Source of the DNA: Gemmatimonadaceae bacterium
GTDB lineage: Bacteria > Gemmatimonadota > Gemmatimonadetes > Gemmatimonadales > Gemmatimonadaceae
Length of the DNA: 64,000 nucleotides
Assembly (NCBI GenBank): GCA_040902005.1
Contig: JBBDYA010000045.1
Coordinates: 99,933-163,932 of the forward strand
Direction of reading: 5' to 3'
Shown here: positions 1 through 64,000 of the stretch, piece by piece
Layout: every line of letters begins with the position of its first letter
How positions within the stretch are numbered: position 1 is the stretch's first letter
The notes under the pieces: generated by a model
Told to the model about the DNA's origin: nothing
Database searches by the model: none
The model's input: only the letters and a program-made list of their open reading frames with translations
Program-made: the position numbers and the translations under genes

Positions 1-1500
1 GATCGCAACAGGTACGCGCGGAGCATCCAGGTCGGCTCGCCCATCGAGCTCTTCGGACTCAACCTGGCGAACAGCATTCGCATCACGGATACGTATCTCG
101 ACTATCCGGAGCTGAAGACGTTTTATCTCGAGGCCGATTCCGCGCGTCGGGAGACTCGGGTCTTCGCGGAGACGTTCAAGACGGAAGTGGATTGGAATCC
201 CTCGTTCTCCCTGCCGCCACTCTTTCAGAATCGGTACAAGCTGACGCCGAGTGTCAGCCTGGTAAACGTGGCGGGGGGGCCATTCTGGGTTCGCAGCGAC
301 CTGAGTGGCGGTGCGTGGGTGCATCAGAACAAGCGGCTGGTGTATGGCCTGTCCGCGTCCCCCACGGTCTACGGGCTGTGGCCGGGCTTTGGCCCCTTTC
401 AGCGCATACGCCATGCGGTGAGTCCGACGATTTCCTTCAACTTCGCGCCGGCGGCCGAGATCAATCGCGAGTACCTGGCCGCCATGGGACGCTCCTATCA
501 GGTAGACCGCGGCGCGCTGCGGCAGAGCGCGATATCGCTGGGAATGTCCCAGGTGTTCGAGGCCAAGGTCGGGGGAGTGCTGGATTCAGCCGCGACTCCC
601 GACGGACAGAAGCTCAAGCTGCTGAGCGCGCAATTCACGCCGCTGTCCTACGACTTCGAGCGCGCGCGCGTAGCGGGAAGGAGCCTCGCGGGATTGACCA
701 CGGAGAACCTCGGCCTGCGGGCGACATCCGACCTGCTTCCCGGCTTCGATCTCTCCATGGACTACTCCCTCTTTCAGGGGAGCACGCAGACCGATACGGC
801 CGACTTCAAGCCATTCCTGACGCGCGTTTCGTCCACCTTCCGCATCAGTCAGCGGGAGAACCCTTTCTCGGTCATCACTCGGCTGTTCGGCCGCGCCGTC
901 CCGGATCAGAGCCCCAATCCGCTGGCTGGCGACCCGGCGGCTGGCGAACAGGAACAGGCACTGGCGCGCGAACTGGCGGCGCAACCGGTGGCGGGGCAGG
1001 CGGCCCGCGGCGCGCAGTTCGTGGTTCCGCCGGTCCGAGGGTGGGAGGCGAGCTTCACCTTCAGCACGTCGAAGACACGGCCGCCGCGCGGCGGGACGGT
1101 GATCGAGTTCGATCCGCGCATTCGCTGCGAGCCATACCGGACCCTTGATCAGTTCGCGTACGAAGCGTGCTTGCGCGCGCCGACGAACGAGGCGGCCATC
1201 CAGCCCACCACTGGCGGCGCTCCGTTCCTGCTGATGCCCGCCCAGACCTCCCTGGCAGGCAATTTCAACTTCGAGCTGACGCAGAAGTGGGCCGCCGCGT
1301 GGCAGACGAGCTACGATTTCGAGTTGCACCAGTTTGCCCAGCACGTGGTATCGCTCCAGCGGGACATGCACGACTTTCGGGCCGTGTTCGCGTTCACGAA
1401 GTCGCCGAACGGGAATTTCGCGTTCAACTTCTTCATCGCCCTCAAGCCACAGCCGGATCTCAAGTTCGACTACAGCCGCGCGACGGTTCGGGGTCAGTAG
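1..1500 (+). CDS. Putative LPS-assembly protein LptD-like outer-membrane beta-barrel, C-terminal part (5' truncated by window)
   Basis: Frame is open from base 1 to the TAG at 1498-1500. Amphipathic beta-strand pattern; C-terminal W..SYDF...SLQRDMHD...FNFFIAL..QPDLKFDY resembles putative LptD proteins of FCB-group bacteria. Confidence 0.65.
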   Translation, partial: DRNRYARSIQVGSPIELFGLNLANSIRITDTYLDYPELKTFYLEADSARRETRVFAETFKTEVDWNPSFSLPPLFQNRYKLTPSVSLVNVAGGPFWVRSDLSGGAWVHQNKRLVYGLSASPTVYGLWPGFGPFQRIRHAVSPTISFNFAPAAEINREYLAAMGRSYQVDRGALRQSAISLGMSQVFEAKVGGVLDSAATPDGQKLKLLSAQFTPLSYDFERARVAGRSLAGLTTENLGLRATSDLLPGFDLSMDYSLFQGSTQTDTADFKPFLTRVSSTFRISQRENPFSVITRLFGRAVPDQSPNPLAGDPAAGEQEQALARELAAQPVAGQAARGAQFVVPPVRGWEASFTFSTSKTRPPRGGTVIEFDPRIRCEPYRTLDQFAYEACLRAPTNEAAIQPTTGGAPFLLMPAQTSLAGNFNFELTQKWAAAWQTSYDFELHQFAQHVVSLQRDMHDFRAVFAFTKSPNGNFAFNFFIALKPQPDLKFDYSRATVRGQ

Positions 1501-1531
1501 GGGCGACACGCAGTCCGTGCGTCGCGAACGT

Positions 1532-1572
1532 TCATGACCGGCCTTGAATTGTCATGATGGGCCCGAGACATT
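1532..1572 (+). promoter_or_regulatory. Candidate sigma70 promoter and operator of the hut operon
   Basis: TTGAAT (1544-1549)-N17-GACATT (1567-1572), 7 nt before ATG 1580. Inverted repeat TCATGAC-N12-GTCATGA (1532-1557) brackets the -35. Confidence 0.4.
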
Positions 1573-1579
1573 CCGCCCC

Positions 1580-3082
1580 ATGACAACGCCGGTGGAGCTG
1601 GACGGGAACGCGCTGACGATCGAGGACGTGTTCGCGGTGGCCGTTCAGGGCGCCAAGGTGTCGCTGTCGCCAGCGGCACGCGAGCGCGCGATGGAGCGGC
1701 GGCGGGTCGTGGAGTCGCTCGTTGCCCGCAACGAGGTGGCCTACGGCGTCACTACCGGATTCGGCCGGCTGTCCAACGTCGTGATCCCGCCGGACCGGCT
1801 GGCGGAGCTCCAGATCAATCTGGTCCGCAGCCACGCGGCGGGGATCGGTCAGGCGCTGCCCGTGCATGAAGTGCGCGCGATGATGCTGCTGCGGGCCAAC
1901 GTGATCGCGAAGGGATTCACGGGGGCCCGCCCGGCGCTCGCCGAGTTGCTCATCGGCATGCTCAACGCGGGCCTGCACCCCAGCATTCCGGAACAGGGGA
2001 GCGTGGGCGCCAGCGGAGATCTCGCGCCGCTCGCGCATCTCGCGCTGTCGCTCATCGGCGAGGGGGAGTTGCATCATGGCGACCGCACGGGCTCCGCAGC
2101 CGACGTGCTGCGCGCGCACTCCCTCGCGCCGGTGACGCTTGGCCCCAAGGAAGGGATCGTGCTGATCAATGGCACGCAGGCGCACACGGCCACCGCCGCG
2201 CTCGCCGTCGTGGACGCGCATCGACTGTGGAAGACGGCGCATCTCGCGGGGGCGATGTCGCTGGAGGCGCTCATGGGCACGCCGGTGGCGTTCGACGAGC
2301 GCATTCACGCCGTTCGCGGCCAGCTTGGCCAGGCCGCGTCAGCGGCCGTGCTGCGCGAGCTGCTGGCGGAGAGCGAAATCCGCGAGTCGCACCGCACGAA
2401 CGACCCGCGGGTGCAGGATCCCTACTCGTTGCGCTGCATGCCGCAGGTCCATGGCCCCGTGCTGGACGCGCTCGATTTCGTGGCGTCCATCGTGTCGCGC
2501 GAGTTGAACGCCGCCACGGACAATCCGCTGGTGTTCGAGGACGGCACGCTGTTGAGCGGAGGCAACTTCCACGGTCAGGCGGTCGGGATGGCCCTCGATT
2601 TCCTCGCCATCGCGCTCACCACCCTTGCCACGATTTCGGAGCGGCGCATCGACCGGCTGGTGAACCCGGATCTCAACGAAGGGCTGCCGCCGTTTCTCTC
2701 GACGGACGCTGGCGTGAATTCCGGCTACATGATGGCGCAGGTGTCCGCCGCGGCGCTCGCGAGCGAGTGCAAGGTGCTCTCCCATCCCGCCACGGTGGAT
2801 ACGATTCCCACGGACGGAAACAAGGAGGACGTCGTCCCGATGTCGATGGGCGCCGCCTGGAAGCTCCGGCGCGTGGTCCACAACGTGCGCCACGTGCTGG
2901 CGATCGAGCTGATGTGTGCGGCGCAGGGGATCGACTTTCGCGCGCCCCTGAGGCCGGGCAGGGGCGTGGCGCGTGGGCATGCCGCTGTGCGCGCGCTGGT
3001 TCCGCCACTGGAACGCGACCGCGTGTTGTCCGGGGACATCGCCTGTCTTGCGGACGCGATCGCACTCGGACGGTTCAGCTGA
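1580..3082 (+). CDS. hutH: Histidine ammonia-lyase
   Basis: [11 protein letters not shown]-forming [29 protein letters not shown] motifs. Confidence 0.95.
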
Positions 3083-3087
3083 ACGCC

Positions 3088-4764
3088 ATGACCGCCACGA
3101 TGACGGGCGCGGGCGCGCGCCCCGTGCGCGCCCCGCGGGGCGCATCACTCTCCTGCAAGGGGTGGCAGCAGGAGGCCGCGCTCCGGATGCTCATGAACAA
3201 TCTCGACCCGGACGTGGCGGAGCGCCCCGACGACCTCGTGGTCTACGGCGGAACCGGGCGCGCTGCCCGGAGCTGGGAGGCGTTCGACGCCATCGTGGCG
3301 TCGCTGCGGGTGCTCGACGCGGACGAAACGCTGCTGGTGCAGAGCGGGAAACCGGTGGGCGTGTTTCCGACGCATGCGTCCGCGCCGCGGGTGTTGATCG
3401 CGAACAGCAACCTGGTCGGGCGCTGGGCCACGTGGGACCACTTCCGGGAACTCGAGCGCGCCGGCCTCATGATGTACGGGCAGATGACCGCCGGTTCGTG
3501 GATCTACATCGGCTCCCAGGGCATTCTCCAGGGCACATACGAGACGTTCGGAGCCGTCGCGCGCCGGGACTTCGACGGCTCGCTGGCCGGTCGCACGGTG
3601 CTCACGGCCGGACTGGGAGGCATGGGTGGCGCGCAACCGCTCGCGGCCACCATGAATGGCGCCGCGTTCCTCGGCATCGACGTGGACGAATCGCGCATCG
3701 ACAAGCGACTCGCGACGGGATACTGTGACCGGAAAACGCAGAGCGTCGCCGAAGCGCTGGGCTGGTTGCGTGAAGCGGCGGACGCACGGCGGGCGCTGTC
3801 CATCGGCCTGGTGGGCAACGCCGCCGAGGTGCTGCCGGACCTGGTGCGTCGCGGCTTCACCCCGGACGTGCTCACCGACCAGACGAGCGCGCACGACACG
3901 TTACACGGATACGTCCCGGAGGGGTTGTCGCTGGCCGCCGCCGCCGAGCTGCGCCGGCGTGACCCGGCAGCGTACGAGCGGCGCGCCAACGCGTCGATCG
4001 TGCGCCACGTGAAGGCCATGCTCGACATGCGCCATCGCGGCGCGGTGACGTTCGACTACGGCAACAACATCCGGACCGTGGCGTTCGACCACGGTGAGCC
4101 GAACGCGTTCGACATTCCCGGGTTCATCCCGGAGTACATCCGCCCGCTGTTCTGTGAGGGGAAGGGACCGTTCCGCTGGGTGGCGTTGTCGGGCGACCCG
4201 GCGGATCTCGCACGCACCGATGCACTCGTGCTCGAGCTGTTTCCCGACGACGACCACCTGCGGCGGTGGATCGGGCTGGCGCAGCAGCGGATTCATTTCC
4301 AGGGGCTGCCAGCGCGCATCTGCTGGCTGGGACAGGGGGAGCGCGCGCGGTTCGGCGTGGCGCTCAACGATCTGGTGGCACGGGGGGAGCTGTCGGCGCC
4401 GATCGTGATCGGGCGGGATCACCTCGACACGGGGAGCGTCGCGTCGCCGTTTCGCGAAACCGAAAAGATGATGGACGGCAGCGACGCGGTCGCGGACTGG
4501 CCGATCCTCAACGCGATGCTCAATGTTGCCAGCGGAGCGTCGTGGGTGTCCTTTCATCACGGCGGCGGCGTCGGCATCGGCAACTCGCTGCATGCGGGAC
4601 AGGTGATCGTCGCCGACGGCACGCCGGAGATGCGCGTGCGCCTGGAGCGCGTGCTCACCAATGACCCGGGGATTGGCGTGGCGCGGCATGCCGACGCCGG
4701 GTATCAGGCCGCGAAGGACACGGCGCGCCGCGCCGGCATCAAGCTGCCGATGGAGATGGTGTAG
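3088..4764 (+). CDS. hutU: Urocanate hydratase
   Basis: [55 protein letters not shown]. Start set at ATG 3088, just after the hutH stop. Confidence 0.97.
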
Positions 4765-4773
4765 ACTCCGCTG

Positions 4774-5745
4774 ATGCTCTCCGCCCGCTTCAAGCCGTAC
4801 CACATTCCGCTGTTCATTGCGAAGTACGCCTGGCTCACCACGCGGCGCATGCCCGTGCTGGTGCACTTCGAGGTGACCATGCGGTGCAACGCGCGATGCG
4901 ACTTCTGCGATTACTGGAAGACGGATCCCTCCGCGCGGGCGCAGGAACTGGAGAGCTACGCGGACGCCGCGCGGTTCTTCAATCCGATGCTCGTCACGTT
5001 CACGGGCGGCGAGCCGCTCCTGCGCCGCGACCTCGAGACGCTCGTGAGCGCAGTGAACCGGGCGGTGCGGCTCAAGTACATCCTCGTGCTCACGCACGGC
5101 GGGATGCTGTCGCCCGAGCGGGCGCAGTCGCTCTGGAGCGCCGGCGTGAATCAGTTCAACATCTCGCTCGACTACCTGGATGCGCGCCATGACCGTGCGC
5201 GCGGCATTCCGGGCCTGTCGCAACGCATCTTTGCGTCGGTGCACGCCATGCGGGCCGCCGGGATCGACAGTATCCGCTTCAACACGGTCATCAAGCGCGA
5301 TAACCTCGACCAGATCATGCCCATCGTGCGGTGCGCGATGGAGCTGGGGTGCGGCGTGAATCTCAGCGTGTACACCGACGCGAAGAACGGCAATCGCGCG
5401 CTCCTGATCACGGACGACGAGGGGCGGCAGGTGAGCGCGCTCGTGGCGGAATTGCTGGCCTTCAAGCGCCGGCGGCGCGGCATCATCACGAATTCGGATT
5501 ATTACCTCGAGCAACTGCCGCGCTACGTGCGCGGCGAGATGACGGAGCCGTGCCAATCGGGCATTCGCACCGTGCACCTGAACCCCGGCGGGCACGTCAA
5601 GCGGTGTCCCGATTTCCCGACCGATTTTCACTGGCGGGACTTCAAGCGGTACGCCCCCATCGCCTGCAACGCGTGCTACTACGCGTGTCGGGGCGAAGCG
5701 CAGGCGCCACTCCAGTGGTCACGGGTGTCCGATGTCTTCGCGTGA
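4774..5745 (+). CDS. Radical SAM protein with C-terminal Cys-rich (Twitch/SPASM-like) region, function unknown
   Basis: CNARCDFC (CX3CX2C), TGGEP; C-terminal C..G..(x)..VKRC and CNACYYAC. Confidence 0.85.
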   Translation: MLSARFKPYHIPLFIAKYAWLTTRRMPVLVHFEVTMRCNARCDFCDYWKTDPSARAQELESYADAARFFNPMLVTFTGGEPLLRRDLETLVSAVNRAVRLKYILVLTHGGMLSPERAQSLWSAGVNQFNISLDYLDARHDRARGIPGLSQRIFASVHAMRAAGIDSIRFNTVIKRDNLDQIMPIVRCAMELGCGVNLSVYTDAKNGNRALLITDDEGRQVSALVAELLAFKRRRRGIITNSDYYLEQLPRYVRGEMTEPCQSGIRTVHLNPGGHVKRCPDFPTDFHWRDFKRYAPIACNACYYACRGEAQAPLQWSRVSDVFA

Positions 5746-7009
5746 CCTGCTGTTCGTCAACGCGCGCCAGGTGGTCACGTGCGCCGGCGCGGCGCGAGCG
5801 CGCCGGGGCGCCGAGATGTCCGACCTGGAGGTGCTCGAAAACGCGGCGGTGTTGACCAGGGGCGAAACGATCGTGGCGGTGGGCCTCCGGCGTGACGTTG
5901 AGGAGCGCGCGATGAGTGCCGAGCGTGTCGACTGCGGTGGCGGCGTCCTCGCGCCCGCCCTGGTGGATTCGCACACCCACGCCGTGTTCGGCGCGCCGCG
6001 GGCGAACGAGCACGAGATGCGCGCGGCCGGCATGGATTACATGGCGATCGCGCGCGCAGGCGGAGGCATACACTCGTCGGTGCGCGACGTGCGCGCGCGT
6101 GGGGAAGATGAGCTGGTGCGCCTGGCCCGCGCCCGGGTACGGCGGCTCGCGTCCTATGGGGTCGGCACCATCGAAGTGAAATCCGGGTACGGACTCTCGC
6201 TCGAGGACGAGCTGAAGCTGCTGCGCGTGATCCGCCAGCTGTCGTCCGACGTTCCCGCGCGGCTCGTGCCCACGTTCCTCGGCGCCCACGAGATACCGCT
6301 GGAGTATCGCGAGTCATCGGCGCGGCGGAGCGAGTACATCGCGCTCGTCATCCACGAGATGATTCCCGCCGTAGCACGGGAGCAACTCGCCACCTTCGCC
6401 GACGTCTTCTGCGAGACGGGCGTCTACACGCCGGCGGAGAGCCGCGAGATCCTGCTTGCGGCTCGTGCCGCGGGGCTGCGGCTCAAGCTCCACGCCGACG
6501 AGCTCACCTCCAGCGGTGGGGCGGAACTGGCAGCGGAGCTTGGTGCGGCGTCGGCGGATCACCTCGCGGCGATATCCGACCAGGGCATCGCGGCACTGGC
6601 GCGCGCAAACACCGTGGCCACTCTGCTGCCCTCGACGATGCTGTTTCTCGGCAAGAGCGGGCAGGCCCCCGCGCGCCGCATGATCGAGCGGGGCCTCCCG
6701 ATCGCGCTCGCGACCGACTTCAACCCGGGGACGTCGCCGACGTCGAGCCTTCCGCTCGTGATGACTCTGGGGGTGAGCCAGCTGCGCCTGAGCGCCGCGG
6801 AGGCGTTCATCGCGGCGACCGTGAATGGCGCCGCGGCACTCGGGATGGCAGACCGCATCGGGCAGATCGCGCCGGGGTTCTCCGCGGACTTTGCGCTCTT
6901 CGACATCGGTGACTATCGCGAATTGCCATACTGGTTTGGGGCGCGCGTCTGTCGCGCGCTGTGGACGCGGGGCAAAGCTTGTGACGTCCATGACTTAGAC
7001 GTAACTTAA
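5732..7009 (+). CDS. hutI: Imidazolonepropionase
   Basis: DSHTH, GGGIHSSV, EVKSGYGL, TFLGAH, DVFCE, KLHADE, SADHL, ATDFNPG. Confidence 0.95.
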   Translation: MSSRDLLFVNARQVVTCAGAARARRGAEMSDLEVLENAAVLTRGETIVAVGLRRDVEERAMSAERVDCGGGVLAPALVDSHTHAVFGAPRANEHEMRAAGMDYMAIARAGGGIHSSVRDVRARGEDELVRLARARVRRLASYGVGTIEVKSGYGLSLEDELKLLRVIRQLSSDVPARLVPTFLGAHEIPLEYRESSARRSEYIALVIHEMIPAVAREQLATFADVFCETGVYTPAESREILLAARAAGLRLKLHADELTSSGGAELAAELGAASADHLAAISDQGIAALARANTVATLLPSTMLFLGKSGQAPARRMIERGLPIALATDFNPGTSPTSSLPLVMTLGVSQLRLSAAEAFIAATVNGAAALGMADRIGQIAPGFSADFALFDIGDYRELPYWFGARVCRALWTRGKACDVHDLDVT

Positions 7010-7072
7010 GCGCTCGTTTTTCCGCCCGTCGCAGACGTTCCGCGCCACCTTCAGACGCCGATTCGGACGCTG

Positions 7073-9442
7073 ATGTCCAAGATCGCCACACTCAAAAAGA
7101 AGGCCGCAGACCTCGAGAAGAAGTCGCCGGACAAGGCCGTCACGGTCTACATCGAGCTGCTGGCGGAAATGGAGAAGAGCCCGACCGAGATGGACGTCGC
7201 GCTCTTCAATCGCGTGGGCGATCTCATGGTCAAGCAGGGGAGCGTCGCCGACGCCGTGGATTACTACGAGAAAGCCGTGGACCACTACGTGGATGGCGGG
7301 TTCTTCAACAACGCCATTGCCCTGTGCAACAAGATTCTGCGCAGTTCGCCCGGGCGCGCGACCGTGTACTACAAGCTCGGCAAGATCAGCGCGCACAAGG
7401 GATTCAAGGCCGATGCCAAGCAGAACTTTCTCGAGTACGCCGACCGGATGCAGAAGTCCGGCAAGCTGGACGAAGCATTCCGCGCGCTCGCTGAATTCGC
7501 CGATCTCTGTCCCGACCAGACTGACATCCGGTTGATGCTCGCCGATCAGCTGACGAAGGCGGGGAAGAACGACGAAGCGATCGAGCAGCTGCAGGTGCTG
7601 CACGAGCAACTGGATGCCGAGGGCGCGACGGCGGAGGCCGCCGCCGCCGCCGAACGCCTGCACGCCATCGATCCGGATGTTGAGCCGCGAACGGGGGGCG
7701 CGGGCCGTGGGTCGCCTGGCAGCGGCGGCGACGATCTCATCTTCCTCGATCTGAGCGATTCGCCCGCGGCGCAATCACTCCGGCGCAGTGTGGCAAAGCG
7801 ACAGACGCTCAGCTTGAAGGTGCAAGTGGACAAGGCGTCGCCGAAGCCCAAGCCCACGCCGCCGCCGCCCCCGGTGGTCAAGGCGCCGGTCACGGTCGAG
7901 CCCCCCCCCTCACCCCGCGTGCCCGAGCCGGCTCCGCTGATCGAGCCTCCCGCCGCTGACCCGCTGGAGGTGAACGCGTCGGTCGACAGCGGCTCCTTGC
8001 TCGGCCTCGAGTCCACGTCGTTCGGGGATTCCTCCGGCACGCTGGACATCAGCGGCGGGCTGGAGATCGAGTCCACATCGTTGCTGGACACACCCGCGGA
8101 CGCGTCCCCCGAGCCGCCGTCGGTCGACGACACGTCCGAGGGCGCCACGCTGGACTTCATCATGCCTGGCGATGACGACGTGCCGGGCCGAGGCGACCTG
8201 CAACAGGCAGCCGCGTCCGCTGCCTCCGACCTTCCGCTCATCGAGGAGTCAGTCGACCTGTCCTTTGGCACCTCGGAGCCGGTTGCCGCGGCACCATCGG
8301 CGGACCTCGAGTTCGTTGATACGGCGCTGGATGACATCGCGGCGGCACCGCAACCGGTGCCACCTACCGCGCGCCCGTCCACGCTCATGGCGGCGAAGTC
8401 GGTCGAGTTGTTGCAGGCCGTCGTGGATGGCGATCAAGATGATTGGGGCGCGCATCGCGAACTGGCCGAGGCGCTGCTCGAGACCGGAAACCGCGAGGGC
8501 GGCGTGCGCGAACTCGAGATCGCCATGCTCGGGTTCGAGCGATCGAGCGACCTCCACTCGGCGATGTCGGTCGCCGACGAGATCGTCCGCGTCGATCCGT
8601 CGTCGGTCAAGCATCACCAGAAGCGGGTGGAGTATGCCTATCGGTCGAACGATCGTCCGCAGCTGGTCGAGGCATATCTGGCGCTCGCTGACGCGCTCTT
8701 CCGAAACGGCCAGATCGACAAGTCGCGGAGCATCTACCAGCGCGTGCTGGAGCTCGCGCCGGGCGACGTGCGCGCCGAGGCGGCGCTCAGCACAATGCCG
8801 GCACCGGAGCCCGCCGCGTCAGTCGTCGATCGCAAGCCGACCGGCTCCAAGCGCCTGGACACGCCCGCGAAGGCGTCCGCGCCCATCGGGAAGCCGACGC
8901 CAGTCGGTGACGACTCGTTCGTGAATCTCGGGGACTGGCTGCGCGAAGATGAGGGGCCGAAGGACACGCGCATGATCGTGGCCGAGGAGGAGCCGACGGG
9001 CAACGAGGAGGCTGACTTCGCGGACATGCTCAAGAAGTTCAAGCAGGGAGTGGCCGAGAATGTCGAGGCGGAAGACTACCAGAGCCACTACGATCTGGGC
9101 GTCGCGTTCAAGGAGATGGGATTGGTCGACGAGGCGATCGCCGAATTCCAGAAGGCCCTGCGTGGGCCGACGAATCGTGTGCGCACGTACGAGGCCATCG
9201 GCCAGTGCTTCATCGACAAGGAACAGCACCAGATGGCGGCAACGATCCTGGGTCGGGCCCTGAGCGAGAAGGGCATCGGCGACGATCAGCTGATTGGCGT
9301 CCTGTACCTCCTGGGCCGCGCCAACGAGGGGGTGGGCAAGGTGGACGAAGCCCTCGAGTACTATCAGCGGGTGTTTGTGGTGGACATCCAGTTCCACGAC
9401 GTCGGCGACCGTCTGAACGCCCTGGAAAAGGCGGCGCGATGA
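7073..9442 (+). CDS. Large tetratricopeptide-repeat protein (N-terminal, central and C-terminal TPR clusters; acidic/Pro-rich linker)
   Basis: Repeated TPR helices (e.g. HYDLGVAFKEMGLVDEAIAEFQKA) and a low-complexity P/S/D linker. Confidence 0.8.
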   Translation: MSKIATLKKKAADLEKKSPDKAVTVYIELLAEMEKSPTEMDVALFNRVGDLMVKQGSVADAVDYYEKAVDHYVDGGFFNNAIALCNKILRSSPGRATVYYKLGKISAHKGFKADAKQNFLEYADRMQKSGKLDEAFRALAEFADLCPDQTDIRLMLADQLTKAGKNDEAIEQLQVLHEQLDAEGATAEAAAAAERLHAIDPDVEPRTGGAGRGSPGSGGDDLIFLDLSDSPAAQSLRRSVAKRQTLSLKVQVDKASPKPKPTPPPPPVVKAPVTVEPPPSPRVPEPAPLIEPPAADPLEVNASVDSGSLLGLESTSFGDSSGTLDISGGLEIESTSLLDTPADASPEPPSVDDTSEGATLDFIMPGDDDVPGRGDLQQAAASAASDLPLIEESVDLSFGTSEPVAAAPSADLEFVDTALDDIAAAPQPVPPTARPSTLMAAKSVELLQAVVDGDQDDWGAHRELAEALLETGNREGGVRELEIAMLGFERSSDLHSAMSVADEIVRVDPSSVKHHQKRVEYAYRSNDRPQLVEAYLALADALFRNGQIDKSRSIYQRVLELAPGDVRAEAALSTMPAPEPAASVVDRKPTGSKRLDTPAKASAPIGKPTPVGDDSFVNLGDWLREDEGPKDTRMIVAEEEPTGNEEADFADMLKKFKQGVAENVEAEDYQSHYDLGVAFKEMGLVDEAIAEFQKALRGPTNRVRTYEAIGQCFIDKEQHQMAATILGRALSEKGIGDDQLIGVLYLLGRANEGVGKVDEALEYYQRVFVVDIQFHDVGDRLNALEKAAR

Positions 9443-10449
9443 GCGGAGCAGTGGCCTCCGCCCGCCGCACCGCGGATCGCGACGTGACCCTCGCCGGCAT
9501 TCAGGCGCCGGTGCGTGAGCGACTCGACCGCGTCCAGCCCGAGTTGCATCGGATCGTCACGCACGAGGTACCGATGATCGAGCAGGTGAGCGGCCACCTG
9601 CTGCAGATGCGTGGCAAGATGTTCCGTCCCACGCTTACGCTGCTGGCGAGCGACGTGGAGGGGCAGGGGCAGAATGCGGCAGTCACCCTGTCGGCGTCGA
9701 TCGAACTGCTGCATCTGGCCACGCTGGTGCACGATGACTCGGTGGATCACTCCGTGTTGCGGCGCGGGCTCCCGACGGTGAACGCGATGTTCAGCCATCA
9801 GGTGTCCGTCATCATGGGAGATTTTCTCTACTCCCGCGCGCTCCGCGCAATGGTCGAGTTGAACAGTCTGGAAGTGATGCGGATCCTCACGGAGGTGTCC
9901 AACGAGCTGGCGGTCGGTGAGATGCGGCAGCTGGCCGCGATCGATGTACTGGATTTCGACGAGGCGGGCTATGTCTCCCTGATTCGTTCCAAGACCGGGT
10001 CGCTGCTGTCCGCTTCCTGTGAGACCGGCGCCCTGTTCGGAGCCATTCAGCATCGCGCGGCGCTTGCCCGCTATGGCGAGCGTTTGGGCCTCGCGTTTCA
10101 GATCGTGGACGACCTGCTGGACTACACGGCGGACCAGAGCGTGACGGGCAAGCCCTCCGGACTCGATCTGAAGGAGCACAAGGTCACCCTGCCGCTGATC
10201 ATGGCGTTGCCGCGGCTGAGTGCCGCCGCGCGGTCCCGGGTGGACGCCCTGTTTGCGGAGGAGCCGTCGGATGCGATGGTGGCGGAGGTCGTCGGGATTG
10301 TGACGGAGGCCGGCGGGCTGGAGCGGGCCCGGCGTCGGGGAGCGCAGTTCGCCGAAGAGGCGGCCGAGGCGTTGTCGAGCCTGCCCGACAGTCCCGTGCG
10401 TGCCGCGTTGCGGGATGCAATCGTCTACGTCATGGACCGGCGGTCCTGA
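9439..10449 (+). CDS. Long-chain polyprenyl diphosphate synthase (IspB-like)
   Basis: GKMFRP, LVHDDSVD...RRG, GDFL, KT, FQIVDDLLD, GKPSGLDLKEHKVTLP. ATGA overlap with the upstream gene. Confidence 0.9.
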   Translation: MSGAVASARRTADRDVTLAGIQAPVRERLDRVQPELHRIVTHEVPMIEQVSGHLLQMRGKMFRPTLTLLASDVEGQGQNAAVTLSASIELLHLATLVHDDSVDHSVLRRGLPTVNAMFSHQVSVIMGDFLYSRALRAMVELNSLEVMRILTEVSNELAVGEMRQLAAIDVLDFDEAGYVSLIRSKTGSLLSASCETGALFGAIQHRAALARYGERLGLAFQIVDDLLDYTADQSVTGKPSGLDLKEHKVTLPLIMALPRLSAAARSRVDALFAEEPSDAMVAEVVGIVTEAGGLERARRRGAQFAEEAAEALSSLPDSPVRAALRDAIVYVMDRRS

Positions 10450-10730
10450 TGCCTCCGCGCGGATCAGCCAAGCACCGTCCGGGATTTCACGCCGCTGTCC
10501 TGGCGATCGGTTTCGTGGCCGGTGGCGTACTCACGCAGGTCGCGCGTAGGTTTCTGCCAGCGGGCGCAGTGAAGGAGTTTCTGACGACGGGTCTTACCCC
10601 ATCGGTTGGCCCGCTGACGATCGATCTGCTCATTCTCAAGTTTTCGCTTGGCCCCGTACTGTTCGACGTATCGCTGCTCAGCCTGGTCGGCGTGCTGGTC
10701 GCCTATCTCATCGCCCGATCGCTTTTCTAG
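10449..10730 (+). CDS. Small membrane protein (DUF4321-like)
   Basis: Two hydrophobic segments flanking PLTIDLLILKFSLG; translationally coupled (TGATG). Confidence 0.6.
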   Translation: MPPRGSAKHRPGFHAAVLAIGFVAGGVLTQVARRFLPAGAVKEFLTTGLTPSVGPLTIDLLILKFSLGPVLFDVSLLSLVGVLVAYLIARSLF

Positions 10731-10738
10731 GAGTGCAT

Positions 10739-10993
10739 ATGCTGGGAAACATTGGACCGATGGAACTGTTCATCATTCTCGTGATCGTGCTGGTGGTGTT
10801 CGGCGCGAAGCGCGTTCCCGAGATTGGCGCCTCGATCGGCAAGGGTATTCGCGAGTTCAAGCGGAACATCGGTGACATGGATCGGCAGATCCGCGAGCCG
10901 GATCGGGACGCCCGGGTGGACCGGTTGAACACCGGCGAGCCGGCCCGACGCGAGGAAGACACGACGTCCGAGCCGAAGCGGCTGATCCGCTGA
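10739..10993 (+). CDS. tatA: Twin-arginine translocase subunit TatA/E
   Basis: GPMELFIILVIVLVVFGAKRVPEIGASIGKGIREFK; AGGAG SD upstream. Confidence 0.93.
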   Translation: MLGNIGPMELFIILVIVLVVFGAKRVPEIGASIGKGIREFKRNIGDMDRQIREPDRDARVDRLNTGEPARREEDTTSEPKRLIR

Positions 10994-11013
10994 ACGACGA
11001 GGGCCTTCGTCGT
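10994..11013. terminator. Hairpin between convergent tatA and surA-like genes
   Basis: ACGACGA-GGGCCT-TCGTCGT inverted repeat; no clear U-tract. Confidence 0.35.
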
Positions 11014-11031
11014 CACAGCACTGACGGTCGC

Positions 11032-12858
11032 TCAGGTCGTGAGCCGCCGGATCGCCGCGTTGATCTTCACCCGGTGGTCCTCGATTTTCGCGGTGCCGCG
11101 AAGGTCCGACAGAAAGAGCTGCACCCGCTGCTGCCTGAGTTGCTGAAGGCGCTGTTGCCGGAACGCGTCGCGCTGACTCTCGTAGGCGGCCCGGCTCGCG
11201 TTGACACGCCGATCGACTCGAACCACGCGCACCGCGCTCTCGTCGCGGATCGGGGCGCTGACGGCGCCCACGGCGAGACCGAACGCCGCCCCCATGGCCC
11301 TCGAGTACTGTCCGAGTCCGGGAACAAACGACGTTCTCGTGAAGGCCGGGCTCCTGGTGACCGTGAGGTTGCCGGCGGCGGCAGCGGATTCGAGACCGAT
11401 GGCAGCCGCCCCGCGCGCGACCAGGTCGGCAACGGACATCAACTGGTCCAGTGAGCGCTCGAGCGCGATTGCCTGCCGGATCTCGGCTTCCGCGCGCGCC
11501 AGCGGCAGCGTGCCGCCGGGCACGATGGAATCCAGCCTGGCGATCCAGTAGCCGTTCTCATCGTCAAACAACTCGCTGATTTCACCGGGGCGGGCACCAC
11601 CGAACGCCCAGGCGCCGACGCTCGGAACGATCACCCCATTCAGCCTCGCCGGTTGATTCTCGATGACATCGGTTCGGCTGGCTCGCAGGTGCAGCTGGAC
11701 GGCCGCCGTATCGAACCGGGTACCGTCCTCGAGTCCGGCCGCGATTCGCGCGAGTTCGTCAGCCTGACGGTCCGTGGCCGTGGCAGCAGAGTCGCTCTGA
11801 TGCGGCCGCAGCAGGATGTGGCGGAGTGCGATTGTGTCACCCTTCCGCTCGTCCACGCGGATCAGGTGGTACCCGAATGCGGTCAACACCGGCTCGGACA
11901 GCACGCCCGGCCGCAGCCGGAACGCTGCGTCCTCGAATTCCGGGACGAATCGTCCCCGGACCCCGCGTCCGAGGTAACCGCCGTCGGCGCCAGACACCGT
12001 ATCCACTGATTCGCGACGGGCCACGTCCTCGAACGACGACCCCGTCCGAATCTCCTCGCGCAAGGCGAGCAGTTGCGTGCGCGTCGCCGCACTATCTGCC
12101 GGACCGATCACGCGCGGGATGTGCAGCACCGACAACCAGGCCTGGCCCGGTCGCTCGTATCGCGACGTGTTTGCCTCGAAGTAGGCCTGCACTTCGCTCG
12201 CTGGAATCGCGCCGGCCACCGCCGGGTCGGGCCGGGCAGTCCACGAGACGTAGCTCACTTGCGCCGTATCGTGCTCGTCCCGATACGAGCGCCAGAGATC
12301 CGCATCGGTGATGTATACCCCATCCGCGATCTGCTCGAAGAGCTTTTCCCGCGGAATCTCGCTGCGATAGTAGCTCTCGAGCGCGAGGAGAATCCCCTGC
12401 TGCCTCGCCTGTGGGCTGGCGAGCAGGCGCTGATACTTCACGGGATCGAACTGCCCCTCGGTCTGCAACTCGGGCGCGTTGTACATGAACGGGGGAGGGG
12501 CATAGCGGGCGAATTCGCGCAGTTCATCGTCCGTGACCGTGATTCCGCGCCTGCGGTACTCCTGCTGCAGCAGCACCTGCATGATCATTTCGTCGAGGGT
12601 CTGGTTCTCGACCTGCCGCACTTCGTCCTGCGTCAGGGCCCGACCCGTCTGTTGCTGGTTTTGCAACGCCTGGGAGACGCGCTGCTGCCAGTCGGAATAC
12701 AGGAGGTCACGACCATTCACCTCCGCGACGGCGGTGGTCGGCGTGATCTGGGAGCTTCCTATGAGGCCGGATGAATCGACCAGCAGGAAGCCACCCACAA
12801 AGGCGATGATGATGAACAGCCAGATGTACTTGGCCGCGCTCCGCATCTGATACAGCAC
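11032..12858 (-). CDS. Periplasmic chaperone / parvulin PPIase (PpiD/SurA-like)
   Basis: N-terminal TM anchor, SurA-N-like helical region, parvulin motif SFEDVARRES.D..SG..GG.LG...FVPEFEDAAF...FGYHLI; GAGGAG SD. Confidence 0.88.
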   Translation of the reverse strand: MLYQMRSAAKYIWLFIIIAFVGGFLLVDSSGLIGSSQITPTTAVAEVNGRDLLYSDWQQRVSQALQNQQQTGRALTQDEVRQVENQTLDEMIMQVLLQQEYRRRGITVTDDELREFARYAPPPFMYNAPELQTEGQFDPVKYQRLLASPQARQQGILLALESYYRSEIPREKLFEQIADGVYITDADLWRSYRDEHDTAQVSYVSWTARPDPAVAGAIPASEVQAYFEANTSRYERPGQAWLSVLHIPRVIGPADSAATRTQLLALREEIRTGSSFEDVARRESVDTVSGADGGYLGRGVRGRFVPEFEDAAFRLRPGVLSEPVLTAFGYHLIRVDERKGDTIALRHILLRPHQSDSAATATDRQADELARIAAGLEDGTRFDTAAVQLHLRASRTDVIENQPARLNGVIVPSVGAWAFGGARPGEISELFDDENGYWIARLDSIVPGGTLPLARAEAEIRQAIALERSLDQLMSVADLVARGAAAIGLESAAAAGNLTVTRSPAFTRTSFVPGLGQYSRAMGAAFGLAVGAVSAPIRDESAVRVVRVDRRVNASRAAYESQRDAFRQQRLQQLRQQRVQLFLSDLRGTAKIEDHRVKINAAIRRLTT

Positions 12859-12911
12859 GGGGCGTTACTCCTCGGAGGGGTGGTGCAAAAAAGGCGATGG
12901 ACGAACATCAA

Positions 12912-12990
12912 AAGCTATCCGGCAACAGCAGCTAAAATCAAGTCGCGACGTGACTTCTGATTGACTGCCCGCGTCTGCGGGATGTATCTT
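12912..12990. promoter_or_regulatory. Back-to-back candidate sigma70 promoters
   Basis: Minus strand: TTGATT (12941-12936)-N18-TAGCTT (12917-12912). Plus strand: TTGACT (12961-12966)-N18-TATCTT (12985-12990), with CCCGC-N4-GCGGG in the spacer. Confidence 0.5.
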
Positions 12991-13031
12991 CAGGATCCCT
13001 TCGCCTCGCTCGCGCTCTCACAAAATCGCCC

Positions 13032-15062
13032 ATGGCGAGCTCTGCCCGCATCGACGAACTCCGCAAGAAATTCGAGGAAAACCCGCGGCGCTATTTCGCT
13101 CCGTTGGCGAACGAGTACCGCAAGGCGGGGGAAGTCGACCAGGCCATCACGATCTGCCGCGAGTACCTGCCGCAGCAGCCGGGCCACATGAGTGGTCACA
13201 TCGTGTACGGCCAGGCGCTGTACGAGTCGCGCCAGTTCGAGGAAGCGAAGGCCGTGTTTGAGACGGCGCTCTCCCTCGATCCCGAGAATCTCATCGCGCT
13301 GCGCCACCTCGGTGACATCGCGCTGATACTTGGTGATTCGGGCGGTGCACGCGCCTGGTACCGGCGTGTGCTCGAGGCGGATCCGCGCAACGAGGAGATT
13401 CAGGCGCAGCTCGCCTCCCTCGACCAGGCGGCGTCGCAAGCGCCGACTCCGGCGGTGGGCGCCGGCGCTCTCGGTGCCGCCGCGTCCGCGACGGGGGGAC
13501 GGACGCCTTCATCGGCCGCAACGGTTGTGCTCAAGGCAGTACCCAGGCCGGGCGCGGCGCCTGCCGCTCCCGCCGCCCGTCCCCAGCCGCCAACAACAGC
13601 CACGAGTCCCACGGCGGAGATTGTCGTGGACGCGATCGTCCCTCCCCAGCCTGAATCCCTGCTGGTGCAGGGGCTCGATCTCGGCGTTCCTGCAGAACCC
13701 TCGACACCGGCGCTTGAGGGCCTCCAGGCCACGGCCGCAGCGGGCGCCGATGCACCACCAATGAACTCGTTCAGTCTCGACGGGTTGGAAACCACGTCGT
13801 TCGCTGCTGAAACTCCGAGCGATGCGCCGTCCCCGGTCGCGGCACCGCCGCCGGACCTCGACTTCGGCGCGGCGGCGGCGGCGCCAGCCTCGTCGGAGCG
13901 GCAGGATCCGCCAGCGCCGATGCCTCTCATGGATTTCGGGACCCCCGACCCTGTACCGGTGGCGTCGGACGATCCCGCACCCCTGGATCTCGAGCTGGGT
14001 TCGCTCGATGCCCCGCCCCCCCCAGTGGTCCCGTCCAGCCCCTCGGCTACGGCTTCCGCGGAGCCCTCGACGGTGCCGGAGTTGGATCTCGACATTCCAG
14101 CCCCCCCTCCGCCGCCACCGATGGAGATCGATCTGTCACCACCCTCGGGTCTGGCGATGGAACTCGACCTGCCGGGGGCTGGGGCATTGTCACAGGCGCA
14201 GCTGACTCCGTTGCCGGAACTCGAGATTTCGGGGGCTCCGTTTGTCGCGCCGGCTGACGAGTTGGAAGTCGTCACCCCGGCCACGCCCGCGGATGTGTTC
14301 GCGGAGGTGTCCGCGCCGCAGTCAGAGGCGCGGGACGCCGACCCGTTCCTGACGCAAACGATGGCGGAGTTGTACCTCCAGCAGGGGCATCGCGAGGAGG
14401 CGCTGCGCGTGTACCGCGCGCTGTCGGCAGAGCGTCCGGATGATGCCGAGCTGCGGGACAAGGTGGAGCGGCTGGAACGGCCAGAACCGCCGCCGCCGAC
14501 CGCTGGGCAGGAGATAGCGCCGGCCGCGACTCGCCAGGTCGAGCGCGGAGGGCCCACGATCCGGGACGTGCTGCACCGCATCGCCCTCCGCCGCCCTGGG
14601 TATCGGGCAGAGGCGCCCCAGTCCGGATCGAATGGCAACGCCGTCGCCCCGATCGCCGCGGCGTCCCGGCTGCCGAATCGCATGGGGGGAGATGCGCTGG
14701 CTCCGGCCTTCGGCTTCACCTATCCGGGAGAATCCGACGAACGCGCCGCAGTGGCCCTGGCACTGGCGTTTTCTTCGAACGGCGCCGGGAACAGCGCCGA
14801 TGAGGCATCATCCACGTCCGGCGCGCCGGCGCGAACTGCGCCGAACGAATTGACGCTGGACAGCGTGTTTGGCGCCCAGCCGCCCGCTCCCGCCGCACAG
14901 AGCTTCTCGTTCGACCAGTTCTTCTCGCGTCGGGCGTCCGCGGAACACGCGGTGGGCATGGGCGAGGGGGGGGGGGGAGGGGCCATCGAGCCGGGCGCCG
15001 CGGAATCACAGGCGGACGCCACCCAGTTCACGCAGTGGCTCGAGGGGCTGAAACGGCGGTGA
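13032..15062 (+). CDS. TPR-containing protein with long Pro/Ala/Asp-rich linker
   Basis: N-terminal TPRs (FAPLANEYRKAG...), late TPR (TMAELYLQQGH...), C-terminal F.QWL..LK motif. Confidence 0.8.
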   Translation: MASSARIDELRKKFEENPRRYFAPLANEYRKAGEVDQAITICREYLPQQPGHMSGHIVYGQALYESRQFEEAKAVFETALSLDPENLIALRHLGDIALILGDSGGARAWYRRVLEADPRNEEIQAQLASLDQAASQAPTPAVGAGALGAAASATGGRTPSSAATVVLKAVPRPGAAPAAPAARPQPPTTATSPTAEIVVDAIVPPQPESLLVQGLDLGVPAEPSTPALEGLQATAAAGADAPPMNSFSLDGLETTSFAAETPSDAPSPVAAPPPDLDFGAAAAAPASSERQDPPAPMPLMDFGTPDPVPVASDDPAPLDLELGSLDAPPPPVVPSSPSATASAEPSTVPELDLDIPAPPPPPPMEIDLSPPSGLAMELDLPGAGALSQAQLTPLPELEISGAPFVAPADELEVVTPATPADVFAEVSAPQSEARDADPFLTQTMAELYLQQGHREEALRVYRALSAERPDDAELRDKVERLERPEPPPPTAGQEIAPAATRQVERGGPTIRDVLHRIALRRPGYRAEAPQSGSNGNAVAPIAAASRLPNRMGGDALAPAFGFTYPGESDERAAVALALAFSSNGAGNSADEASSTSGAPARTAPNELTLDSVFGAQPPAPAAQSFSFDQFFSRRASAEHAVGMGEGGGGGAIEPGAAESQADATQFTQWLEGLKRR

Positions 15063-15499
15063 AAATCGCCGTGCTCAACGGTCCAAACCTGAATCTGCTC
15101 GGGCTTCGGGAGCCATCGGTATACGGCACGGAGACGCTGGCCGACATCGAGCGGCGTCTCGCGGTGGTCGCGCGGGAGCTTCGCGTCGACCTCGAGTGCT
15201 CGCAGCACAACGGCGAGGGCGAGCTGATCGACCGGATTCACGCACTGCGGGGGACGGCGCAGGGAGCGTTGGTCAACGCCGGCGCGTACTCCCACTCGAG
15301 TCTCGCCCTGCGCGACGCTCTGGTCGGTATCTCGCTGCCATTCATCGAAGTGCACCTCACGAACGTGTTCGCGCGCGAGCGGGAGCGGCGTCGCTCCATG
15401 CTGGCGAGTGCCGCGGTGGGCGTCGTCTCCGGGCTGGGCGCCTTCGGCTACGAGTTGGCGCTCCGCGGGCTTGTGGCGCACCTCGCGGCGCGTGGTTGA
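15059..15499 (+). CDS. aroQ: Type II 3-dehydroquinate dehydratase
   Basis: LNGPNLNLLGLREPSVYG, NAGAYSHSS, EVHLTN; GTGA overlap. Confidence 0.95.
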   Translation: MKIAVLNGPNLNLLGLREPSVYGTETLADIERRLAVVARELRVDLECSQHNGEGELIDRIHALRGTAQGALVNAGAYSHSSLALRDALVGISLPFIEVHLTNVFARERERRRSMLASAAVGVVSGLGAFGYELALRGLVAHLAARG

Positions 15500-16580
15500 C
15501 CAGCGGCCGCGCAGAATCGCGGCGCTGGTCGACGGGTTGACGGGAGCGCACCTCGACGGCCTGCTGGTCACCGGGGCCGCCAATGTGCGGTATCTCAGCG
15601 GTTTCTCGGGCTCGAGTGCGATGCTGCTGGTGACGCCGCGGGAAACGCTGCTCATCACGGATTTCCGGTATCAGACGCAGGCGGCGGACGAGATCGGCGA
15701 CCTTGCCCGGATCGTGATCGAACCACAGAGCCTGTGGAATGGCCTCTGGCAGCACCTCGGACAGCGTGCGCATCTCGCCGTGGTGGGGTTCGAGTCGGCG
15801 CACCTGGTGCATCGGGATTTTCAGCGTCTGCTGGAAGCGGGTTCACGCTGCCAGTGGCGACCGACGATGGACCTGGTCGAGGCCCTGCGCGAGCGGAAGG
15901 ACGTCGGCGAGCTGGCCTTGATTGGCGAGGCGGTCGCGGCGGCGGAGCGCGCGCTGAGGCTGGCGCTGGAACAGACACGCGCGGGGATGAGCGAGCTCGA
16001 GGTGGCGGGGGTGCTGGAATCCGCACTGCGGCAATCCGGAAGTGATGGCTTTCCCTTTCCGTCCATCGTGGCGTCGGGGCCCAATGCCGCGCTGCCACAC
16101 GCGCATCCAACGAGCCGGGAGCTGAGGGCTGGAGACTTTCTTCTGCTCGACTTTGGTGCGCGCGTGGGCGGGTATTGTTCGGACATTACGCGGACGTTCG
16201 TCGTTGGGCGCGCGTCGGAAGAGCAGCGCGAGTTCTATGGCGTGGTGCGCGCGGCCAACGAGCGCGCGATTGCGGCGGTGCGGCCCGGGATGAGTGGGCG
16301 GGATGCCGACGGGGTGGCGCGGGGCTACATTGAGGACCGCGGGTTCGGGGATCTGTTCGGGCACAGCCTGGGGCATGGGATCGGGCTGGAGGTGCACGAG
16401 GCGCCCCGGCTGGCCAGGACGGCGGAGGGCCCGCTCGTGCAGGGCGCAGTCGTGACGGTGGAACCTGGTCTCTACCGGCCGGGGTGGGGCGGAGTGCGAA
16501 TCGAAGATGACGTGCATCTGGGCGCCGACGGCGCAGAGGTGCTCACGCGCTTTACGCGAGAGCTGATCGAAATCGGCTGA
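15492..16580 (+). CDS. Xaa-Pro peptidase (M24 family)
   Basis: RYLSGFSGS, TDFRY, DFGA..GYCSDITRT, HSLGHGIGLEVHE, TVEPGLY, GVRIEDD. Confidence 0.92.
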   Translation: MVDQRPRRIAALVDGLTGAHLDGLLVTGAANVRYLSGFSGSSAMLLVTPRETLLITDFRYQTQAADEIGDLARIVIEPQSLWNGLWQHLGQRAHLAVVGFESAHLVHRDFQRLLEAGSRCQWRPTMDLVEALRERKDVGELALIGEAVAAAERALRLALEQTRAGMSELEVAGVLESALRQSGSDGFPFPSIVASGPNAALPHAHPTSRELRAGDFLLLDFGARVGGYCSDITRTFVVGRASEEQREFYGVVRAANERAIAAVRPGMSGRDADGVARGYIEDRGFGDLFGHSLGHGIGLEVHEAPRLARTAEGPLVQGAVVTVEPGLYRPGWGGVRIEDDVHLGADGAEVLTRFTRELIEIG

Positions 16581-16615
16581 CGCGCGTCGCGGCGCTGGTA
16601 CACGCAACGGGGCCT

Positions 16616-17125
16616 ATGATCGACCTACGCTACGTGAAGAAGCTGATCGAGATGATCGACGAGTCCTCGGTGGACTCGGTGGAGATCTTGACAGAGAAGG
16701 GCGTCAAGATCCGGATCGCGAAGAGTCCCACGCAGCGGGGCGGGGTGGCGATGGGCGCGCCCATGCATCTCGCCGCCATGATGCACGCCAGCATGGCAGA
16801 CTCCCGGGCGCCAGCGCTCGCGGGCTCGCCACCTCCGGCCCCCGAGGCGGTCGCGCCCGCGCGGGCGGAGCCAGCGACCTCGCTCCTGGAGGTGAAGTCC
16901 CCCATGGTCGGCACGTATTACACCGCGCCTGAGCCGGGTGCCAAACCGTACGTCTCGGTGGGGGACCGCGTCACCAAGGGCAAGACGCTGTGCATCATCG
17001 AAGCGATGAAGATCATGAACGAGATCGAGTCCGAATACACCGGCGTCGTGAAAGACGTGCTGGCGCAGGACGCACAGCCGGTGGAGTACGGACAGGTCCT
17101 TTTCCGGATCGATCCCAATGGTTGA
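16616..17125 (+). CDS. accB: Acetyl-CoA carboxylase biotin carboxyl carrier protein
   Basis: SPMVGTYY, EAMKIMNEI biotinylation motif, PVEYGQ. Confidence 0.95.
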   Translation: MIDLRYVKKLIEMIDESSVDSVEILTEKGVKIRIAKSPTQRGGVAMGAPMHLAAMMHASMADSRAPALAGSPPPAPEAVAPARAEPATSLLEVKSPMVGTYYTAPEPGAKPYVSVGDRVTKGKTLCIIEAMKIMNEIESEYTGVVKDVLAQDAQPVEYGQVLFRIDPNG

Positions 17126-18296
17126 CGCCAGCGCCGCGCCCGTTGGCGGGACACCACCCGAGGCGGGGACCGCCGGAGCATCGTTCAACTTCAAGGCGGT
17201 GCTCCAGCAGCTCGTGCAGATGGGCGCGTCCGACCTGCACCTCAAGGTCGGCCGCCCTCCGACCGTGCGTCTCAACGGCGACCTGATCGCGCTCGACCTG
17301 CCCACGCTCAAGCCCGAAGACCTGAAGACGCTGGCCGAGCAGCTGATGAACCCGAAGCAGGTGAAGCAGTTCACCGAAGAGAAGGAGTGCGACTTCGCCA
17401 TCGGGGTGCCGGGGATCGGACGTTTTCGCGTGAATCTCTACCAGCAGCGCGGCTCGCTGTGCTACGCGATGCGGGCGATTCCGTACAACACGCAGCGGAT
17501 CGAGGAGTTGGCGCTCCCGAAGGTGCTCGAGGAGATTGCCCTGAAGCCGCGCGGCCTGATCCTCGTGACAGGCGTGACGGGGTCCGGGAAGTCCACGGCA
17601 CTCGCGGCGATGATCCAGCACATCAACGACCAGCACAAGGCCAACATCATCACGATCGAGGATCCGATCGAATTCCTGCACCGGGACATCAACTGCCACA
17701 TCAACCAGCGCGAAGTCGGCACCGATACGGCGACGTTCGCGCAGGCACTGCGGCGGGTGCTCCGCCAGGATCCCGACGTCATTCTCATCGGGGAGATCCG
17801 GGATCTCGAAACGCTGGACGCGGCGCTCAAGGCGGCGGATACGGGACACCTCGTCTTCTCGACGCTGCACACGATGGATGCGACGCAGACCATCCAGCGC
17901 GTGCTGTCGTTCTATCCGCCGCACCAGCAGGCGGAGGTGCGCTTTTCGCTCGCCAACGCGCTGCAAGCGGTGGTCTCATTGCGGCTGGTGCCGCGGGCGG
18001 ACAAGCCCGGCCGGGTGCCGGCGTGTGAAGTTCTCATCAACACGGCGGCCGTGCGGGATCAGATCCGCGACATGCAGTCGTCTCTGAACATTCCGGACCT
18101 CATCAAGGAGGGCACGGTACAGTACGGCATGCAGTCCTTCGACCAGTCCCTGATGCAGTGGTACAAGCAGGGCGTGATCTCGTACGAAAGCGCGATGTTC
18201 TACGCCACGAGCCCCGCGGAGTTCGCGCTGCGCATCCAGGGCGTCGCGGGAACGAGCGACACGAGCTGGAACTCGTTCGAACAGGCCAAACGCTGA
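17118..18296 (+). CDS. pilT: Type IV pilus retraction ATPase (PilT/PilU family)
   Basis: ASDLHL, RFRVN, Walker [49 protein letters not shown]. Confidence 0.88.
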
Positions 18297-18315
18297 CGCC
18301 TCCCGTCGCACCCGC

Positions 18316-19680
18316 ATGTTCAAGAAAGTCCTGATTGCCAACCGCGGCGAGATCGCGCTTCGCGTGATTCGCGCGTGCCGCGAACTTGGCATCCAGACGG
18401 TTGCCGTGTATTCAGAAGCGGATCGGGAGTCGCTGCACGTGCGCTTCGCGGACGACGACGTCTGCATCGGCCCGCCGCCCAGTCGCGATTCATACCTGCG
18501 GATTCCCCGGTTGATTGCCGCGGCAGAGATCACCGGCGCGGACGCCATCCATCCCGGCTATGGCTTTCTTGCCGAGAACGCCGAATTCGCGGAGATCTGC
18601 ACCGCCAGCAACGTGACCTTCATCGGGCCCACGGCGCACCAGATTCGCGTGATGGGCGACAAGGCGGCCGCGCGGCGCGCCATGACAGAGGTCGGCGTGC
18701 CGATCGTGCCGGGAAGTCCCGGGCCCGTCGACGATCCCGAGCAGGCGCTGGTGTTCGCCCGATCCATCGGATTCCCGGTCATCATCAAGGCGGCGGCCGG
18801 TGGTGGGGGCAAGGGGATGCGGGTGGCGCGCGACGCTGACGACTTCGGGCGCTCGTTCCAGCTGGCCCGTTCCGAGGCCCTTTCGGCCTTTGGCAACGGG
18901 GACGTGTATGTCGAGAAGTACCTCGAGCGGCCGCGCCATATCGAGTTCCAGATCCTGGGCGACCAGTTCGGCAACGTCATTCACCTCGGCGAGCGCGATT
19001 GTTCCGTGCAGCGACGCCACCAGAAGCTGATCGAAGAGGCGCCCAGTCCAGCCGTCACGCCGGCGCTCCGCGAAGCCATGGGCAACGCCGCGGTGGCGGG
19101 CGCGAAGGCCATCAACTACGTAGGTGCGGGCACGATCGAGATGCTGCTCGACACGGACGGCTCCTTCTATTTCATGGAGATGAATACCCGCATCCAGGTC
19201 GAGCACCCCGTCACGGAGATGCTGACCGGCGTGGACCTCGTGAAGGAGCAGATCCGCGTGGCGGCGGGGGAAAAGCTGTCGGTCATGGAGCTGCCGCCCC
19301 TGCGTGGGCACGTCATCGAGTGCCGCGTGAATGCCGAGGACCCGTACCGCAACTTCCAGCCGTCGCCGGGGAAGATCACCACGTTTCACCCGCCCGGCGG
19401 GCCGGGCGTTCGCATCGATTCCCACGTGTATGCGGGCTATACCGTCCCTCCCTATTACGATTCGCTCATCGCAAAGCTCATCGTGCAGGGGCGCGACCGC
19501 GCGGAGGCGCTCATCCGTATGCGCGTCGCGCTCGAATCCTTCGTGGTCGAAGGGGTGACGACGACCATTCCGTTCCTTGCGCGGGTCATGCAGAATGACC
19601 GCTTCGCCCGCGGCGATGTAGACACCAAATTCCTCGAACGCGAGCCCGAACTCTTTCGGGATCTGCGGGAGGCTGTCTGA
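18316..19680 (+). CDS. accC: Biotin carboxylase
   Basis: [59 protein letters not shown]. Confidence 0.97.
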
Positions 19681-20426
19681 TGCGTGTGGACGTGTTCTTC
19701 CTGCCGCAGGAAGTGACACCGGCGGATGTCGCCAGCCGACTCGTCGCCGTGGTGGACGTGCTGCGCGCGTCCACGAGCATTGCCGTCGCCCTTGCCAACG
19801 GCGCCCGGGCCGTCATCCCGCTGGCGAGCTCGGAGGACGTGGCCGCCCGCGCGAAATCCCTGGAGCGCAGCGAAGTGCGGCTCGCCGGCGAACGCCGCAT
19901 GAAGCCGGTGCCCGGATTCGACCTCGGCAACTCCCCTCTGGAGTTCACGAAGGAGGCGGTGGAGGGCAAAACGGTCGTCATGAGCACCACCAACGGCACG
20001 GGGACCATTCTCGCCATCCAGGGGGCGCGTGACGTGGTGATCGCGTCGTACGTCAACTTCTCGGCGGTGCTGTCCATGCTGCGCTCCGCGCTCCGCGGCG
20101 GGACGGACGTCGCGATCGTCTGTGCCGGCCAGGAGCGCCGGTTCGCCCTCGAGGACGCTGCCTGTGCCGGGCTGTTCGTTCAACACCTCACCAGCAAGCA
20201 CACCAAGGCCGAGATCAATGATGCCGCGCAATCGGCCATTCTCATCGACAAGAAGTTCGGCACGAACTACAAGCGCCTGCTCAAGGCCTCGGCGCACGGC
20301 GTCGCGCTCGCTGACGCGGGATACGCCGCCGATCTCGATGCGTGCGCCGATCTCGATTCCCATCCTGTCGTTCCCGTCTACCAGGACCGGCAGATCACCA
20401 GGCTTGGCCCGGATCGCGCGCGCTGA
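19680..20426 (+). CDS. comB: 2-phosphosulfolactate phosphatase family protein
   Basis: VDVLRAST, GER, GFDLGNSP, TTNGT, FALED. Confidence 0.88.
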   Translation: MRVDVFFLPQEVTPADVASRLVAVVDVLRASTSIAVALANGARAVIPLASSEDVAARAKSLERSEVRLAGERRMKPVPGFDLGNSPLEFTKEAVEGKTVVMSTTNGTGTILAIQGARDVVIASYVNFSAVLSMLRSALRGGTDVAIVCAGQERRFALEDAACAGLFVQHLTSKHTKAEINDAAQSAILIDKKFGTNYKRLLKASAHGVALADAGYAADLDACADLDSHPVVPVYQDRQITRLGPDRAR

Positions 20427-20441
20427 GGCGGGCAGTGACGC

Positions 20442-22775
20442 GTGAGTAATCCGCAGCTCAGGCGCGAGCTGAGCGGCATCGCGCTCCTCCTGTTTGCCGT
20501 CTTCCTGGGCGGGGCCCTGGGTGTGGTGGGTGTCGCGGAATTGCGCGGCGGCGTGAACATCCGCGAGAATGTCGGTCCGGTCGGCTACTACCTCGCCTAT
20601 CCGCTCGTGTGGCTGGTGGGCTGGCCGGCGGCATTGATGGCACCGTTGGCCCCCGCCGTGCACGCGCTGCGCGTGTTTGGACGTCTCGAATCGGCCACTG
20701 ATCGCAAGTGGATGATGTTCTTCGCGGGTGTGGTGACGCTCGTGCCGATCGCCGTGGCGCTGGCGGCGAATCCGTCGCCGGGAGAGGAGTCCCGCGCTGC
20801 TGGGCTCTGGGGATCGTTCGTCGCGTACTACTGGCGTGGTTGGTTCGGCGGTTTCGGCGCGTGGCTTGCCTGGGTGTCCGCCGCGTCGGCGCTGATGGTC
20901 GCGACCCTCGCCTGGAATCCTCTTCGCGCGCTGGTGGGACGCGCCGCGGCGCCGGCCGCTGCGGTGGAGGAAACTGCACCGCGTAAGCGCGGGAAAAAGG
21001 TGGCGCTGCCCGACGCCGTGGCTGCCGCGCTCGCGCTCGAGCCGCCTCCGGAGGAAATGCCCTCCATCATGGACGCGGCGCCGTTCCCGATGGGCGCCGA
21101 GGTCGCGCCTGATGCCAGGAAGTCCCGGAAGCGGAAACCGAAGGACGAGGTTGCCGACGGCGATCGCGCAGCGGAGCCCGTGATCGCCGCGCTCGTCAGC
21201 ACGCCTGACGTCATGGGCGATGAGCTGCCCGGGCCGGAATTGCTGACCAACCTGCCGGAGCGTGACCGTGCCAGCGGGGATCAGGCGCTCGATGCCATGG
21301 GCGTGAAGCTCATGGACGCGTTGCGCACGTTCCGGATTGAAGGATTGCTCGTGGGCCGCACGACGGGCCCCGCGGTCACGCAGTTCGAGATCGAGCCGGC
21401 CCCCGGCGTCAAGGTACGGCAGATCGCGAACCTCTCGAACGACCTGGCACTCGCGATGCGCGCGGCGAGCATCCGGATCGTCGCGCCGATTCCGGGACGC
21501 GGTGCGGTCGGGGTGGAGGTGCCGAACCCCGATCCGGAAATGGTGGCGTTCCGGGAATTGATCGAGACCAAGGAATTCCGGAGCGCCCGCGCGGCGCTAC
21601 CGATTGCCATTGGCAAGGACCTCGAAGGCAAGCCGGTCATATCGGACCTGGCCAAAATGCCGCACCTGCTCATCGCGGGCGCCACGGGGTCCGGCAAATC
21701 GGTATGCGTCAACACCATCGTCACCAGCCTCATCTACCGCCACACGCCGCGCACCCTGCGGCTGCTCATGGTGGACCCGAAGATGGTCGAGCTGTCCGTG
21801 TACAACACCCTGCCGCACCTGCGGCACAAGGTGGTCACGGACAATCGCGACGCCGCGGCCGTGCTCAAATGGGCGGTGCTGGAGATGCAGGATCGCTACG
21901 AACTGCTGGCCGCGAACGCCTGCCGTAACATCCAGGACTTCAATCGTCGCGTGCAGGACAGCGCGCCGCTCAAACTGCAGAAGAACAGGGAGGTCGCGTT
22001 CGAGGATCTGGCGTACCGGGGCGGCATCCTGCCGTACATTGTCGTGGTCATCGACGAGATGGCCGACCTGATGATGACGGTGCAGGGCGAAGTCGAAACG
22101 CCGATCGCGATGCTGGCGCAGAAGGCGCGCGCCATCGGCATCCATCTCATTCTGGCCACGCAGCGCCCCAGCGTGAACGTCATCACGGGGCTGATCAAGG
22201 CGAACTTTCCCAGCCGCATCGCGTTTCGGGTCGCGTCGCAAGTGGACAGCCGGACGATCATCGACGGCGCGGGCGCGGAGAGCCTGCTGGGGAACGGCGA
22301 CATGCTGTTCATTCCGCCGGGCAAGTCGGAGCCGGCACGCATGCAGGGTGCGTTCATTTCGAGCGAGGACACCGAGCGGCTCATGGCGTGGTACGATGAG
22401 CGCCGTGCCGCGAAACGAGCCGCGTTCGCCGCCCAGGGACTCATGCTCGAGGAGGCGTCGGACACCGAGGACGACATCATCGCCAAGGTGCGTGAGCGGG
22501 AGGCGCTGGACGCCAGTATCGCCGACGGCGGCGATCCAGCGGAAGCAGGCGAACGCGACAAGCTGTTCCGCGAGGCCGCGGAAACCGTCATCCAGCACCA
22601 GCAGGGCTCGACGTCACTGCTCCAGCGGCGCCTCAAGGTGGGGTACGGCCGGGCGGCCCGGATCATCGACCAGCTGCACTCGGCCGGGGTGCTCGGCCCC
22701 CCCGACGGGTCCAAGCCGCGCGATGTCCTGGTGGGCCTGGAGGATCTCGACCGCATCTGCGGTCCGCGCGCGTGA
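20442..22775 (+). CDS. ftsK: DNA translocase FtsK
   Basis: N-terminal TM helices; MPHLLIAGATGSGKS, IDEMADLM, LATQRPSV; gamma domain SLLQRRLKVGYGRAARIID. Confidence 0.96.
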   Translation: MSNPQLRRELSGIALLLFAVFLGGALGVVGVAELRGGVNIRENVGPVGYYLAYPLVWLVGWPAALMAPLAPAVHALRVFGRLESATDRKWMMFFAGVVTLVPIAVALAANPSPGEESRAAGLWGSFVAYYWRGWFGGFGAWLAWVSAASALMVATLAWNPLRALVGRAAAPAAAVEETAPRKRGKKVALPDAVAAALALEPPPEEMPSIMDAAPFPMGAEVAPDARKSRKRKPKDEVADGDRAAEPVIAALVSTPDVMGDELPGPELLTNLPERDRASGDQALDAMGVKLMDALRTFRIEGLLVGRTTGPAVTQFEIEPAPGVKVRQIANLSNDLALAMRAASIRIVAPIPGRGAVGVEVPNPDPEMVAFRELIETKEFRSARAALPIAIGKDLEGKPVISDLAKMPHLLIAGATGSGKSVCVNTIVTSLIYRHTPRTLRLLMVDPKMVELSVYNTLPHLRHKVVTDNRDAAAVLKWAVLEMQDRYELLAANACRNIQDFNRRVQDSAPLKLQKNREVAFEDLAYRGGILPYIVVVIDEMADLMMTVQGEVETPIAMLAQKARAIGIHLILATQRPSVNVITGLIKANFPSRIAFRVASQVDSRTIIDGAGAESLLGNGDMLFIPPGKSEPARMQGAFISSEDTERLMAWYDERRAAKRAAFAAQGLMLEEASDTEDDIIAKVREREALDASIADGGDPAEAGERDKLFREAAETVIQHQQGSTSLLQRRLKVGYGRAARIIDQLHSAGVLGPPDGSKPRDVLVGLEDLDRICGPRA

Positions 22776-23548
22776 CCGCGCGGCGCACGTCTGCGCTGCT
22801 GGGCGGCATGCTCGTCGCAGCCGCATCGATGAGCGGTCGGGCACAAGACGCGCCGCAAGCGCGCACGCTGGCCATGGACAGCGCGCGGATCCAGCCTGTG
22901 TACCGCACGTACGACATGATTATCCATCGCGCCGACTCGGCCACGGTGATCGGGCAGAGCGTGGTGGCGCTGATGCCGGCCTCCCATGCAGGCGCGGACG
23001 CGTGGCGGCTGGTGGAAACACGCTCCGGAGCGGTACGCGCTGCGGACTCGCTCTGGTTCGCTCTGGACGGCAGGCCGCTGTCCTGGTCGTCCACGGTGGG
23101 GCCCGCCCAACTCACCGCGCAGTTCGTTGGGGACTCGATCTTTGGCGCGGCGACCGCCGGCCGGGCGCGAAACGACATCGTCATGGAAGGCCATCCCGAC
23201 CTGCTCGTCACCGGTGCCTTTACCTCCGTAATGCTCGGATGGTTGCCGTTGAGCGAGAGTTGGAGCGATTCGGTCACCGTGCTCGAGATCGACCTGGCGA
23301 AGGCCAGCGTCATTCCCGCCGAAATGATCGTGGCTGCGATGGAGGAACTTCTGGTGGACGCCGTCACACCACGCCCCGCCTGGGTCGTCGCGTTGCGCAC
23401 GGCGCAGAGACAGTCGCTCTTCTGGGTGGACCGCGAAACGGGGGTGGTGCTCCGGATACAAGAGAATCTGCCCTCCCACATCGGCACCATGCTCGAGTAC
23501 CGGATTCATCCCATCCCCCGGCTGCGCCTCCCGCGCTATTGGCCCTGA
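22772..23548 (+). CDS. Hypothetical exported beta-rich protein
   Basis: Signal-peptide-like N-terminus; GTGA and TGATG coupling to both neighbours. Confidence 0.6.
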   Translation: MTARRTSALLGGMLVAAASMSGRAQDAPQARTLAMDSARIQPVYRTYDMIIHRADSATVIGQSVVALMPASHAGADAWRLVETRSGAVRAADSLWFALDGRPLSWSSTVGPAQLTAQFVGDSIFGAATAGRARNDIVMEGHPDLLVTGAFTSVMLGWLPLSESWSDSVTVLEIDLAKASVIPAEMIVAAMEELLVDAVTPRPAWVVALRTAQRQSLFWVDRETGVVLRIQENLPSHIGTMLEYRIHPIPRLRLPRYWP

Positions 23549-24303
23549 TGGGCAATCCTCTCCTGGACCCGAACGCACGCCTGGTGGTCGCCCATCGCGG
23601 CAACGCGGTGCGCGCGCCCGAGAATACCATCGACGCGTTGCGGGAAGCGGTTGACCTTGGCGCCGATGCCCTCGAGTTCGACGTCAGAATGACACGCGAC
23701 GGCGTGCCTGTACTCCTCCACGATGCCGAACTCGATCGGACGACGGACCGGCGCGGTCGATTGTCCGACTGGTCCCTGGCGGACGTGCAGGAGCTGAACG
23801 CGGGCGCGCGATTCCCCCATCGTGCCGGCGCGCCCGCCCGCATACCGTCTCTGGAGGAAGTGCTTGACACGTTTCGCGACCTTCCGCTCATCATCGAGGT
23901 GAAGGAGCTGGCGGCGGTGGACGCCACGGAGCGCCTTATCAGGCGGTTTGGCGCACAGGAGCACGTCGTAGTTGGATCACTGGAGGCGGATGTTTCCGCC
24001 CGCTTCTACCGGTCCGGTCTCGCCTGCTGCGCGAGCGTGACGGACGCAATGCGATTACTGCCCGTGGCGCTCCTGGGGTGGACACCGTCGCGACCGGCGT
24101 TCCAGGTACTCTCGCTGACGCCGCGATACTACGGCGCTCCCGTGCCGATCGCGCGCATGGTGGCCGCTGCCCGGCGGGCGGGCATTGCCACCCACGTGTG
24201 GACGGTCAACGACCCGGCGGAGGCGTTGCGCCTCTGGGAGGCAGGCGTGGCCGGCATTCTCACCGACGATCCACAGGCAATACTAGGCGCTAGGCGGCGA
24301 TGA
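23548..24303 (+). CDS. Glycerophosphodiester phosphodiesterase family protein
   Basis: AHRG, PENT, EFDV, HD..LDRTT, IEVK, WTVND, GILTDDP. Confidence 0.9.
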   Translation: MGNPLLDPNARLVVAHRGNAVRAPENTIDALREAVDLGADALEFDVRMTRDGVPVLLHDAELDRTTDRRGRLSDWSLADVQELNAGARFPHRAGAPARIPSLEEVLDTFRDLPLIIEVKELAAVDATERLIRRFGAQEHVVVGSLEADVSARFYRSGLACCASVTDAMRLLPVALLGWTPSRPAFQVLSLTPRYYGAPVPIARMVAAARRAGIATHVWTVNDPAEALRLWEAGVAGILTDDPQAILGARRR

Positions 24304-24345
24304 ATTGGTGACGGAGCAGGGGCGCTCCGGCGCTACACTGCCCCC

Positions 24346-24720
24346 ATGTCAGCGGCCAGGCAGGCATTTGGTGAGCTTGGAGAGCGTATCGCGGAACGGT
24401 GGCTCCGGCGGCGAGGCTGGAGGGTAGTCCAGCGCCGGTTTCGGAATGGGCGCCGGGACATCGATTTGGTGGTCGAGCGGGATTGCACCGTCGCCTTCGT
24501 CGAGGTCAAAGCTCGGAAAGGCACGGAATTCGGAGGTCCGGTTCAGGCTGTTAACTGGCGCAAACGCAAAGAGTTACAGCGTTCAGCCATGGTCTGGATC
24601 GACCGCCACGGTCGGAAGGCGGACTCTTACAGGTTCGATGTGGTCGGCGTGCTGCTCAATGGCGCCGAAGTTTGGGTCTGCCACGTCGAAAACGCCTTTG
24701 ACCTCGCAAATTCCGCTTGA
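24346..24720 (+). CDS. yraN: YraN/UPF0102 family endonuclease-like protein
   Basis: GELGE..A..WL, DIDLV, FVEVKAR, RFDVV. Confidence 0.9.
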   Translation: MSAARQAFGELGERIAERWLRRRGWRVVQRRFRNGRRDIDLVVERDCTVAFVEVKARKGTEFGGPVQAVNWRKRKELQRSAMVWIDRHGRKADSYRFDVVGVLLNGAEVWVCHVENAFDLANSA

Positions 24721-24749
24721 TTAATCTCGCGCGCTTCGTATTTTCTTCG
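24717..24749 (+). promoter_or_regulatory. Candidate recA promoter with overlapping direct repeat (putative SOS box)
   Basis: TTGATT (24717-24722)-N16-TATTTT (24739-24744). CTTCG at 24734-24738 and 24745-24749, i.e. CTTC-N7-CTTC, flanks the -10. Confidence 0.45.
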
Positions 24750-24834
24750 GGTACCGGATTGCGGGCTATGCGCGGTGCGTCTAGCCAGCCAGGCCATCAG
24801 GGCGGACCTTTCACAAACAGGGTGGGCGACGACC

Positions 24835-25875
24835 ATGGCTGTTTCATCCATTATGGACGACAAGAAGAAAGCGCTGAACCTGGCCATCGCGCAGATCGAG
24901 AAGAGTTGCGGCAAGGGCTCGATCATGCGACTCGGTGCGGACAACAAGGTTCGCGTCGAGGCGATCCCCACGGGTGCGATCAATCTCGATGCGGCGATCG
25001 GCGTGGGCGGCATTCCGCGCGGACGCGTCACCGAGATTTACGGGCCCGAGTCCAGCGGGAAGACGACGCTGACGCTCCATGTCGTTGCCAATGCGCAGCG
25101 ACAGGGCGGCGTGGCCGCCTTCATCGACGCCGAGCATGCGCTGGACATCGAATACGCGCGCAAGCTGGGCGTGGACGTGGACGCGCTGCTGATCTCCCAG
25201 CCGGATACCGGGGAGCAGGCGCTCGAGATCTGCGAGATCCTCGTGCGCTCGGGCGCGGTTGACGTTGTCGTGATCGATTCGGTCGCCGCGCTCGTGCCCA
25301 AGGCGGAGATCGAAGGCGACATGGGCGACAGCCACGTGGGCCTTCAGGCGCGGCTGATGAGTCAGGCGCTCCGCAAGCTCACGGGCGCCATCGCGCGGTC
25401 CCGGACGTCGGTGGTCTTCATCAACCAGTTGCGCGAGAAGATCGGCGTCATGTTCGGGAATCCCGAAACGACGACCGGTGGCAAGGCGCTGAAGTTCTAC
25501 GCGTCACTGCGACTCGACATCCGGCGCATCGGCCCGGTCAAGGACAAGGAGGAGGTGGTGGGCTCGCACGTCCGCGTGAAGGTGGTGAAGAACAAGGTGG
25601 CGGCTCCGTTCCGCCAGGCCGAGTTCGACATCATGTATGCGGAGGGCATCAGCCACACGTCGCTCCTGGTCGATATCGGCGCCGAGGCGAACATCATCGA
25701 GAAGTCGGGTGCGTGGTACAGCTACAACGGACAGAAGATCGGGCAGGGGCGTGAGAATGCGAAGCTGTACCTCAAGGACAATCCGGCACTGCTGGCGGAG
25801 ATCGAGGAGCGGGTGAAGGGCATTCTCGGGATGACGGCCAAACCGGAGGTCGAGGAAGTCGCCGAGGAGGAATAG
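24835..25875 (+). CDS. recA: Recombinase RecA
   Basis: [44 protein letters not shown]. Confidence 0.99.
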
Positions 25876-25896
25876 CGATTGAAGAACGCCTGTTCC

Positions 25897-25975
25897 AAGC
25901 CGGGGAGAGGCACTCTGGACATGATGGGACCCGGAAACTCCCATGATGTACAGAGCGTCGCTCCCCGGCTTTTTT
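25897..25975 (+). terminator. Long (~75 nt) imperfect hairpin followed by a U-tract between recA and recX
   Basis: AAGCCGGGGAG/CTCCCCGGCTT, CTCTG/CAGAG, ACAT/ATGT and ATGGGA/TCCCAT stacked around a 9-nt loop, then T6. Confidence 0.65.
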
Positions 25976-25990
25976 CGTCCTGAGCCGCCG

Positions 25991-26485
25991 ATGTCCAGAC
26001 TCGAGTCCACCCCATACGATCAGGCCTTGCACCTGCTCGCGTTCCGCGCCCGCTCCGAGGCCGAGCTTCGCCATCGGCTGATGCAGATGGCGCGGGGTTC
26101 AGGCGGGGACGCAGCGGCGGTGGAGGACGCGATCCTCCGCCTGCGCGAGCAGAAGGTGCTGGACGACGAGGACTTTGCGCGGCAGTTCGCCCGGCACAAG
26201 CTGGCGGGCGCACGCGCCTCGCGCCGCCGGATTGTGCAGGAACTGGCGCGCAAGGGCATCCCGCGTGACGTCGCAGACCGGGCCATCGCTGACGTGACCG
26301 AGAACGAGGCCGTGGATCCGGCGGCTGCCGCGCACCGTGCGGCGGCGAAGAAATGGAAGTCGCTGTCGTCCCTCGACGAGCCAACCCGACGGCGTCGGGT
26401 GTACGCGTTCCTCGCGCGCCGCGGATTCGATGCCGACGAGATCCGAGCGGTGCTGGCAGAATTGGGCGTGGAGACCGACACGTAG
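25991..26485 (+). CDS. recX: Regulatory protein RecX
   Basis: ALHLLAFRARSEAELR, LDDEDFA, ELARKGI, FLARRGF; lies between recA and alaS. Confidence 0.9.
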   Translation: MSRLESTPYDQALHLLAFRARSEAELRHRLMQMARGSGGDAAAVEDAILRLREQKVLDDEDFARQFARHKLAGARASRRRIVQELARKGIPRDVADRAIADVTENEAVDPAAAAHRAAAKKWKSLSSLDEPTRRRRVYAFLARRGFDADEIRAVLAELGVETDT

Positions 26486-26526
26486 GCGCGTTGGGGAAAG
26501 CGCGGCCCGTCCGTATATTGCCGCAT

Positions 26527-29312
<2,786 letters not shown>

Positions 29313-29316
<4 letters not shown>

Positions 29317-29639
29317 CGGTCGCTGACTGGATCGCCAGCCGCTCGCCGCAGGTGCCAGAGGCCCTTCGCCTCAGGATCATGACGGCCCTGGGCGACGCGT
29401 CGGACGATTCGCAGGAGCGCACCGCGGACGCCTGTTTTGCCGCCGCGACCCGACTGCTGGAGGGCCTTCTTGGCGAACGCCGCTTCGACCGCAGTGGAGC
29501 CATCGATCTGCTCACGGTGGACGCGCTGGTGACCTATGCCTGCGATCATGCCAGTGCATGCCGGAGCGCGTCGGAACTCGCGGCGTTTGTCAGACAGGGG
29601 CGTGGGACGATCAGTCACCTCGCGACCGCCCGTGTCTGA
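29313..29639 (+). CDS. Hypothetical protein
   Basis: 108-aa ORF overlapping the alaS stop (GTGA) and the gmhA start; contains A.DLL..DALVTYA. Confidence 0.6.
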
Positions 29640-30195
29640 CCGATTCGGCACGCCTCTCCGCGAGCTGGCGGACGTGGCGCAGCGAGCCGTCGCGGAGCTC
29701 GGTCCCGATCTCGAGCGCGCCTTCACGATGGTCCGCGACACAGTCCAGCGCGGCGGCACCCTGTTTTTTTGCGGGAACGGCGGAAGCGCCGCGGACGCAC
29801 AGCACATCGCCACCGAATACGTCGTGCGCTACCGGAGGAAGCGCCGCGCCTGCGCCGCAATCGCGCTGACGACGGACACGTCGCTGCTCACTGCCGCGGG
29901 AAACGATCTCGGCTTCGAGGAGGTGTTCGCGCGTCAGGTAGAAGCGCTCTGCAAGCCGGGGGACCTGCTCGTGATTCACACGACGAGCGGTAATTCCGCG
30001 AATCTGGTGCGGGCGGCCGAAGCGGCCCGCGACAAGCACGTGGACGTGCTGGCGATGAGTGCGCGCGATGGGGGCAGGCTGCTGGCACTCGCCACTCATA
30101 CGGTGGTCATCCCCACCGATCGCACGGACAGGGCACAGGAACTTCAGCTGTGCATCCAGCACGCCATCTGCGACGCCGTGGAGCAGGAGCTGTGA
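29632..30195 (+). CDS. gmhA: Phosphoheptose isomerase (SIS domain)
   Basis: CGNGGSAADAQHIATE, TAAGND.G, FARQVEAL, TTSGNS, QE..L...H. Confidence 0.88.
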   Translation: MSDRFGTPLRELADVAQRAVAELGPDLERAFTMVRDTVQRGGTLFFCGNGGSAADAQHIATEYVVRYRRKRRACAAIALTTDTSLLTAAGNDLGFEEVFARQVEALCKPGDLLVIHTTSGNSANLVRAAEAARDKHVDVLAMSARDGGRLLALATHTVVIPTDRTDRAQELQLCIQHAICDAVEQEL

Positions 30196-30947
30196 AGTCG
30201 CTCGCCGGCAAGCGCGCGCTGGTGACGGGCGGGTCCCGCGGCATCGGTGCCGCGACCGCGCTTCTCCTCGCGGAGTGGGGCGCACACGTGGCGGTTGGGT
30301 ATCGTTCTCGGCGCGACGACGCCGAGGCGGTCGCCGAGCAGGCTCGCGCGTGTGGCGTCACCTCTGCGGCGATCGCCGCGGACATTTCCGCGGCGGAGGG
30401 CGCGGATGCGCTCGTCCGAACGGCCGTCGCCCGCCTCGGCGGGCTGGATCTGTTTGTCGGCAACTCAGGCATCTGGATCGTCGACGAGGTGCCGGTGGCG
30501 GAAATGACAGACGACCAGTGGCATCGCACGCTGCGGCAGAACCTGGACTCGATGTTCTTCACGGCCCGGGCGGCGTCCCGCGTGATCTCGGACCATGGCC
30601 GGATGGTGCTTGTGGCCAGCACCGCCGGGCAGCGCGGCGAGGCGAACCATGCGGATTACGCCGCGTCCAAGGGCGCGATGATCGCGTTCGTGAAATCGAT
30701 GTGCGTCGAGTTGGCCGGGCGTGACGTCACCGTGAACGGTGTCGCGCCCGGCTGGGTCGATACGGAGATGGCGGCATTGCCCTATCGAGATGGCGGGCGC
30801 GAACGCATTGCCCGGACTATTCCGCTCGGCCGGGTTGCCGACCCGATGGACATAGCCGGCCCGATTGCGTTTCTCTGCTCGGATCTCGCCAGGCACATCA
30901 CCGGCGAGATCGTGAATGTGAACGGCGGTAGCGTGCTCTGCGGATGA
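30192..30947 (+). CDS. Short-chain dehydrogenase/reductase (FabG-like)
   Basis: TGGSRGIG, YAASK, VAPGWVDT, NVNGG. Confidence 0.9.
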   Translation: MKSLAGKRALVTGGSRGIGAATALLLAEWGAHVAVGYRSRRDDAEAVAEQARACGVTSAAIAADISAAEGADALVRTAVARLGGLDLFVGNSGIWIVDEVPVAEMTDDQWHRTLRQNLDSMFFTARAASRVISDHGRMVLVASTAGQRGEANHADYAASKGAMIAFVKSMCVELAGRDVTVNGVAPGWVDTEMAALPYRDGGRERIARTIPLGRVADPMDIAGPIAFLCSDLARHITGEIVNVNGGSVLCG

Positions 30948-31903
30948 TCGTTCTCATCTTCACCGGTGGGACGATCTCGATGCGCCACGATGCCTCCGCT
31001 GGCGGCGCCGTCCCGGCGCTCGCGGGGCGCGACATACTCGCGCTGGTGCCGCAGTTGAATGAGATCGCGGTCCTCGAGGTGGACGAGTTCGGTGCCTTTC
31101 CCGGTCCGCACATGAGCATCGAGCGCATGTGGGACCTGCGCAACCGGATCGCGCATCATGTCACGCGTCCGGAAGTTCGCGGCATCGTGATCACGCATGG
31201 GACGGACTCGCTCGAGGAGTCCGCCTACTTGTGCGCCCGAACACTCGCCACCGACAAGCCGATCGTGTTCACGGGTGCGATGCGCACCGCCAGCGACATC
31301 GGATGGGATGGCCCGGCGAACATCGGCGCGGCCGTCCGGGTTGCGGCGAGCGATGATGCGCGCGGCTTCGGGGTACTCGTGGTCATGAGCGATCGCATCT
31401 ATGCGGGGCTCGACGTGACGAAGGCGCACACGCACCTGCTGGATGCGTTCGAGAGCCCGGGGCTCGGCCCCCTCGGCGTGGTGGATGATGGACGTGTCGT
31501 CTTCCGTCGCGCGATGCCATCCCCGAGCGACCGGTCGGACGCCCTCCGGCTCGGGGGGCCGGTCGACATCGTCTACGCGTATGCGGGCGCCGATGCCCGG
31601 CTGCTGGACGCCGCGCGAGTGGAGGGGCAGGGCGTCGTGGTGGCGGCGATGGGTCGCGGAAATGTGCCGCCCGCCATGGTGCCGGGTATCGAGCGCTGGC
31701 TCGCGGCCGACAAGCCCGTCGTTCTGGCCTCTCGGGCGCCACGCGGGCGCGTGGGACATACTTACGGCTACTACGGTGGCGGGCGGCGGCTGTACGACCT
31801 GGGCGTCATCTTCGCCGGCAGCAGGCGCCCGCAGCAGGCGCGCATCGATCTCCTGCTGGCGCTCGGGTCGGGCGCGGACCTTCGCGACGTTTTCGAGCCG
31901 TAA
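30944..31903 (+). CDS. L-asparaginase (class 1, bacterial type I/II fold)
   Basis: TGGTISM, THGTDSLEE, TGAMR, DGPAN. Confidence 0.9.
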   Translation: MIVLIFTGGTISMRHDASAGGAVPALAGRDILALVPQLNEIAVLEVDEFGAFPGPHMSIERMWDLRNRIAHHVTRPEVRGIVITHGTDSLEESAYLCARTLATDKPIVFTGAMRTASDIGWDGPANIGAAVRVAASDDARGFGVLVVMSDRIYAGLDVTKAHTHLLDAFESPGLGPLGVVDDGRVVFRRAMPSPSDRSDALRLGGPVDIVYAYAGADARLLDAARVEGQGVVVAAMGRGNVPPAMVPGIERWLAADKPVVLASRAPRGRVGHTYGYYGGGRRLYDLGVIFAGSRRPQQARIDLLLALGSGADLRDVFEP

Positions 31904-31918
31904 GGGCTTGGTGCGGAG

Positions 31919-32317
31919 TCAGTTGGGGAGCGCCCGGCGATCCCATTGCTGGAAGCAGCGCCAATCGAATTCGTGGGCGGCGCGCCTCTGGTCGGGAAAG
32001 CCGAAATAGTCCACGTACCCTTCGCTCTCGGCGCGCCAGCGGCAATCCCAGACGAAGTCGAAGACATGCGGGCCGGTGCTGGTGTGCACCTCGACCGATC
32101 CCCTGAAGTCGGAGCAGCCGGACGAACCCCTGATCACCACATGCTGGATCCCGAGACCCGATTCCTGATTCAGGAGCTGTGTCAACAGCCGACGCACTTT
32201 GATCGGCGGAACGTAGTTTTCGACCTTCAGCAGCTCGGTATGACTGCCAGCCAGGAACGACGCGACAGCAGTCTTGAAGTCGGGGGTGGCGCGGGAGCTT
32301 TGCAGCAGAGTGTCCAT
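31919..32317 (-). CDS. Hypothetical protein
   Basis: 132-aa ORF filling the gap between + strand genes; aromatic-rich C-terminus (FVWDCRW, DYFGFPDQ, FDWRCF). Confidence 0.65.
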   Translation of the reverse strand: MDTLLQSSRATPDFKTAVASFLAGSHTELLKVENYVPPIKVRRLLTQLLNQESGLGIQHVVIRGSSGCSDFRGSVEVHTSTGPHVFDFVWDCRWRAESEGYVDYFGFPDQRRAAHEFDWRCFQQWDRRALPN

Positions 32318-32414
32318 GTGTTCAGGAAGGCCGTGAAGTCAGGTGAGCTGAAATAGCTGAAGTCATTGCAGGTCAACGCAATATCGCGAGTAATCAACGC
32401 GGCTGGAAGCCCGG

Positions 32415-33761
32415 ATGCAGACCTCAAACAACTCGCAGCAGCTGCGTCCGCCACAGGGCGTGATCGAGATCATTCGTGATCTCGAAGGGGCTGGATTCGA
32501 GGCATGGTGCGTGGGCGGTGCGGTCCGAGACGCACTCATGGGGCACGCGCACCTTGATTGGGACATCGCTACGAGCGCCACGCCAGACCAGGTCCGGACA
32601 CTCTTTGGTCGTCGGAGAACGATCCCGGTCGGGATCGAGTTCGGGACGGTTGGGGTTCTGGATGCGTCGCAGGTGATGCACGAGGTCACGACGTTCCGGC
32701 GCGACGTGCGCACGGATGGACGTCACGCCGAGGTCGAGTTCGGCGCTTCCCTGGACGAGGACCTGGCCCGACGCGACTTCACCATCAATGCGATCGCCTT
32801 CTCTCCCAGCCGCCAGCAGATCCACGACCCGTTCGATGGACGGGGGGACATCGCGGCAGGCGTCATTCGCGCCGTGGGGGCGCCTGGTGATCGGATGCGC
32901 GAGGATCGGCTGCGTGCGTTGCGAGGAATTCGATTCGCCTCCCGGTTCGGCTTCGCCATCGAGCCGGCCACCTGGGAGGCCATCTGCCAGAGCGCGCCGT
33001 ACCTGACCCGTCTTTCGGCGGAGCGGGTAAAGCAGGAGCTCGAGAAGACGATGGATCAGGTCGCACGCCCGTCCGGAGCAATCGCGCGTTGGCGGGAGAG
33101 CGGGGCACTGGCGGTATTGGTGCCGGAGCTGGAGGGGTTGTCCGCGGAGGCCAGGCACGCGCTGGACTGCGCGGCGCAGCCGGCGCTGGCGAGGCGCCCC
33201 GGTCGCCGGCTCACGCGCTTCGCGATTCTCTTCAGTGATTCCTCATCGGCGTCGGCGCTGCAGGCCGCCATGCGGCTGCGCTTCTCGAAGCACGATGCAC
33301 AGTGGATCGCGGCGCTCGTGGAGCGTTGGAACACACTGCGCCTGGAGCTGACGGCGGCGCTGTCCGCGGGGGCGCCAGAGCCGGCGCGCGTGCGAGGATG
33401 GATAGCGGCCGTGGGCCGCACGCACCTGTCGGCTTTCTTCCGGTTGGCCTCGGCCCGCTGGGCAGCGAGCCAGACGGCACCGGGTGGGGGAGGGGGGGGG
33501 GGCGCATTGAACGACGGACCGGCGGCCCACGCCGTGCAAAGGCTCTATCGGCGCTGCGTCAGTGCGGCGCTCAGCGAGCCGGTGGATCTCCGCGACCTGG
33601 CCATTGACGGAGACGATCTCCGCCAAGTGGGGATCGCACCGGGACCGGGGCTAGGTAAGATTCTCACGGTATTGCTTGCGAGGGTGCTCGAGGACCCGGC
33701 GCGGAACAGCCGCGAGTGGCTGTTGGGGGAGGCACAGCGGCTCAAGACGCCCGCTGACTGA
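32415..33761 (+). CDS. cca: CCA tRNA nucleotidyltransferase (class II)
   Basis: VGGAVRD, DWD (DxD), EVTTFR, RRDFTINA, EDRLRALR, ERVKQEL; no HD domain evident. Confidence 0.85.
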   Translation: MQTSNNSQQLRPPQGVIEIIRDLEGAGFEAWCVGGAVRDALMGHAHLDWDIATSATPDQVRTLFGRRRTIPVGIEFGTVGVLDASQVMHEVTTFRRDVRTDGRHAEVEFGASLDEDLARRDFTINAIAFSPSRQQIHDPFDGRGDIAAGVIRAVGAPGDRMREDRLRALRGIRFASRFGFAIEPATWEAICQSAPYLTRLSAERVKQELEKTMDQVARPSGAIARWRESGALAVLVPELEGLSAEARHALDCAAQPALARRPGRRLTRFAILFSDSSSASALQAAMRLRFSKHDAQWIAALVERWNTLRLELTAALSAGAPEPARVRGWIAAVGRTHLSAFFRLASARWAASQTAPGGGGGGGALNDGPAAHAVQRLYRRCVSAALSEPVDLRDLAIDGDDLRQVGIAPGPGLGKILTVLLARVLEDPARNSREWLLGEAQRLKTPAD

Positions 33762-33791
33762 AGTCGGGATACGGAGGAACGAGAACCGCTC

Positions 33792-34316
33792 ATGTTATTT
33801 CGGGGCAGGCAGGCCGAAGTGTCCATCTGGCACCGCTTTCGGGCGAGCGCCGACGTCTTCACATTCGGTTCGGACGACGGCGTTTTCGTGGCGCATGTCG
33901 TTGCCAATGCCGAGCGCGTCGTGGACCTCTTTCACTCGCTCACCGAACAGTTGCCGCCCGCCGTGGACGTCACGCTCGAGGATCATCGATCCGGGCGGAC
34001 GTGGAAGGGCGAGGGGCTGCCCCGGGACGATGTGCGTGAGCAGATCGCACGGCTCAAGGTGCTGCTGGCGCGGTACGGGGGTGCGGAGTTTTCGGTGTTC
34101 ACGTCGGACGACCAGCTGACGCTGAACCCGTACCTGGAATTGTTCATCTACGCCCGAACGGACCGCTGGTGCTACGTGTTGGAGGGGCGTGGTTTCGAGC
34201 AGGGCGCGGTACGCCCGAAGAGCTGGAAGCAGCAACGCGCGCAGTTCCCCGCGGCTGCGGAACTCGTCAACGCCATTCAAACCGCGGTGGAGCGACTCGG
34301 CCTGCAGCGCGCGTGA
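33792..34316 (+). CDS. Hypothetical protein
   Basis: 174-aa ORF with upstream GGAGG; GTGA coupling to the next gene. Confidence 0.65.
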   Translation: MLFRGRQAEVSIWHRFRASADVFTFGSDDGVFVAHVVANAERVVDLFHSLTEQLPPAVDVTLEDHRSGRTWKGEGLPRDDVREQIARLKVLLARYGGAEFSVFTSDDQLTLNPYLELFIYARTDRWCYVLEGRGFEQGAVRPKSWKQQRAQFPAAAELVNAIQTAVERLGLQRA

Positions 34317-35023
34317 CCAGACTGGAAGTGGTCTACGGCCTCTCGGCGGCGGCCGCGAACATCATCGGCGCCGTGGCGGTGACGTCGGGCCGACGCTGGA
34401 GCGTGCATGCCCTCGATCGCACGCTCGCGTTTACTGCCGGCTTTCTGCTCTCAGTGGCGTTCGTCGAGCTGATCCCCGAGGCGATCGCGCGGGGCGGTCG
34501 CACGGCCGCCGCAACGGCACTCCTCGCGTACCTTGCGGTCCACCTCACGCAGCACACCATCGGCCGCCACTTCCATTTCGGCGAGGAAACGCACGCGGTG
34601 ACGCCGATGGTGAGCCGGAGCGCGCTGGTGGGCCTCCTGCTGCACACGTTTGTCGATGGTGTCGCGGTGGCGAGCGGACTGTTGGTGAGTGAAACGGTGG
34701 GTGCGCTGATATTCGTCGGTGTCCTGCTCCACAAGTTTCCGGAGGGGCTGGCCATCTCGAGCCTGTTCCTGGCGGCGGGCGCGCGGAACCGGACGGCCAT
34801 CGCCGCGGCGGGCGCGCTTGGCGTCGCGACGCTGCTGGGCGTCGCGCTCACCGGTCAGTTCGCACCGCTGCAGGAGCAGGGGCTCGCCATTTCCGCGGGC
34901 GTGACCATCTACGTCGGCGCCTCGAACCTCGTCCCCGAGCTGCAGGCGCGCGGCGGGTGGGGAACGCCGATCAGCTTCATGGCTGGTTGCGGGGCGTTTT
35001 TTGCCGCCGCCGCACTGCTGTAG
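34313..35023 (+). CDS. ZIP family metal transporter
   Basis: Multi-TM; HFHFGEETH loop, HTFVDG, HKFPEG. Confidence 0.88.
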   Translation: MTRLEVVYGLSAAAANIIGAVAVTSGRRWSVHALDRTLAFTAGFLLSVAFVELIPEAIARGGRTAAATALLAYLAVHLTQHTIGRHFHFGEETHAVTPMVSRSALVGLLLHTFVDGVAVASGLLVSETVGALIFVGVLLHKFPEGLAISSLFLAAGARNRTAIAAAGALGVATLLGVALTGQFAPLQEQGLAISAGVTIYVGASNLVPELQARGGWGTPISFMAGCGAFFAAAALL

Positions 35024-35033
35024 CGAGGGCGAG

Positions 35034-36383
35034 ATGGCGCGACCACCCTCGGGACAACCCACGCTGTTCAACGATGCGATCGACCGTGCGCAGCCGCTGG
35101 CGTCGCGGATGCGTCCGCGCACCCTCGACGAATTCGTTGGGCAGGAGCCTCTGCTGGCGCCCGGGAAGCCGTTGCGTGAGGCGATCGAGAGCGGCACGAT
35201 CGGCTCCGTCATCCTGTGGGGCCCGCCGGGTACGGGCAAGACCACCCTCGGGCGGCTGATCGCGGCCTACACGGAGCGGCAGTTCGTGCCGTTTTCGTCC
35301 GTCACCGAGGGCGTCCCGCGGATCAGGGAAATCGTCGCGGAAGCGAAGGAGCGGCTCGCGCTCGGTCGGGGGACGATCCTCTTTGCCGACGAGATCCACC
35401 GCCTCAACAAGGCGCAGCAGGACGCCTTTCTTCCGCACGTCGAAGCGGGAACGATCACCCTGGTGGGCGCCACGACGGAGAACCCGTCCTTCGAGATCAA
35501 TGGCGCGCTGCTGTCGCGCGTGCGGGTGTTTGTGCTGCAGCCGCTGGCGCCCGGACACATTCGAACGCTGCTCGAGCGGGCGCTGTCCCTGGAGGAGCGA
35601 GGCATTGGCGAGCTGCAAGTTCGCGCGGATCCGCAGGCACTGGATTGCATCGCCGAGGAGGCGGACGGCGATGCTCGTCGGGCACTCACGGTACTCCAGG
35701 CCGCCGCGGAGCACGTGGGACGCGCCGGCCATCTCACCGAGGCGCAGGCGCGCGACGCCATGCAGCTGCGGTTCGCGCGCTTCGACAAGTGGGGCGAGGA
35801 GACGTACAACATGCTCTCCGCCTTTCACAAAAGCCTCCGCGGGAGCGATCCGCACGGGGCGCTCTACTGGATGGCTCGGTTTCTCGAGGGCGGCGGCGAT
35901 CCCATGGTGTTGTTCCGTCGCGCTCTCGCGATGGCCGCGGAGGACGTTGGCCTCGCCGATCCGCAGGCGCTGCAGATGGCCGTCGCGGCCCGCAACGCCT
36001 TTCACATGCTGGGTGCCCCGGAAGGGTACCTTCCGCTCGCGCAGATGGTCATCTATCTGGCGACGGCGCCGAAGTCCAACAGTGCGAAAGTTGCCTTGGG
36101 CGAGGCGATGCGGGCCGCGATGGAAACGCCGGCCGAGGGCGTGCCCATGCACATCCGGAACGCGCCGACCAGCCTCATGAAGGAACTGGGGTATCACTCG
36201 GGGTATCAGTACGCGCATGACGCGCCCGAGGCATACATCCCGCAGGAGTATCTTCCCGACCGACTGCGTGGGCGCACGTTCTACACTCCCGGTCCATTCG
36301 GGTTCGAGAAGGAGATCGCGAAGCGGCTCGCGTGGTGGGACGAGGTGAAGCGCCGCAACGACGACGAGAGGAATGACACATGA
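35034..36383 (+). CDS. rarA: Replication-associated recombination protein A (AAA+)
   Basis: PLASRMRP, WGPPGTGKTT, DEIHRLNKAQQD, GATTENPSF, KSLRGSD, PKSNS. Confidence 0.95.
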   Translation: MARPPSGQPTLFNDAIDRAQPLASRMRPRTLDEFVGQEPLLAPGKPLREAIESGTIGSVILWGPPGTGKTTLGRLIAAYTERQFVPFSSVTEGVPRIREIVAEAKERLALGRGTILFADEIHRLNKAQQDAFLPHVEAGTITLVGATTENPSFEINGALLSRVRVFVLQPLAPGHIRTLLERALSLEERGIGELQVRADPQALDCIAEEADGDARRALTVLQAAAEHVGRAGHLTEAQARDAMQLRFARFDKWGEETYNMLSAFHKSLRGSDPHGALYWMARFLEGGGDPMVLFRRALAMAAEDVGLADPQALQMAVAARNAFHMLGAPEGYLPLAQMVIYLATAPKSNSAKVALGEAMRAAMETPAEGVPMHIRNAPTSLMKELGYHSGYQYAHDAPEAYIPQEYLPDRLRGRTFYTPGPFGFEKEIAKRLAWWDEVKRRNDDERNDT

Positions 36384-36835
36384 AGACAGTGGCAGTAATG
36401 GCGTTGGCGCTCGGCGCCGCGGCGTGCTCGGCGCTCGGGCGGCAGGCGTTCCAGAATCCGGTCGTCAACCTCCGCAACGTGGCGGTGCAGGGGCTCGGCC
36501 TGTCTGGTGGCCAACTCGAGGTGCAGCTGAGCGTCTACAATCCGAACAACTATCGACTGGACGCGTCCCGACTGACCTACCGGGTATTCGTGGGTGACAC
36601 GCTCGGGCTGGCCAGTGGTGCGGTGGACACCCGCACGACGGTGCAGGCCGAGGATTCCACGATCGTGGTGATTCCCGTGTCCTTCACCTACGCGGGACTC
36701 AGCGCCGCGGCGCGCCAGATCCTGCTGACTGGCAGTGTGACCTACCGCGTGGCGGGGGACGTGACGGTGGGCTCCGTCGTGGGCAACTTTACGGTGCCCT
36801 ATTCCGCGACGGGCCGATTCAACACGGTGCGGTAG
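36380..36835 (+). CDS. LEA type 2 family lipoprotein
   Basis: Lipobox-like GAAAC; VYNPN motif; beta-rich. Confidence 0.8.
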   Translation: MKTVAVMALALGAAACSALGRQAFQNPVVNLRNVAVQGLGLSGGQLEVQLSVYNPNNYRLDASRLTYRVFVGDTLGLASGAVDTRTTVQAEDSTIVVIPVSFTYAGLSAAARQILLTGSVTYRVAGDVTVGSVVGNFTVPYSATGRFNTVR

Positions 36836-36879
36836 CCGGAGGCAACATCTCGAAGGCACCGATTCAGGTTCAGCAACCG

Positions 36880-38160
36880 GTGGACCGCGCGCTCCTCGTG
36901 GGCGCGCCGCTCAAACGCGCGCGTGCGCGCGCGGATCTGCGCGAGCACCTCGACGAGCTCGCGCGACTGGTGGACACCGCGGGCGCCGTCATCGTGGGCG
37001 AGCTAACGCAACAGCTCGACCGTCCGCATGCCGCGACGTATCTCGGCGCTGGCAAGATCGATGAATTGCGGCAGATGGTCATCGACACGCAGGCCACCAT
37101 CGTCGTGTTCGACGACGAACTCTCGCCCTCGCAGGCGAAGAACATCGAGGACTCCATCGGGCAGCGGGTCGTCGACCGCGCGGAGTTGATTCTGGACATC
37201 TTCGCCACGCGGGCCCGCTCGGCAGAAGCGAAGGTGCAGGTCGAGTTGGCGCAACTGGAGTACATGCTCCCGCGCCTGACGCGCATGTGGACCCACCTCG
37301 AGAAGTTTCGCGGCGGTATCGGCGTCCGGGGTCCCGGCGAAACACAGCTGGAGACGGACCGCCGGCTGATCAGCCATCGCATCAAGCTTCTGCGTGCGAA
37401 GCTGCGCGAGGTCACAAAAGGGCGCGCCGTGCAGCGGCAGGGACGCCGTGGCGAGTTCAAGGCGTCCCTTGTCGGCTACACGAACGCGGGCAAGTCGTCG
37501 CTGCTGCGCTCGCTCGCGAACGCGCAGGACATCTTCGTGGAAGACCGGCTGTTCGCGACACTGGATCCGCTGACGCGGGAAGTGAAGCTCGACGACCACG
37601 CGAAGGCACTCGTGACCGACACGGTTGGCTTCATTCGCAAGCTCCCCCACCACCTGGTCGCGTCGTTTCGTGCGACGCTGGAGGAGGCGCGTGAGGCAGA
37701 CCTGCTGCTGCACGTGATCGACGCGTCGCACGCCATGTGGGAGGAGCAGCGCGGCGTAGTGGAGGACGTGCTGAAGAGCCTGGAGCTTCACGAGCGTCCG
37801 GCACTCCTGGTCTTCAACAAGGTGGACCTGCTGGACGAGCAGGAGCTCCTGGCGTTGCAGGAGCGCATGGCATCCGACGGGCAGGAGGCGGTCTTCGTGT
37901 CCGCCGTGAGCCCGGACGGCACCCTGCCGCTTCGCCGCGCCCTTCAGGGCGCCATGCGGGTTCGGCGCCCGCTCGCGGAGATCAACCTGTCGCCCGCCGA
38001 CGGGAAGATGCTCGCCGAGATTCATCAGTACGGCGAGGTGCTTGATCAGCGCACCATCGGAGAGCGGCTCGTCCTGCGCGCACGGATCGGCGAGAAGCTC
38101 GCGGGTCGACTGCGCCGGGCTGGCGCCATCGTCGACCGAGAGAATACCGCCGGGTCATGA
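36880..38160 (+). CDS. hflX: GTPase HflX (true start possibly ATC 36847)
   Basis: LILDIFA, QVELAQLEY, RGPGETQLETDRR, GYTNAGKS, LFATLDP, DTVGF, NKVD. Confidence 0.95.
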   Translation: MDRALLVGAPLKRARARADLREHLDELARLVDTAGAVIVGELTQQLDRPHAATYLGAGKIDELRQMVIDTQATIVVFDDELSPSQAKNIEDSIGQRVVDRAELILDIFATRARSAEAKVQVELAQLEYMLPRLTRMWTHLEKFRGGIGVRGPGETQLETDRRLISHRIKLLRAKLREVTKGRAVQRQGRRGEFKASLVGYTNAGKSSLLRSLANAQDIFVEDRLFATLDPLTREVKLDDHAKALVTDTVGFIRKLPHHLVASFRATLEEAREADLLLHVIDASHAMWEEQRGVVEDVLKSLELHERPALLVFNKVDLLDEQELLALQERMASDGQEAVFVSAVSPDGTLPLRRALQGAMRVRRPLAEINLSPADGKMLAEIHQYGEVLDQRTIGERLVLRARIGEKLAGRLRRAGAIVDRENTAGS

Positions 38161-39167
38161 TCGCCGTCGTCACCGGCGGCAGTGGCTTCATCGGCCGGAA
38201 TCTGATCCGGCGCCTGCTCGCGGACGGGCATCGGGTGCGGTGTCTCGTGCGTCCATCCGGGGGCGATCCGCCAGCCGACGTGGCGCGATATCTCGTTGCG
38301 CTGGACGATCCACGCGCGCTCGCGCGATGTCCCGCATTCGAGGGGGCGGACGTCGTCTTTCATCTCGCGGGCGCCACGAGGGCTGTCCGGTTCAGGGACT
38401 TTGCCACCGCCAACGTGGGGCCCACCCGGCAGCTGCTTGGCGCGCTGGCGCATCGGGGCCTCGGGCCACGGTTTGTATTCGTGTCGTCACAGGCGGCAGC
38501 GGGTCCTGCCACCACCGCGGACCGACCCGTGGTCGAGACGGATGAACCGCGTCCCATCGAGCCCTACGGCGCGAGCAAGCTCGAAGCCGAACGCGTGGTG
38601 CAGGCGCACTCGGATCGCGTGCCGGTCACGATTCTCAGGCCGTCAGCGGTGTTCGGCCCGCACGATCGCGATTTTCTCATGCTCTTCCGCATGGCTGTTC
38701 GCGGGATGATCCTGTACCCGGGCGTCGCGACGCACTGGCTGTCCCTCGTTCACGTGGATGACGTGGTGGACGCGCTTCTCGCGGTGGCCGTCCAGGACCG
38801 TGCCGTTGGGCGCACGTACTTCATCACCGCGCCGGATGCGATTCGCTGGCGCGCGTTGGGAGAGCAGGTCGGGTTGGTGACGGGGCGCGCGGTTCGCCAT
38901 GTCGATCTGCCGGCCCCGGTGGTGTTTGCCGCCGCGACCGTTGGCGACTGGTTCGGGCGCCTGACGCGTTCGACGCCGATCGCCACCCGGAGCAAGGCCG
39001 CGCTGTCGCGAGCGCCGTACTGGGTGTGTTCCGCGGCACGCGCGGGGGAGGAGCTTGGCGTTCGTGCCTCGCGTTCACTCCCTGACGCGCTGGCGGACAC
39101 GTACCTTTGGTATCGCCAACACGGATGGTTGCGCGGCCCGCGACGAGGCAGCGCGATCCCCGCCTGA
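38157..39167 (+). CDS. Extended SDR / NAD-dependent epimerase-dehydratase, candidate ceramide reductase (CerR-like)
   Basis: TGGSGFIG, HLAG, VSS, YGASK, RPSAVFGP.D. The CerR role is inferred from context. Confidence 0.8.
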   Translation: MIAVVTGGSGFIGRNLIRRLLADGHRVRCLVRPSGGDPPADVARYLVALDDPRALARCPAFEGADVVFHLAGATRAVRFRDFATANVGPTRQLLGALAHRGLGPRFVFVSSQAAAGPATTADRPVVETDEPRPIEPYGASKLEAERVVQAHSDRVPVTILRPSAVFGPHDRDFLMLFRMAVRGMILYPGVATHWLSLVHVDDVVDALLAVAVQDRAVGRTYFITAPDAIRWRALGEQVGLVTGRAVRHVDLPAPVVFAAATVGDWFGRLTRSTPIATRSKAALSRAPYWVCSAARAGEELGVRASRSLPDALADTYLWYRQHGWLRGPRRGSAIPA

Positions 39168-39177
39168 ACGATCCACG

Positions 39178-42100
39178 ATGTCCGCTCACTTTACATCTCC
39201 GACGCCACCAGCCCTCGCGGCTTCCCTCGACGATGATCGGCTGGTCGAGAGCTGTGAGACCCTGGTGGACCTGCTTCGCCGCCGTGCCGAGCAAGGCGGG
39301 GAGCGCGTGGTGTACCGTTTTCTCCCTGGCGACAACAAGCCGGAGCAGCGGATCACGTATAAGGAGCTGGATCGACGCGCGACGGCTCTCGCGTCGGCCA
39401 TTCGCCAGCATGCGAAGCCAGGAGAGCGCGCGCTAATCCTCGTGCCGTCCGGGCTGGACTACATCGCCACGTATTTCGCGTGCCTCTACGCCGGCGTGGT
39501 CGCCGTGCCGGCGTACCCTCCCAATCCGCGGCGTCCGGATCCGCGGATTCCCGGCATCGTGGCCGACTGTGAGCCGGTCGTTGCACTGACCACCGCCGCC
39601 CTGCTGGATCGACTGGAGCATTGGCGAGGAGGGGACGAGCGCCTCGGCGCGCTGCGCTGGCTTGCAGCCGACGCGCCCGTCGATCCATCGATTGCGCCCG
39701 TCGAGCATCAGGCGGGAGCGCACGACGTCGCCATGCTGCAGTACACGTCCGGCTCGACCGCCGCGCCGAAGGGGGTGGTGCTCACGCACGCCAATCTGCT
39801 GCACAACCTTTCGTTGATTCGGGCAGCGTTCAACGTCCGGCACGGGTCCGATGACGTGGGTGTGTTCTGGTTGCCGCCGTATCACGACATGGGGCTGATC
39901 GGCGGCATCCTCCAGCCTTGCTACGTGGGCCGCGGTGCCGTGCTGATGGCGTCCGCGACGTTTCTCCAGCGGCCGCTGTCGTGGCTGGAGGCCATGTCGA
40001 AGTATCGTGCGACGACGAGCGCCGCCCCGAACTTTGCGTTCGACATGTGCGTGGAACGCATCAAGCCCGAGGACATGCGCGGACTCGACCTGTCCGCGTG
40101 GCACACGGTCTTTGACGGTGCGGAGCCAATTCGAGCGGACACGATCGAGCGGTTCTCGAAAGCGTTCGCCGACGTCGGCTTCCGAAGCGAAGCGTTCTTT
40201 CCCTGTTACGGCCTCGCGGAGGCCACGCTGTTCGTGTCGGGCGGCCCCTGGGGCCACGGCCCGTACACGCTCGATGTCTCGCGGTCGGAGCTCGAGCACA
40301 CCCGCGCGCGCCCAGCCATGGCCGGGGACCGGCTGCGCCTGGTCTCATCGGGCGCGGCGGCTACCGGCCAGATGGTGCGCATCGTGAATCCGGACACGCT
40401 GGAGCCGCTGGACGATCGGCGGGTGGGTGAGATCTGGTGCAGCGGTCGAAGCGTGGCCGGCGGGTATTGGCGCAATCCTGCCGAGTCGACGCGCACCTTC
40501 GGGGCGACCCTTCCTGGTGATGGCGGGCGCTACCTGCGCACGGGCGACCTCGGTTTTCTGGACGACGGCCAGTTATTCGTTACCGGACGCCTCAAGGATC
40601 TCATCGTCCTTGCCGGACGAAACTATTACCCACAGGACATCGAGCTGGCCGCCGAGCGCAGCCACCCCAGTCTGCGGCCCGGCCATGCGGCCGCATTTCC
40701 GCTGGACGGCCCGACTCGCGAGTTGCTCGCGGTCGCGCTCGAGGTCACGCGGCATCATCGCGAGAGCGACAACGAGGCGGTATTTGCGGCCGTCCGTCGC
40801 GCGCTTGCGGGCCGCGCTGGCATTCTACCCGATGTCATTCTGCTGATCAGGCAGAACGGCATTCCGCGGACCTCGAGCGGCAAGGTGCAGCGCCGGGCGG
40901 CTCGCGCCATGCAGATCGAGAACACGCTGGATGTGCTCGCCCGGTCCGACGAAACGCTCGACGACATTGCGTTCGCGGTGTCCGACGGCGGCGATGTGAG
41001 CGCGGCGCCGCTGGAGGCGTGGCTGCGTCGCTGGGTCGCCGACGAGCTGCAGATCGACGTCCGCAGCGTGGATCCAACCGCGTCGGTGCGGGACTACGGC
41101 CTGGATTCCGTGGCGGCCGTTCGCCTGGTCACGGAGCTGGAGCAGGTCCTTGGCCACCGCGTTGACGTCGCGCTGCTCTGGCGCGAGCCCTCGATCCGAT
41201 CATTGTCGAAGGCGCTCGAATCTCGCGGGGCCGTGCTCTCGGCGAGCGAGGAAGACGAGCGCGCCGCTCGACGGAGCGACGAGCGACTGGTGTCACCACT
41301 CGCGGCGTCCGAGTTTCCGGAATATCGCCTGCTGCAAGCCAGGTTCGAGGAGCTGGACCGGCACGGCCTGGAGAACCCGTATTTCCGGGTGCACGACGGC
41401 GTGACGGGGAGCGCCGCGCGCATCGGCGGACGGGACGTCGTGAATTTCGCGAACTACAACTATCTCGGCCTGTCGGGCGACGAACGCGTGAACGTGGCCG
41501 CGGTCGAGGCAATCCGGCGCTACGGCACCTCGGTATCCGCGAGCCGTGTCGTCTCCGGCGAACGATCGGTCCACCAGGAGCTCGAGCAGGAGCTGGCCGG
41601 TTTCATCGGCGTGGAGGATTGCGTTCTCTTCATCGGTGGCGTGACCGCGAACGTGTCGACCATCGCGCACCTGGTTGGCGCCGGAGACGTGGTGCTCTGT
41701 GACGAACTGTTGCACAACAGCGCGATGCAGGGGGCGCTGTTCTCCGGAGCGCACCGTCTGGCCTTTCCGCACAACGACGCGGCGGCGGCGGATCGTCTCC
41801 TCGGCGAAGTGAGGGCGAAGTACCGACGGGCGCTGATCGTCATCGAAGGTGTCTACAGCGCGGACGGCGACATTCCGGACCTGGCGAGCTTCGTCGCCCT
41901 GAAGCGCCGGCATGAAGCCTGGCTGATGGTGGACGAAGCGCACTCGATCGGCGTCCTCGGCGCGACCGGGCGCGGGCTCGCGGAACATGCCGGCGTGTCA
42001 ACGCGAAGCGTGGACCTGTGGATGGGGACCCTGTCGAAGTCGCTCGCCAGCGTGGGAGGGTACATCGGCGCCCGCCGGGAAATCATCCAGTACCTGAAGT

Positions 42101-42492
42101 ACACGGCTCCGGGCTTCGTCTTCAGCGTCGGCATGGCACCCGCGAGTGCGGCCGCGGCGCTCGAAGCACTGCGTATCCTGCGGCGGGAGCCGCAGCGTGT
42201 GCAGGCGCTGCAGGCCAATGCGGCGCTGTTCCTCGAGCTGGCGAAGGGACACGGGTTGAACACCGGATCGAGCGCGAACACACCGATCATTCCGGTCATC
42301 ACCGGCGACTCGCTGCAGGCGGTACGCCTCTCGCAGCAACTGCTGGAGCACGGGATCAACGTGCAGCCAATGGTGGCGCCGTCAGTGAGCGAGTCGGGCG
42401 CCCGCCTGCGCTTTTTCGTCGCTTCCACGCATTCCCCCGATGACATCCAGCGGACGGTGGAATTGACGGCGTCTCTGGTCCGGCGTTCGTAA
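39178..42492 (+). CDS. Fatty acyl-AMP ligase - acyl carrier protein - PLP alpha-oxoamine synthase (SPT-like) fusion
   Basis: FAAL: LQYTSGSTAAPKGV, WLPPYHDMGLIG, CYGLAEAT, RTGDLG, PRTSSGK. ACP: GLDS (Ser codon 41107-41109). AOS: NYLGL, EGVYS.DGD, DEAHS, GTLSKS (Lys codon 42037-42039). Confidence 0.92.
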   Translation: MSAHFTSPTPPALAASLDDDRLVESCETLVDLLRRRAEQGGERVVYRFLPGDNKPEQRITYKELDRRATALASAIRQHAKPGERALILVPSGLDYIATYFACLYAGVVAVPAYPPNPRRPDPRIPGIVADCEPVVALTTAALLDRLEHWRGGDERLGALRWLAADAPVDPSIAPVEHQAGAHDVAMLQYTSGSTAAPKGVVLTHANLLHNLSLIRAAFNVRHGSDDVGVFWLPPYHDMGLIGGILQPCYVGRGAVLMASATFLQRPLSWLEAMSKYRATTSAAPNFAFDMCVERIKPEDMRGLDLSAWHTVFDGAEPIRADTIERFSKAFADVGFRSEAFFPCYGLAEATLFVSGGPWGHGPYTLDVSRSELEHTRARPAMAGDRLRLVSSGAAATGQMVRIVNPDTLEPLDDRRVGEIWCSGRSVAGGYWRNPAESTRTFGATLPGDGGRYLRTGDLGFLDDGQLFVTGRLKDLIVLAGRNYYPQDIELAAERSHPSLRPGHAAAFPLDGPTRELLAVALEVTRHHRESDNEAVFAAVRRALAGRAGILPDVILLIRQNGIPRTSSGKVQRRAARAMQIENTLDVLARSDETLDDIAFAVSDGGDVSAAPLEAWLRRWVADELQIDVRSVDPTASVRDYGLDSVAAVRLVTELEQVLGHRVDVALLWREPSIRSLSKALESRGAVLSASEEDERAARRSDERLVSPLAASEFPEYRLLQARFEELDRHGLENPYFRVHDGVTGSAARIGGRDVVNFANYNYLGLSGDERVNVAAVEAIRRYGTSVSASRVVSGERSVHQELEQELAGFIGVEDCVLFIGGVTANVSTIAHLVGAGDVVLCDELLHNSAMQGALFSGAHRLAFPHNDAAAADRLLGEVRAKYRRALIVIEGVYSADGDIPDLASFVALKRRHEAWLMVDEAHSIGVLGATGRGLAEHAGVSTRSVDLWMGTLSKSLASVGGYIGARREIIQYLKYTAPGFVFSVGMAPASAAAALEALRILRREPQRVQALQANAALFLELAKGHGLNTGSSANTPIIPVITGDSLQAVRLSQQLLEHGINVQPMVAPSVSESGARLRFFVASTHSPDDIQRTVELTASLVRRS

Positions 42493-42507
42493 CCGCGCGG
42501 CCGGGGA

Positions 42508-43182
42508 ATGCCGTACGGCTACGTGGGAACGTGTCTCGGAACCGTGGCAGCGTCATCGGGCGCCGTCGCGGAACTCTGGTACGCGCGCGTGGGTGAGCAT
42601 GAAGCCCAGCTCGATCTGTACAGCCGCGACTATCTCTCCGAGGACGAGCAGCGGCGGCAGCGGAGGTATCGGGGACGTGGGGCTGCCGAGCGCTACGTAG
42701 TGACGCGCTCGCTCGTGCGGGGCGTATTGTCGGAGCGGCTCGGCGTGCCACCCCGCGAAGTGCCGGTCAATCGCACGGACACGGGCAAGCCGGTCATCAG
42801 CGGCGGCGTGCACTTCAACGTGAGCCACTCCGGAGACCTGATTCTGCTCGCCCTGAGCGTCGAGCGCGCGATCGGTGTCGACGTGGAGCGGCGACGCGAC
42901 ATCGCCCGCGTGGAGGCGCTGGTCCGGCGGTGGCTGTCGGAGACGGAGCGCACCGCGGTAGTACGGCTCGGCGCGATGGGCGCGTCACCCTCCGACGCCT
43001 TCCTCCGCGTCTGGAGCCTGAAGGAGGCGCGGCTGAAGGCGTTGGGGGTCGGCATCGCCGGACAGTCAGGGGCCGACGAGCTGCTCGCCGGCGTCGAAGT
43101 GAGTCCGCTGGACGACCTGCTGGCGTCGATCGCGACGGACGGTGACGATCAGGGCTATGTGGGCGCTGTAGCGTTCGCGTGA
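42508..43182 (+). CDS. Sfp-type 4'-phosphopantetheinyl transferase (start uncertain, possibly GTG 42544)
   Basis: GKP, FNVSHS, IGVDVE, WSLKEARLKALGVG. Confidence 0.9.
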   Translation: MPYGYVGTCLGTVAASSGAVAELWYARVGEHEAQLDLYSRDYLSEDEQRRQRRYRGRGAAERYVVTRSLVRGVLSERLGVPPREVPVNRTDTGKPVISGGVHFNVSHSGDLILLALSVERAIGVDVERRRDIARVEALVRRWLSETERTAVVRLGAMGASPSDAFLRVWSLKEARLKALGVGIAGQSGADELLAGVEVSPLDDLLASIATDGDDQGYVGAVAFA

Positions 43183-44000
43183 GCGCGGCGGGTGAGGCGC
43201 ATGCCGATCACGGCGACCGCCCCCCCCGCGAGCGCTCCAGCGATCACGTCTACCGCGTAGTGAAAGCCGCCATAGATCGCGCCGGCGGCCAGGGCCGTCG
43301 TGAGTCCCGCCAGCCACCAGCCGCGCGCCCCGAAGTAGCGCACCGCGAGAATGGATTGCGTCACCGCGACCGCCACGTGCGACGAGGGAAAGGCCGTGCC
43401 CTTGGAGGAGCGCGCTTCGAGCAGCCAGAGCGTGAACGCCCGCAGCGGTCCTGGCGCCATCCCGTGCGATTCGGACCACACGTACCGCGGCCCGGCGACG
43501 GGGAGGAGCAGGTAGCAGGCAAAACACGTCACGAATGCGAGCATCAGCACGAACACGGCGTCGTGGAACTCCGCGATGCGACGCCGGAGCCACAGCAGCA
43601 CGGGGACTGAAAAAACGATGGCGTAGTAACTCAGGTAGGCGCCATGCAGCATTTCGCTGACCGGCCTCCAGGGCATCTGGATCGCCCACGCCCGCGCCGG
43701 CTGGCCGCCGAACAGCGCCTGCTCCCATGCCATGACGCGCGCGTCGAAGAACCCGTCGTGCCCTACGGCCCGGATGAGCATGGGCATCTCGGAATACAGC
43801 AGCAGCAGCGCGAGCATCGGCGACCACTGTCGAAGCCACGTGGGAGCCCGTTGCCACCACGTGGCCGCGACGATCGCGGCCAGCAGCGCGAAGTGAACGA
43901 GTATGCCGACGCCAGAGACGCGATCGCGTCCGGCCAGGAGGAGGGTGCCGGTGACGGCGAGATAGCACACCAGGAGCGCGCCAGCCCATATTGCCCGCAT
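43155..44000 (-). CDS. PAP2-superfamily membrane enzyme, AUR1/inositol-phosphorylceramide-synthase-like
   Basis: About 7-8 TM segments; YLSYY, PVAGPRY, AFPSSH, HYAVDVIAG. Confidence 0.8.
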   Translation of the reverse strand: MRAIWAGALLVCYLAVTGTLLLAGRDRVSGVGILVHFALLAAIVAATWWQRAPTWLRQWSPMLALLLLYSEMPMLIRAVGHDGFFDARVMAWEQALFGGQPARAWAIQMPWRPVSEMLHGAYLSYYAIVFSVPVLLWLRRRIAEFHDAVFVLMLAFVTCFACYLLLPVAGPRYVWSESHGMAPGPLRAFTLWLLEARSSKGTAFPSSHVAVAVTQSILAVRYFGARGWWLAGLTTALAAGAIYGGFHYAVDVIAGALAGGAVAVIGMRLTRRAHANATAPT

Positions 44001-45147
44001 GTCGCTTGAGATCGTCCCCGTGGAGCGTGGCCGTGACCGCTCCGCTTTCATAGATGTGGCGTGGCACATACCGGAAGCCACGCGGCATCCCCGGTGGGTG
44101 CCGCCGCTGCGAATGATGGTGCGTGACCTGCTCGACACCAAGGGGAATCCCTTCTACCGAAACGCCGATCGGGCGCTGTTCATCGCGCGCCGCGACGGCC
44201 GCCCGGTGGGGCGCATCGCCGCCATCGAGAACCGCGCCCACAACCGAGCCCACTCCGACCGGACCGGGTTCTTCGGCTTCTTCGAGTGCGTCGATGATGC
44301 TGCGGCCGCGAGCGCCCTGTTCGACGCCGCGGAGCGATGGTTGGCGGCACGGGGGCTGACGGCGATGCGGGGCCCCATGAGTCCGTCGACGAACCACGAG
44401 TGCGGCCTGCTGGTCGAGGGTGTCGACGAGCACCCGATGTTTCTCACACCGTGGAATCCTGCGTATTACGAAAGGCTCATCCTGGGGGCCGGTTTCACCA
44501 CCATCCGTGATTTACTCGGCTACTGGCTACCGTATGGCGAGCCGGGCTTCCAGCTTGCGCCGAGAATCGAAGCAATGGCCTTACGGGCAAAGGCCAGGGC
44601 GAACCTCGCATTTCGCGACATGGAGGCCGCCCGATTCTGGCAGGATGTGGAGCTGGTCTGGGAGATCTACAATTCCGCATGGGAGCGGAACTGGGGGTTT
44701 GTGCCCATGACGCGCGACGAATTCCTGCACATGGCCAGGTCGCTCAAGCCACTTCTGGTACCCCGGTTTGCCTTTCTCGCGGAAGTGGACGGCGTTCCCG
44801 CCGGGTTCATGCTCTCGGCTCCCGATTTCAATCGCGCCATCAGACGCATCGGGAACGGGCGGCTGTTGCCGTTCGGGTTCGTTCGGCTGTTGCGCGAACG
44901 ATCGCGCGCGCGCACGGGACGCGTTATCGCGTTCGGCATCCGGGAACAGTTCCGCAACCAGAGTGTGCTGCCGGTATTCATGCATGAGGCGGCGAGACGC
45001 GCCATCGCCTACGGGTCTCCCGGCTCGGAGGCGTCCTGGATCCTGGAGGACAACGTGGGCATGCGGCAGGGCATCGAGGCGTTCGGCGGTCGCGTGTATC
45101 GTCGCTGGCGGATCTTCGAGCGCCAGATCGCGCCCCGCCCCGCGTGA
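43999..45147 (+). CDS. Tandem-GNAT N-acyltransferase, bacterial ceramide synthase (bCerS)-like
   Basis: WVPPL, NPFY, VGRIAA, GFFGFFE, GP, ECGLLVEG, NPAYY, YNSAWERNWGFVP, SWILEDN; family recognised from memory. Confidence 0.78.
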   Translation: MSLEIVPVERGRDRSAFIDVAWHIPEATRHPRWVPPLRMMVRDLLDTKGNPFYRNADRALFIARRDGRPVGRIAAIENRAHNRAHSDRTGFFGFFECVDDAAAASALFDAAERWLAARGLTAMRGPMSPSTNHECGLLVEGVDEHPMFLTPWNPAYYERLILGAGFTTIRDLLGYWLPYGEPGFQLAPRIEAMALRAKARANLAFRDMEAARFWQDVELVWEIYNSAWERNWGFVPMTRDEFLHMARSLKPLLVPRFAFLAEVDGVPAGFMLSAPDFNRAIRRIGNGRLLPFGFVRLLRERSRARTGRVIAFGIREQFRNQSVLPVFMHEAARRAIAYGSPGSEASWILEDNVGMRQGIEAFGGRVYRRWRIFERQIAPRPA

Positions 45148-45148
45148 C

Positions 45149-46270
45149 GTGAGCGCGCGACGCATCGCGATCGTCAGCGACTGGTTCGCGCCCCGACGCG
45201 GCGGAATCGAAGCGCAGCTGGCGCAGCTCGCGCAGCGCCTGGGCGCGCGCGGACATGCGGTGGACGTGTTCACCTCCACGCCTGGCGCGCGCGAGGGCGA
45301 GGGGTACCGGGTTCGGCCGGCCGATGTCTGGACGCTGCCGGCGCTGCATCTCGCGGCGTCGCCGCGGCTCGTGCAGCGCCTGCGCCGCCAGCTGGACCAG
45401 GGGTACGACGTCGTGCACGCGCACGTGAGCGTGGTGTCGCCACTGGGATACGCTGGGGCGATTGCTGCGCGGTCGCTCGGACTCCCAACGGTCCTGACCT
45501 TTCACTCGGTGCTGCACGCCAAGGCCCACGTGTTGCGGGCCGCGAGCGCCGTGCTCGATCTCCCGGCGAGCGCCATCGTGTGGACGGCTGTCAGCCGGCT
45601 CGTCGCGTTACAGGCGAAAAAGGCGATGGGCGTGCCCGTGCTCGAGTTGCCGAACGGCATCGAGCTGGCCGAGTGGCGCACCCTCCCCGGCGCGAGGACG
45701 CTGGAGACGCCGGTCACGATCGTGTCCGCGATGCGACTTCACCGAAAGAAGAGACCGAGGCAGCTGGTGGCGGCGTTCGCCCGCGCGGCCAAGCATGCGC
45801 GGCGACCGGCTCGTCTGCTCATCGTCGGCGATGGACCGGAACGCTCCGCGCTCGACCACGACATTCGCGCGCTCGGACTGAACGATGGTCCATCCCGCGT
45901 TGAGCTCCACGGCTGGGTGAACCCGAACGGATTGCGGGCCATGTACGGGGGAGCCCACGCGTTCGCGCTGGCGTCCCGGAACGAATCGTTCGGGATCGCG
46001 GCCCTCGAGGCGCGGGCCGCGGGCCTGCCAGTCATCGCGATGCGCCAGTCCGGGAGCAGCGAGTTTCTCGAGGACGGAACGGACGCGCTGCTGTGCGATG
46101 ACGACGCGGACCTGTCACGCGCCCTGACCGAGGTGATTCGGGATGGCGCGCTCCGCGGGTGCCTGGGGCAACGGATTCCCGGCCTCGAGCGGTACGACTG
46201 GAGCGCCGTCCTGAACGGCCACGAGGCCGCCTACCAGCTGGCTACGACGCGCGCAACCGCCGTGGCATGA
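45149..46270 (+). CDS. GT4 family glycosyltransferase (PimA/PIG-A-like N-terminus)
   Basis: VSDWFAPRRGGIE, VVHAH, TFHS, PNGI, GDGP, ESFGIAALEA (EX7E). Confidence 0.88.
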   Translation: MSARRIAIVSDWFAPRRGGIEAQLAQLAQRLGARGHAVDVFTSTPGAREGEGYRVRPADVWTLPALHLAASPRLVQRLRRQLDQGYDVVHAHVSVVSPLGYAGAIAARSLGLPTVLTFHSVLHAKAHVLRAASAVLDLPASAIVWTAVSRLVALQAKKAMGVPVLELPNGIELAEWRTLPGARTLETPVTIVSAMRLHRKKRPRQLVAAFARAAKHARRPARLLIVGDGPERSALDHDIRALGLNDGPSRVELHGWVNPNGLRAMYGGAHAFALASRNESFGIAALEARAAGLPVIAMRQSGSSEFLEDGTDALLCDDDADLSRALTEVIRDGALRGCLGQRIPGLERYDWSAVLNGHEAAYQLATTRATAVA

Positions 46271-47225
46271 GTTGGCGAAGCGTGAGCAGCGCGTAGCCGG
46301 TGCCGATGGAGGGCAGCAGGAAGCAGAGATGCTGGACGACCGCCAGCCCCAGCGCGGTTTCCGCAGGTGTGCCCACGAAGCGGTACACCGCGAACACGGT
46401 CGCCTCGTAGATCCCGAGGTTGGCGGGCGCGATCGGGACCAGCGTCGACAGGGCGAGCGCGGCGACGATCAGGACGGCGGTGGAGAGCGAGGGTTCAACT
46501 CCGAACGCTGCCTGCACGGCCAGCACGGCTGCCACCTCTGCGGCCTTCTTGAGGAGCGTCAGGACGGCGACCTGCCAAAGGCGGCGCGGCTCGCGCAGCG
46601 CATCCAGGTGCTGTCCCCACGCCGCGAGCGCGCCGAGGAGGCGGCGAGTGGTCGTGGGCATCGCGAGCAATCGCTCCCGGATCGCACTCCAATGGTGTGC
46701 GAGCGGAACGAGAAGGGCGAGCGACGCGACCAGCACCAGCAGCAGGAGCACGAAACCCTTGCGCAGCCAGATCGGGATGGGCGCGATGGCGACCGCGAGC
46801 GAAAGCACCGACAGCTTCGCGAATGCCACGAGCAGCTGATCCATCGCAAGCACCGAGAGCGCCGCGCCGCGCGAGAGCCCGGCCCGTGCAATCAGCAGCG
46901 CTACCGCGGACGCCTCCCCCGCGAGAAAAGGCACCGAGTTCAACACGCTCGCGGTCACGGCGACTACCTCGAACATCCGCGCGTACAGTATGCGCGCGGT
47001 TCCTGGCACCAGGATCCGCCATTCGAGCGCCCAGAGTGGCAGGATGGCGAAGTTGACCGCCAGGGCAAGGACGAGCCACATGGGCTTCACTCGTTGCAGC
47101 TCGGCTACGGCGCGATCCAGCGGCAGCGTTCGCAGCACCTGGACGAGTGCGAGTGTCAACGCGAGCCACAGAATCGGGAGCAGCCACGCCGTGACGGTCG
47201 ACCGGCGGACGGCGGCGATCGTCAT
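46242..47225 (-). CDS. Lysylphosphatidylglycerol-synthase TM-domain (MprF/UPF0102-unrelated flippase-like) membrane protein
   Basis: Multi-TM; NSVP..AGE and PIAPANLGIYE motifs typical of LPG-synthase TM proteins; ATGA coupling with the deacetylase. Confidence 0.78.
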   Translation of the reverse strand: MTIAAVRRSTVTAWLLPILWLALTLALVQVLRTLPLDRAVAELQRVKPMWLVLALAVNFAILPLWALEWRILVPGTARILYARMFEVVAVTASVLNSVPFLAGEASAVALLIARAGLSRGAALSVLAMDQLLVAFAKLSVLSLAVAIAPIPIWLRKGFVLLLLVLVASLALLVPLAHHWSAIRERLLAMPTTTRRLLGALAAWGQHLDALREPRRLWQVAVLTLLKKAAEVAAVLAVQAAFGVEPSLSTAVLIVAALALSTLVPIAPANLGIYEATVFAVYRFVGTPAETALGLAVVQHLCFLLPSIGTGYALLTLRQLMPRRLRAS

Positions 47226-47962
47226 GCGGCCGCCAGTTGGGCACCGAGGCGGTCCATGCGAACAAACGTCGCGCCGCGGCGCTGAAAGAGATCGATGACT
47301 TCGCGCACGGCGCGCAGTGCCGGCTCGCCCGTGCGGAATCGACAGTCGAGACGCAGTCGCTCCCGCGTCAGGTCCACGAACTCCCATGGGTGCACGAACA
47401 GCACGACCGGCGAAGCGAGCGACAGCAGCCAGCGGTCGCGCAGCCAGCGCGGAAGGCGCAGCACAGAGGACGTCATCGATGCGGGGATGCGCGTCAGCGG
47501 GGTGCGCGCGGGCGGGCCGTAGTACTCCGCCTTGTACCTGGCCTGTGACGAGTCGACGAGATATCCCTCCTCCACCAGCAGTGGCAGACAGGCGGTCGGC
47601 AAGCGCAGGTTGGGCGCGCGGAAGGACGTCACCGGCGCTCCGAACGCCCTCAACGCCGCCGTTGCCGCGCGCAGGTCCAGTTGTGCGTCCGCGGGAGGCA
47701 TCCGGTCGAAGCGCTGATGCGTGTGTCCATGACATCCCAGCTCGTGCCCGCGAGCGATCACGTCACGGATACGCGCGGGAAAGCGCTCCGCCACCTGACC
47801 GGTGCAGAAACAAGTCGCGACGACGCCCGCCTCATCGATCGCATCCAGCACCCTCGGCAAACCCTCCTCGATCCCGCGATATTGCGTCGCGAGATACGGC
47901 GGACAGTCGGGCTCCACGTCCACGCCGAGCGAAACGGCCAGCTTTCCGGGGAATGTGTTCAT
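47222..47962 (-). CDS. Polysaccharide deacetylase (NodB/CE4 fold)
   Basis: VDVE, ATCF, HELGCHGHTH, FRAP, VDSS, HPWEF. Confidence 0.88.
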   Translation of the reverse strand: MNTFPGKLAVSLGVDVEPDCPPYLATQYRGIEEGLPRVLDAIDEAGVVATCFCTGQVAERFPARIRDVIARGHELGCHGHTHQRFDRMPPADAQLDLRAATAALRAFGAPVTSFRAPNLRLPTACLPLLVEEGYLVDSSQARYKAEYYGPPARTPLTRIPASMTSSVLRLPRWLRDRWLLSLASPVVLFVHPWEFVDLTRERLRLDCRFRTGEPALRAVREVIDLFQRRGATFVRMDRLGAQLAAA

Positions 47963-49587
47963 TGGCGCGTGCACTGAATCAAATTAGGCCGTTGGTGGCC
48001 GGGATGCTGATCGCCTTCGCGGATGAGGCGCGCGCGCAGCCCGCCGCGACGGTGCCTGCGTCGAGCGCGATCTATCACTGGCTGGAATCCGTGACTGCCT
48101 GGTACCCGTCGCGTGATGTTCCCCTTGGCGTGCGACCGCTGTCGCGGACTCAGGTGGTGCGCATCGTGGCGCGGTTGCGCCGGGAGGTAGAGGCCGACAA
48201 CGCGGGGAATCCTGGCCGGCGCGCCTTGGCGCTGCGGCAGCTTGCGGCGATCGATTCCGCGCTGGACGCCGAACCGGATGGCGCAGCCATCACGGGCCGC
48301 CTCTCGCTCGCCATGGAATTCTTCGGATCGAACGCGCGGCTCGACACCATCAAGTCCAACGGACTGGGGAGCATCGACGCCGTGTCGCACCCGTTCGGAG
48401 ACCTGCGGCAGGGCTGGCCGAGTGAGCGTGGCGCCATTGTCAGCGTCGCTCCCACAGCCGCGCTCGGCCTGGGCCATCGGCTGGCGATCGTCGTTCAGCC
48501 GCGCGCATCGGTCTTTTCGCCGCCCGCTTCCAATGCCAGCGCTGAACTCGTGACGCAACGCGCCTATGTGCGGGGCGTCGTGCGGAACGTCGCGCTCAGG
48601 GCCGGTGCCGACGAGGTACTCTGGGGACAATCGTCGCGCGGAGCCCTCTTCATCGCCGGCAACGCCATGCCGCTCATGGCCATCACGGTCGGAACGGACG
48701 CGCCAGTGGTCCTGCCATGGCTGTTTCGCCTGGCGGGCCCGGTCAGCATCACAGGGATGGTCGCCGACCTCGGACGCGCCCAGGATCCGCCGCACACCAA
48801 GCTGGCCGGTTGGCACGTTGCCATGCAGCCCTGGGCGCGATTCGAGCTCGGTGTGTCCGTGCTTGCGCAACAGGGTGGTCGGGGTGGGCCCGAGGCCAGC
48901 CTGGTCGATCGCGTGCTCGATCTGTTCCCACTGATCGACGCGCTCGACCCGCGACGCGGGGATTACCAGTTCTCCAACAAGCTGGCTGGCGGCAATCTCC
49001 GGCTTCGCTTTCCCGAGCTCTCCGGCCTGGACCTCCACTACGAACTGCTCATGGACGATTTCGACCTCCGTCGCTTCGAGAGCACGGTCGTGGATGATTT
49101 CAGTCACCTCGTGGGACTTCGGCTGCCGCTGCTCGTAGGGAGTGGACAGCTCGTGCTCCATGGCGAAGTGCACAACATGGGGCTGCGCCTCTACGAACAT
49201 GCCCAGTTCCGCTCGGGCGTCACGTTCCGTGACCGGCTGATCGGGAGCCCCCTCGGACCCAACGCGAAAGGGGCCTATCTCTCCGTGAGGTGGCAGCCCT
49301 CTCCGCGAACGGAGTGGGAGGTGACGCTCGCGGACGAGTCGCGTGATCCGAGCCTGTATACAGCCACCGCGTCCGGTGCGTTCGACGAGGGATTTGTGTT
49401 CATCCGGCAGACCGACGATCCGCGCCATCGCCGCCGGCGCGTCACGTCCGCGCTGTCCCGCAACGTGCCTGGCGGAGCCGTGCGAATGGCCGGCGGATAC
49501 AACCACGCCTGGCGGAGCGGTGAGCCTCCACGGGGAGCGTGGCTGGGGCAGGTGTCCTTCACGACGCGGGGACCGCCGAGCTTCTGA
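47953..49587 (+). CDS. Capsule assembly Wzi-family outer-membrane protein (start ATG 47953 or 48004)
   Basis: Signal peptide ending ARA-Q; G....WG....GAL...GNA.P motif; beta-strand pattern; C-terminal Phe. Confidence 0.7.
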   Translation: MCSLARALNQIRPLVAGMLIAFADEARAQPAATVPASSAIYHWLESVTAWYPSRDVPLGVRPLSRTQVVRIVARLRREVEADNAGNPGRRALALRQLAAIDSALDAEPDGAAITGRLSLAMEFFGSNARLDTIKSNGLGSIDAVSHPFGDLRQGWPSERGAIVSVAPTAALGLGHRLAIVVQPRASVFSPPASNASAELVTQRAYVRGVVRNVALRAGADEVLWGQSSRGALFIAGNAMPLMAITVGTDAPVVLPWLFRLAGPVSITGMVADLGRAQDPPHTKLAGWHVAMQPWARFELGVSVLAQQGGRGGPEASLVDRVLDLFPLIDALDPRRGDYQFSNKLAGGNLRLRFPELSGLDLHYELLMDDFDLRRFESTVVDDFSHLVGLRLPLLVGSGQLVLHGEVHNMGLRLYEHAQFRSGVTFRDRLIGSPLGPNAKGAYLSVRWQPSPRTEWEVTLADESRDPSLYTATASGAFDEGFVFIRQTDDPRHRRRRVTSALSRNVPGGAVRMAGGYNHAWRSGEPPRGAWLGQVSFTTRGPPSF

Positions 49588-49590
49588 CAA

Positions 49591-49664
49591 TGGTCCCGGT
49601 GGGACTCGAACCCACGACCCGACGATTATGAGTCGCCTGCTCTAACCGGCTGAGCTACGGGACC
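49591..49664 (-). tRNA. tRNA-Ile2 (anticodon CAT, lysidine type); CCA not encoded
   Basis: Reverse complement GGTCCCGTAGCTCAGCCGGTTAGAGCAGGCGACTCATAATCGTCGGGTCGTGGGTTCGAGTCCCACCGGGACCA folds as a cloverleaf; the AGGCGACTCATAATCG arm matches the ileX-type tRNA. Confidence 0.88.
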
Positions 49665-49676
49665 GCGACCTTCAAT

Positions 49677-50720
49677 CTATGCTTTGCGACCGCGCGTCGC
49701 GCCGCGCTTTCCAGACGACGCAGGAACGGCCGGCGTTGCGAAATGGTCGTACGCGTCGAGCACCTCGGCTGGCGAGACGGTCGCTGCCCCCAGCTTTCCG
49801 ACCTCGACCCCCGCCGCGTAGTTGGCGATGACCGCCGCCTCCTCGGCGGTGCCGCCGGCGCCGAGCACCGTCGCCAGGTAGGCGGTGACCGTATCACCGG
49901 CACCGACGACGTCGTAGACCTCCCGAGCCACCGTGGAGACCGATTTCAACCCGCCCCCGCGTGAGGCGAGCACCATTCCGCGTTCCCCGAGCGTCAGGAG
50001 CAGGTGCGCCACGCCGAGACGCTCCATCGCGGCGGGAATCGCTTCGGGGTGCTCGAGATCGACGGCCGCACCGAGCGCCGATTCCAGTTCCCGGCGGTTC
50101 GGCTTGAACACCGTGGCGCCCCGGTAGGTGAAGAAATGGCGGTACTTCGGGTCGACGATGACGGGAATCTTCCGGGCGCGCGCCACCTCGATGGCGTTCG
50201 TGATCACTGAGGGAACGAGCACACCCTTGTTGTAATCCTCGAGAATCAGGGCTTGCGCGTCGGTCAGTGCACTGGCGATCGCCTCGCTGATTCGTGCGGC
50301 GTCCGAGGCCCCGAGATCGGCATCCTCTTCATCGTCGATGCGCACGAGCTGCTGGGACCGCGCCAGCACGCGTGTCTTCCGGGTCGTTGGCCGCGGGACA
50401 GTGAGAAGCCCCTCCGCGGACACGCCGCTCGCCAGCAGCATCTCCCGGATCTGCTGCCCGGAGGCATCGCTTCCGACCGCGCAGACCATCCGGCATCGGG
50501 CGCCAGCGGCGACAACGTTCTGCGCGACGTTCGCGGCGCCGCCCAGCGCGAAGCGTCGCTCCCGTACCCGCACGACTGGCACCGGGGCCTCGGGCGAAAT
50601 GCGCTCGACATCGCCCACGAGATATTCGTCGAGCATGGCGTCGCCCACCGCCACGACGCAAACATCCAGGGCCAGGCCCAACAGCTCCTCCAGGCGAGCT
50701 CGACTGATAGATAAGGGCAT
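49677..50720 (-). CDS. D-glycero-beta-D-manno-heptose-7-phosphate kinase (RfaE domain I / HldA, PfkB family)
   Basis: GDAMLDEY, RISPEAPVPV, GGAANVA, DYNKG, KPNRRE, DVVGAGDTV. Confidence 0.9.
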   Translation of the reverse strand: MPLSISRARLEELLGLALDVCVVAVGDAMLDEYLVGDVERISPEAPVPVVRVRERRFALGGAANVAQNVVAAGARCRMVCAVGSDASGQQIREMLLASGVSAEGLLTVPRPTTRKTRVLARSQQLVRIDDEEDADLGASDAARISEAIASALTDAQALILEDYNKGVLVPSVITNAIEVARARKIPVIVDPKYRHFFTYRGATVFKPNRRELESALGAAVDLEHPEAIPAAMERLGVAHLLLTLGERGMVLASRGGGLKSVSTVAREVYDVVGAGDTVTAYLATVLGAGGTAEEAAVIANYAAGVEVGKLGAATVSPAEVLDAYDHFATPAVPASSGKRGATRGRKA

Positions 50721-50820
50721 GGGGCAAGATAAGCCCCCGGCACACGCCTTGCCTCCACCGGACTCGGCAAGGTGCGCACGCAAATGCGCGTATCTCGTCA
50801 CGTCACCTCGCTCAACTCCC

Positions 50821-51636
50821 TTGTCAGAACTGATTCTCCGCCTGAACGCGCGGGCCAAAAGCGCCGTGCAGACGCTTCAGGAATATTTCGAACTGGCCTG
50901 GAATGCGGTCCGATTCATCTTTGCGCGCCCGTTCTACGCACAGGACGTGGTTCAGCAGATGGACGAGATCGGTGTGAAATCCCTGGGCATCGTCCTCCTG
51001 ACCGGGCTGTTCACGGGGATGGTGCTGGCTCTCCAATCCAGCATTCAGCTGCAGACGTTCGGCGCCACGATGTACATCGGCCGGCTTGTGGCTGGATCGA
51101 TGATCCGGGAACTGGGGCCAGTACTCGCTGGACTGATGGTCGCCGGCCGCGTGGGGTCCGGGATCGCGGCGCAGTTGGGGTCGATGAAGGTGACGGAGCA
51201 GATCGATGCCCTCAACACGCTGGGGACCGACCCGATCAAGAAGCTGGTGACGCCCCGCCTGATCGCGGCGCTCATCATGCTCCCCGTGCTCACGATCATC
51301 AACGACATGGTCGGGATATTCGGTGGCAATCTCATTGCGACGCTGATGCTCGGGCTGCCGACATCGCTGTACTGGCGCACCGTATGGGAACAGATCATCT
51401 CTGGCGGATTCGTCTTCGGCTTCATCCCGAACGATTTCGTGCAGGGGCTGCTGAAGCCCCTCATGTTCGGGGCGATCATTGCCATCACCGCGTGCTTTTT
51501 CGGTTTGCGCACGACCGGGGGCACCGAGGGCGTTGGCCAGTCCACGACCAAGGCGGTCGTGACGTCGAGCATTCTGATTCTGGTGAGCGACTACTTCCTC
51601 ACGCAGATCCTCCTCTCCGTTCTGCACGCGCCATGA
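50821..51636 (+). CDS. mlaE: MlaE-family ABC lipid transporter permease (start uncertain)
   Basis: RELGPVLAGLMVAGRVGSGIAAQLGSMKVTEQIDAL, GGTEGVG..TT.AVV. Confidence 0.9.
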   Translation: MSELILRLNARAKSAVQTLQEYFELAWNAVRFIFARPFYAQDVVQQMDEIGVKSLGIVLLTGLFTGMVLALQSSIQLQTFGATMYIGRLVAGSMIRELGPVLAGLMVAGRVGSGIAAQLGSMKVTEQIDALNTLGTDPIKKLVTPRLIAALIMLPVLTIINDMVGIFGGNLIATLMLGLPTSLYWRTVWEQIISGGFVFGFIPNDFVQGLLKPLMFGAIIAITACFFGLRTTGGTEGVGQSTTKAVVTSSILILVSDYFLTQILLSVLHAP

Positions 51637-52490
51637 CGCAGGAACTTCGCCGCAAGGGCGAGCGCAAATCAGGCCATGTGCGCGAGGCCATCCGCCAGGA
51701 GCTGGCGACGGACAGCGCGGCGATGCCAGCCGAGGACGCTGTCGAAGCGGGTGCGCGGCCCCCCGTGATCGAAATGCAGGACGTCAGCCTCGCGTTCGAT
51801 GTGCCCATCCTCGAGGACATCTCGTTCAAGGCACACGAGGGTGAGACCATCGTCATCGTCGGTGAATCCGGCACGGGGAAATCCACCGCGCTCAAGCTGA
51901 TGCTGCGCCTGTTGGTGCCGCAGAAGGGACGCGTGCTCGTGGATGGCGAGGACATCACGGATCTGTCATTCGAGGAAGCGCTCGTGGTGCGACAGAAAAT
52001 GGGGATGGTGTTTCAGGGCGCCGCGCTGTTCGACTCGCTCACGGTCTTCGAGAACATCGCCTATCCGCTTCGCGAACACACGCGCATGTCGGACGACGAG
52101 ATCGAGCAGCGGGTTCGCGAGAAGCTGGCGTTCGTGGATCTCGAGGCGGACGAGGTGATGGACAAGCTCCCGTCCGAGCTGTCGGGCGGCATGCGCAAAC
52201 GGGTCGGGATCGCCCGTGGGATGGCCAACGATCCCGAGGTGATGCTGTACGACGAACCCACGTCGGGACTGGATCCGCTCACGACGGGCACGATTACGCG
52301 GCTCATCCTGAAGCTCCAGCGGGAGCTCAAGGTCACCAGCATCGTCGTGTCCCACGACATCCGTTCGGCGTTCCGGATGGCCACCAAGATCGCGCTGCTG
52401 CACGACCATCGCATCTCCTTTTTCGGCACGCCGGAGGAAATGTCGGCCGCCGAGGATCCGTACATCCATGACTTTCTCGGTGGACTCTGA
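51633..52490 (+). CDS. mlaF: MlaF-family ABC ATPase
   Basis: GESGTGKS, FQGAALFDS, LSGGMRKRVGIAR, YDEPTSGLDP, SHD. Confidence 0.9.
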   Translation: MTQELRRKGERKSGHVREAIRQELATDSAAMPAEDAVEAGARPPVIEMQDVSLAFDVPILEDISFKAHEGETIVIVGESGTGKSTALKLMLRLLVPQKGRVLVDGEDITDLSFEEALVVRQKMGMVFQGAALFDSLTVFENIAYPLREHTRMSDDEIEQRVREKLAFVDLEADEVMDKLPSELSGGMRKRVGIARGMANDPEVMLYDEPTSGLDPLTTGTITRLILKLQRELKVTSIVVSHDIRSAFRMATKIALLHDHRISFFGTPEEMSAAEDPYIHDFLGGL

Positions 52491-53477
52491 ATGAAACGCT
52501 CACCGATGATCACGTGGGACCAATTGCGGGTCGCGGGCGTCATTCTGGCGGCCGTAGCGATACTCGCGTTCGCCGGATACAAGCTGGGCCAGGCGGCGAA
52601 CCTCTTCAGCAAGCGATACGAGCTGGTGGTGTTTCTTCCGTCAGCCAACGGGCTGCGCCAGGGCGGGTCCGTGACCGTAGCGGGGCAGCTCGTGGGCACG
52701 GTCAAGGAAATCGAGTTCCTGCCGGTGGACTACGACACCACGCGCAACCTGCGCGTCGTCGCGCTGGTGGACGTGGCGGTGCGGGAGCAGATCCGTCGCG
52801 ACTCTGAGGCCCGGCTGCGTACCATGGGTCTCTTGGGTGACAAAGTGCTCGACATCGCTCCGGGAACGCCGCGACATCCGGTGCTGGAGCCCGGGGACAC
52901 CATTCGCGTAGCCGCCTCGCTCGACTACGATGCGGTACTCGCGAAGGCGGGCAGCGCCGTGGACGACGTGGTGGCGCTTACGAAGGATCTTCGGGTCATC
53001 ACGAGCCGGCTGGCGTCCGGGCAGGGCACGATCGGCCAGATGCTGACCAATCGCGCGATGTACGATGAGCTCACGGGCACGATTGTGCGGGCAAACGCGC
53101 TCTTCGCCGGGTTACAGAACCCGAATGGCACCTTTGGGCGCATCCTGAACGATCCCGCGCTGTACGACAACCTGACGAGCACCGTGGCGGCCCTCGATAG
53201 CACGCTTCGCGCGGTGGGATCGGAGCAGGGAAGTCTGGGCCGGCTGCTGCGGGATACGACGCTGTATACCAACCTCGTGGGGATCGCTCAGGGCGCGGAC
53301 TCGCTGATGACGATGCTCGCGAGCGACCAGGGGTTCGTGGGCAAGCTCCTGCATGACCAGACGCTGTACGACCAGCTGAACAAGCTGGCGTCGGACCTCG
53401 GCGCCGTGCTGGACGATGTGCGGCGCGATCCGCGCCGATACACCAGGGGAGCGATCTGCGTCCTTCCGTGCAAATAG
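52491..53477 (+). CDS. mlaD: MCE/MlaD family protein
   Basis: N-terminal TM; GL..G..V..AG..VG.V, TMGLLGDK; helical C-terminus with repeated G.LG.LL.D..LY. Confidence 0.88.
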   Translation: MKRSPMITWDQLRVAGVILAAVAILAFAGYKLGQAANLFSKRYELVVFLPSANGLRQGGSVTVAGQLVGTVKEIEFLPVDYDTTRNLRVVALVDVAVREQIRRDSEARLRTMGLLGDKVLDIAPGTPRHPVLEPGDTIRVAASLDYDAVLAKAGSAVDDVVALTKDLRVITSRLASGQGTIGQMLTNRAMYDELTGTIVRANALFAGLQNPNGTFGRILNDPALYDNLTSTVAALDSTLRAVGSEQGSLGRLLRDTTLYTNLVGIAQGADSLMTMLASDQGFVGKLLHDQTLYDQLNKLASDLGAVLDDVRRDPRRYTRGAICVLPCK

Positions 53478-53501
53478 TCGGAGGCCTCGAGGCCGTCACA
53501 G

Positions 53502-53537
53502 CTTTGCATTGCAAAGTACTTGTCAGTGCCATATATT
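53502..53537 (+). promoter_or_regulatory. Candidate sigma70 promoter for tRNA-Val/SLBB gene with palindrome over the -35
   Basis: TTGCAA (53509-53514)-N17-TATATT (53532-53537); CTTTGCA-T-TGCAAAG (53502-53516). Confidence 0.55.
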
Positions 53538-53652
53538 GGCGACGTCGATCGATGGCACACCGGCCACGCCCGATTCACTGGACCAGTGCGCGCACGCTTG
53601 CTATGTTATTGGGCCGACACGCATTAGCGGATGTTTCGCAAACGTGTGATCC

Positions 53653-53726
53653 GGTCGCGTAGCTCAGCTGGTTAGAGCGCTGGTTTCACATACCAGAGGT
53701 CCGGGGTTCGAGTCCCTGCGCGACCA
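53653..53726 (+). tRNA. tRNA-Val (anticodon CAC); CCA not encoded
   Basis: GGTCGCG acceptor pairs with CGCGACC; anticodon arm CTGGT-TTCACAT-ACCAG; T-loop GTTCGAG. Confidence 0.92.
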
Positions 53727-53798
53727 CTTGCCCTCACCCACCCGTCCTCTGCAGGCGGGTATCCGGTCCAGCCGGAGCGTACCCAGGCACGAGAGGAT

Positions 53799-56366
53799 AT
53801 GAAGGTTTTTCGCATGTTGCCGCACATCGCGGCGGCGCTGCTCAGCTTTGCCGTTTCCCTGCCGGGCCAGCAGCCGTCACAGCGGCCCTCGCCGGGACAG
53901 GCGCGCGTGCTCATGCAGGCGCGCCCCGAAATTGTTGAACAGCTTCGCCAGCGGCTGCTGACGAGTGGCATGACGCGTGAACAGGTCCGTGCGCGACTGC
54001 GAGCAGAAGGCTATCCGGAGGACCTGCTGGATCCGTATCTGCCCGGCGCCACGGGTGCGGCAGTTGCGCCGGATTCCGCCTTGTATTCCGCGATGCAGGA
54101 ACTCGGGTTGGCGGACAGCGCCGACGTGGCCACGATTCGCGCGCTCCAATCCGATACCCTGTCTCCCAGCGCGCGTGATTCGATCATGCGCGCAGGGGGG
54201 ATGCTTTCGCGCGCGGACAGTCTGGCGCTGTTTTCGCGATCGCGACGAGCGATACGGACCGACGTGGCCGATTCGCTCGCCCGTCTCGATAGTGGCTTCA
54301 ACATTTTCGGCCTCGAGATCTTCCGCACTGGCGCGACCCGCCTGGAGCCGTCATTCATGGGGCCCGTGGACGACAACTACCGGCTCGGCCCTGGCGACCG
54401 ACTCGTGCTGATCCTCACGGGTGACGTCGAAGGCTCGCACATGCTGGACGTGACCCGCGAAGGCTTCGTCGTGATTCCGCAGGTGGGACAGTTGTACGTG
54501 TCGAACCTCACGCTGGGACAGCTCAACGACGTCCTCTATGCGCGCCTGGGGCGCGTGTATTCCGGTGTGCGGCGTGGCGCGGGTGCCACGACGCGTTTTT
54601 CCGTGAGTGTTTCGCGCTTGCGCACGAACCAGATCTACGTGCTCGGCGAGGTCGAGCGTCCGGGAACGTACATGGTCTCGAGCGCTGGCACCGCGCTGAC
54701 GTCGCTGTACGCGGCGGGCGGGCCAACGGCCAACGGCTCGCTGCGCGACGTTCAGATCAAGCGCGGCGGACGCGTCGTCACCACGGTGGATCTGTACGAC
54801 TATCTGCTACGCGGTGATGCCTCGCGCGATGCTCGCCTGGAAACCGGCGACATCGTTTTCGTCCCACCGCGTGGGGCGCGGGTTCGTGTCATTGGTGAAG
54901 TGATCCGCCCGGCGACGTACGAGATGCGACCTGGCGAAACGCTCGCGCAACTGATCTCCGCCGCGGGCGGGTTCAGGGCGGACGCGATTCAGAACCGCGT
55001 CCAGATCCAGCGGATCCTGCCGCCGGACCAGCGGACCGGCGATGGCCATGACCGCATGACCATTGACGTCGCCGCGAGCGATGGGGAAGGAATGACGGCA
55101 GGCCTGCCCCTGGAGTCCGGGGACGTCGTGCGGGTCTTTTCGGTTGCGCCGCGGATTCGCAACATGATCACGGTCGAGGGCAACGTGTGGAATCCCGGCA
55201 CGCTGGGCCTGCGACCGGGAATGCAGATCGCCGACGCCATCCGCCTGTCCGGTGGGCTGAAACCCGACGCCTATCTGGGCCAGGTGCTCGTGTCGCGATT
55301 ACGGCCGGACTCGACGCGCGTGCAACTGCGCGCCGCCCTGCGCGACACCAGCGGCGCGGTCCTCGACGATTTTCCCCTGCTCGAAGACGACGTCGTCGAG
55401 CTGTTCTCACTCACGGACTTTCGTCCAGACCGTTACGTCGCCATTGGCGGTGCGGTTCGCCAGGGCGGTCGCGTACCGTACCGGCGTGGCATGACGATGC
55501 GCGACCTGGTGCTCATGGCCGGCGGGCTCACGGAGGGCGCGTATCTCAGGGAGGCCGAGATTGCCCGCCTGCCGACGGACCGCACTGGCGCAGCGACCGC
55601 CACCACGATTCGGGTGCCATTGGACTCGAGCTACCTGTTCGAACGGAAGCCCGGTGAGCAGTACCTCGGCGCCCCTGGATTGCCCGCCCCGGCAGATGGC
55701 GCGCCGGAAGTCGAGCTGCAGCCGTATGACAACGTGCTCATCATGCAGCAGCCCACCTGGGAGTTGCAGCGCGTGGTCACGGTCGCGGGCGAAGTGAATT
55801 TTCCCGGCGACTACGCGCTGAAGTCGCGCGACGAGCGGTTGGCGGATATGATCGACCGAGCCGGCGGGTTGACCTCGGAGGCATACGCCGAAGGAACAGT
55901 GTTTATTCGACGTCGCGGCGACGTGGGGCGTGTGGCCCTCGACGCGCCTCTGGCGCTGCGACGGCGAACGTCTCCGGAAAACCTCGTGCTCATGGACGGA
56001 GACCTCATCACCGTTCCGCTGCGCTCGAATGTCGTTACGGTACGTGGTGCCGTGAACGCGCCAACCGTGGTCGCATACGTCTCCGGCCAGGATCTGAACT
56101 ACTATATCGCTCAGGCGGGTGGCCATGCTCGTGAGGCAGATGACGGCCGCGCATTCGTCACACAGCCGAACGGCAAGCGCCAGACCGTGAGTCGGCGATG
56201 GCTCCTTCCGGACGGCGTTCCGAAACCGTTGCCAGGGAGCACGGTGATCGTGCCACAGCGCGATCCCAGCGATCGCGTCGACATCGCGCAGTTCGTCAAC
56301 ACGATCACGACGGTCGTCGCGAGCCTGGCGACGGTCTACGCTATCGTCATCAGCACCCGGCCGTAG
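53799..56366 (+). CDS. Polysaccharide export protein with multiple SLBB domains (Wza/KpsD-like)
   Basis: Signal peptide; YRLGPGD poly-export motif; repeated V.GEV..PG.Y / AGG SLBB units; C-terminal amphipathic helix. Confidence 0.88.
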   Translation: MKVFRMLPHIAAALLSFAVSLPGQQPSQRPSPGQARVLMQARPEIVEQLRQRLLTSGMTREQVRARLRAEGYPEDLLDPYLPGATGAAVAPDSALYSAMQELGLADSADVATIRALQSDTLSPSARDSIMRAGGMLSRADSLALFSRSRRAIRTDVADSLARLDSGFNIFGLEIFRTGATRLEPSFMGPVDDNYRLGPGDRLVLILTGDVEGSHMLDVTREGFVVIPQVGQLYVSNLTLGQLNDVLYARLGRVYSGVRRGAGATTRFSVSVSRLRTNQIYVLGEVERPGTYMVSSAGTALTSLYAAGGPTANGSLRDVQIKRGGRVVTTVDLYDYLLRGDASRDARLETGDIVFVPPRGARVRVIGEVIRPATYEMRPGETLAQLISAAGGFRADAIQNRVQIQRILPPDQRTGDGHDRMTIDVAASDGEGMTAGLPLESGDVVRVFSVAPRIRNMITVEGNVWNPGTLGLRPGMQIADAIRLSGGLKPDAYLGQVLVSRLRPDSTRVQLRAALRDTSGAVLDDFPLLEDDVVELFSLTDFRPDRYVAIGGAVRQGGRVPYRRGMTMRDLVLMAGGLTEGAYLREAEIARLPTDRTGAATATTIRVPLDSSYLFERKPGEQYLGAPGLPAPADGAPEVELQPYDNVLIMQQPTWELQRVVTVAGEVNFPGDYALKSRDERLADMIDRAGGLTSEAYAEGTVFIRRRGDVGRVALDAPLALRRRTSPENLVLMDGDLITVPLRSNVVTVRGAVNAPTVVAYVSGQDLNYYIAQAGGHAREADDGRAFVTQPNGKRQTVSRRWLLPDGVPKPLPGSTVIVPQRDPSDRVDIAQFVNTITTVVASLATVYAIVISTRP

Positions 56367-56400
56367 GAGTCAGGGCGTCGAGTAGATTGGGGCGCATCGT

Positions 56401-57300
56401 ATGACGGTGCGCCCCGCGCTCGTGTCGGCCGTACTGGTGCTGGCGGTCCTGGGAGTCTCGCTCTCGGGACCGCTGGTGCGTCTCTCCACGGCACACCCGA
56501 TTGCCATCGCCGTGTGGCGGCTCACGTTCTCGCTCGCGATCATCGCGGTGCCGCTGCTTGCGCGTGGCACCTGGAGGCAGTGGCGTGCGCTCGGCGGACG
56601 TGACATGGCTCTGGCGGTGATTGGGGGCGCGATGCTCGCGCTGCACTTCTGGAGCTGGAACACGTCCGTCGAACTGACGACGATCGCGGCGTCCACCGTC
56701 CTGGTGAACACACAGCCACTGATCGTCGCGATGATCTCCGGCTTCTGGCTGCGCGAGGCCCCCACCCGCACGCAGTGGCTCGGCATCGGGGTCGCGATGA
56801 CGGGCGCCCTCCTCGTGGCTGCGCCGGACCTGACTCGTGATGGGGCGCTGTCCCTGTCGGGCCGTGCCGCTGCCGGCGATGCGCTGGCGCTGGCGGGGGC
56901 CGCCACCGCGGCGCTCTACTATGTGATCGGACGCCGCTTGCGCGCGGCGCTGGATCTGTGGGCCTACGTGGCGCTGGTCTATGGCGCTTGCCTCGCGACA
57001 CTGCTGGTGCTTGCCGCGCTCCTCGATGTGCCCCTCGGGCCGTACCCGCGTCGCGAATACGGGATCTTCGCGCTGCTGGCGATCGGGCCCATGCTGCTGG
57101 GTCACACCGGCATGAATTGGGCGCTTCGCCACATGCCTGCGTACCAGGTGAATGTCGTGCTGCTGGGCGAGCCGATCGGGGCCACCGTGCTGGCGGCATT
57201 GCTTCCGGGCATTCGGGAGCGCCCCACAGCCTTGACGCTCGTCGGCGGTGCGATCGTGCTGGGCGGCATCATCATCGCGGAGCGGCGCGCGAGGCCCTAG
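56401..57300 (+). CDS. DMT/EamA family transporter
   Basis: About 10 TM segments in two repeats; WLRE and EPIGA motifs. Confidence 0.85.
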   Translation: MTVRPALVSAVLVLAVLGVSLSGPLVRLSTAHPIAIAVWRLTFSLAIIAVPLLARGTWRQWRALGGRDMALAVIGGAMLALHFWSWNTSVELTTIAASTVLVNTQPLIVAMISGFWLREAPTRTQWLGIGVAMTGALLVAAPDLTRDGALSLSGRAAAGDALALAGAATAALYYVIGRRLRAALDLWAYVALVYGACLATLLVLAALLDVPLGPYPRREYGIFALLAIGPMLLGHTGMNWALRHMPAYQVNVVLLGEPIGATVLAALLPGIRERPTALTLVGGAIVLGGIIIAERRARP

Positions 57301-57368
57301 ACGCTTCGTCGCCTCGATTATGTTTCGGGCGTGAAGTCCGTGTGGGCGAAGGAGGCACCAAGCCGACC

Positions 57369-58358
57369 ATGAAGACGTTGCAGCTCGACGTCGTGGCGAC
57401 CCGCGGCGGGGTTGTCGAATCCCAGCACCGAGTGCATGCGGCGGTCGTTGACGCACGCGACTGCCTTTCCGCGGCGGCCGGCGAGCCCCGTCGCTTCACG
57501 CACTGGCGTTCGTGCGCCAAGCCCTTTCAGGTCATGCCGCTGATCACGTCCGGCGGGTTTGACGACCTGCATTGGGGGGACGACGAGCTCGCGCTTGCGT
57601 GTGCGTCGCATGGCGGTGAGCCCGAACACGTCGCGATCGCCGAGCGCATGCTGTCGGGCATCGGACTGGAGGAGGGTGACCTTGCCTGCGGGCCGCACGA
57701 GCCACTCTCGAACCGCGGCGCCAAGCTGCTTCGCGAAGCGGGTGACCGTCCCACGCGCCTGCACAACAACTGCTCCGGGAAGCACGCCGCGATGCTCGCC
57801 TGCGCGCACACGGCTGGCTGGCCGCTCTTTGGGTACGAACGACCGGGGCATGATGTGCAGCGGTGCTGCCTCGCGAGTGTGGCGCACTGGACGGGCATGG
57901 ACTCGGCGGCGATCGGGATTGCCGTGGATGGATGCGGCGTGGTGGAGTTTGCCCTCCCCCTGGAGCACATGGCGCGGGCATACTCCCGCCTCGCGCGCGC
58001 GGCCACCGAGGAAGCGGGGATGGCGCAGCGAGTGATCGGGGCGATGCAGACCCGCCCGTTTCTCGTGGGCGGCACCGATCGGTTCGATTCGATCCTCATC
58101 GAGGAGACCGACGGCCGCGTGGTCGCGAAGATCGGCGCCGAAGGCGTGCATTCGGCCGCGCTGCTCGAGCAGGGGATCGGGGTGGCGATCAAGGTGGAGG
58201 ATGGTGCGCTGCGCGCGCAGTTCCCCGCGTTCGTTCGCCTGTTGCAGATGCTCGATGCGCTCCCGGAAGTGCTTCCGGCCCGGTTGGAGGATTTTCTTCA
58301 CCGGCACATCCGGAACACGCGAGGCGAATCCGTCGGCGAGATTCGGCCGGTCGCCTGA
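57369..58358 (+). CDS. L-asparaginase II (Rhizobium-type, class 3)
   Basis: RG..VES.H, RSCAKPFQ, ASHGGE, NNCSGKH, DGCG, KIGAEG; AGGAGG SD. Confidence 0.88.
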   Translation: MKTLQLDVVATRGGVVESQHRVHAAVVDARDCLSAAAGEPRRFTHWRSCAKPFQVMPLITSGGFDDLHWGDDELALACASHGGEPEHVAIAERMLSGIGLEEGDLACGPHEPLSNRGAKLLREAGDRPTRLHNNCSGKHAAMLACAHTAGWPLFGYERPGHDVQRCCLASVAHWTGMDSAAIGIAVDGCGVVEFALPLEHMARAYSRLARAATEEAGMAQRVIGAMQTRPFLVGGTDRFDSILIEETDGRVVAKIGAEGVHSAALLEQGIGVAIKVEDGALRAQFPAFVRLLQMLDALPEVLPARLEDFLHRHIRNTRGESVGEIRPVA

Positions 58359-58389
58359 GCGCGATTTCGCGCCGCCGGGCGTTCGATTG

Positions 58390-59031
58390 ATGCCGCGTCC
58401 CCGTCCGGTCGCCATCACACTTGACCACCTGGATGAGCCCACACGGCGGCTCGTCCGCGTGGCTGCCGTGCTCGCGGGCGGTACCGAGGACGACATCCGG
58501 CAGGAACTTCAACCAGCGGCCGGAGACACCCCGCGCGAATGGATCGAGGAGGTGCTGTTGCAGACGTACCTGTTCGCCGGGTTTCCCCGGGCGCTGAACG
58601 GCATGCGCGAGTGGCGGCGGATCGTGCAGGTGCCGGCGTCCGCCGACGTTGTCGGTGCGAGCCGGGATCGTCTGGTGGCCATCGGAGAGGCAACGTGCGC
58701 GAGCGTGTACGGCTCGATGTACGAGCGCCTGCGCGGCAATATCCGACATCTGCACCCGCTCCTGGACGAGTGGATGATCGTGGAAGGGTACGGCAAGGTG
58801 CTCAGCCGCGAGCAGCTGGATCTGCCGCGGCGCGAGCTCTGCATTGTTGCCGCCTGCGCCGCGACGGGGCAGGATCGCCAGCTGCAGTCGCACTTGCATG
58901 GCGCCCGGAACGTCGGTGTCGGCAACGGCGCCATCACGGACGCGCTGACCGCGCTGCGCGATCGGATTCACGAACACCTTCATGCACGCGCAACGCGCCT
59001 CTGGGACCGCATTCGCCATGACATTCATTGA
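58390..59031 (+). CDS. Carboxymuconolactone decarboxylase (AhpD-like) family protein
   Basis: LFAGFPRALN, YGKVLSR..L....RELC, QL.SHL.GA..VG. Confidence 0.8.
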   Translation: MPRPRPVAITLDHLDEPTRRLVRVAAVLAGGTEDDIRQELQPAAGDTPREWIEEVLLQTYLFAGFPRALNGMREWRRIVQVPASADVVGASRDRLVAIGEATCASVYGSMYERLRGNIRHLHPLLDEWMIVEGYGKVLSREQLDLPRRELCIVAACAATGQDRQLQSHLHGARNVGVGNGAITDALTALRDRIHEHLHARATRLWDRIRHDIH

Positions 59032-60040
59032 TCGCGTCCGCATTCGCGTGAAGGCGGGGGACGGTGGGTCAGGCATCGCGTCGTTCCGTCGGGAGAAGTT
59101 CATTCCGATGGGCGGGCCAGACGGTGGTGACGGCGGACACGGCGGCAGCATTCTCGTGCGCGCGGATGCCAACCTTGCCACGCTCCTGGACTACTCCTAT
59201 CGCGATGCCTGGCGCGCGGAGAATGGCGATCACGGGTCGGGAGCGAACAAGACCGGCCGTTCCGGAGACGACCTCGTGCTGCCCGTGCCACCAGGTACCA
59301 TCGTTCGCAACGCAGACTCCAGCGAGATCATCGCGGAGGTCGTCGAGCATGACCAGAGCGTCGTCGTCGCCCGCGGCGGACGGGGTGGCAAGGGCAACGC
59401 GTTCTTCACCACGTCCACCCGCCAGGCCCCCCGCGCCTTCCAGCCCGGCGAGGACGGCGAGGAGCTCGCGCTCGAGCTCGAGCTGAAGCTCATCGCCGAC
59501 ATCGGTCTGGTCGGACAGCCAAACGCGGGCAAGTCCACCCTCCTTTCTGTTGTCTCCGCGGCGCGACCGAAGATTGCCGACTATCCCTTCACGACGCTGT
59601 CGCCGAACCTGGGCGTGGTGCAGCTGTCGGACGGACGAACGTTCGTGGTCGCGGATATTCCCGGCATCATCGAGGGCGCCCACGAAGGAAAGGGCCTCGG
59701 ACTCCAGTTCCTGCGCCACATCGAGCGCACACGACTCCTGGCGTTCATGATTCCGATCGATGCGATGGATTGGCAACGCGAATACGATCAATTGCGTAGC
59801 GAGATCCGGGAGTATTCGGCGGAGCTGGCGGGCAAGCCGCACTGTGTGCTGTTCACCAAGATGGATCTGCTTGGCGACACGGAGCCGCCGCCGATCGAAG
59901 CGCCGGATGCCTTTGGCGTGTTTGCCGTGAGCTCCCTCGCCCGCCAGGGACTCGAACCGCTGCTGGCCGAGTGGTGGCGGCAGCTGCTCGACATGCGAAA
60001 GGCCAGTGAGCGCGCCGCTGCCCCCGCCGAGCTGCCCTGA
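59018..60040 (+). CDS. obgE: GTPase ObgE
   Basis: FIDRV, FRREKFIPMGGPDGGDGG, GQPNAGKST, YPFTT, DIPG, TKMD. Confidence 0.96.
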   Translation: MTFIDRVRIRVKAGDGGSGIASFRREKFIPMGGPDGGDGGHGGSILVRADANLATLLDYSYRDAWRAENGDHGSGANKTGRSGDDLVLPVPPGTIVRNADSSEIIAEVVEHDQSVVVARGGRGGKGNAFFTTSTRQAPRAFQPGEDGEELALELELKLIADIGLVGQPNAGKSTLLSVVSAARPKIADYPFTTLSPNLGVVQLSDGRTFVVADIPGIIEGAHEGKGLGLQFLRHIERTRLLAFMIPIDAMDWQREYDQLRSEIREYSAELAGKPHCVLFTKMDLLGDTEPPPIEAPDAFGVFAVSSLARQGLEPLLAEWWRQLLDMRKASERAAAPAELP

Positions 60041-60902
60041 GACAAGCGGCAGCATCGCGCGCATTTGGCGCGGCGAGGCGCGATATCCGGACGCCCTCGA
60101 GGACTTGCGTGAAAATGCTCCACGGCAGCTCACCGCACGCGGGCGACTCGAGCTGCTCGACGTACAGCCGCGCGTCGCCATCGTCGGCACGCGTCGCGCG
60201 ACGGGATACGGACTGCGCGTCACGAGAGAGTTGGGCGCGGCCTTCGCCCGGGCGGGGGCGTGCGTGGTCAGTGGTCTCGCCCTTGGCATCGACGGCGCCG
60301 CGCACCAGGGAGCGCTCGAGGCGGGCGGCGCAACGATCGCCGTGCTCGGCACGGGACTGGATGCGGTATTCCCGCGAGCGAATCGCGCCCTGCAGGCGCG
60401 CATCGCGTCGGACGGGCTTCTGCTGAGCGAACTGGAGCCGCTGGAGCACGGTACGAAGTGGACTTTTCCCGAGCGCAATCGAATCATCGCCGCGCTTTCC
60501 GCCGTCACCATCGTGGTGGAAGCGCCGCACAAAAGCGGTGCCCTCATCACGGCGGACTGTGCGGAGGAACTTGGCCGTACGGTCGCCGTGATTCCGGGCC
60601 CCATCGATCAGCCGCAGAGTGCCGGGAGCAATCGCCTGCTTCGGGACGGGCGGCTGGCGCTCGTCACCATCGAGGACGCGCTGGCGCTCGTCGGACTCAC
60701 GCCGCCGCCACGCGCGCCGCGAGGTGATCCGCGGGGCAACGAGGGGCGTGTCTGGGCCGCCCTGGCGGGTGGCGGCCTGGATATGGACACGCTGTGCCTC
60801 AAGAGCGGTCTTCCCGCTGCCCAGTGCATGGCGGCGGTGACCACGCTCGAATTGCATGGTTCGGTCGAGTGCGCCATCACCGGTGAGATACGGCGCCGCT
60901 GA
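60006..60902 (+). CDS. dprA: DNA-processing protein DprA
   Basis: AIVGTR, VSGLALGID..AH, FPERNRII, SGALITA; C-terminal winged helix. Confidence 0.92.
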   Translation: MSAPLPPPSCPETSGSIARIWRGEARYPDALEDLRENAPRQLTARGRLELLDVQPRVAIVGTRRATGYGLRVTRELGAAFARAGACVVSGLALGIDGAAHQGALEAGGATIAVLGTGLDAVFPRANRALQARIASDGLLLSELEPLEHGTKWTFPERNRIIAALSAVTIVVEAPHKSGALITADCAEELGRTVAVIPGPIDQPQSAGSNRLLRDGRLALVTIEDALALVGLTPPPRAPRGDPRGNEGRVWAALAGGGLDMDTLCLKSGLPAAQCMAAVTTLELHGSVECAITGEIRRR

Positions 60903-60925
60903 CCGCGCCCGCCCTATCTTGCAAC

Positions 60926-62041
60926 GTGAACGCCGAACACCTGTACATCCATGTGCCCTTCTGCACCAGGCGATGTGTGTACTGCGATTTCTCGATTGCC
61001 GTACGCGCGAGCGTGCCGGTGCGGGAGTTCGTCGCGGCGGTGGGGAATGAGTGGGACTGTCGCCACCGCGAGTCGCGCTTCGACCTGGCAACGCTGTATT
61101 TCGGTGGAGGCACGCCGTCGAAACTGGGCGGCGACGGCGTGGCGCGGCTGATGGACGTGGTCCGTCAGCGCGCGACCATTCGTGCGGACGCCGAGATTAC
61201 GCTTGAAGTGAATCCCGAGGATGTGACCCCGGATGCCGTCACCATGTGGCGCTCGGCCGGCATCAACCGCCTCTCCCTCGGCATACAGTCCTTTGATCCG
61301 GGGCTCCTGGCATGGATGCATCGCACCCATGACGCGGACGCCGCGCACCGCGCGATTGCCGTGGCCAGGGATGCGGGCATGGACGATATCTCCATCGATC
61401 TGATCTTCGCGACGCCCGCGGCCCTGCGCCGATCGTGGCTCGCGGATCTCGACGCCGCGGTGCGTCTCAACCTTCCGCACGTGTCCATCTATGGCCTTAC
61501 GGTGGAACCCCGCACGCCGCTCGGTCGGCTGGTCGCCCGGAACGACATCGCCGAGGCGGCTGAGGAAACCTTCGAGGAGGAGTTTCTGATGGCAGATGCG
61601 AGGTTCACCGCCGCCGGCTGGCAGCACTACGAGGTTTCCAACTACGGGAAGCCGGGCCACCATTCCCGGCACAACTGGTCCTACTGGCAGCGACGACCGT
61701 ATGGCGGGCTGGGGCCGTCGGCGCACGAGTTCGACGGAAGGCAACGGCGATGGAACGTGGCACCGTACGCCGAGTGGTCGGAAAGAACCACGACGGGCAT
61801 GTCCTCGACCGCAGGCAGTGAGGATCTCGATGAGGCGCAGGTCAGCGCCGAGCAGATCTATCTCGGGCTGCGCACCAATACGGGAGTGGCGCTTTCGCCG
61901 TCGGAGCGCGACCATGTGGCATCATGGATCCGATCGGGTTGGGCCACGGTGTCGGACGATTCGTTGCTGCGGCTCTCTGCCACTGGCTGGCTGCGCCTGG
62001 ATGCCTTGGCGGGCGACTTGACTCACTTGCGAAGTCGTTAG
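60926..62041 (+). CDS. hemW: Radical SAM heme chaperone HemW
   Basis: LYIHVPFCTRRCVYCDF, GGGTPS, YEVSN, HNWSYW (HNxxYW); upstream of hrcA. Confidence 0.9.
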   Translation: MNAEHLYIHVPFCTRRCVYCDFSIAVRASVPVREFVAAVGNEWDCRHRESRFDLATLYFGGGTPSKLGGDGVARLMDVVRQRATIRADAEITLEVNPEDVTPDAVTMWRSAGINRLSLGIQSFDPGLLAWMHRTHDADAAHRAIAVARDAGMDDISIDLIFATPAALRRSWLADLDAAVRLNLPHVSIYGLTVEPRTPLGRLVARNDIAEAAEETFEEEFLMADARFTAAGWQHYEVSNYGKPGHHSRHNWSYWQRRPYGGLGPSAHEFDGRQRRWNVAPYAEWSERTTTGMSSTAGSEDLDEAQVSAEQIYLGLRTNTGVALSPSERDHVASWIRSGWATVSDDSLLRLSATGWLRLDALAGDLTHLRSR

Positions 62042-62047
62042 TAGGTT
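62014..62047 (+). promoter_or_regulatory. Candidate leaderless hrcA promoter inside the hemW 3' end
   Basis: TTGACT (62018-62023)-N18-TAGGTT (62042-62047), 7 nt before ATG 62055; CGACTT-N12-AAGTCG inverted repeat. Confidence 0.5.
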
Positions 62048-62054
62048 TGAACTT

Positions 62055-63104
62055 ATGAGCCCCGTAGAGCAGCTCTCCAAGCGTGAACGCCGGGTGCTGG
62101 AGGCTGTCATTCAAACGTATGTTCAGACTGCGGAGCCCGCTGGCTCGCGCACACTCTCGCGGCACTTCGGGCTGGGGGTGTCTCCAGCCACGATTCGCAA
62201 CACGATGAGCGACCTTGAGGAGAAAGGGTTTCTCTTCCATCCGCATACGTCCGCGGGCCGCGTGCCGACCAACAAGGCGTACCGCGCCTACGTGGATGCG
62301 CTGCTCGGCAGTCCGCAGCCCGTCGCTTCTGCCGAGCGCGATCAGCTCACGGTGGCACTGAGTGCGACCGGCTCCCCGATCGAAAGCATCCTGCGTCGCG
62401 CTGCACAGAGCCTCGGCATTCTGACGCAGGAGCTTGGCGTCGCAATGGGTCCGCGTCTCGCGATGTCGGTGCTGCGCAGCCTCGACCTGGTCCGCGTGAG
62501 CAGTGAACGCCTGCTCATGGTGCTTGCGCTCGAGGGGGGCGCCGTGCGCACCGTGTTCGTGGAAGTGGCCGGATCCATCGCCGAAACGGCACTTGCCGAA
62601 GTCACAAAGGTATTGAACGAGCGGCTGGCGGGTCTCACCATGGAGCAGATCCGCACCTCGCTCGCCGAACGGCTGCGCGACACGATCTCGGTGCCGGATG
62701 CGCGCGAGTTGCTGAACATCTTCGTGGAGGAGGCGGAGGTCCTGTTCGACGAACAGATCGCGATTGCCGAAGGGCAGGTACTGCTGGGCCAGGCCTCTGT
62801 GCTGGTGGACCAGCCCGAGTTCGCGGCGGCGGACCGGATGCGCCGGCTGATCGAGCTGACGGAGCGTCCCCAGGCCCTGGCGGACATTCTGCGCCATCGA
62901 GGCGCGACCGCGGGGATATCCATCACGATCGGTACGGAGCACGACGACGAGCGTCTGCGCGACTTCACCGTGGTCACGGCCGAGTATCACACTGCCTCGC
63001 TCGCCGGCATCATCGGCGTGATCGGGCCCACCCGCATGCCGTATGAAAAGGTGATCTCCCTCGTCAGCCATACCTCCCAGTTGCTCTCCGACCTTCTGGA
63101 CTGA
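62055..63104 (+). CDS. hrcA: Heat-inducible transcription repressor HrcA
   Basis: [39 protein letters not shown]. Confidence 0.95.
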
Positions 63105-63108
63105 CAGG

Positions 63109-64000
63109 ATGGCCGACTACTACGAGGTACTCGGCGTTGTGCGTACGGCGACCGAAGAGGACATCAAGAGTGCCTATCGCAAGCTCGCGATGCGCTGGCA
63201 TCCGGACCGCAACAATGGATCGAAGGAGTCCGAGGAACAGTTCAAGGACCTGACGGAAGCGTACGACGTGCTACGCGATCCGCAGAAGCGCGCGGCCTAC
63301 GATCGCTATGGCGAGGCCGGGTTGCGGGCAGGCGGCATGTCGGGAGGGTTCCATCATTTCGACTTGTCCGAGGCGCTCAACGTCTTCATGCGGGACTTCG
63401 GCATGAGCGGCTTTGCCGGATTTGGGCAGGCGCAGGCGACGGATCGGAGCGGCGCCGACGTGAAGATCACGCTCGAACTCACGCTTGCGGAGGTGGCCAG
63501 CGGCGCCGAAAAGGCCGTCACCCTGAAGCTGCTGGACCCGTGCGGCACGTGCGAGGGAAGCGGGGCGGAGCCGGGGTCGCGCGCGCAGAGCTGTCCCACC
63601 TGCGCCGGGGTTGGTGAAGTGCGTCGTCCGCAGCGAAGCTTCTTCGGGCAGGTCCTGATGGTGACGCCGTGCCCGTCATGCAAAGGGGAGGGCAGTCTCA
63701 TTGCGTCGCCATGCAAGGCGTGCCGGGGCGACGGACGCCTGCGCGCGGATCGCGAGCTCAAGATCACCGTTCCCCCTGGTGTCGCCACGGGCCAGTACAT
63801 GACGTTGCGGGACGTGGGCAATGTCGGGTCGCGGGGCGGCAAGCGGGGTGACGTGCACGTCGTATTCGAGGTCGCCGACGATCCGCGTTTCGAGCGCGAT
63901 GGGGAGGATCTCTACACCGAGATTCTGGTGACCTACCCGCAACTGACGCTTGGCGCCGAGGTCGCGGCGCCGACGGTCAACGGCAGCGTCAATCTCAAGG
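63109..64000 (+). CDS. dnaJ: Chaperone DnaJ (3' truncated by window; absent from the supplied ORF track)
   Basis: Manual translation: [10 protein letters not shown]...[15 protein letters not shown]-domain, G/F region, four CxxCxGxG repeats. Confidence 0.95.

Follow-up and report, generated by a model that had tools for sequence, protein, structure and literature searches.

A locus in the genome of a soil-type Gemmatimonadaceae bacterium quite probably encodes a bacterial ceramide pathway in which the entry step has been replaced: a self-loading FAAL-ACP-SPT protein appears to have displaced the canonical serine palmitoyltransferase (SPT) and would feed a ceramide synthase (bCerS) and a reductase (CerR). 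The window analyzed is a 64,000-nt stretch of contig JBBDYA010000045.1 (GenBank assembly GCA_040902005.1, positions 99,933–163,932), and all positions given below are those of the window. The nearest relatives support a Gemmatimonadaceae origin, in line with the Gemmatimonadota affiliation inferred initially.

Gene content and arrangement

Profile searches confirm nine open reading frames at positions 38157..49587, each matching the family given to it in an initial annotation, which had described nine contiguous genes between hflX and a tRNA gene. The open reading frames, families and flanks stand as described, but the locus is not one operon. It displays five alternating-strand blocks: hflX-SDR-fusion-Sfp (+), PAP2 (−), GNAT-GT4 (+), CE4-flippase (−) and Wzi (+); intergenic distances range from −29 to +41 nt. 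The 3' end of hflX (36880..38160, + strand) runs 4 nt into the SDR gene, and hflX is adjacent in 9/9 genus loci fetched. At the other flank, outside of the pathway, is a tRNA with a CAT anticodon (49591..49664, − strand); ARAGORN gives Met from the anticodon, and its sequence features are Ile2-like.

The GC content of the locus is about that of its flanks and no long repeat bounding the locus was found; thus the locus is not a recent island. Within the DNA around each of 80 GNAT-fetched loci, an alpha-oxoamine synthase (AOS) is present in 60/80 and a related SDR in 48/80. Clustering of these genes is therefore not due to chance.

The tandem GNAT (43999..45147, + strand) has only a weak match to PF00583, and it is the sole match in the genome to E. 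coli YghO (34% identity over 383 columns, E-value = 6e-58, 375/380 residues; hhalign probability 100, E-value = 2e-76). It passes the published bCerS filter of E ≤ 1e-30 and coverage ≥ 50% (PMC11334938), which agrees with its earlier placement in the bCerS family. The structural model (pLDDT 92) displays a tandem-GNAT fold. By homology, fold and linkage to an AOS and an SDR, the GNAT is assigned to the YghO/CC_1154-family of ceramide synthases and is predicted to carry out N-acylation; the reference, YghO, was itself assigned as bCerS by homology (PMC9386255).

The extended SDR (38157..39167, + strand; PF01370, 132 bits) is a predicted CerR-like 3-oxo-ceramide (or 3-keto long-chain base) reductase with the motifs GGSGFIG, SSQA and YGASK. 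It is the best of three genome matches to the E. coli ECD_02852-type CerR, of the CC_1164/ECD_02852 family (117 bits versus 89 and 74), with 30% identity and an E-value of 1.25e-29, which is just short of the published CerR filter of 1e-30 when a single reference is used. A tree groups it with SDRs of Gemmatimonadaceae canonical-SPT loci (support 95), and it falls with E. coli CerR in one 38-row group (support 94), where the outgroups are thin and the CerR branch is long. The Rossmann motif stands at the very start of the protein, and neither a hydrophobic leader nor a membrane segment is seen; CerR of Caulobacter is periplasmic (PMC11087976). The ceramide-type core noted initially is thus retained on both the GNAT and the SDR matches.

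The fused protein and its AOS branch

The fusion (39178..42492, + strand; 1104 aa) is a proposed self-loading SPT. Its FAAL (PF00501, aa positions ~20–595), ACP (PF00550, ~605–690) and AOS (PF00155, ~713–1104) domains share one reading frame, with a likely start at 39178. The ACP displays Ser644 within a GLDS motif. The FAAL is of the PKS/NRPS-starter type, the nearest solved relative being an olefin synthase FAAL. It is not an AasR ortholog, as it scores 372 bits on PRK09192 (cut-off 600; E. coli AasR, 870), and E. coli AcpR gives no BLAST match to the fused ACP.

In the AOS domain, His846, Asp919, His922, Lys954 and Arg1078 align with the catalytic residues of the S. multivorum SPT and are invariant in 46/46 aligned homologs. 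The model has a TM score of 0.91 to 3a2b, by target length. On its sequence, the domain is assigned as an AOS with intact catalytic residues (the PLP lysine and the His/Asp/His/Arg set).

A 26-row tree, with groups named after two earlier trees, places the AOS in a monophyletic group with the PKS-linked SgaB/RkpG/WcbT branch (support 100/100, and 100 in both earlier trees); the trees include neither PfSgaB nor the Caulobacter enzymes, and L150, L104 and L105 serve as stand-ins for SgaB, RkpG and WcbT. From gene order, and not from their records, we take L104 and L105 to be RkpA/RkpG/RkpH (Sinorhizobium) and WcbR/WcbT/WcbP (Burkholderiales) loci. The studied AOS shares with these capsule-linked loci an identity of 47%–52% and the one 100/100 clade; however, the Rkp/Wcb AOS stands alone beside a PKS and capsule genes, whereas the studied one is fused to FAAL-ACP and is found with bCerS and CerR. 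L150 is a Pseudomonas plasmid locus in which the locus tags of PKS, AOS and SDR show a spacing like that of sgaA, sgaB and sgaC in strain MYb115, and its AOS is 52% identical to that of the fusion. In a stretch of the PfSgaB gene, compared by eye, NYLG and YGTSVSASR are shared with L150 and the fused AOS.

According to the report on SgaABC of Pseudomonas fluorescens MYb115 (PMC12134224), PfSgaB is a serine-selective SPT with C16–C20 acyl-CoA products detected by LC-MS. The studied locus has in common with SgaABC the AOS branch, the identity to syntenic L150, the YGTSVSASR motif and, as the likely natural substrate, an ACP-tethered acyl chain. Unlike SgaABC, it has no PKS, the chain coming from the FAAL; a CerR-type extended SDR takes the place of the short KDSR-type SgaC, and a bCerS-type GNAT is present. 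No SgaA-like PKS was found in the genome, which gives only short KS/ER-type matches of ≤106 bits.

The AOS is sister to, and outside of, the clade formed by E. coli Spt and the CFB-type SPTs (AU test, p = 2e-51). Its scores are also under each of the three SPT cut-offs of NCBIfam (320/640 and 300/500 with the AOS domain, and 201/670), and is therefore not a canonical bacterial SPT. Stand-alone SPT-like genes of relatives are also below the CFB cut-off, the SPTs of canonical loci giving 460–590 bits on NF047600 (nine scored). The initial annotation had seen a counterpart for every function of the Caulobacter route; this holds for the bCerS-like and CerR-like proteins, but the fusion is not AasR, AcpR and Spt joined together. 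AOS substrate choice is poorly predictable from sequence; a Nostoc enzyme with 39% identity to SPT, for example, yielded no KDS (PMC8895605).

The FAAL-ACP-AOS architecture is found in 66 of the best 150 clusters at 50% identity, 44 being nearer to the SgaB-type and 22 nearer to canonical SPT. L006, one of the canonical MAG loci, has an independent fusion of FAAL-ACP to a canonical-clade SPT, and in the metagenome locus L193 the FAAL and the ACP-AOS are separate open reading frames. A fusion variant in genome G064 displays an inserted acyl-CoA dehydrogenase, and G210 has an insert of equal size.

Probable replacement of canonical SPT in Gemmatimonadaceae

Among 201 Gemmatimonadaceae genomes, 18 have the fused type, 26 have canonical SPT and none has both; the GNAT is carried by 18/18 and 25/26 of these, respectively, and all three genes are absent from 153 genomes (these co-occurrence counts ignore kinship and are overstated, as kin are not independent). 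The fusion is found directly upstream of the GNAT in G104, G142, G233 and G236, and the same slot is occupied by canonical SPT in G011, G027, G088, G125, G152 and G198. The studied genome has no AOS between GNAT and GT4, the position of canonical SPT in close relatives. In a GNAT tree the fused and canonical types interleave, with at least four changes, two of which are forced by starred branches. In G239, a PKS and an SgaB-type AOS are found together with a short SDR and a bCerS-like GNAT.

Against displacement, neither AOS type is found in 4/47 GNAT-positive genomes. Two of these four, G091 and G124 (87%–89% complete), have GNAT, SDR and PAP2 but no SPT of either kind, their best scores on the CFB-SPT model (350–360 bits) being in the BioF/Kbl range.

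An Sfp-type phosphopantetheinyl transferase gene (42508..43182, + strand; PF01648 and PF22624) lies beside 12/19 fused-type loci versus 0/10 canonical loci, and 0/58 canonical loci in a first set. It is the sole PF01648 match found in the 93%-complete genome, and thus may also have a housekeeping role. Canonical SPT-bCerS-CerR loci in other Gemmatimonadota and in Ignavibacteriota, Acidobacteriota and Bacteroidota MAGs share the GNAT, SDR and PAP2, and often the glyco trio, with the studied locus; they use a stand-alone CFB-type SPT, whereas the studied locus uses the fusion.

Proposed pathway, head groups and alternatives

From family membership, Sfp would prime Ser644 of the fused ACP, and the FAAL would adenylate a free long-chain fatty acid and load it on the ACP, bypassing the CoA pool. 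The SgaB-branch AOS, a PLP enzyme, would then condense the tethered chain with L-serine to form 3-ketosphinganine; serine is suggested by the clade, the intact catalytic residues and the gene replacement. In either order, the GNAT would N-acylate and the SDR would reduce the ketone, giving dihydroceramide. The pathway of Caulobacter crescentus and E. coli BL21(DE3) consists of AasR, AcpR, Spt, bCerS (YghO) and CerR (PMC9386255, PMC11324152, PMC11087976). In common with it are the bCerS-type tandem GNAT, the CerR-type extended SDR and the principle that a dedicated ACP is charged with free fatty acid to supply a PLP condensing enzyme. In contrast, the studied locus has loader, carrier and condensing enzyme in one polypeptide, an AOS outside the canonical SPT clade, a FAAL that is not of the AasR subfamily, and an Sfp gene that travels along. 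The head-group genes differ as well: a search of the genome gave no genes of cpg or lptF2/G2 type (E. coli lptF2/G2 queries had no match).

Three of the head-group genes make up a GpgSDF/HexSDF-like trio. The GT4 glycosyltransferase (45149..46270, + strand; PF00534/PF13439), a candidate HexNAc transferase, is 1 nt past the GNAT. The flippase-like protein of GpgF/AglD2/YbhN type (46242..47225, − strand; PF03706/TIGR00374; 327 aa, ~6 hydrophobic segments) had been termed MprF-type, but its only domain is PF03706 and no aminoacylating synthase domain was matched. The CE4 protein (47222..47962, − strand; PF01522, motifs DVEPD and HGHTH) is a candidate HexNAc-lipid de-N-acetylase. Such a combination of GT4, deacetylase and AglD2/YbhN-type flippase makes an aminosugar lipid in Pseudomonas aeruginosa (GpgSDF) and C. 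difficile (HexSDF) (PMC12713373). By analogy, the studied trio probably adds glucosamine: the GT4 would add HexNAc, the CE4 protein would deacetylate it and the PF03706 protein would flip the lipid. The GT4 is under the cut-off of every NCBIfam model and is not a GpgS ortholog (42 bits versus 480 on NF053787); the deacetylase is PF01522-type, and the trio, unlike GpgSDF/HexSDF, occupies both strands and is found solely in ceramide-core genomes. The PAP2_3-family membrane enzyme (43155..44000, − strand; PF14378, 62 bits; motifs FPSSH and HYAVD) is a candidate phospho-head-group transferase or lipid phosphatase. Addition or removal of a phospho head group by PAP2 would be the weakest step, the match to the PI-dihydroceramide synthase model NF052609 (E-value = 0.0024) being far under its cut-off.

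Ceramide may be the acceptor in the head-group step, although we hold this as somewhat short of probable. It is also a serious possibility that the ceramide core is right and that these genes act on glycerolipids, forming glucosaminyl-PG or aminohexosyl-diacylglycerol, with PAP2 as a plain lipid phosphatase. PG and diradylglycerol are the acceptors of the characterized GpgSDF and HexSDF (PMC12713373). The glyco module is absent in 2/9 genus loci examined (G003 and G005, which have rfaE immediately next to the GNAT), and the CE4 gene is found in only 22/47 GNAT-positive genomes. On the other side, the head-group enzymes are, as initially proposed, tied to the core: orthologs of PAP2 (32/201 genomes), GT4 and CE4 are bCerS-positive in 32/32, 20/20 and 22/22 bearing genomes, none was found in 154 GNAT-negative genomes, and the GT4 directly follows the GNAT here and canonical SPT in relatives.

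The Wzi-like outer-membrane protein (48004..49587, + strand; PF14052; start uncertain, 47953–48004) is probably only loosely linked and outside of the pathway. Its orthologs are bCerS-positive in 14/18 bearing genomes and without the core in 4/18, and several matches are far from the core. The term "self-contained cassette" is too strong in view of the Wzi distribution, the two loci that lack the glyco module and the five blocks, the first of which runs on from hflX.

It is rather unlikely that the amino acid used by the fusion is alanine, glycine or cysteate, giving a 1-deoxy-ceramide or a sulfonolipid-like lipid, with the trio acting on another acceptor. The position outside the canonical SPT clade fits this, as do Ala895 for Met (45/46 homologs) and Val822 for His (42/46) relative to the SgaB-like protein in the active-site region, two differences that also count against the preferred reading. 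Bacterial 1-deoxy-ceramides have been reported from the Black Sea, and a cysteate-using AOS, 28eh, is among the PDB matches (158 bits). However, the only tested branch member is almost exclusive for serine, and the SR-motif Ser matching that of the S. multivorum SPT is invariant in the 46 homologs. In addition, the fusion swaps with canonical SPT while CE4 stays (12 fused, 10 canonical genomes), as expected if the 1-hydroxyl of serine is kept.

Rkp and Wcb loci have a role in polysaccharide lipid anchors. That the fusion makes such an anchor or, as a secondary metabolite, a free amino-ketone or amino-alcohol, with the bCerS link as inherited synteny, is improbable. The FAAL and AOS are both from secondary-metabolite branches, and a Wzi gene is within the locus. 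Fusions outside Gemmatimonadaceae have mostly housekeeping neighbors and no bCerS nearby, and of 23 metagenome loci with a FAAL beside an SgaB-type AOS, 4/23 display a bCerS-like gene within the DNA examined (two of these four being Gemmatimonadaceae-like); this distribution counts against the preferred reading too. Against the inherited-synteny reading, overlap with canonical SPT is zero in the 43 genomes with GNAT and AOS, the SPT slot is directly occupied with at least two forced switches, and without the fusion bCerS and CerR would have no source of long-chain base.

It is very improbable that the AOS is of BioF or Kbl type and that its FAAL-ACP partner loads pimelate to make biotin. BioF is the top NCBIfam score (343 bits) and JGI labels many homologs 8-amino-7-oxononanoate synthase, but the bioF cut-off is 426 and a clade with BioF is rejected (AU test, p = 5e-69), so that the BioF/Kbl grouping raised at the outset is not seen. 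No bioB or bioD was found in the genome, and its sole other AOS is a Kbl beside tdh. True Gemmatimonadaceae BioFs exceed the cut-off and fall together with that of E. coli.

The preferred reading, a ceramide pathway entered through the fusion, can be extended tentatively. FAAL-ACP-AOS proteins might be one-chain self-loading sphingoid-base synthases, a widespread architecture and a third sphingolipid entry beside canonical SPT and PKS/SgaB, with the SgaB-type version having repeatedly taken the place of canonical SPT in Gemmatimonadaceae to feed bCerS and CerR. In variants with an acyl-CoA dehydrogenase, the base would be desaturated while carrier-bound, and the studied organism might make an undescribed cationic glucosaminyl (phospho)ceramide. 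The known ceramide genes, with the first enzyme swapped for a three-part protein of another branch, form a compact candidate sphingolipid route.

Gene order and probable ceramide genes of the locus

The initial annotation placed nine genes between hflX and a tRNA gene, and this is borne out by the ORF listing, inspection of start codons and Pfam/NCBIfam scans; the tRNA has a CAT anticodon. The genes lie in five blocks on alternating strands, i.e. hflX-SDR-fusion-Sfp (+), PAP2 (−), GNAT-GT4 (+), CE4-flippase (−) and Wzi (+). Spacing between neighboring genes ranges from −29 to +41 nt. Each locus gene is single-copy in the source genome (3.64 Mb, 93% complete). At window positions 43998–44001 the start codons of PAP2 (−) and the GNAT (+) overlap in one CATG palindrome with zero intergenic space, and the overlap is kept in all eight genus loci checked. 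Because the starts share this CATG, the PAP2 and GNAT promoters must each sit within the opposite gene. A promoter scan gave 0 sites and a terminator scan 5 sites, neither exceeding shuffled sequence; an Rfam scan gave two tRNAs and nothing else. Positions 49677–53477 display an rfaE-like kinase (−) and then an MlaE/MlaF/MlaD-like ABC set (from ORF translations), for which a lipid transport role is possible.

A recent island at the tRNA was ruled out: the GC content of the locus is that of its flanks, a bounding repeat is absent and the flanks are constant across the genus. A sphingolipid in place of LPS was also ruled out by the presence of lpxC, rfaC/rfaF-like genes and rfaE.

The E. coli BL21(DE3) locus served as the reference for ceramide genes. 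In PMC9386255 it is the counterpart of the five Caulobacter genes; E. coli Spt was assayed there, and yghO and the SDR were assigned by homology. The tandem GNAT (43999–45147) had been proposed to be of the bCerS type. In agreement with this, it shows 34% identity to YghO over the whole length (E-value = 6e-58) and is the sole YghO match in the genome. A profile of 61 GNAT sequences matches YghO with an E-value of 2e-76, and the predicted model has a tandem GNAT fold (pLDDT 92). A sequence search of the PDB with the GNAT gave 0 matches, and none of the NCBIfam models matches either the GNAT or YghO. The closest GNAT relatives are titled Gemmatimonadaceae. Divergent bCerS-like GNAT paralogues (29%–37%) were also observed in other genomes, e.g. 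G013:C11, G038:C1 and G121:C430; an AOS gene is absent beside the three that were fetched.

The SDR (38157–39167) has 30% identity to the E. coli CerR orthologue (E-value = 1.25e-29), the top of three matches in the genome. In a 45-row tree the window SDR groups with SDRs of the family's canonical-SPT loci (support 95), and a 38-row group joins it with E. coli CerR (94), the outgroups being thin.

Family placement of the AOS domain

The fusion (39178–42492 (+), 1104 aa) resembles two proteins of the E. coli locus: its FAAL region has 35% identity to AasR and its AOS domain 34% to Spt. A match of the fusion ACP to E. coli AcpR was not found. The FAAL, whose closest relative is that of olefin synthase, is a starter type of PKS/NRPS systems and lies outside the AasR subfamily. 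On the CFB SPT model the AOS domain scores 320 bits, versus 460–590 for nine stand-alone AOS genes beside related GNATs; its top-scoring model is bioF, under the cut-off of that model.

Among annotated plasmid records, the nearest relatives of the AOS domain (47%–55% identity) lie within or beside type I PKS genes. These are Sinorhizobium, Paraburkholderia and Pseudomonas loci and a Planktothrix PKS-AOS; we take the Sinorhizobium locus to be RkpG-like and the Paraburkholderia locus WcbT-like, from gene order. The Planktothrix plasmid locus (L106:88–17769) displays a PKS ending in a same-branch AOS (55% to the window domain), together with FAAL and GT39 genes.

Three trees were computed: two quick ones, the first with 62 of 93 rows and the second with 42 rows under a mixture model, and a careful LG+G4 tree with 26 rows. 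In all three the domain groups with the PKS-linked enzymes with full support. The PKS-linked group and the canonical SPT clade are sisters (94/97), and the former is separate from BioF and Kbl. With groups chosen after earlier trees had been seen, the AU test gave p = 2e-51 against a grouping of the AOS domain with canonical SPT and p = 5e-69 against a grouping with BioF. Judged by its sequence, the AOS domain falls outside the canonical SPTs.

The absence of an AcpR match, the non-AasR FAAL and the AOS tree position rule out that the fusion consists of joined AasR, AcpR and Spt orthologues. A BioF or Kbl affiliation, which the initial annotation had named as evidence against its own reading, was not found, and such an identity is ruled out by the model scores, the pathway partners and the trees with the AU test. 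The only other AOS in the genome is a Kbl adjoining tdh.

The branch of the window domain probably includes a proven SPT. In PMC12134224, PfSgaB binds serine, with a strong preference over alanine and glycine, and forms 3-KDS from three acyl-CoAs. A Pseudomonas plasmid locus (L150) has PKS, AOS and SDR locus tags spaced 5 and 25, the same as in MYb115, and its SgaB-like AOS has 52% identity to the window domain. The motif YGTSVSASR is common to the window domain and the MYb115 sgaB passage in the supplement of PMC12134224, as compared by eye. The catalytic AOS residues are unchanged in 46 of 46 fusion homologues; relative to the L150 protein the window domain has Ala895 in place of Met and Val822 in place of His. 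Quite probably this is an otherwise familiar ceramide locus whose core uses serine and in which an SgaB-branch AOS, fused to a starter-type FAAL-ACP, takes the place of a canonical SPT.

Probable replacement of canonical SPT in Gemmatimonadaceae

Both the GNAT and a fused-type AOS are present in all ten same-genus genomes; the AOS is unbroken in nine (one ends at a contig edge) and in frameshifted pieces in G008. Synteny across relatives, which the initial annotation had named as a check, was found: the order hflX-SDR-fusion-Sfp-PAP2-GNAT is displayed by eight of nine genus loci fetched. Among these nine, G005 is without PAP2, and G003 and G005 are without the glyco trio (GT4, CE4 deacetylase and PF03706 flippase-like protein) and Wzi.

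A family survey covered 201 genomes, each at least 85% complete, in which related genomes are not independent; hypergeometric values computed for the co-occurrence are accordingly disregarded. The fused type is found in 18 (7 genera), canonical SPT in 26 (11 genera) and both in none. The GNAT is present in 47 of the 201, i.e. 18/18 with the fused type, 25/26 with canonical SPT and four with neither. Some contigs are apparently the same (L001/G006, L009/G211, L014/G233), and G017 is one row in the tallies only. The place just upstream of the GNAT, occupied by canonical SPT in six genomes, is taken by the fusion in four different ones. In the GNAT tree (61 rows) fused and canonical types interleave inside one Gemmatimonadota clade, with at least four changes of type, two of them forced by starred branches.

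Two of the four GNAT-positive genomes with neither AOS type hold just a divergent GNAT (30%–32%). The other two, G091 (L151:7741–10807) and G124 (L152:5046–10677), have GNAT, SDR and PAP2 and no SPT-like score genome-wide. They count against replacement; both genomes are fragmented, and a missing contig or another entry enzyme may be the explanation.

When proteins are clustered at 90% identity, the AOS domain has matches of at least 73% in no fewer than 100 clusters, and every named cluster is from Gemmatimonadota; in a phylum survey (401 genomes) the AOS type is found in six, including G239. At 50% identity, the best 150 clusters include 66 that combine FAAL and AOS in a protein shorter than 1250 aa; of these, 44 are closer to the SgaB type and 22 to canonical SPT. 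A FAAL adjoins the AOS type in 23 of 80 metagenome loci, and the fetched DNA contains a bCerS-like gene in four of the 23 and in 0/16 PKS-linked loci. Since neighbors at 13 such FAAL-AOS loci are also mostly housekeeping or unknown genes, the evidence for a tie to bCerS applies to Gemmatimonadaceae and not to the architecture generally.

Several variant loci were observed. L155:1530–12553 (G239) has a reducing type I PKS, SgaB-type AOS, short SDR and bCerS-like GNAT in series, continuing with efflux, GT21-like and ABC genes; by gene content this is a PKS/Sga route joined to a putative ceramide synthase. L193:1003–6977 displays a half-fused state, with a CerR-like SDR, FAAL and ACP-AOS as separate genes and a convergent bCerS-like GNAT. 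An independent fusion of FAAL-ACP to a canonical-clade SPT lies right after a bCerS-like GNAT in another Gemmatimonadaceae MAG (L006:1996–5154). L130:4606–9546 (G064) encodes a four-domain FAAL-acyl-CoA dehydrogenase-ACP-AOS protein of 1647 aa, which could desaturate the carrier-bound chain, and has an MBOAT gene after the GNAT; the L136 (G210) protein contains an equally long insert. P0101 and P0102 have tandem double AOS domains of the same branch, one following ACP-KS, and are possibly single-chain pseudo-dimers.

Candidate head-group genes and significance

Sfp adjoins 12 of 19 fused loci versus 0 of 10 canonical loci. The window Sfp (42508–43182) is the sole PF01648 match in the genome and a separate acpS was not found; thus it may also serve fatty-acid synthesis.

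Orthologues of CE4 (22 genomes), PAP2 (32) and GT4 (20; at most nine candidates per genome were scored and some may be missed) are restricted to the 47 GNAT-positive genomes and occur with either AOS type; for Wzi, 14 of 18 genomes are GNAT-positive. The PAP2 protein is of the PAP2_3 type, presumably resembling AUR1-type head-group transferases, and faintly matches the Bacteroides PI-dihydroceramide synthase model. It is conceivable, if somewhat doubtful, that an aminosugar would be placed on ceramide. The acceptor could instead be a glycerolipid: GpgSDF, which synthesizes glucosaminyl-PG (PMC12713373), has the same make-up of GT4, deacetylase and AglD2/YbhN flippase, although the window GT4 is not orthologous to GpgS by score. 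The PF03706 protein, annotated initially as MprF-type, is indeed a membrane protein; no aminoacylating synthase domain was matched, which rules out MprF aminoacylation. In two fused-type loci, L131:11046–14448 (G104) and L133:6192–7442 (G142), a GT2/GT21-like glycosyltransferase replaces the GT4 trio; in G104 a FabF-like ketosynthase sits between GNAT and SDR.

The ceramide core is a known pathway; its entry enzyme in this locus is unreported. Among the titles and abstract openings retrieved, none describes a FAAL-ACP-AOS fusion or Gemmatimonadaceae as sphingolipid producers. A Black Sea study (PMC11334938, main text in part) extended SPT-like genes to 38–40 phyla, some matches lying inside longer proteins; Gemmatimonadota are unnamed in that text and its supplement may list them as SPT-like carriers.

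The locus joins two routes treated separately in the literature consulted, canonical Spt-bCerS-CerR and PKS/SgaB. An SgaB-branch enzyme in the SPT slot is independent genomic evidence for PKS-free sphingoid bases from this branch and bears on the products of RkpG/WcbT-like enzymes. A single-chain long-chain-base synthase could serve as a biocatalyst. Because the gene is named 8-amino-7-oxononanoate synthase and falls under SPT model cut-offs, SPT-based surveys may undercount producers. Through this gene an abundant soil family is added to the candidate sphingolipid producers.

Follow-up and report, generated by a model that had tools for sequence, protein, structure and literature searches.

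A FAAL-type acyl-ACP synthetase, a special ACP and an oxoamine synthase act together in Caulobacter crescentus and E. coli BL21(DE3), where these three activities are divided among AasR, AcpR and Spt (PMC9386255, PMC11324152). CerR (epi) and bCerS (aca, YghO) are found alongside, with bCerS apart from the biosynthetic operon. A second system, PfSgaAB(C) of Pseudomonas fluorescens MYb115, belongs to a Pseudomonas cluster of SgaB type that makes sphingolipids (PMC12134224). Its oxoamine synthase PfSgaB is a stand-alone protein that is supplied by an iterative PKS for C24-C28 bases, makes 3-KDS and almost exclusively selects L-serine in preference to alanine and glycine (PMC12134224). A three-domain layout denoted A-CP-PLP2 is listed for Microscilla marina A1ZVW4 and Blastopirellula marina A3ZWL3 in Table 2 of PMC3870968. 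The product is given there as unknown, and no link to ceramide genes is drawn in the sections covered. The same paper models the AOS domain of B1XHP8, an AMP-binding enzyme from Synechococcus PCC 7002, on S. multivorum SPT.

Here we describe a gene of the A-CP-PLP2 layout in the window, a stretch of 64,000 nucleotides from the genome of an uncultured Gemmatimonadaceae bacterium. The gene is situated among ceramide-finishing genes and therefore most likely starts sphingolipid synthesis on one chain. The encoded protein is probably a self-loading serine palmitoyltransferase, equivalent to AasR, AcpR and Spt on a single chain, which would provide 3-ketosphinganine-type bases for ceramide. The features of the locus are listed in Table 1.

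Table 1. Features of the fusion locus, in positions of the window.
Feature	Position	Strand	Properties
CerR/Epi-type NAD-dependent reductase, predicted 3-keto reductase	38157..39167	+	336 aa; PF01370
FAAL-ACP-alpha-oxoamine synthase fusion	39178..42492	+	1104 aa; single open frame, no internal stop
FAAL domain	39241..40947	+	about aa 22-590; best solved relatives are FAALs
ACP domain	41008..41235	+	about aa 611-686; PF00550 E 3e-16, above cut-off
PLP-dependent alpha-oxoamine synthase (AOS) domain, SgaB/RkpG clade	41311..42489	+	His846, Asp919, His922, Lys954 (42037), Arg1078
Sfp-type phosphopantetheinyl transferase (PPTase)	42508..43182	+	224 aa; PF22624 and PF01648
PAP2_3 membrane protein, candidate ceramide head-group transferase	43179..44000	-	273 aa; PF14378 E 5e-17
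bCerS/YghO-type N-acyltransferase, predicted bacterial ceramide synthase	43999..45147	+	382 aa
GT4 glycosyltransferase (accessory)	45149..46270	+	PF00534/PF13439; at 10 of the 13 fusion loci
LPG-synthase-TM flippase-like membrane protein (accessory)	46242..47225	-	PF03706 E 9e-29; synteny
Polysaccharide-deacetylase-family protein (accessory)	47222..47962	-	PF01522 E 2e-16; synteny

The original prediction of one chain of about 1100 amino acids that combines FAAL, ACP and a PLP-dependent AOS, without a KS or AT domain, is borne out by the open frame and the Pfam domains. The scan of the fusion returned six families in total, including AMP-binding (aa 34-431, E 2e-66), its C-subdomain (aa 474-585), PP-binding (aa 615-680, E 3e-16) and Aminotran_1_2 (aa 753-1095, E 2e-46); KS, AT and TE are all missing. 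The motifs are located where they had been placed, namely GLDS with Ser644 at 41107, DEAHS at 41932 and GTLSKS with Lys954 at 42037. In the predicted structure (mean pLDDT 83.2), linkers of low confidence (aa 594-609 and aa 685-708) separate three domains. In a structure comparison with this model FAAL structures rank first, and the last domain leads to S. multivorum SPT. A sequencing or assembly error that joins separate genes had been named as grounds for abandoning the prediction, and the data contradict it. All three motifs are present in 117 of the 120 homologs listed (a number that includes the window's own protein), the 3 exceptions being partial proteins. Every one of the 10 further genomes searched in the genus also has the fusion, with a full open frame in 8, a cut at a contig end in 1 and frameshifted pieces in 1. 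A contig from another, independent study spans the FAAL-ACP junction with 44 letter differences in 1188 and no gap, the ACP-AOS linker being outside the coverage of the pieces listed from that study. Because of this recurrence in homologs, genus genomes and an independent contig, the fusion is not an assembly artefact. GC content and GC3 do not distinguish the locus from neighbouring genes, scans for promoters and terminators at the locus gave matches at chance level only, and no RNA dataset is among the listed holders of the sequence.

The best solved relatives of the FAAL domain are FAALs (7r7f, E 5e-153); the domain is 44% identical to the cyanobacterial olefin-synthase FAAL and 35% identical to E. 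coli AasR. The residues that block the CoA pocket are kept (W231, M238 and F286, corresponding to EcFAAL W224, M231 and F279, in a map inferred from PMC8460268 and from the AasR alignment, where the offset is constant): W231 is invariant, and M238 and F286 occur in 44 of 44 aligned homologs. A FAAL-specific helix is expected at approximately aa 258-266, where the model shows a helix at aa 259-264. The alternative pocket, lined by Pro, Thr and Ser, is represented by S91, P114 and P233, which align to T83, P107 and P226. By its CoA block and ACP pocket the domain is a member of the FAAL family, and loading of the ACP without acyl-CoA is predicted. The proposal that the protein activates a free acid, loads its cis ACP and condenses the acyl group with an amino acid, bypassing acyl-CoA at that step, fits these residues.

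Within the ACP, the phosphopantetheine site Ser644 is part of a GxDS motif and is shared by every one of the 44 aligned homologs, and the model places helices at aa 611-686, consistent with a four-helix carrier protein. A comparison with E. coli AcpR gave no significant match. The PPTase gene, which had been described as directly following and dedicated, starts 16 nt past the fusion stop codon and adjoins the fusion at 10 of the 13 Gemmatimonadota fusion loci. The adjacency stands; dedication is unsupported. This gene is the only PF01648 match and the only PPTase found in the source genome.

The AOS domain contains the stacking His, the DxAH motif, the TxSK lysine and the C-terminal Arg of the alpha-oxoamine synthase family (key residues His846, D919-H922, T951-K954 and R1078). 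Its best solved relative is S. multivorum SPT (E 4.5e-69), and the domain model has a TM score of 0.91 to 8guh and 3a2b. The PLP and substrate residues His138, His213, Lys244, Ser81* and Ser273* of S. multivorum SPT are kept, and the position of Asn52 is taken by Tyr760, as in PfSgaB. The domain falls within a 26-row clade (support 100/100) together with L152, a PKS-linked Pseudomonas protein that is 51% identical to it, and L153, which we take to be RkpG although its record does not carry that name. Compared by eye, L152 matches the published PfSgaB sequence across long stretches, and the motifs YNY, SVSASR, DELxHNS and FxxSVG are common to the AOS domain and the printed PfSgaB. Inside this clade, the fusion and the SgaB-like row do not come out as sisters. 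E. coli Spt, to which the AOS domain is 34% identical, and the stand-alone Spts of Gemmatimonadota form a separate clade (100/99). The domain scores below the cut-offs of the curated NCBIfam Spt models NF047599/600/603 (319.5/640, 299.8/500 and 201/670 bits), as does the SgaB-like L152.

An RkpG/WcbT-like segment had been given as a ground to doubt serine as the substrate. The same segment is found in the serine-selective PfSgaB (PMC12134224), and by sequence it points towards serine, not away from it. The phosphate loop (aa 820-822) reads GGV, where SgaB has SGH and S. multivorum SPT has TGF, with V822 found in 35 of 44 aligned homologs; the active site is therefore not identical to that of a tested enzyme. 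Cysteate is an unlikely substrate: cysteate acyltransferases score 161 and 152 bits versus 237 bits for SPTs (the AOS tree held no CFAT row), and no cysteate synthase was found above cut-off in the source genome (TIGR03844, 90.7/324.9 bits).

The upstream CerR homolog is 30% identical to E. coli BL21 Epi over nearly its full length (310 columns, E 4e-35) and is the best match of Epi in the genome (E 4e-30). The downstream bCerS homolog is 34% identical to E. coli BL21 YghO over its full length (383 columns, E 7e-70) and is the only YghO match in the genome (E 5e-56). Judged solely by pairwise E-values with the E. coli BL21 proteins, both pass the threshold for ceramide genes (E at most 1e-30, coverage at least 50%; PMC11334938). 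Each of the 13 Gemmatimonadota fusion loci fetched has both homologs flanking the fusion, and the genes are arranged in at least four different orders; this count omits L001 and L002, which have the same gene order and are possible duplicates, as well as G306. As CerR/Epi and bCerS/YghO homologs, absent from the original prediction, flank the fusion, ceramide is the likely end product. The PAP2_3 gene occurs at 11 of the 13 loci and also in the stand-alone spt operons L147, L148, L149 and L168; its family, PF14378, is presumably the one that contains Aur1. Genes for an inositol-phosphate synthase and a CDP-alcohol transferase are found on the same contig. Solved-structure searches gave no solved relative for the PAP2_3 protein and nothing useful for the bCerS homolog. 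Two of the 13 loci (L136 and L137) lack the GT4 block, and one of these also lacks PAP2. A Wzi-family gene is also located within the locus. All five known ceramide functions, as defined in PMC9386255, are represented in the fusion locus.

Two oxoamine synthases are all that the source genome contains: the fusion itself and a Kbl next to tdh. The fusion is therefore the sole candidate supplier for bCerS and CerR. A stand-alone Gemmatimonadota Spt ortholog (59-100% identity) is present in 5 of 5 genomes chosen for the stand-alone type and in none of the 15 fusion genomes, several of which are only 81-89% complete, where the best matches reach at most 41% identity. Since ten of these 15 share one genus, they are not independent samples. 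As the probable serine palmitoyltransferase of this lineage, the fusion would take the place of the stand-alone Spt used by most other Gemmatimonadota. bCerS homologs occur in 188 of 301 Gemmatimonadota genomes. Those of fusion loci are 53-73% identical to the bCerS of the window, versus 39-46% in most stand-alone operons, in keeping with a cassette that moved as a whole; given these differing identities, an in-place swap of spt alone within one conserved operon is unsupported as a simple story. An intermediate case is G283, where a stand-alone Spt and a divergent PAP2 occur with a bCerS of the closer type (54%). Among planctomycete and cyanobacterial fusion loci, 0 of 7 have a CerR or bCerS match inside the fetched flanks. 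In one relative (G077), an acyl-CoA-dehydrogenase-like domain is inserted ahead of the ACP.

In the proposed pathway, the Sfp-type PPTase would prime Ser644, and the FAAL domain, which has the family residues, would adenylate a free long-chain fatty acid and transfer it to the cis ACP instead of CoA. Two chains would together form the PLP sites through their oxoamine synthase domains, as in the family, and condense acyl-ACP with L-serine to a 3-ketosphinganine-type base and CO2; no thioesterase would be needed, since the condensation itself would free the base. By homology and synteny, the bCerS homolog would then N-acylate the base and the CerR homolog reduce the ketone, in either order, to yield dihydroceramide. 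More speculatively, the head group is probably provided by the PAP2_3 protein together with the GT4, deacetylase and flippase-like genes. A more far-reaching reading, which as a whole we regard as unlikely, is that the locus encodes, in portable and complete form, the synthesis of a glycosyl-inositol-phosphoceramide resembling those of eukaryotes. The PAP2_3 protein would then add phosphoinositol to the bCerS/CerR ceramide in the manner of Aur1, and a free amino sugar would come from the GT4, deacetylase and flippase-like genes by GlcNAc transfer and subsequent deacetylation, similar to the GPI core. The extra domain of G077 would desaturate the chain prior to condensation, resulting in sphingosine-like bases without a separate desaturase.

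The same assembly line could feed a ceramide-type pathway with alanine, glycine or another amino acid, resulting in 1-deoxy or unusual long-chain bases. We regard this as improbable, even though the GGV loop is unlike that of tested SPTs. Water-mediated contacts largely govern substrate choice in the family, and Ala, Gly and homoserine are also accepted by S. multivorum SPT (PMC10196870). The incomplete loci L136 and L137 would also be in line with such bases. The nearest tested relative, PfSgaB, is however serine-selective, and most loci retain the candidate PAP2_3 transferase, which would require a serine-derived base with its 1-hydroxyl.

Considerably less probable is that the amino-ketone serves as an anchor for a capsule or surface polymer, similar to Rkp/Wcb, or as a secondary metabolite, and not as a precursor of membrane ceramide. 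The nearest plasmid matches do adjoin PKS and capsule genes, Wzi-family, GT4 and deacetylase genes lie within the locus, and the fusions of other phyla lack bCerS and CerR nearby. Yet Wzi, GT4 or deacetylase are missing from some of the 13 loci, CerR and bCerS from none; the ORF list around the gene contains no KS, prolyl-carrier or capsule-export genes; and the related Pseudomonas cluster is a sphingolipid producer. A BioF enzyme of the biotin pathway, or separate genes fused by assembly error, is very improbable and largely refuted. JGI records carry the automatic name '8-amino-7-oxononanoate synthase'; bioF (TIGR00858) scores highest of the NCBIfam models on the AOS domain, albeit below cut-off (343/426 bits). 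However, in this 93%-complete genome bioB is below cut-off and bioD has no match, E. coli BioF, with 29% identity, lies at a distance in the tree, and the fusion recurs in more than 100 independent assemblies. Both were rejected on these grounds.

If the serine palmitoyltransferase reading is true, a three-domain family that was catalogued in 2013 with its product unknown (PMC3870968) gains a function. The reading would add a third feeding mode of bacterial sphingolipid synthesis, in which the fatty acid is captured and condensed on one chain, to diffusible acyl-CoA or a separate AcpR and to PKS supply, and would provide a CoA-free one-protein catalyst of long-chain amino-ketones. Genome surveys by Spt models or 'BioF' labels would then overlook ceramide producers and, given the frequency of bCerS homologs, Gemmatimonadota would be an unrecognised environmental source of ceramide.

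With respect to known systems, the locus has in common with Caulobacter and E. coli the predicted FAAL-type loading of an ACP for an oxoamine synthase, the accompanying CerR and bCerS homologs and the placement of bCerS away from the biosynthetic operon. Caulobacter and E. coli use three proteins where a single chain is found here, and the parts of the fusion are not orthologs of AasR, AcpR and Spt, as the AOS belongs to another clade and the ACP lacks a significant AcpR match. RedL combines an ACP and an oxoamine synthase on one chain. The same holds, with a serine-using synthase, for PigH (PMC3870968). PigH and RedL-RedN require KS/AT or pyrrolyl-carrier partners, which are not seen here, and make pyrroles. 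The fusion shares the oxoamine synthase clade and motif set of PfSgaAB(C), but has FAAL and ACP in cis, no KS and, unlike that system, accompanying bCerS/CerR homologs. The stand-alone spt-bCerS-cerR-PAP2 operon of most Gemmatimonadota has the same companion genes as the fusion; its Spt is Bacteroidota-like (NF047600, 525-533 bits), and the fetched loci lack FAAL and ACP. The literature searched, with subscription journals mostly outside its reach, contained neither a biochemical account of a FAAL-ACP-AOS protein nor work on the lipids of Gemmatimonadota. Earlier listings may exist in Table S1 of PMC3870968, Supplementary Data 2 of PMC11334938 and the tables of PMC12820801. The domain layout as such was already catalogued in 2013 (PMC3870968); new here are the full ceramide context and the exchange with the stand-alone Spt.

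The fusion gene encodes a FAAL, an ACP and an oxoamine synthase (AOS) domain in one frame of 1104 codons that is open throughout. The Pfam scan of the protein recovered no KS, AT or thioesterase domain; frame and domains thus bear out the original prediction of a single-chain enzyme without KS or AT, and the ACP serine and the PLP lysine both lie where it had placed them. The AlphaFold model (alignment of 44 rows) contains three confident domains and two disordered linkers. In structure comparison FAALs rank first, and the last domain matches the S. multivorum SPT with a TM score of 0.91. The names of close homologs place the source genome in Gemmatimonadota.

Features of the fusion locus and its surroundings (window positions; aa, residues of the fusion protein)
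Feature	Position	Strand	Remark
CerR/Epi homolog	38157-39167		upstream gene
Fusion gene	39178-42492	+	
AMP-binding	aa 34-431		Pfam; C-subdomain aa 474-585
Linkers	aa 594-609, 685-708		disordered
PP-binding	aa 615-680		Pfam
ACP serine	41107		Ser644
Aminotran_1_2	aa 753-1095		Pfam
PLP lysine	42037		Lys954
PPTase gene	42508-43182		Sfp-type
PPTase/PAP2 overlap	43179-43182		convergent ends
PAP2/bCerS starts	43970-44030	-/+	head to head
YghO/bCerS homolog	43999-45147	+	
GT4/LPG overlap	46242-46270		convergent ends
tRNA-Met(CAT)	49591-49664		end of accessory block
gmhA-like and rfaE-like heptose genes, MlaE/F/D-like lipid ABC transporter, polysaccharide export protein	29536-30195, 49677-50729, 50338-53477, 53799-56366		named by reading alone

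The fusion is real and conserved. Among the 120 best homologs listed (54-80% identity), which include the window's own protein, 117 combine the FAAL, ACP and AOS motifs in a single chain, and the three misses are partial proteins. The gene is present in each of the 10 further genus members whose genomes were searched, in 8 of them as one full frame with 69-78% identity; it is truncated by a contig end in genome G306 and split into frameshifted pieces in another. The FAAL-ACP junction is also crossed gap-free by a contig of a different study, and together these results dispose of an assembly error joining separate genes. Only 3 of 300 genomes drawn evenly across the phylum harbor the full fusion (G294, G251 in two pieces, and G077 with an insert), which is therefore a lineage trait; related fusions also occur in Planctomycetota and Cyanobacteriota. 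The G077 gene (locus L142:7600-12546) encodes a 1649-aa FAAL-acyl-CoA-dehydrogenase-ACP-AOS protein, with a CerR homolog on one side and PAP2 and bCerS homologs on the other; this four-domain protein would predict an unsaturated long-chain base. Four genus loci (L131, L136, L137, L139) have an additional ~210-aa gene with a twin-arginine-like start between fusion and PPTase, which is absent from the window.

The PPTase gene directly follows the fusion, as predicted. The label "dedicated" is not supported, since the source genome has no other PF01648 match than this enzyme and the gene is missing at 3 of 13 fusion loci. It is likewise the only such match in 5 of the 9 other genus genomes searched; AcpS was not found in the source genome, a result in which incomplete assemblies could hide acpS. 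The cluster PPTase may additionally prime the housekeeping ACP. The best solved relatives of the FAAL domain are the Synechococcus olefin-synthase FAAL and a Legionella FAAL, and it shares 35% identity with E. coli BL21 AasR. Using the EcFAAL residues in the accessible part of PMC8460268 and a constant offset inferred from the AasR alignment, the CoA-pocket blockers map to W231, M238 and F286, the FAAL-specific helix to aa ~258-266, and the alternative-pocket residues to S91, P114 and P233. The mapped residues argue for the predicted bypass of acyl-CoA at the first step. Only this step would be CoA-free, because the second acyl chain may still derive from acyl-CoA.

A PDB sequence search with the AOS domain ranks the S. 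multivorum SPT first (E 4.5e-69), with Kbl, BioF, HemA and cysteate acyltransferases scoring lower; no NCBIfam model reaches its cut-off. In a tree of 46 rows the domain falls inside a 26-row clade (100/100) of PKS-linked and ACP-fused enzymes, whose internal branching is largely open, and E. coli Spt groups with the stand-alone Gemmatimonadota Spts in a different clade (100/99); Kbl and BioF also lie apart. The clade includes a Sinorhizobium protein, which we take to be RkpG, and a Pseudomonas plasmid protein located after a type I PKS (locus L152; 51% to the fusion AOS). Neither bioB, bioD nor cysteate synthase was found in the source genome, and we consider it highly improbable that the protein is a BioF or an artefact. 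An RkpG/WcbT-like segment had originally been read as leaving the amino-acid substrate in doubt. The likeness stands, given the clade and the segments common to PfSgaB and the fusion, the flagged ones included (YNYLG, YGTSVSASR, DELxHNS, WMGTLSK); PfSgaB (PMC12134224 supplement sequence) resembles the L152 protein over long stretches when compared by eye. Purified PfSgaB converts C16-C20 acyl-CoAs to 3-KDS and selects serine, nearly to the exclusion of alanine and glycine (PMC12134224), so the resemblance favors a serine enzyme. The PLP- and serine-surrounding residues of the S. multivorum SPT, as described in the accessible part of PMC10196870, are retained in the fusion; its Asn52 corresponds to Tyr760, the same as in SgaB, and aa 820-822 are GGV versus SGH in SgaB. 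An amino acid other than serine is in our estimation unlikely.

Most likely, the fusion is a self-loading serine palmitoyltransferase that opens a ceramide pathway. The upstream gene shares 30% identity with Epi/CerR of E. coli BL21, and the gene at 43999-45147 shares 34% with YghO/bCerS across its full length; queried against the source genome, both proteins find these flanking genes as best or only matches. Five dihydroceramide genes are described in the accessible parts of PMC9386255 and PMC11324152: aasR, acpR, spt, cerR/epi and cerS/aca. Homologs of CerR and bCerS are present at all 13 fusion loci fetched from the G-numbered genomes, together with PAP2 (11), PPTase (10) and GT4 (10), the companion genes being arranged in several orders. 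Other Gemmatimonadota show spt-bCerS-cerR(-PAP2), with a Bacteroidota-like stand-alone Spt. Orthologs of the latter (at least 59%) were found in 5 of 5 genomes picked for this type; the 15 fusion genomes, 11 of which belong to one genus and some of which are 81-89% complete, yielded none. The source genome contains as oxoamine synthases only the fusion and a Kbl adjoining tdh. At seven planctomycete and cyanobacterial loci, five of them planctomycete, the fetched flanks contained neither CerR nor bCerS (two have an SDR), and hence the layout may serve other products outside Gemmatimonadota. For the source genome, a product other than ceramide appears improbable, and we hold the serine-derived ceramide to be the probable reading. 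In the phylum survey, bCerS homologs occur in 188 of 301 genomes, with 124 of 125 in one family versus 10 of 69 in the source genome's own, where the pathway looks patchy. In a distant Gemmatimonadota genome (G005), an SgaABC-type cluster is linked to bCerS: locus L143 contains a bCerS homolog together with a PKS, a stand-alone SgaB-clade AOS and an SgaC-like SDR.

What the analysis shows is the domain content, the signature residues, the clade, the synteny and the absence of a second Spt. After priming of Ser644, a free long-chain fatty acid would be adenylated and transferred to the cis ACP. The protein would dimerize via its AOS domains, AOS-family active sites being built from both subunits (accessible part of PMC10196870), and decarboxylative condensation with L-serine would free the chain in the same step. 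N-acylation and reduction, whose order is still disputed in Caulobacter, would yield dihydroceramide. More speculatively, the PAP2_3 protein might transfer a head group (Bacteroides BT_1522 is an Aur1-like PI-ceramide synthase; PMC9246714, accessible part), and the GT4, deacetylase and flippase-like genes might add sugar decoration.

The start codons of the PAP2 and bCerS genes overlap. Of the 10 genus loci examined, 9 have the sequence CCATATTG 6-7 nt upstream of the bCerS ATG; it puts a rare ATA codon into the PAP2 frame and is possibly the -10 box of a leaderless bCerS mRNA. The overlapping convergent gene ends make antisense overlap or a non-contiguous operon possible. At L171:20-2076 (source genome G000, contig C45, ~49 kb before the window start) a CDP-alcohol phosphatidyltransferase gene is followed by one for myo-inositol-1-phosphate synthase, so the source genome can probably make phosphatidylinositol. 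LpxC is present as well, and the predicted lipid would therefore coexist with LPS.

The fusion is not mentioned in the accessible parts of PMC12820801, PMC11334938, PMC8895605, PMC10411912, bioRxiv 2023.11.08.566215 and PMC13692747, and our literature search found no assay of a FAAL-ACP-AOS protein, though supplements may list such proteins. The chemistry is known and the architecture has a precedent: the accessible part of PMC3870968 lists an A-CP-PLP(AOS) layout with unknown product for Microscilla and Blastopirellula (Table 2). What the locus offers is a straightforward and inexpensive way to test an uncharacterised family, and unusually complete genomic support. The logic of FAAL-type synthetase, special ACP and Spt is established in trans (PMC9386255, accessible part), and AasR-AcpR-Spt works in the same mode as proposed for the fusion, whose AOS domain, however, falls outside the canonical Spt families and belongs to the SgaB/RkpG clade.
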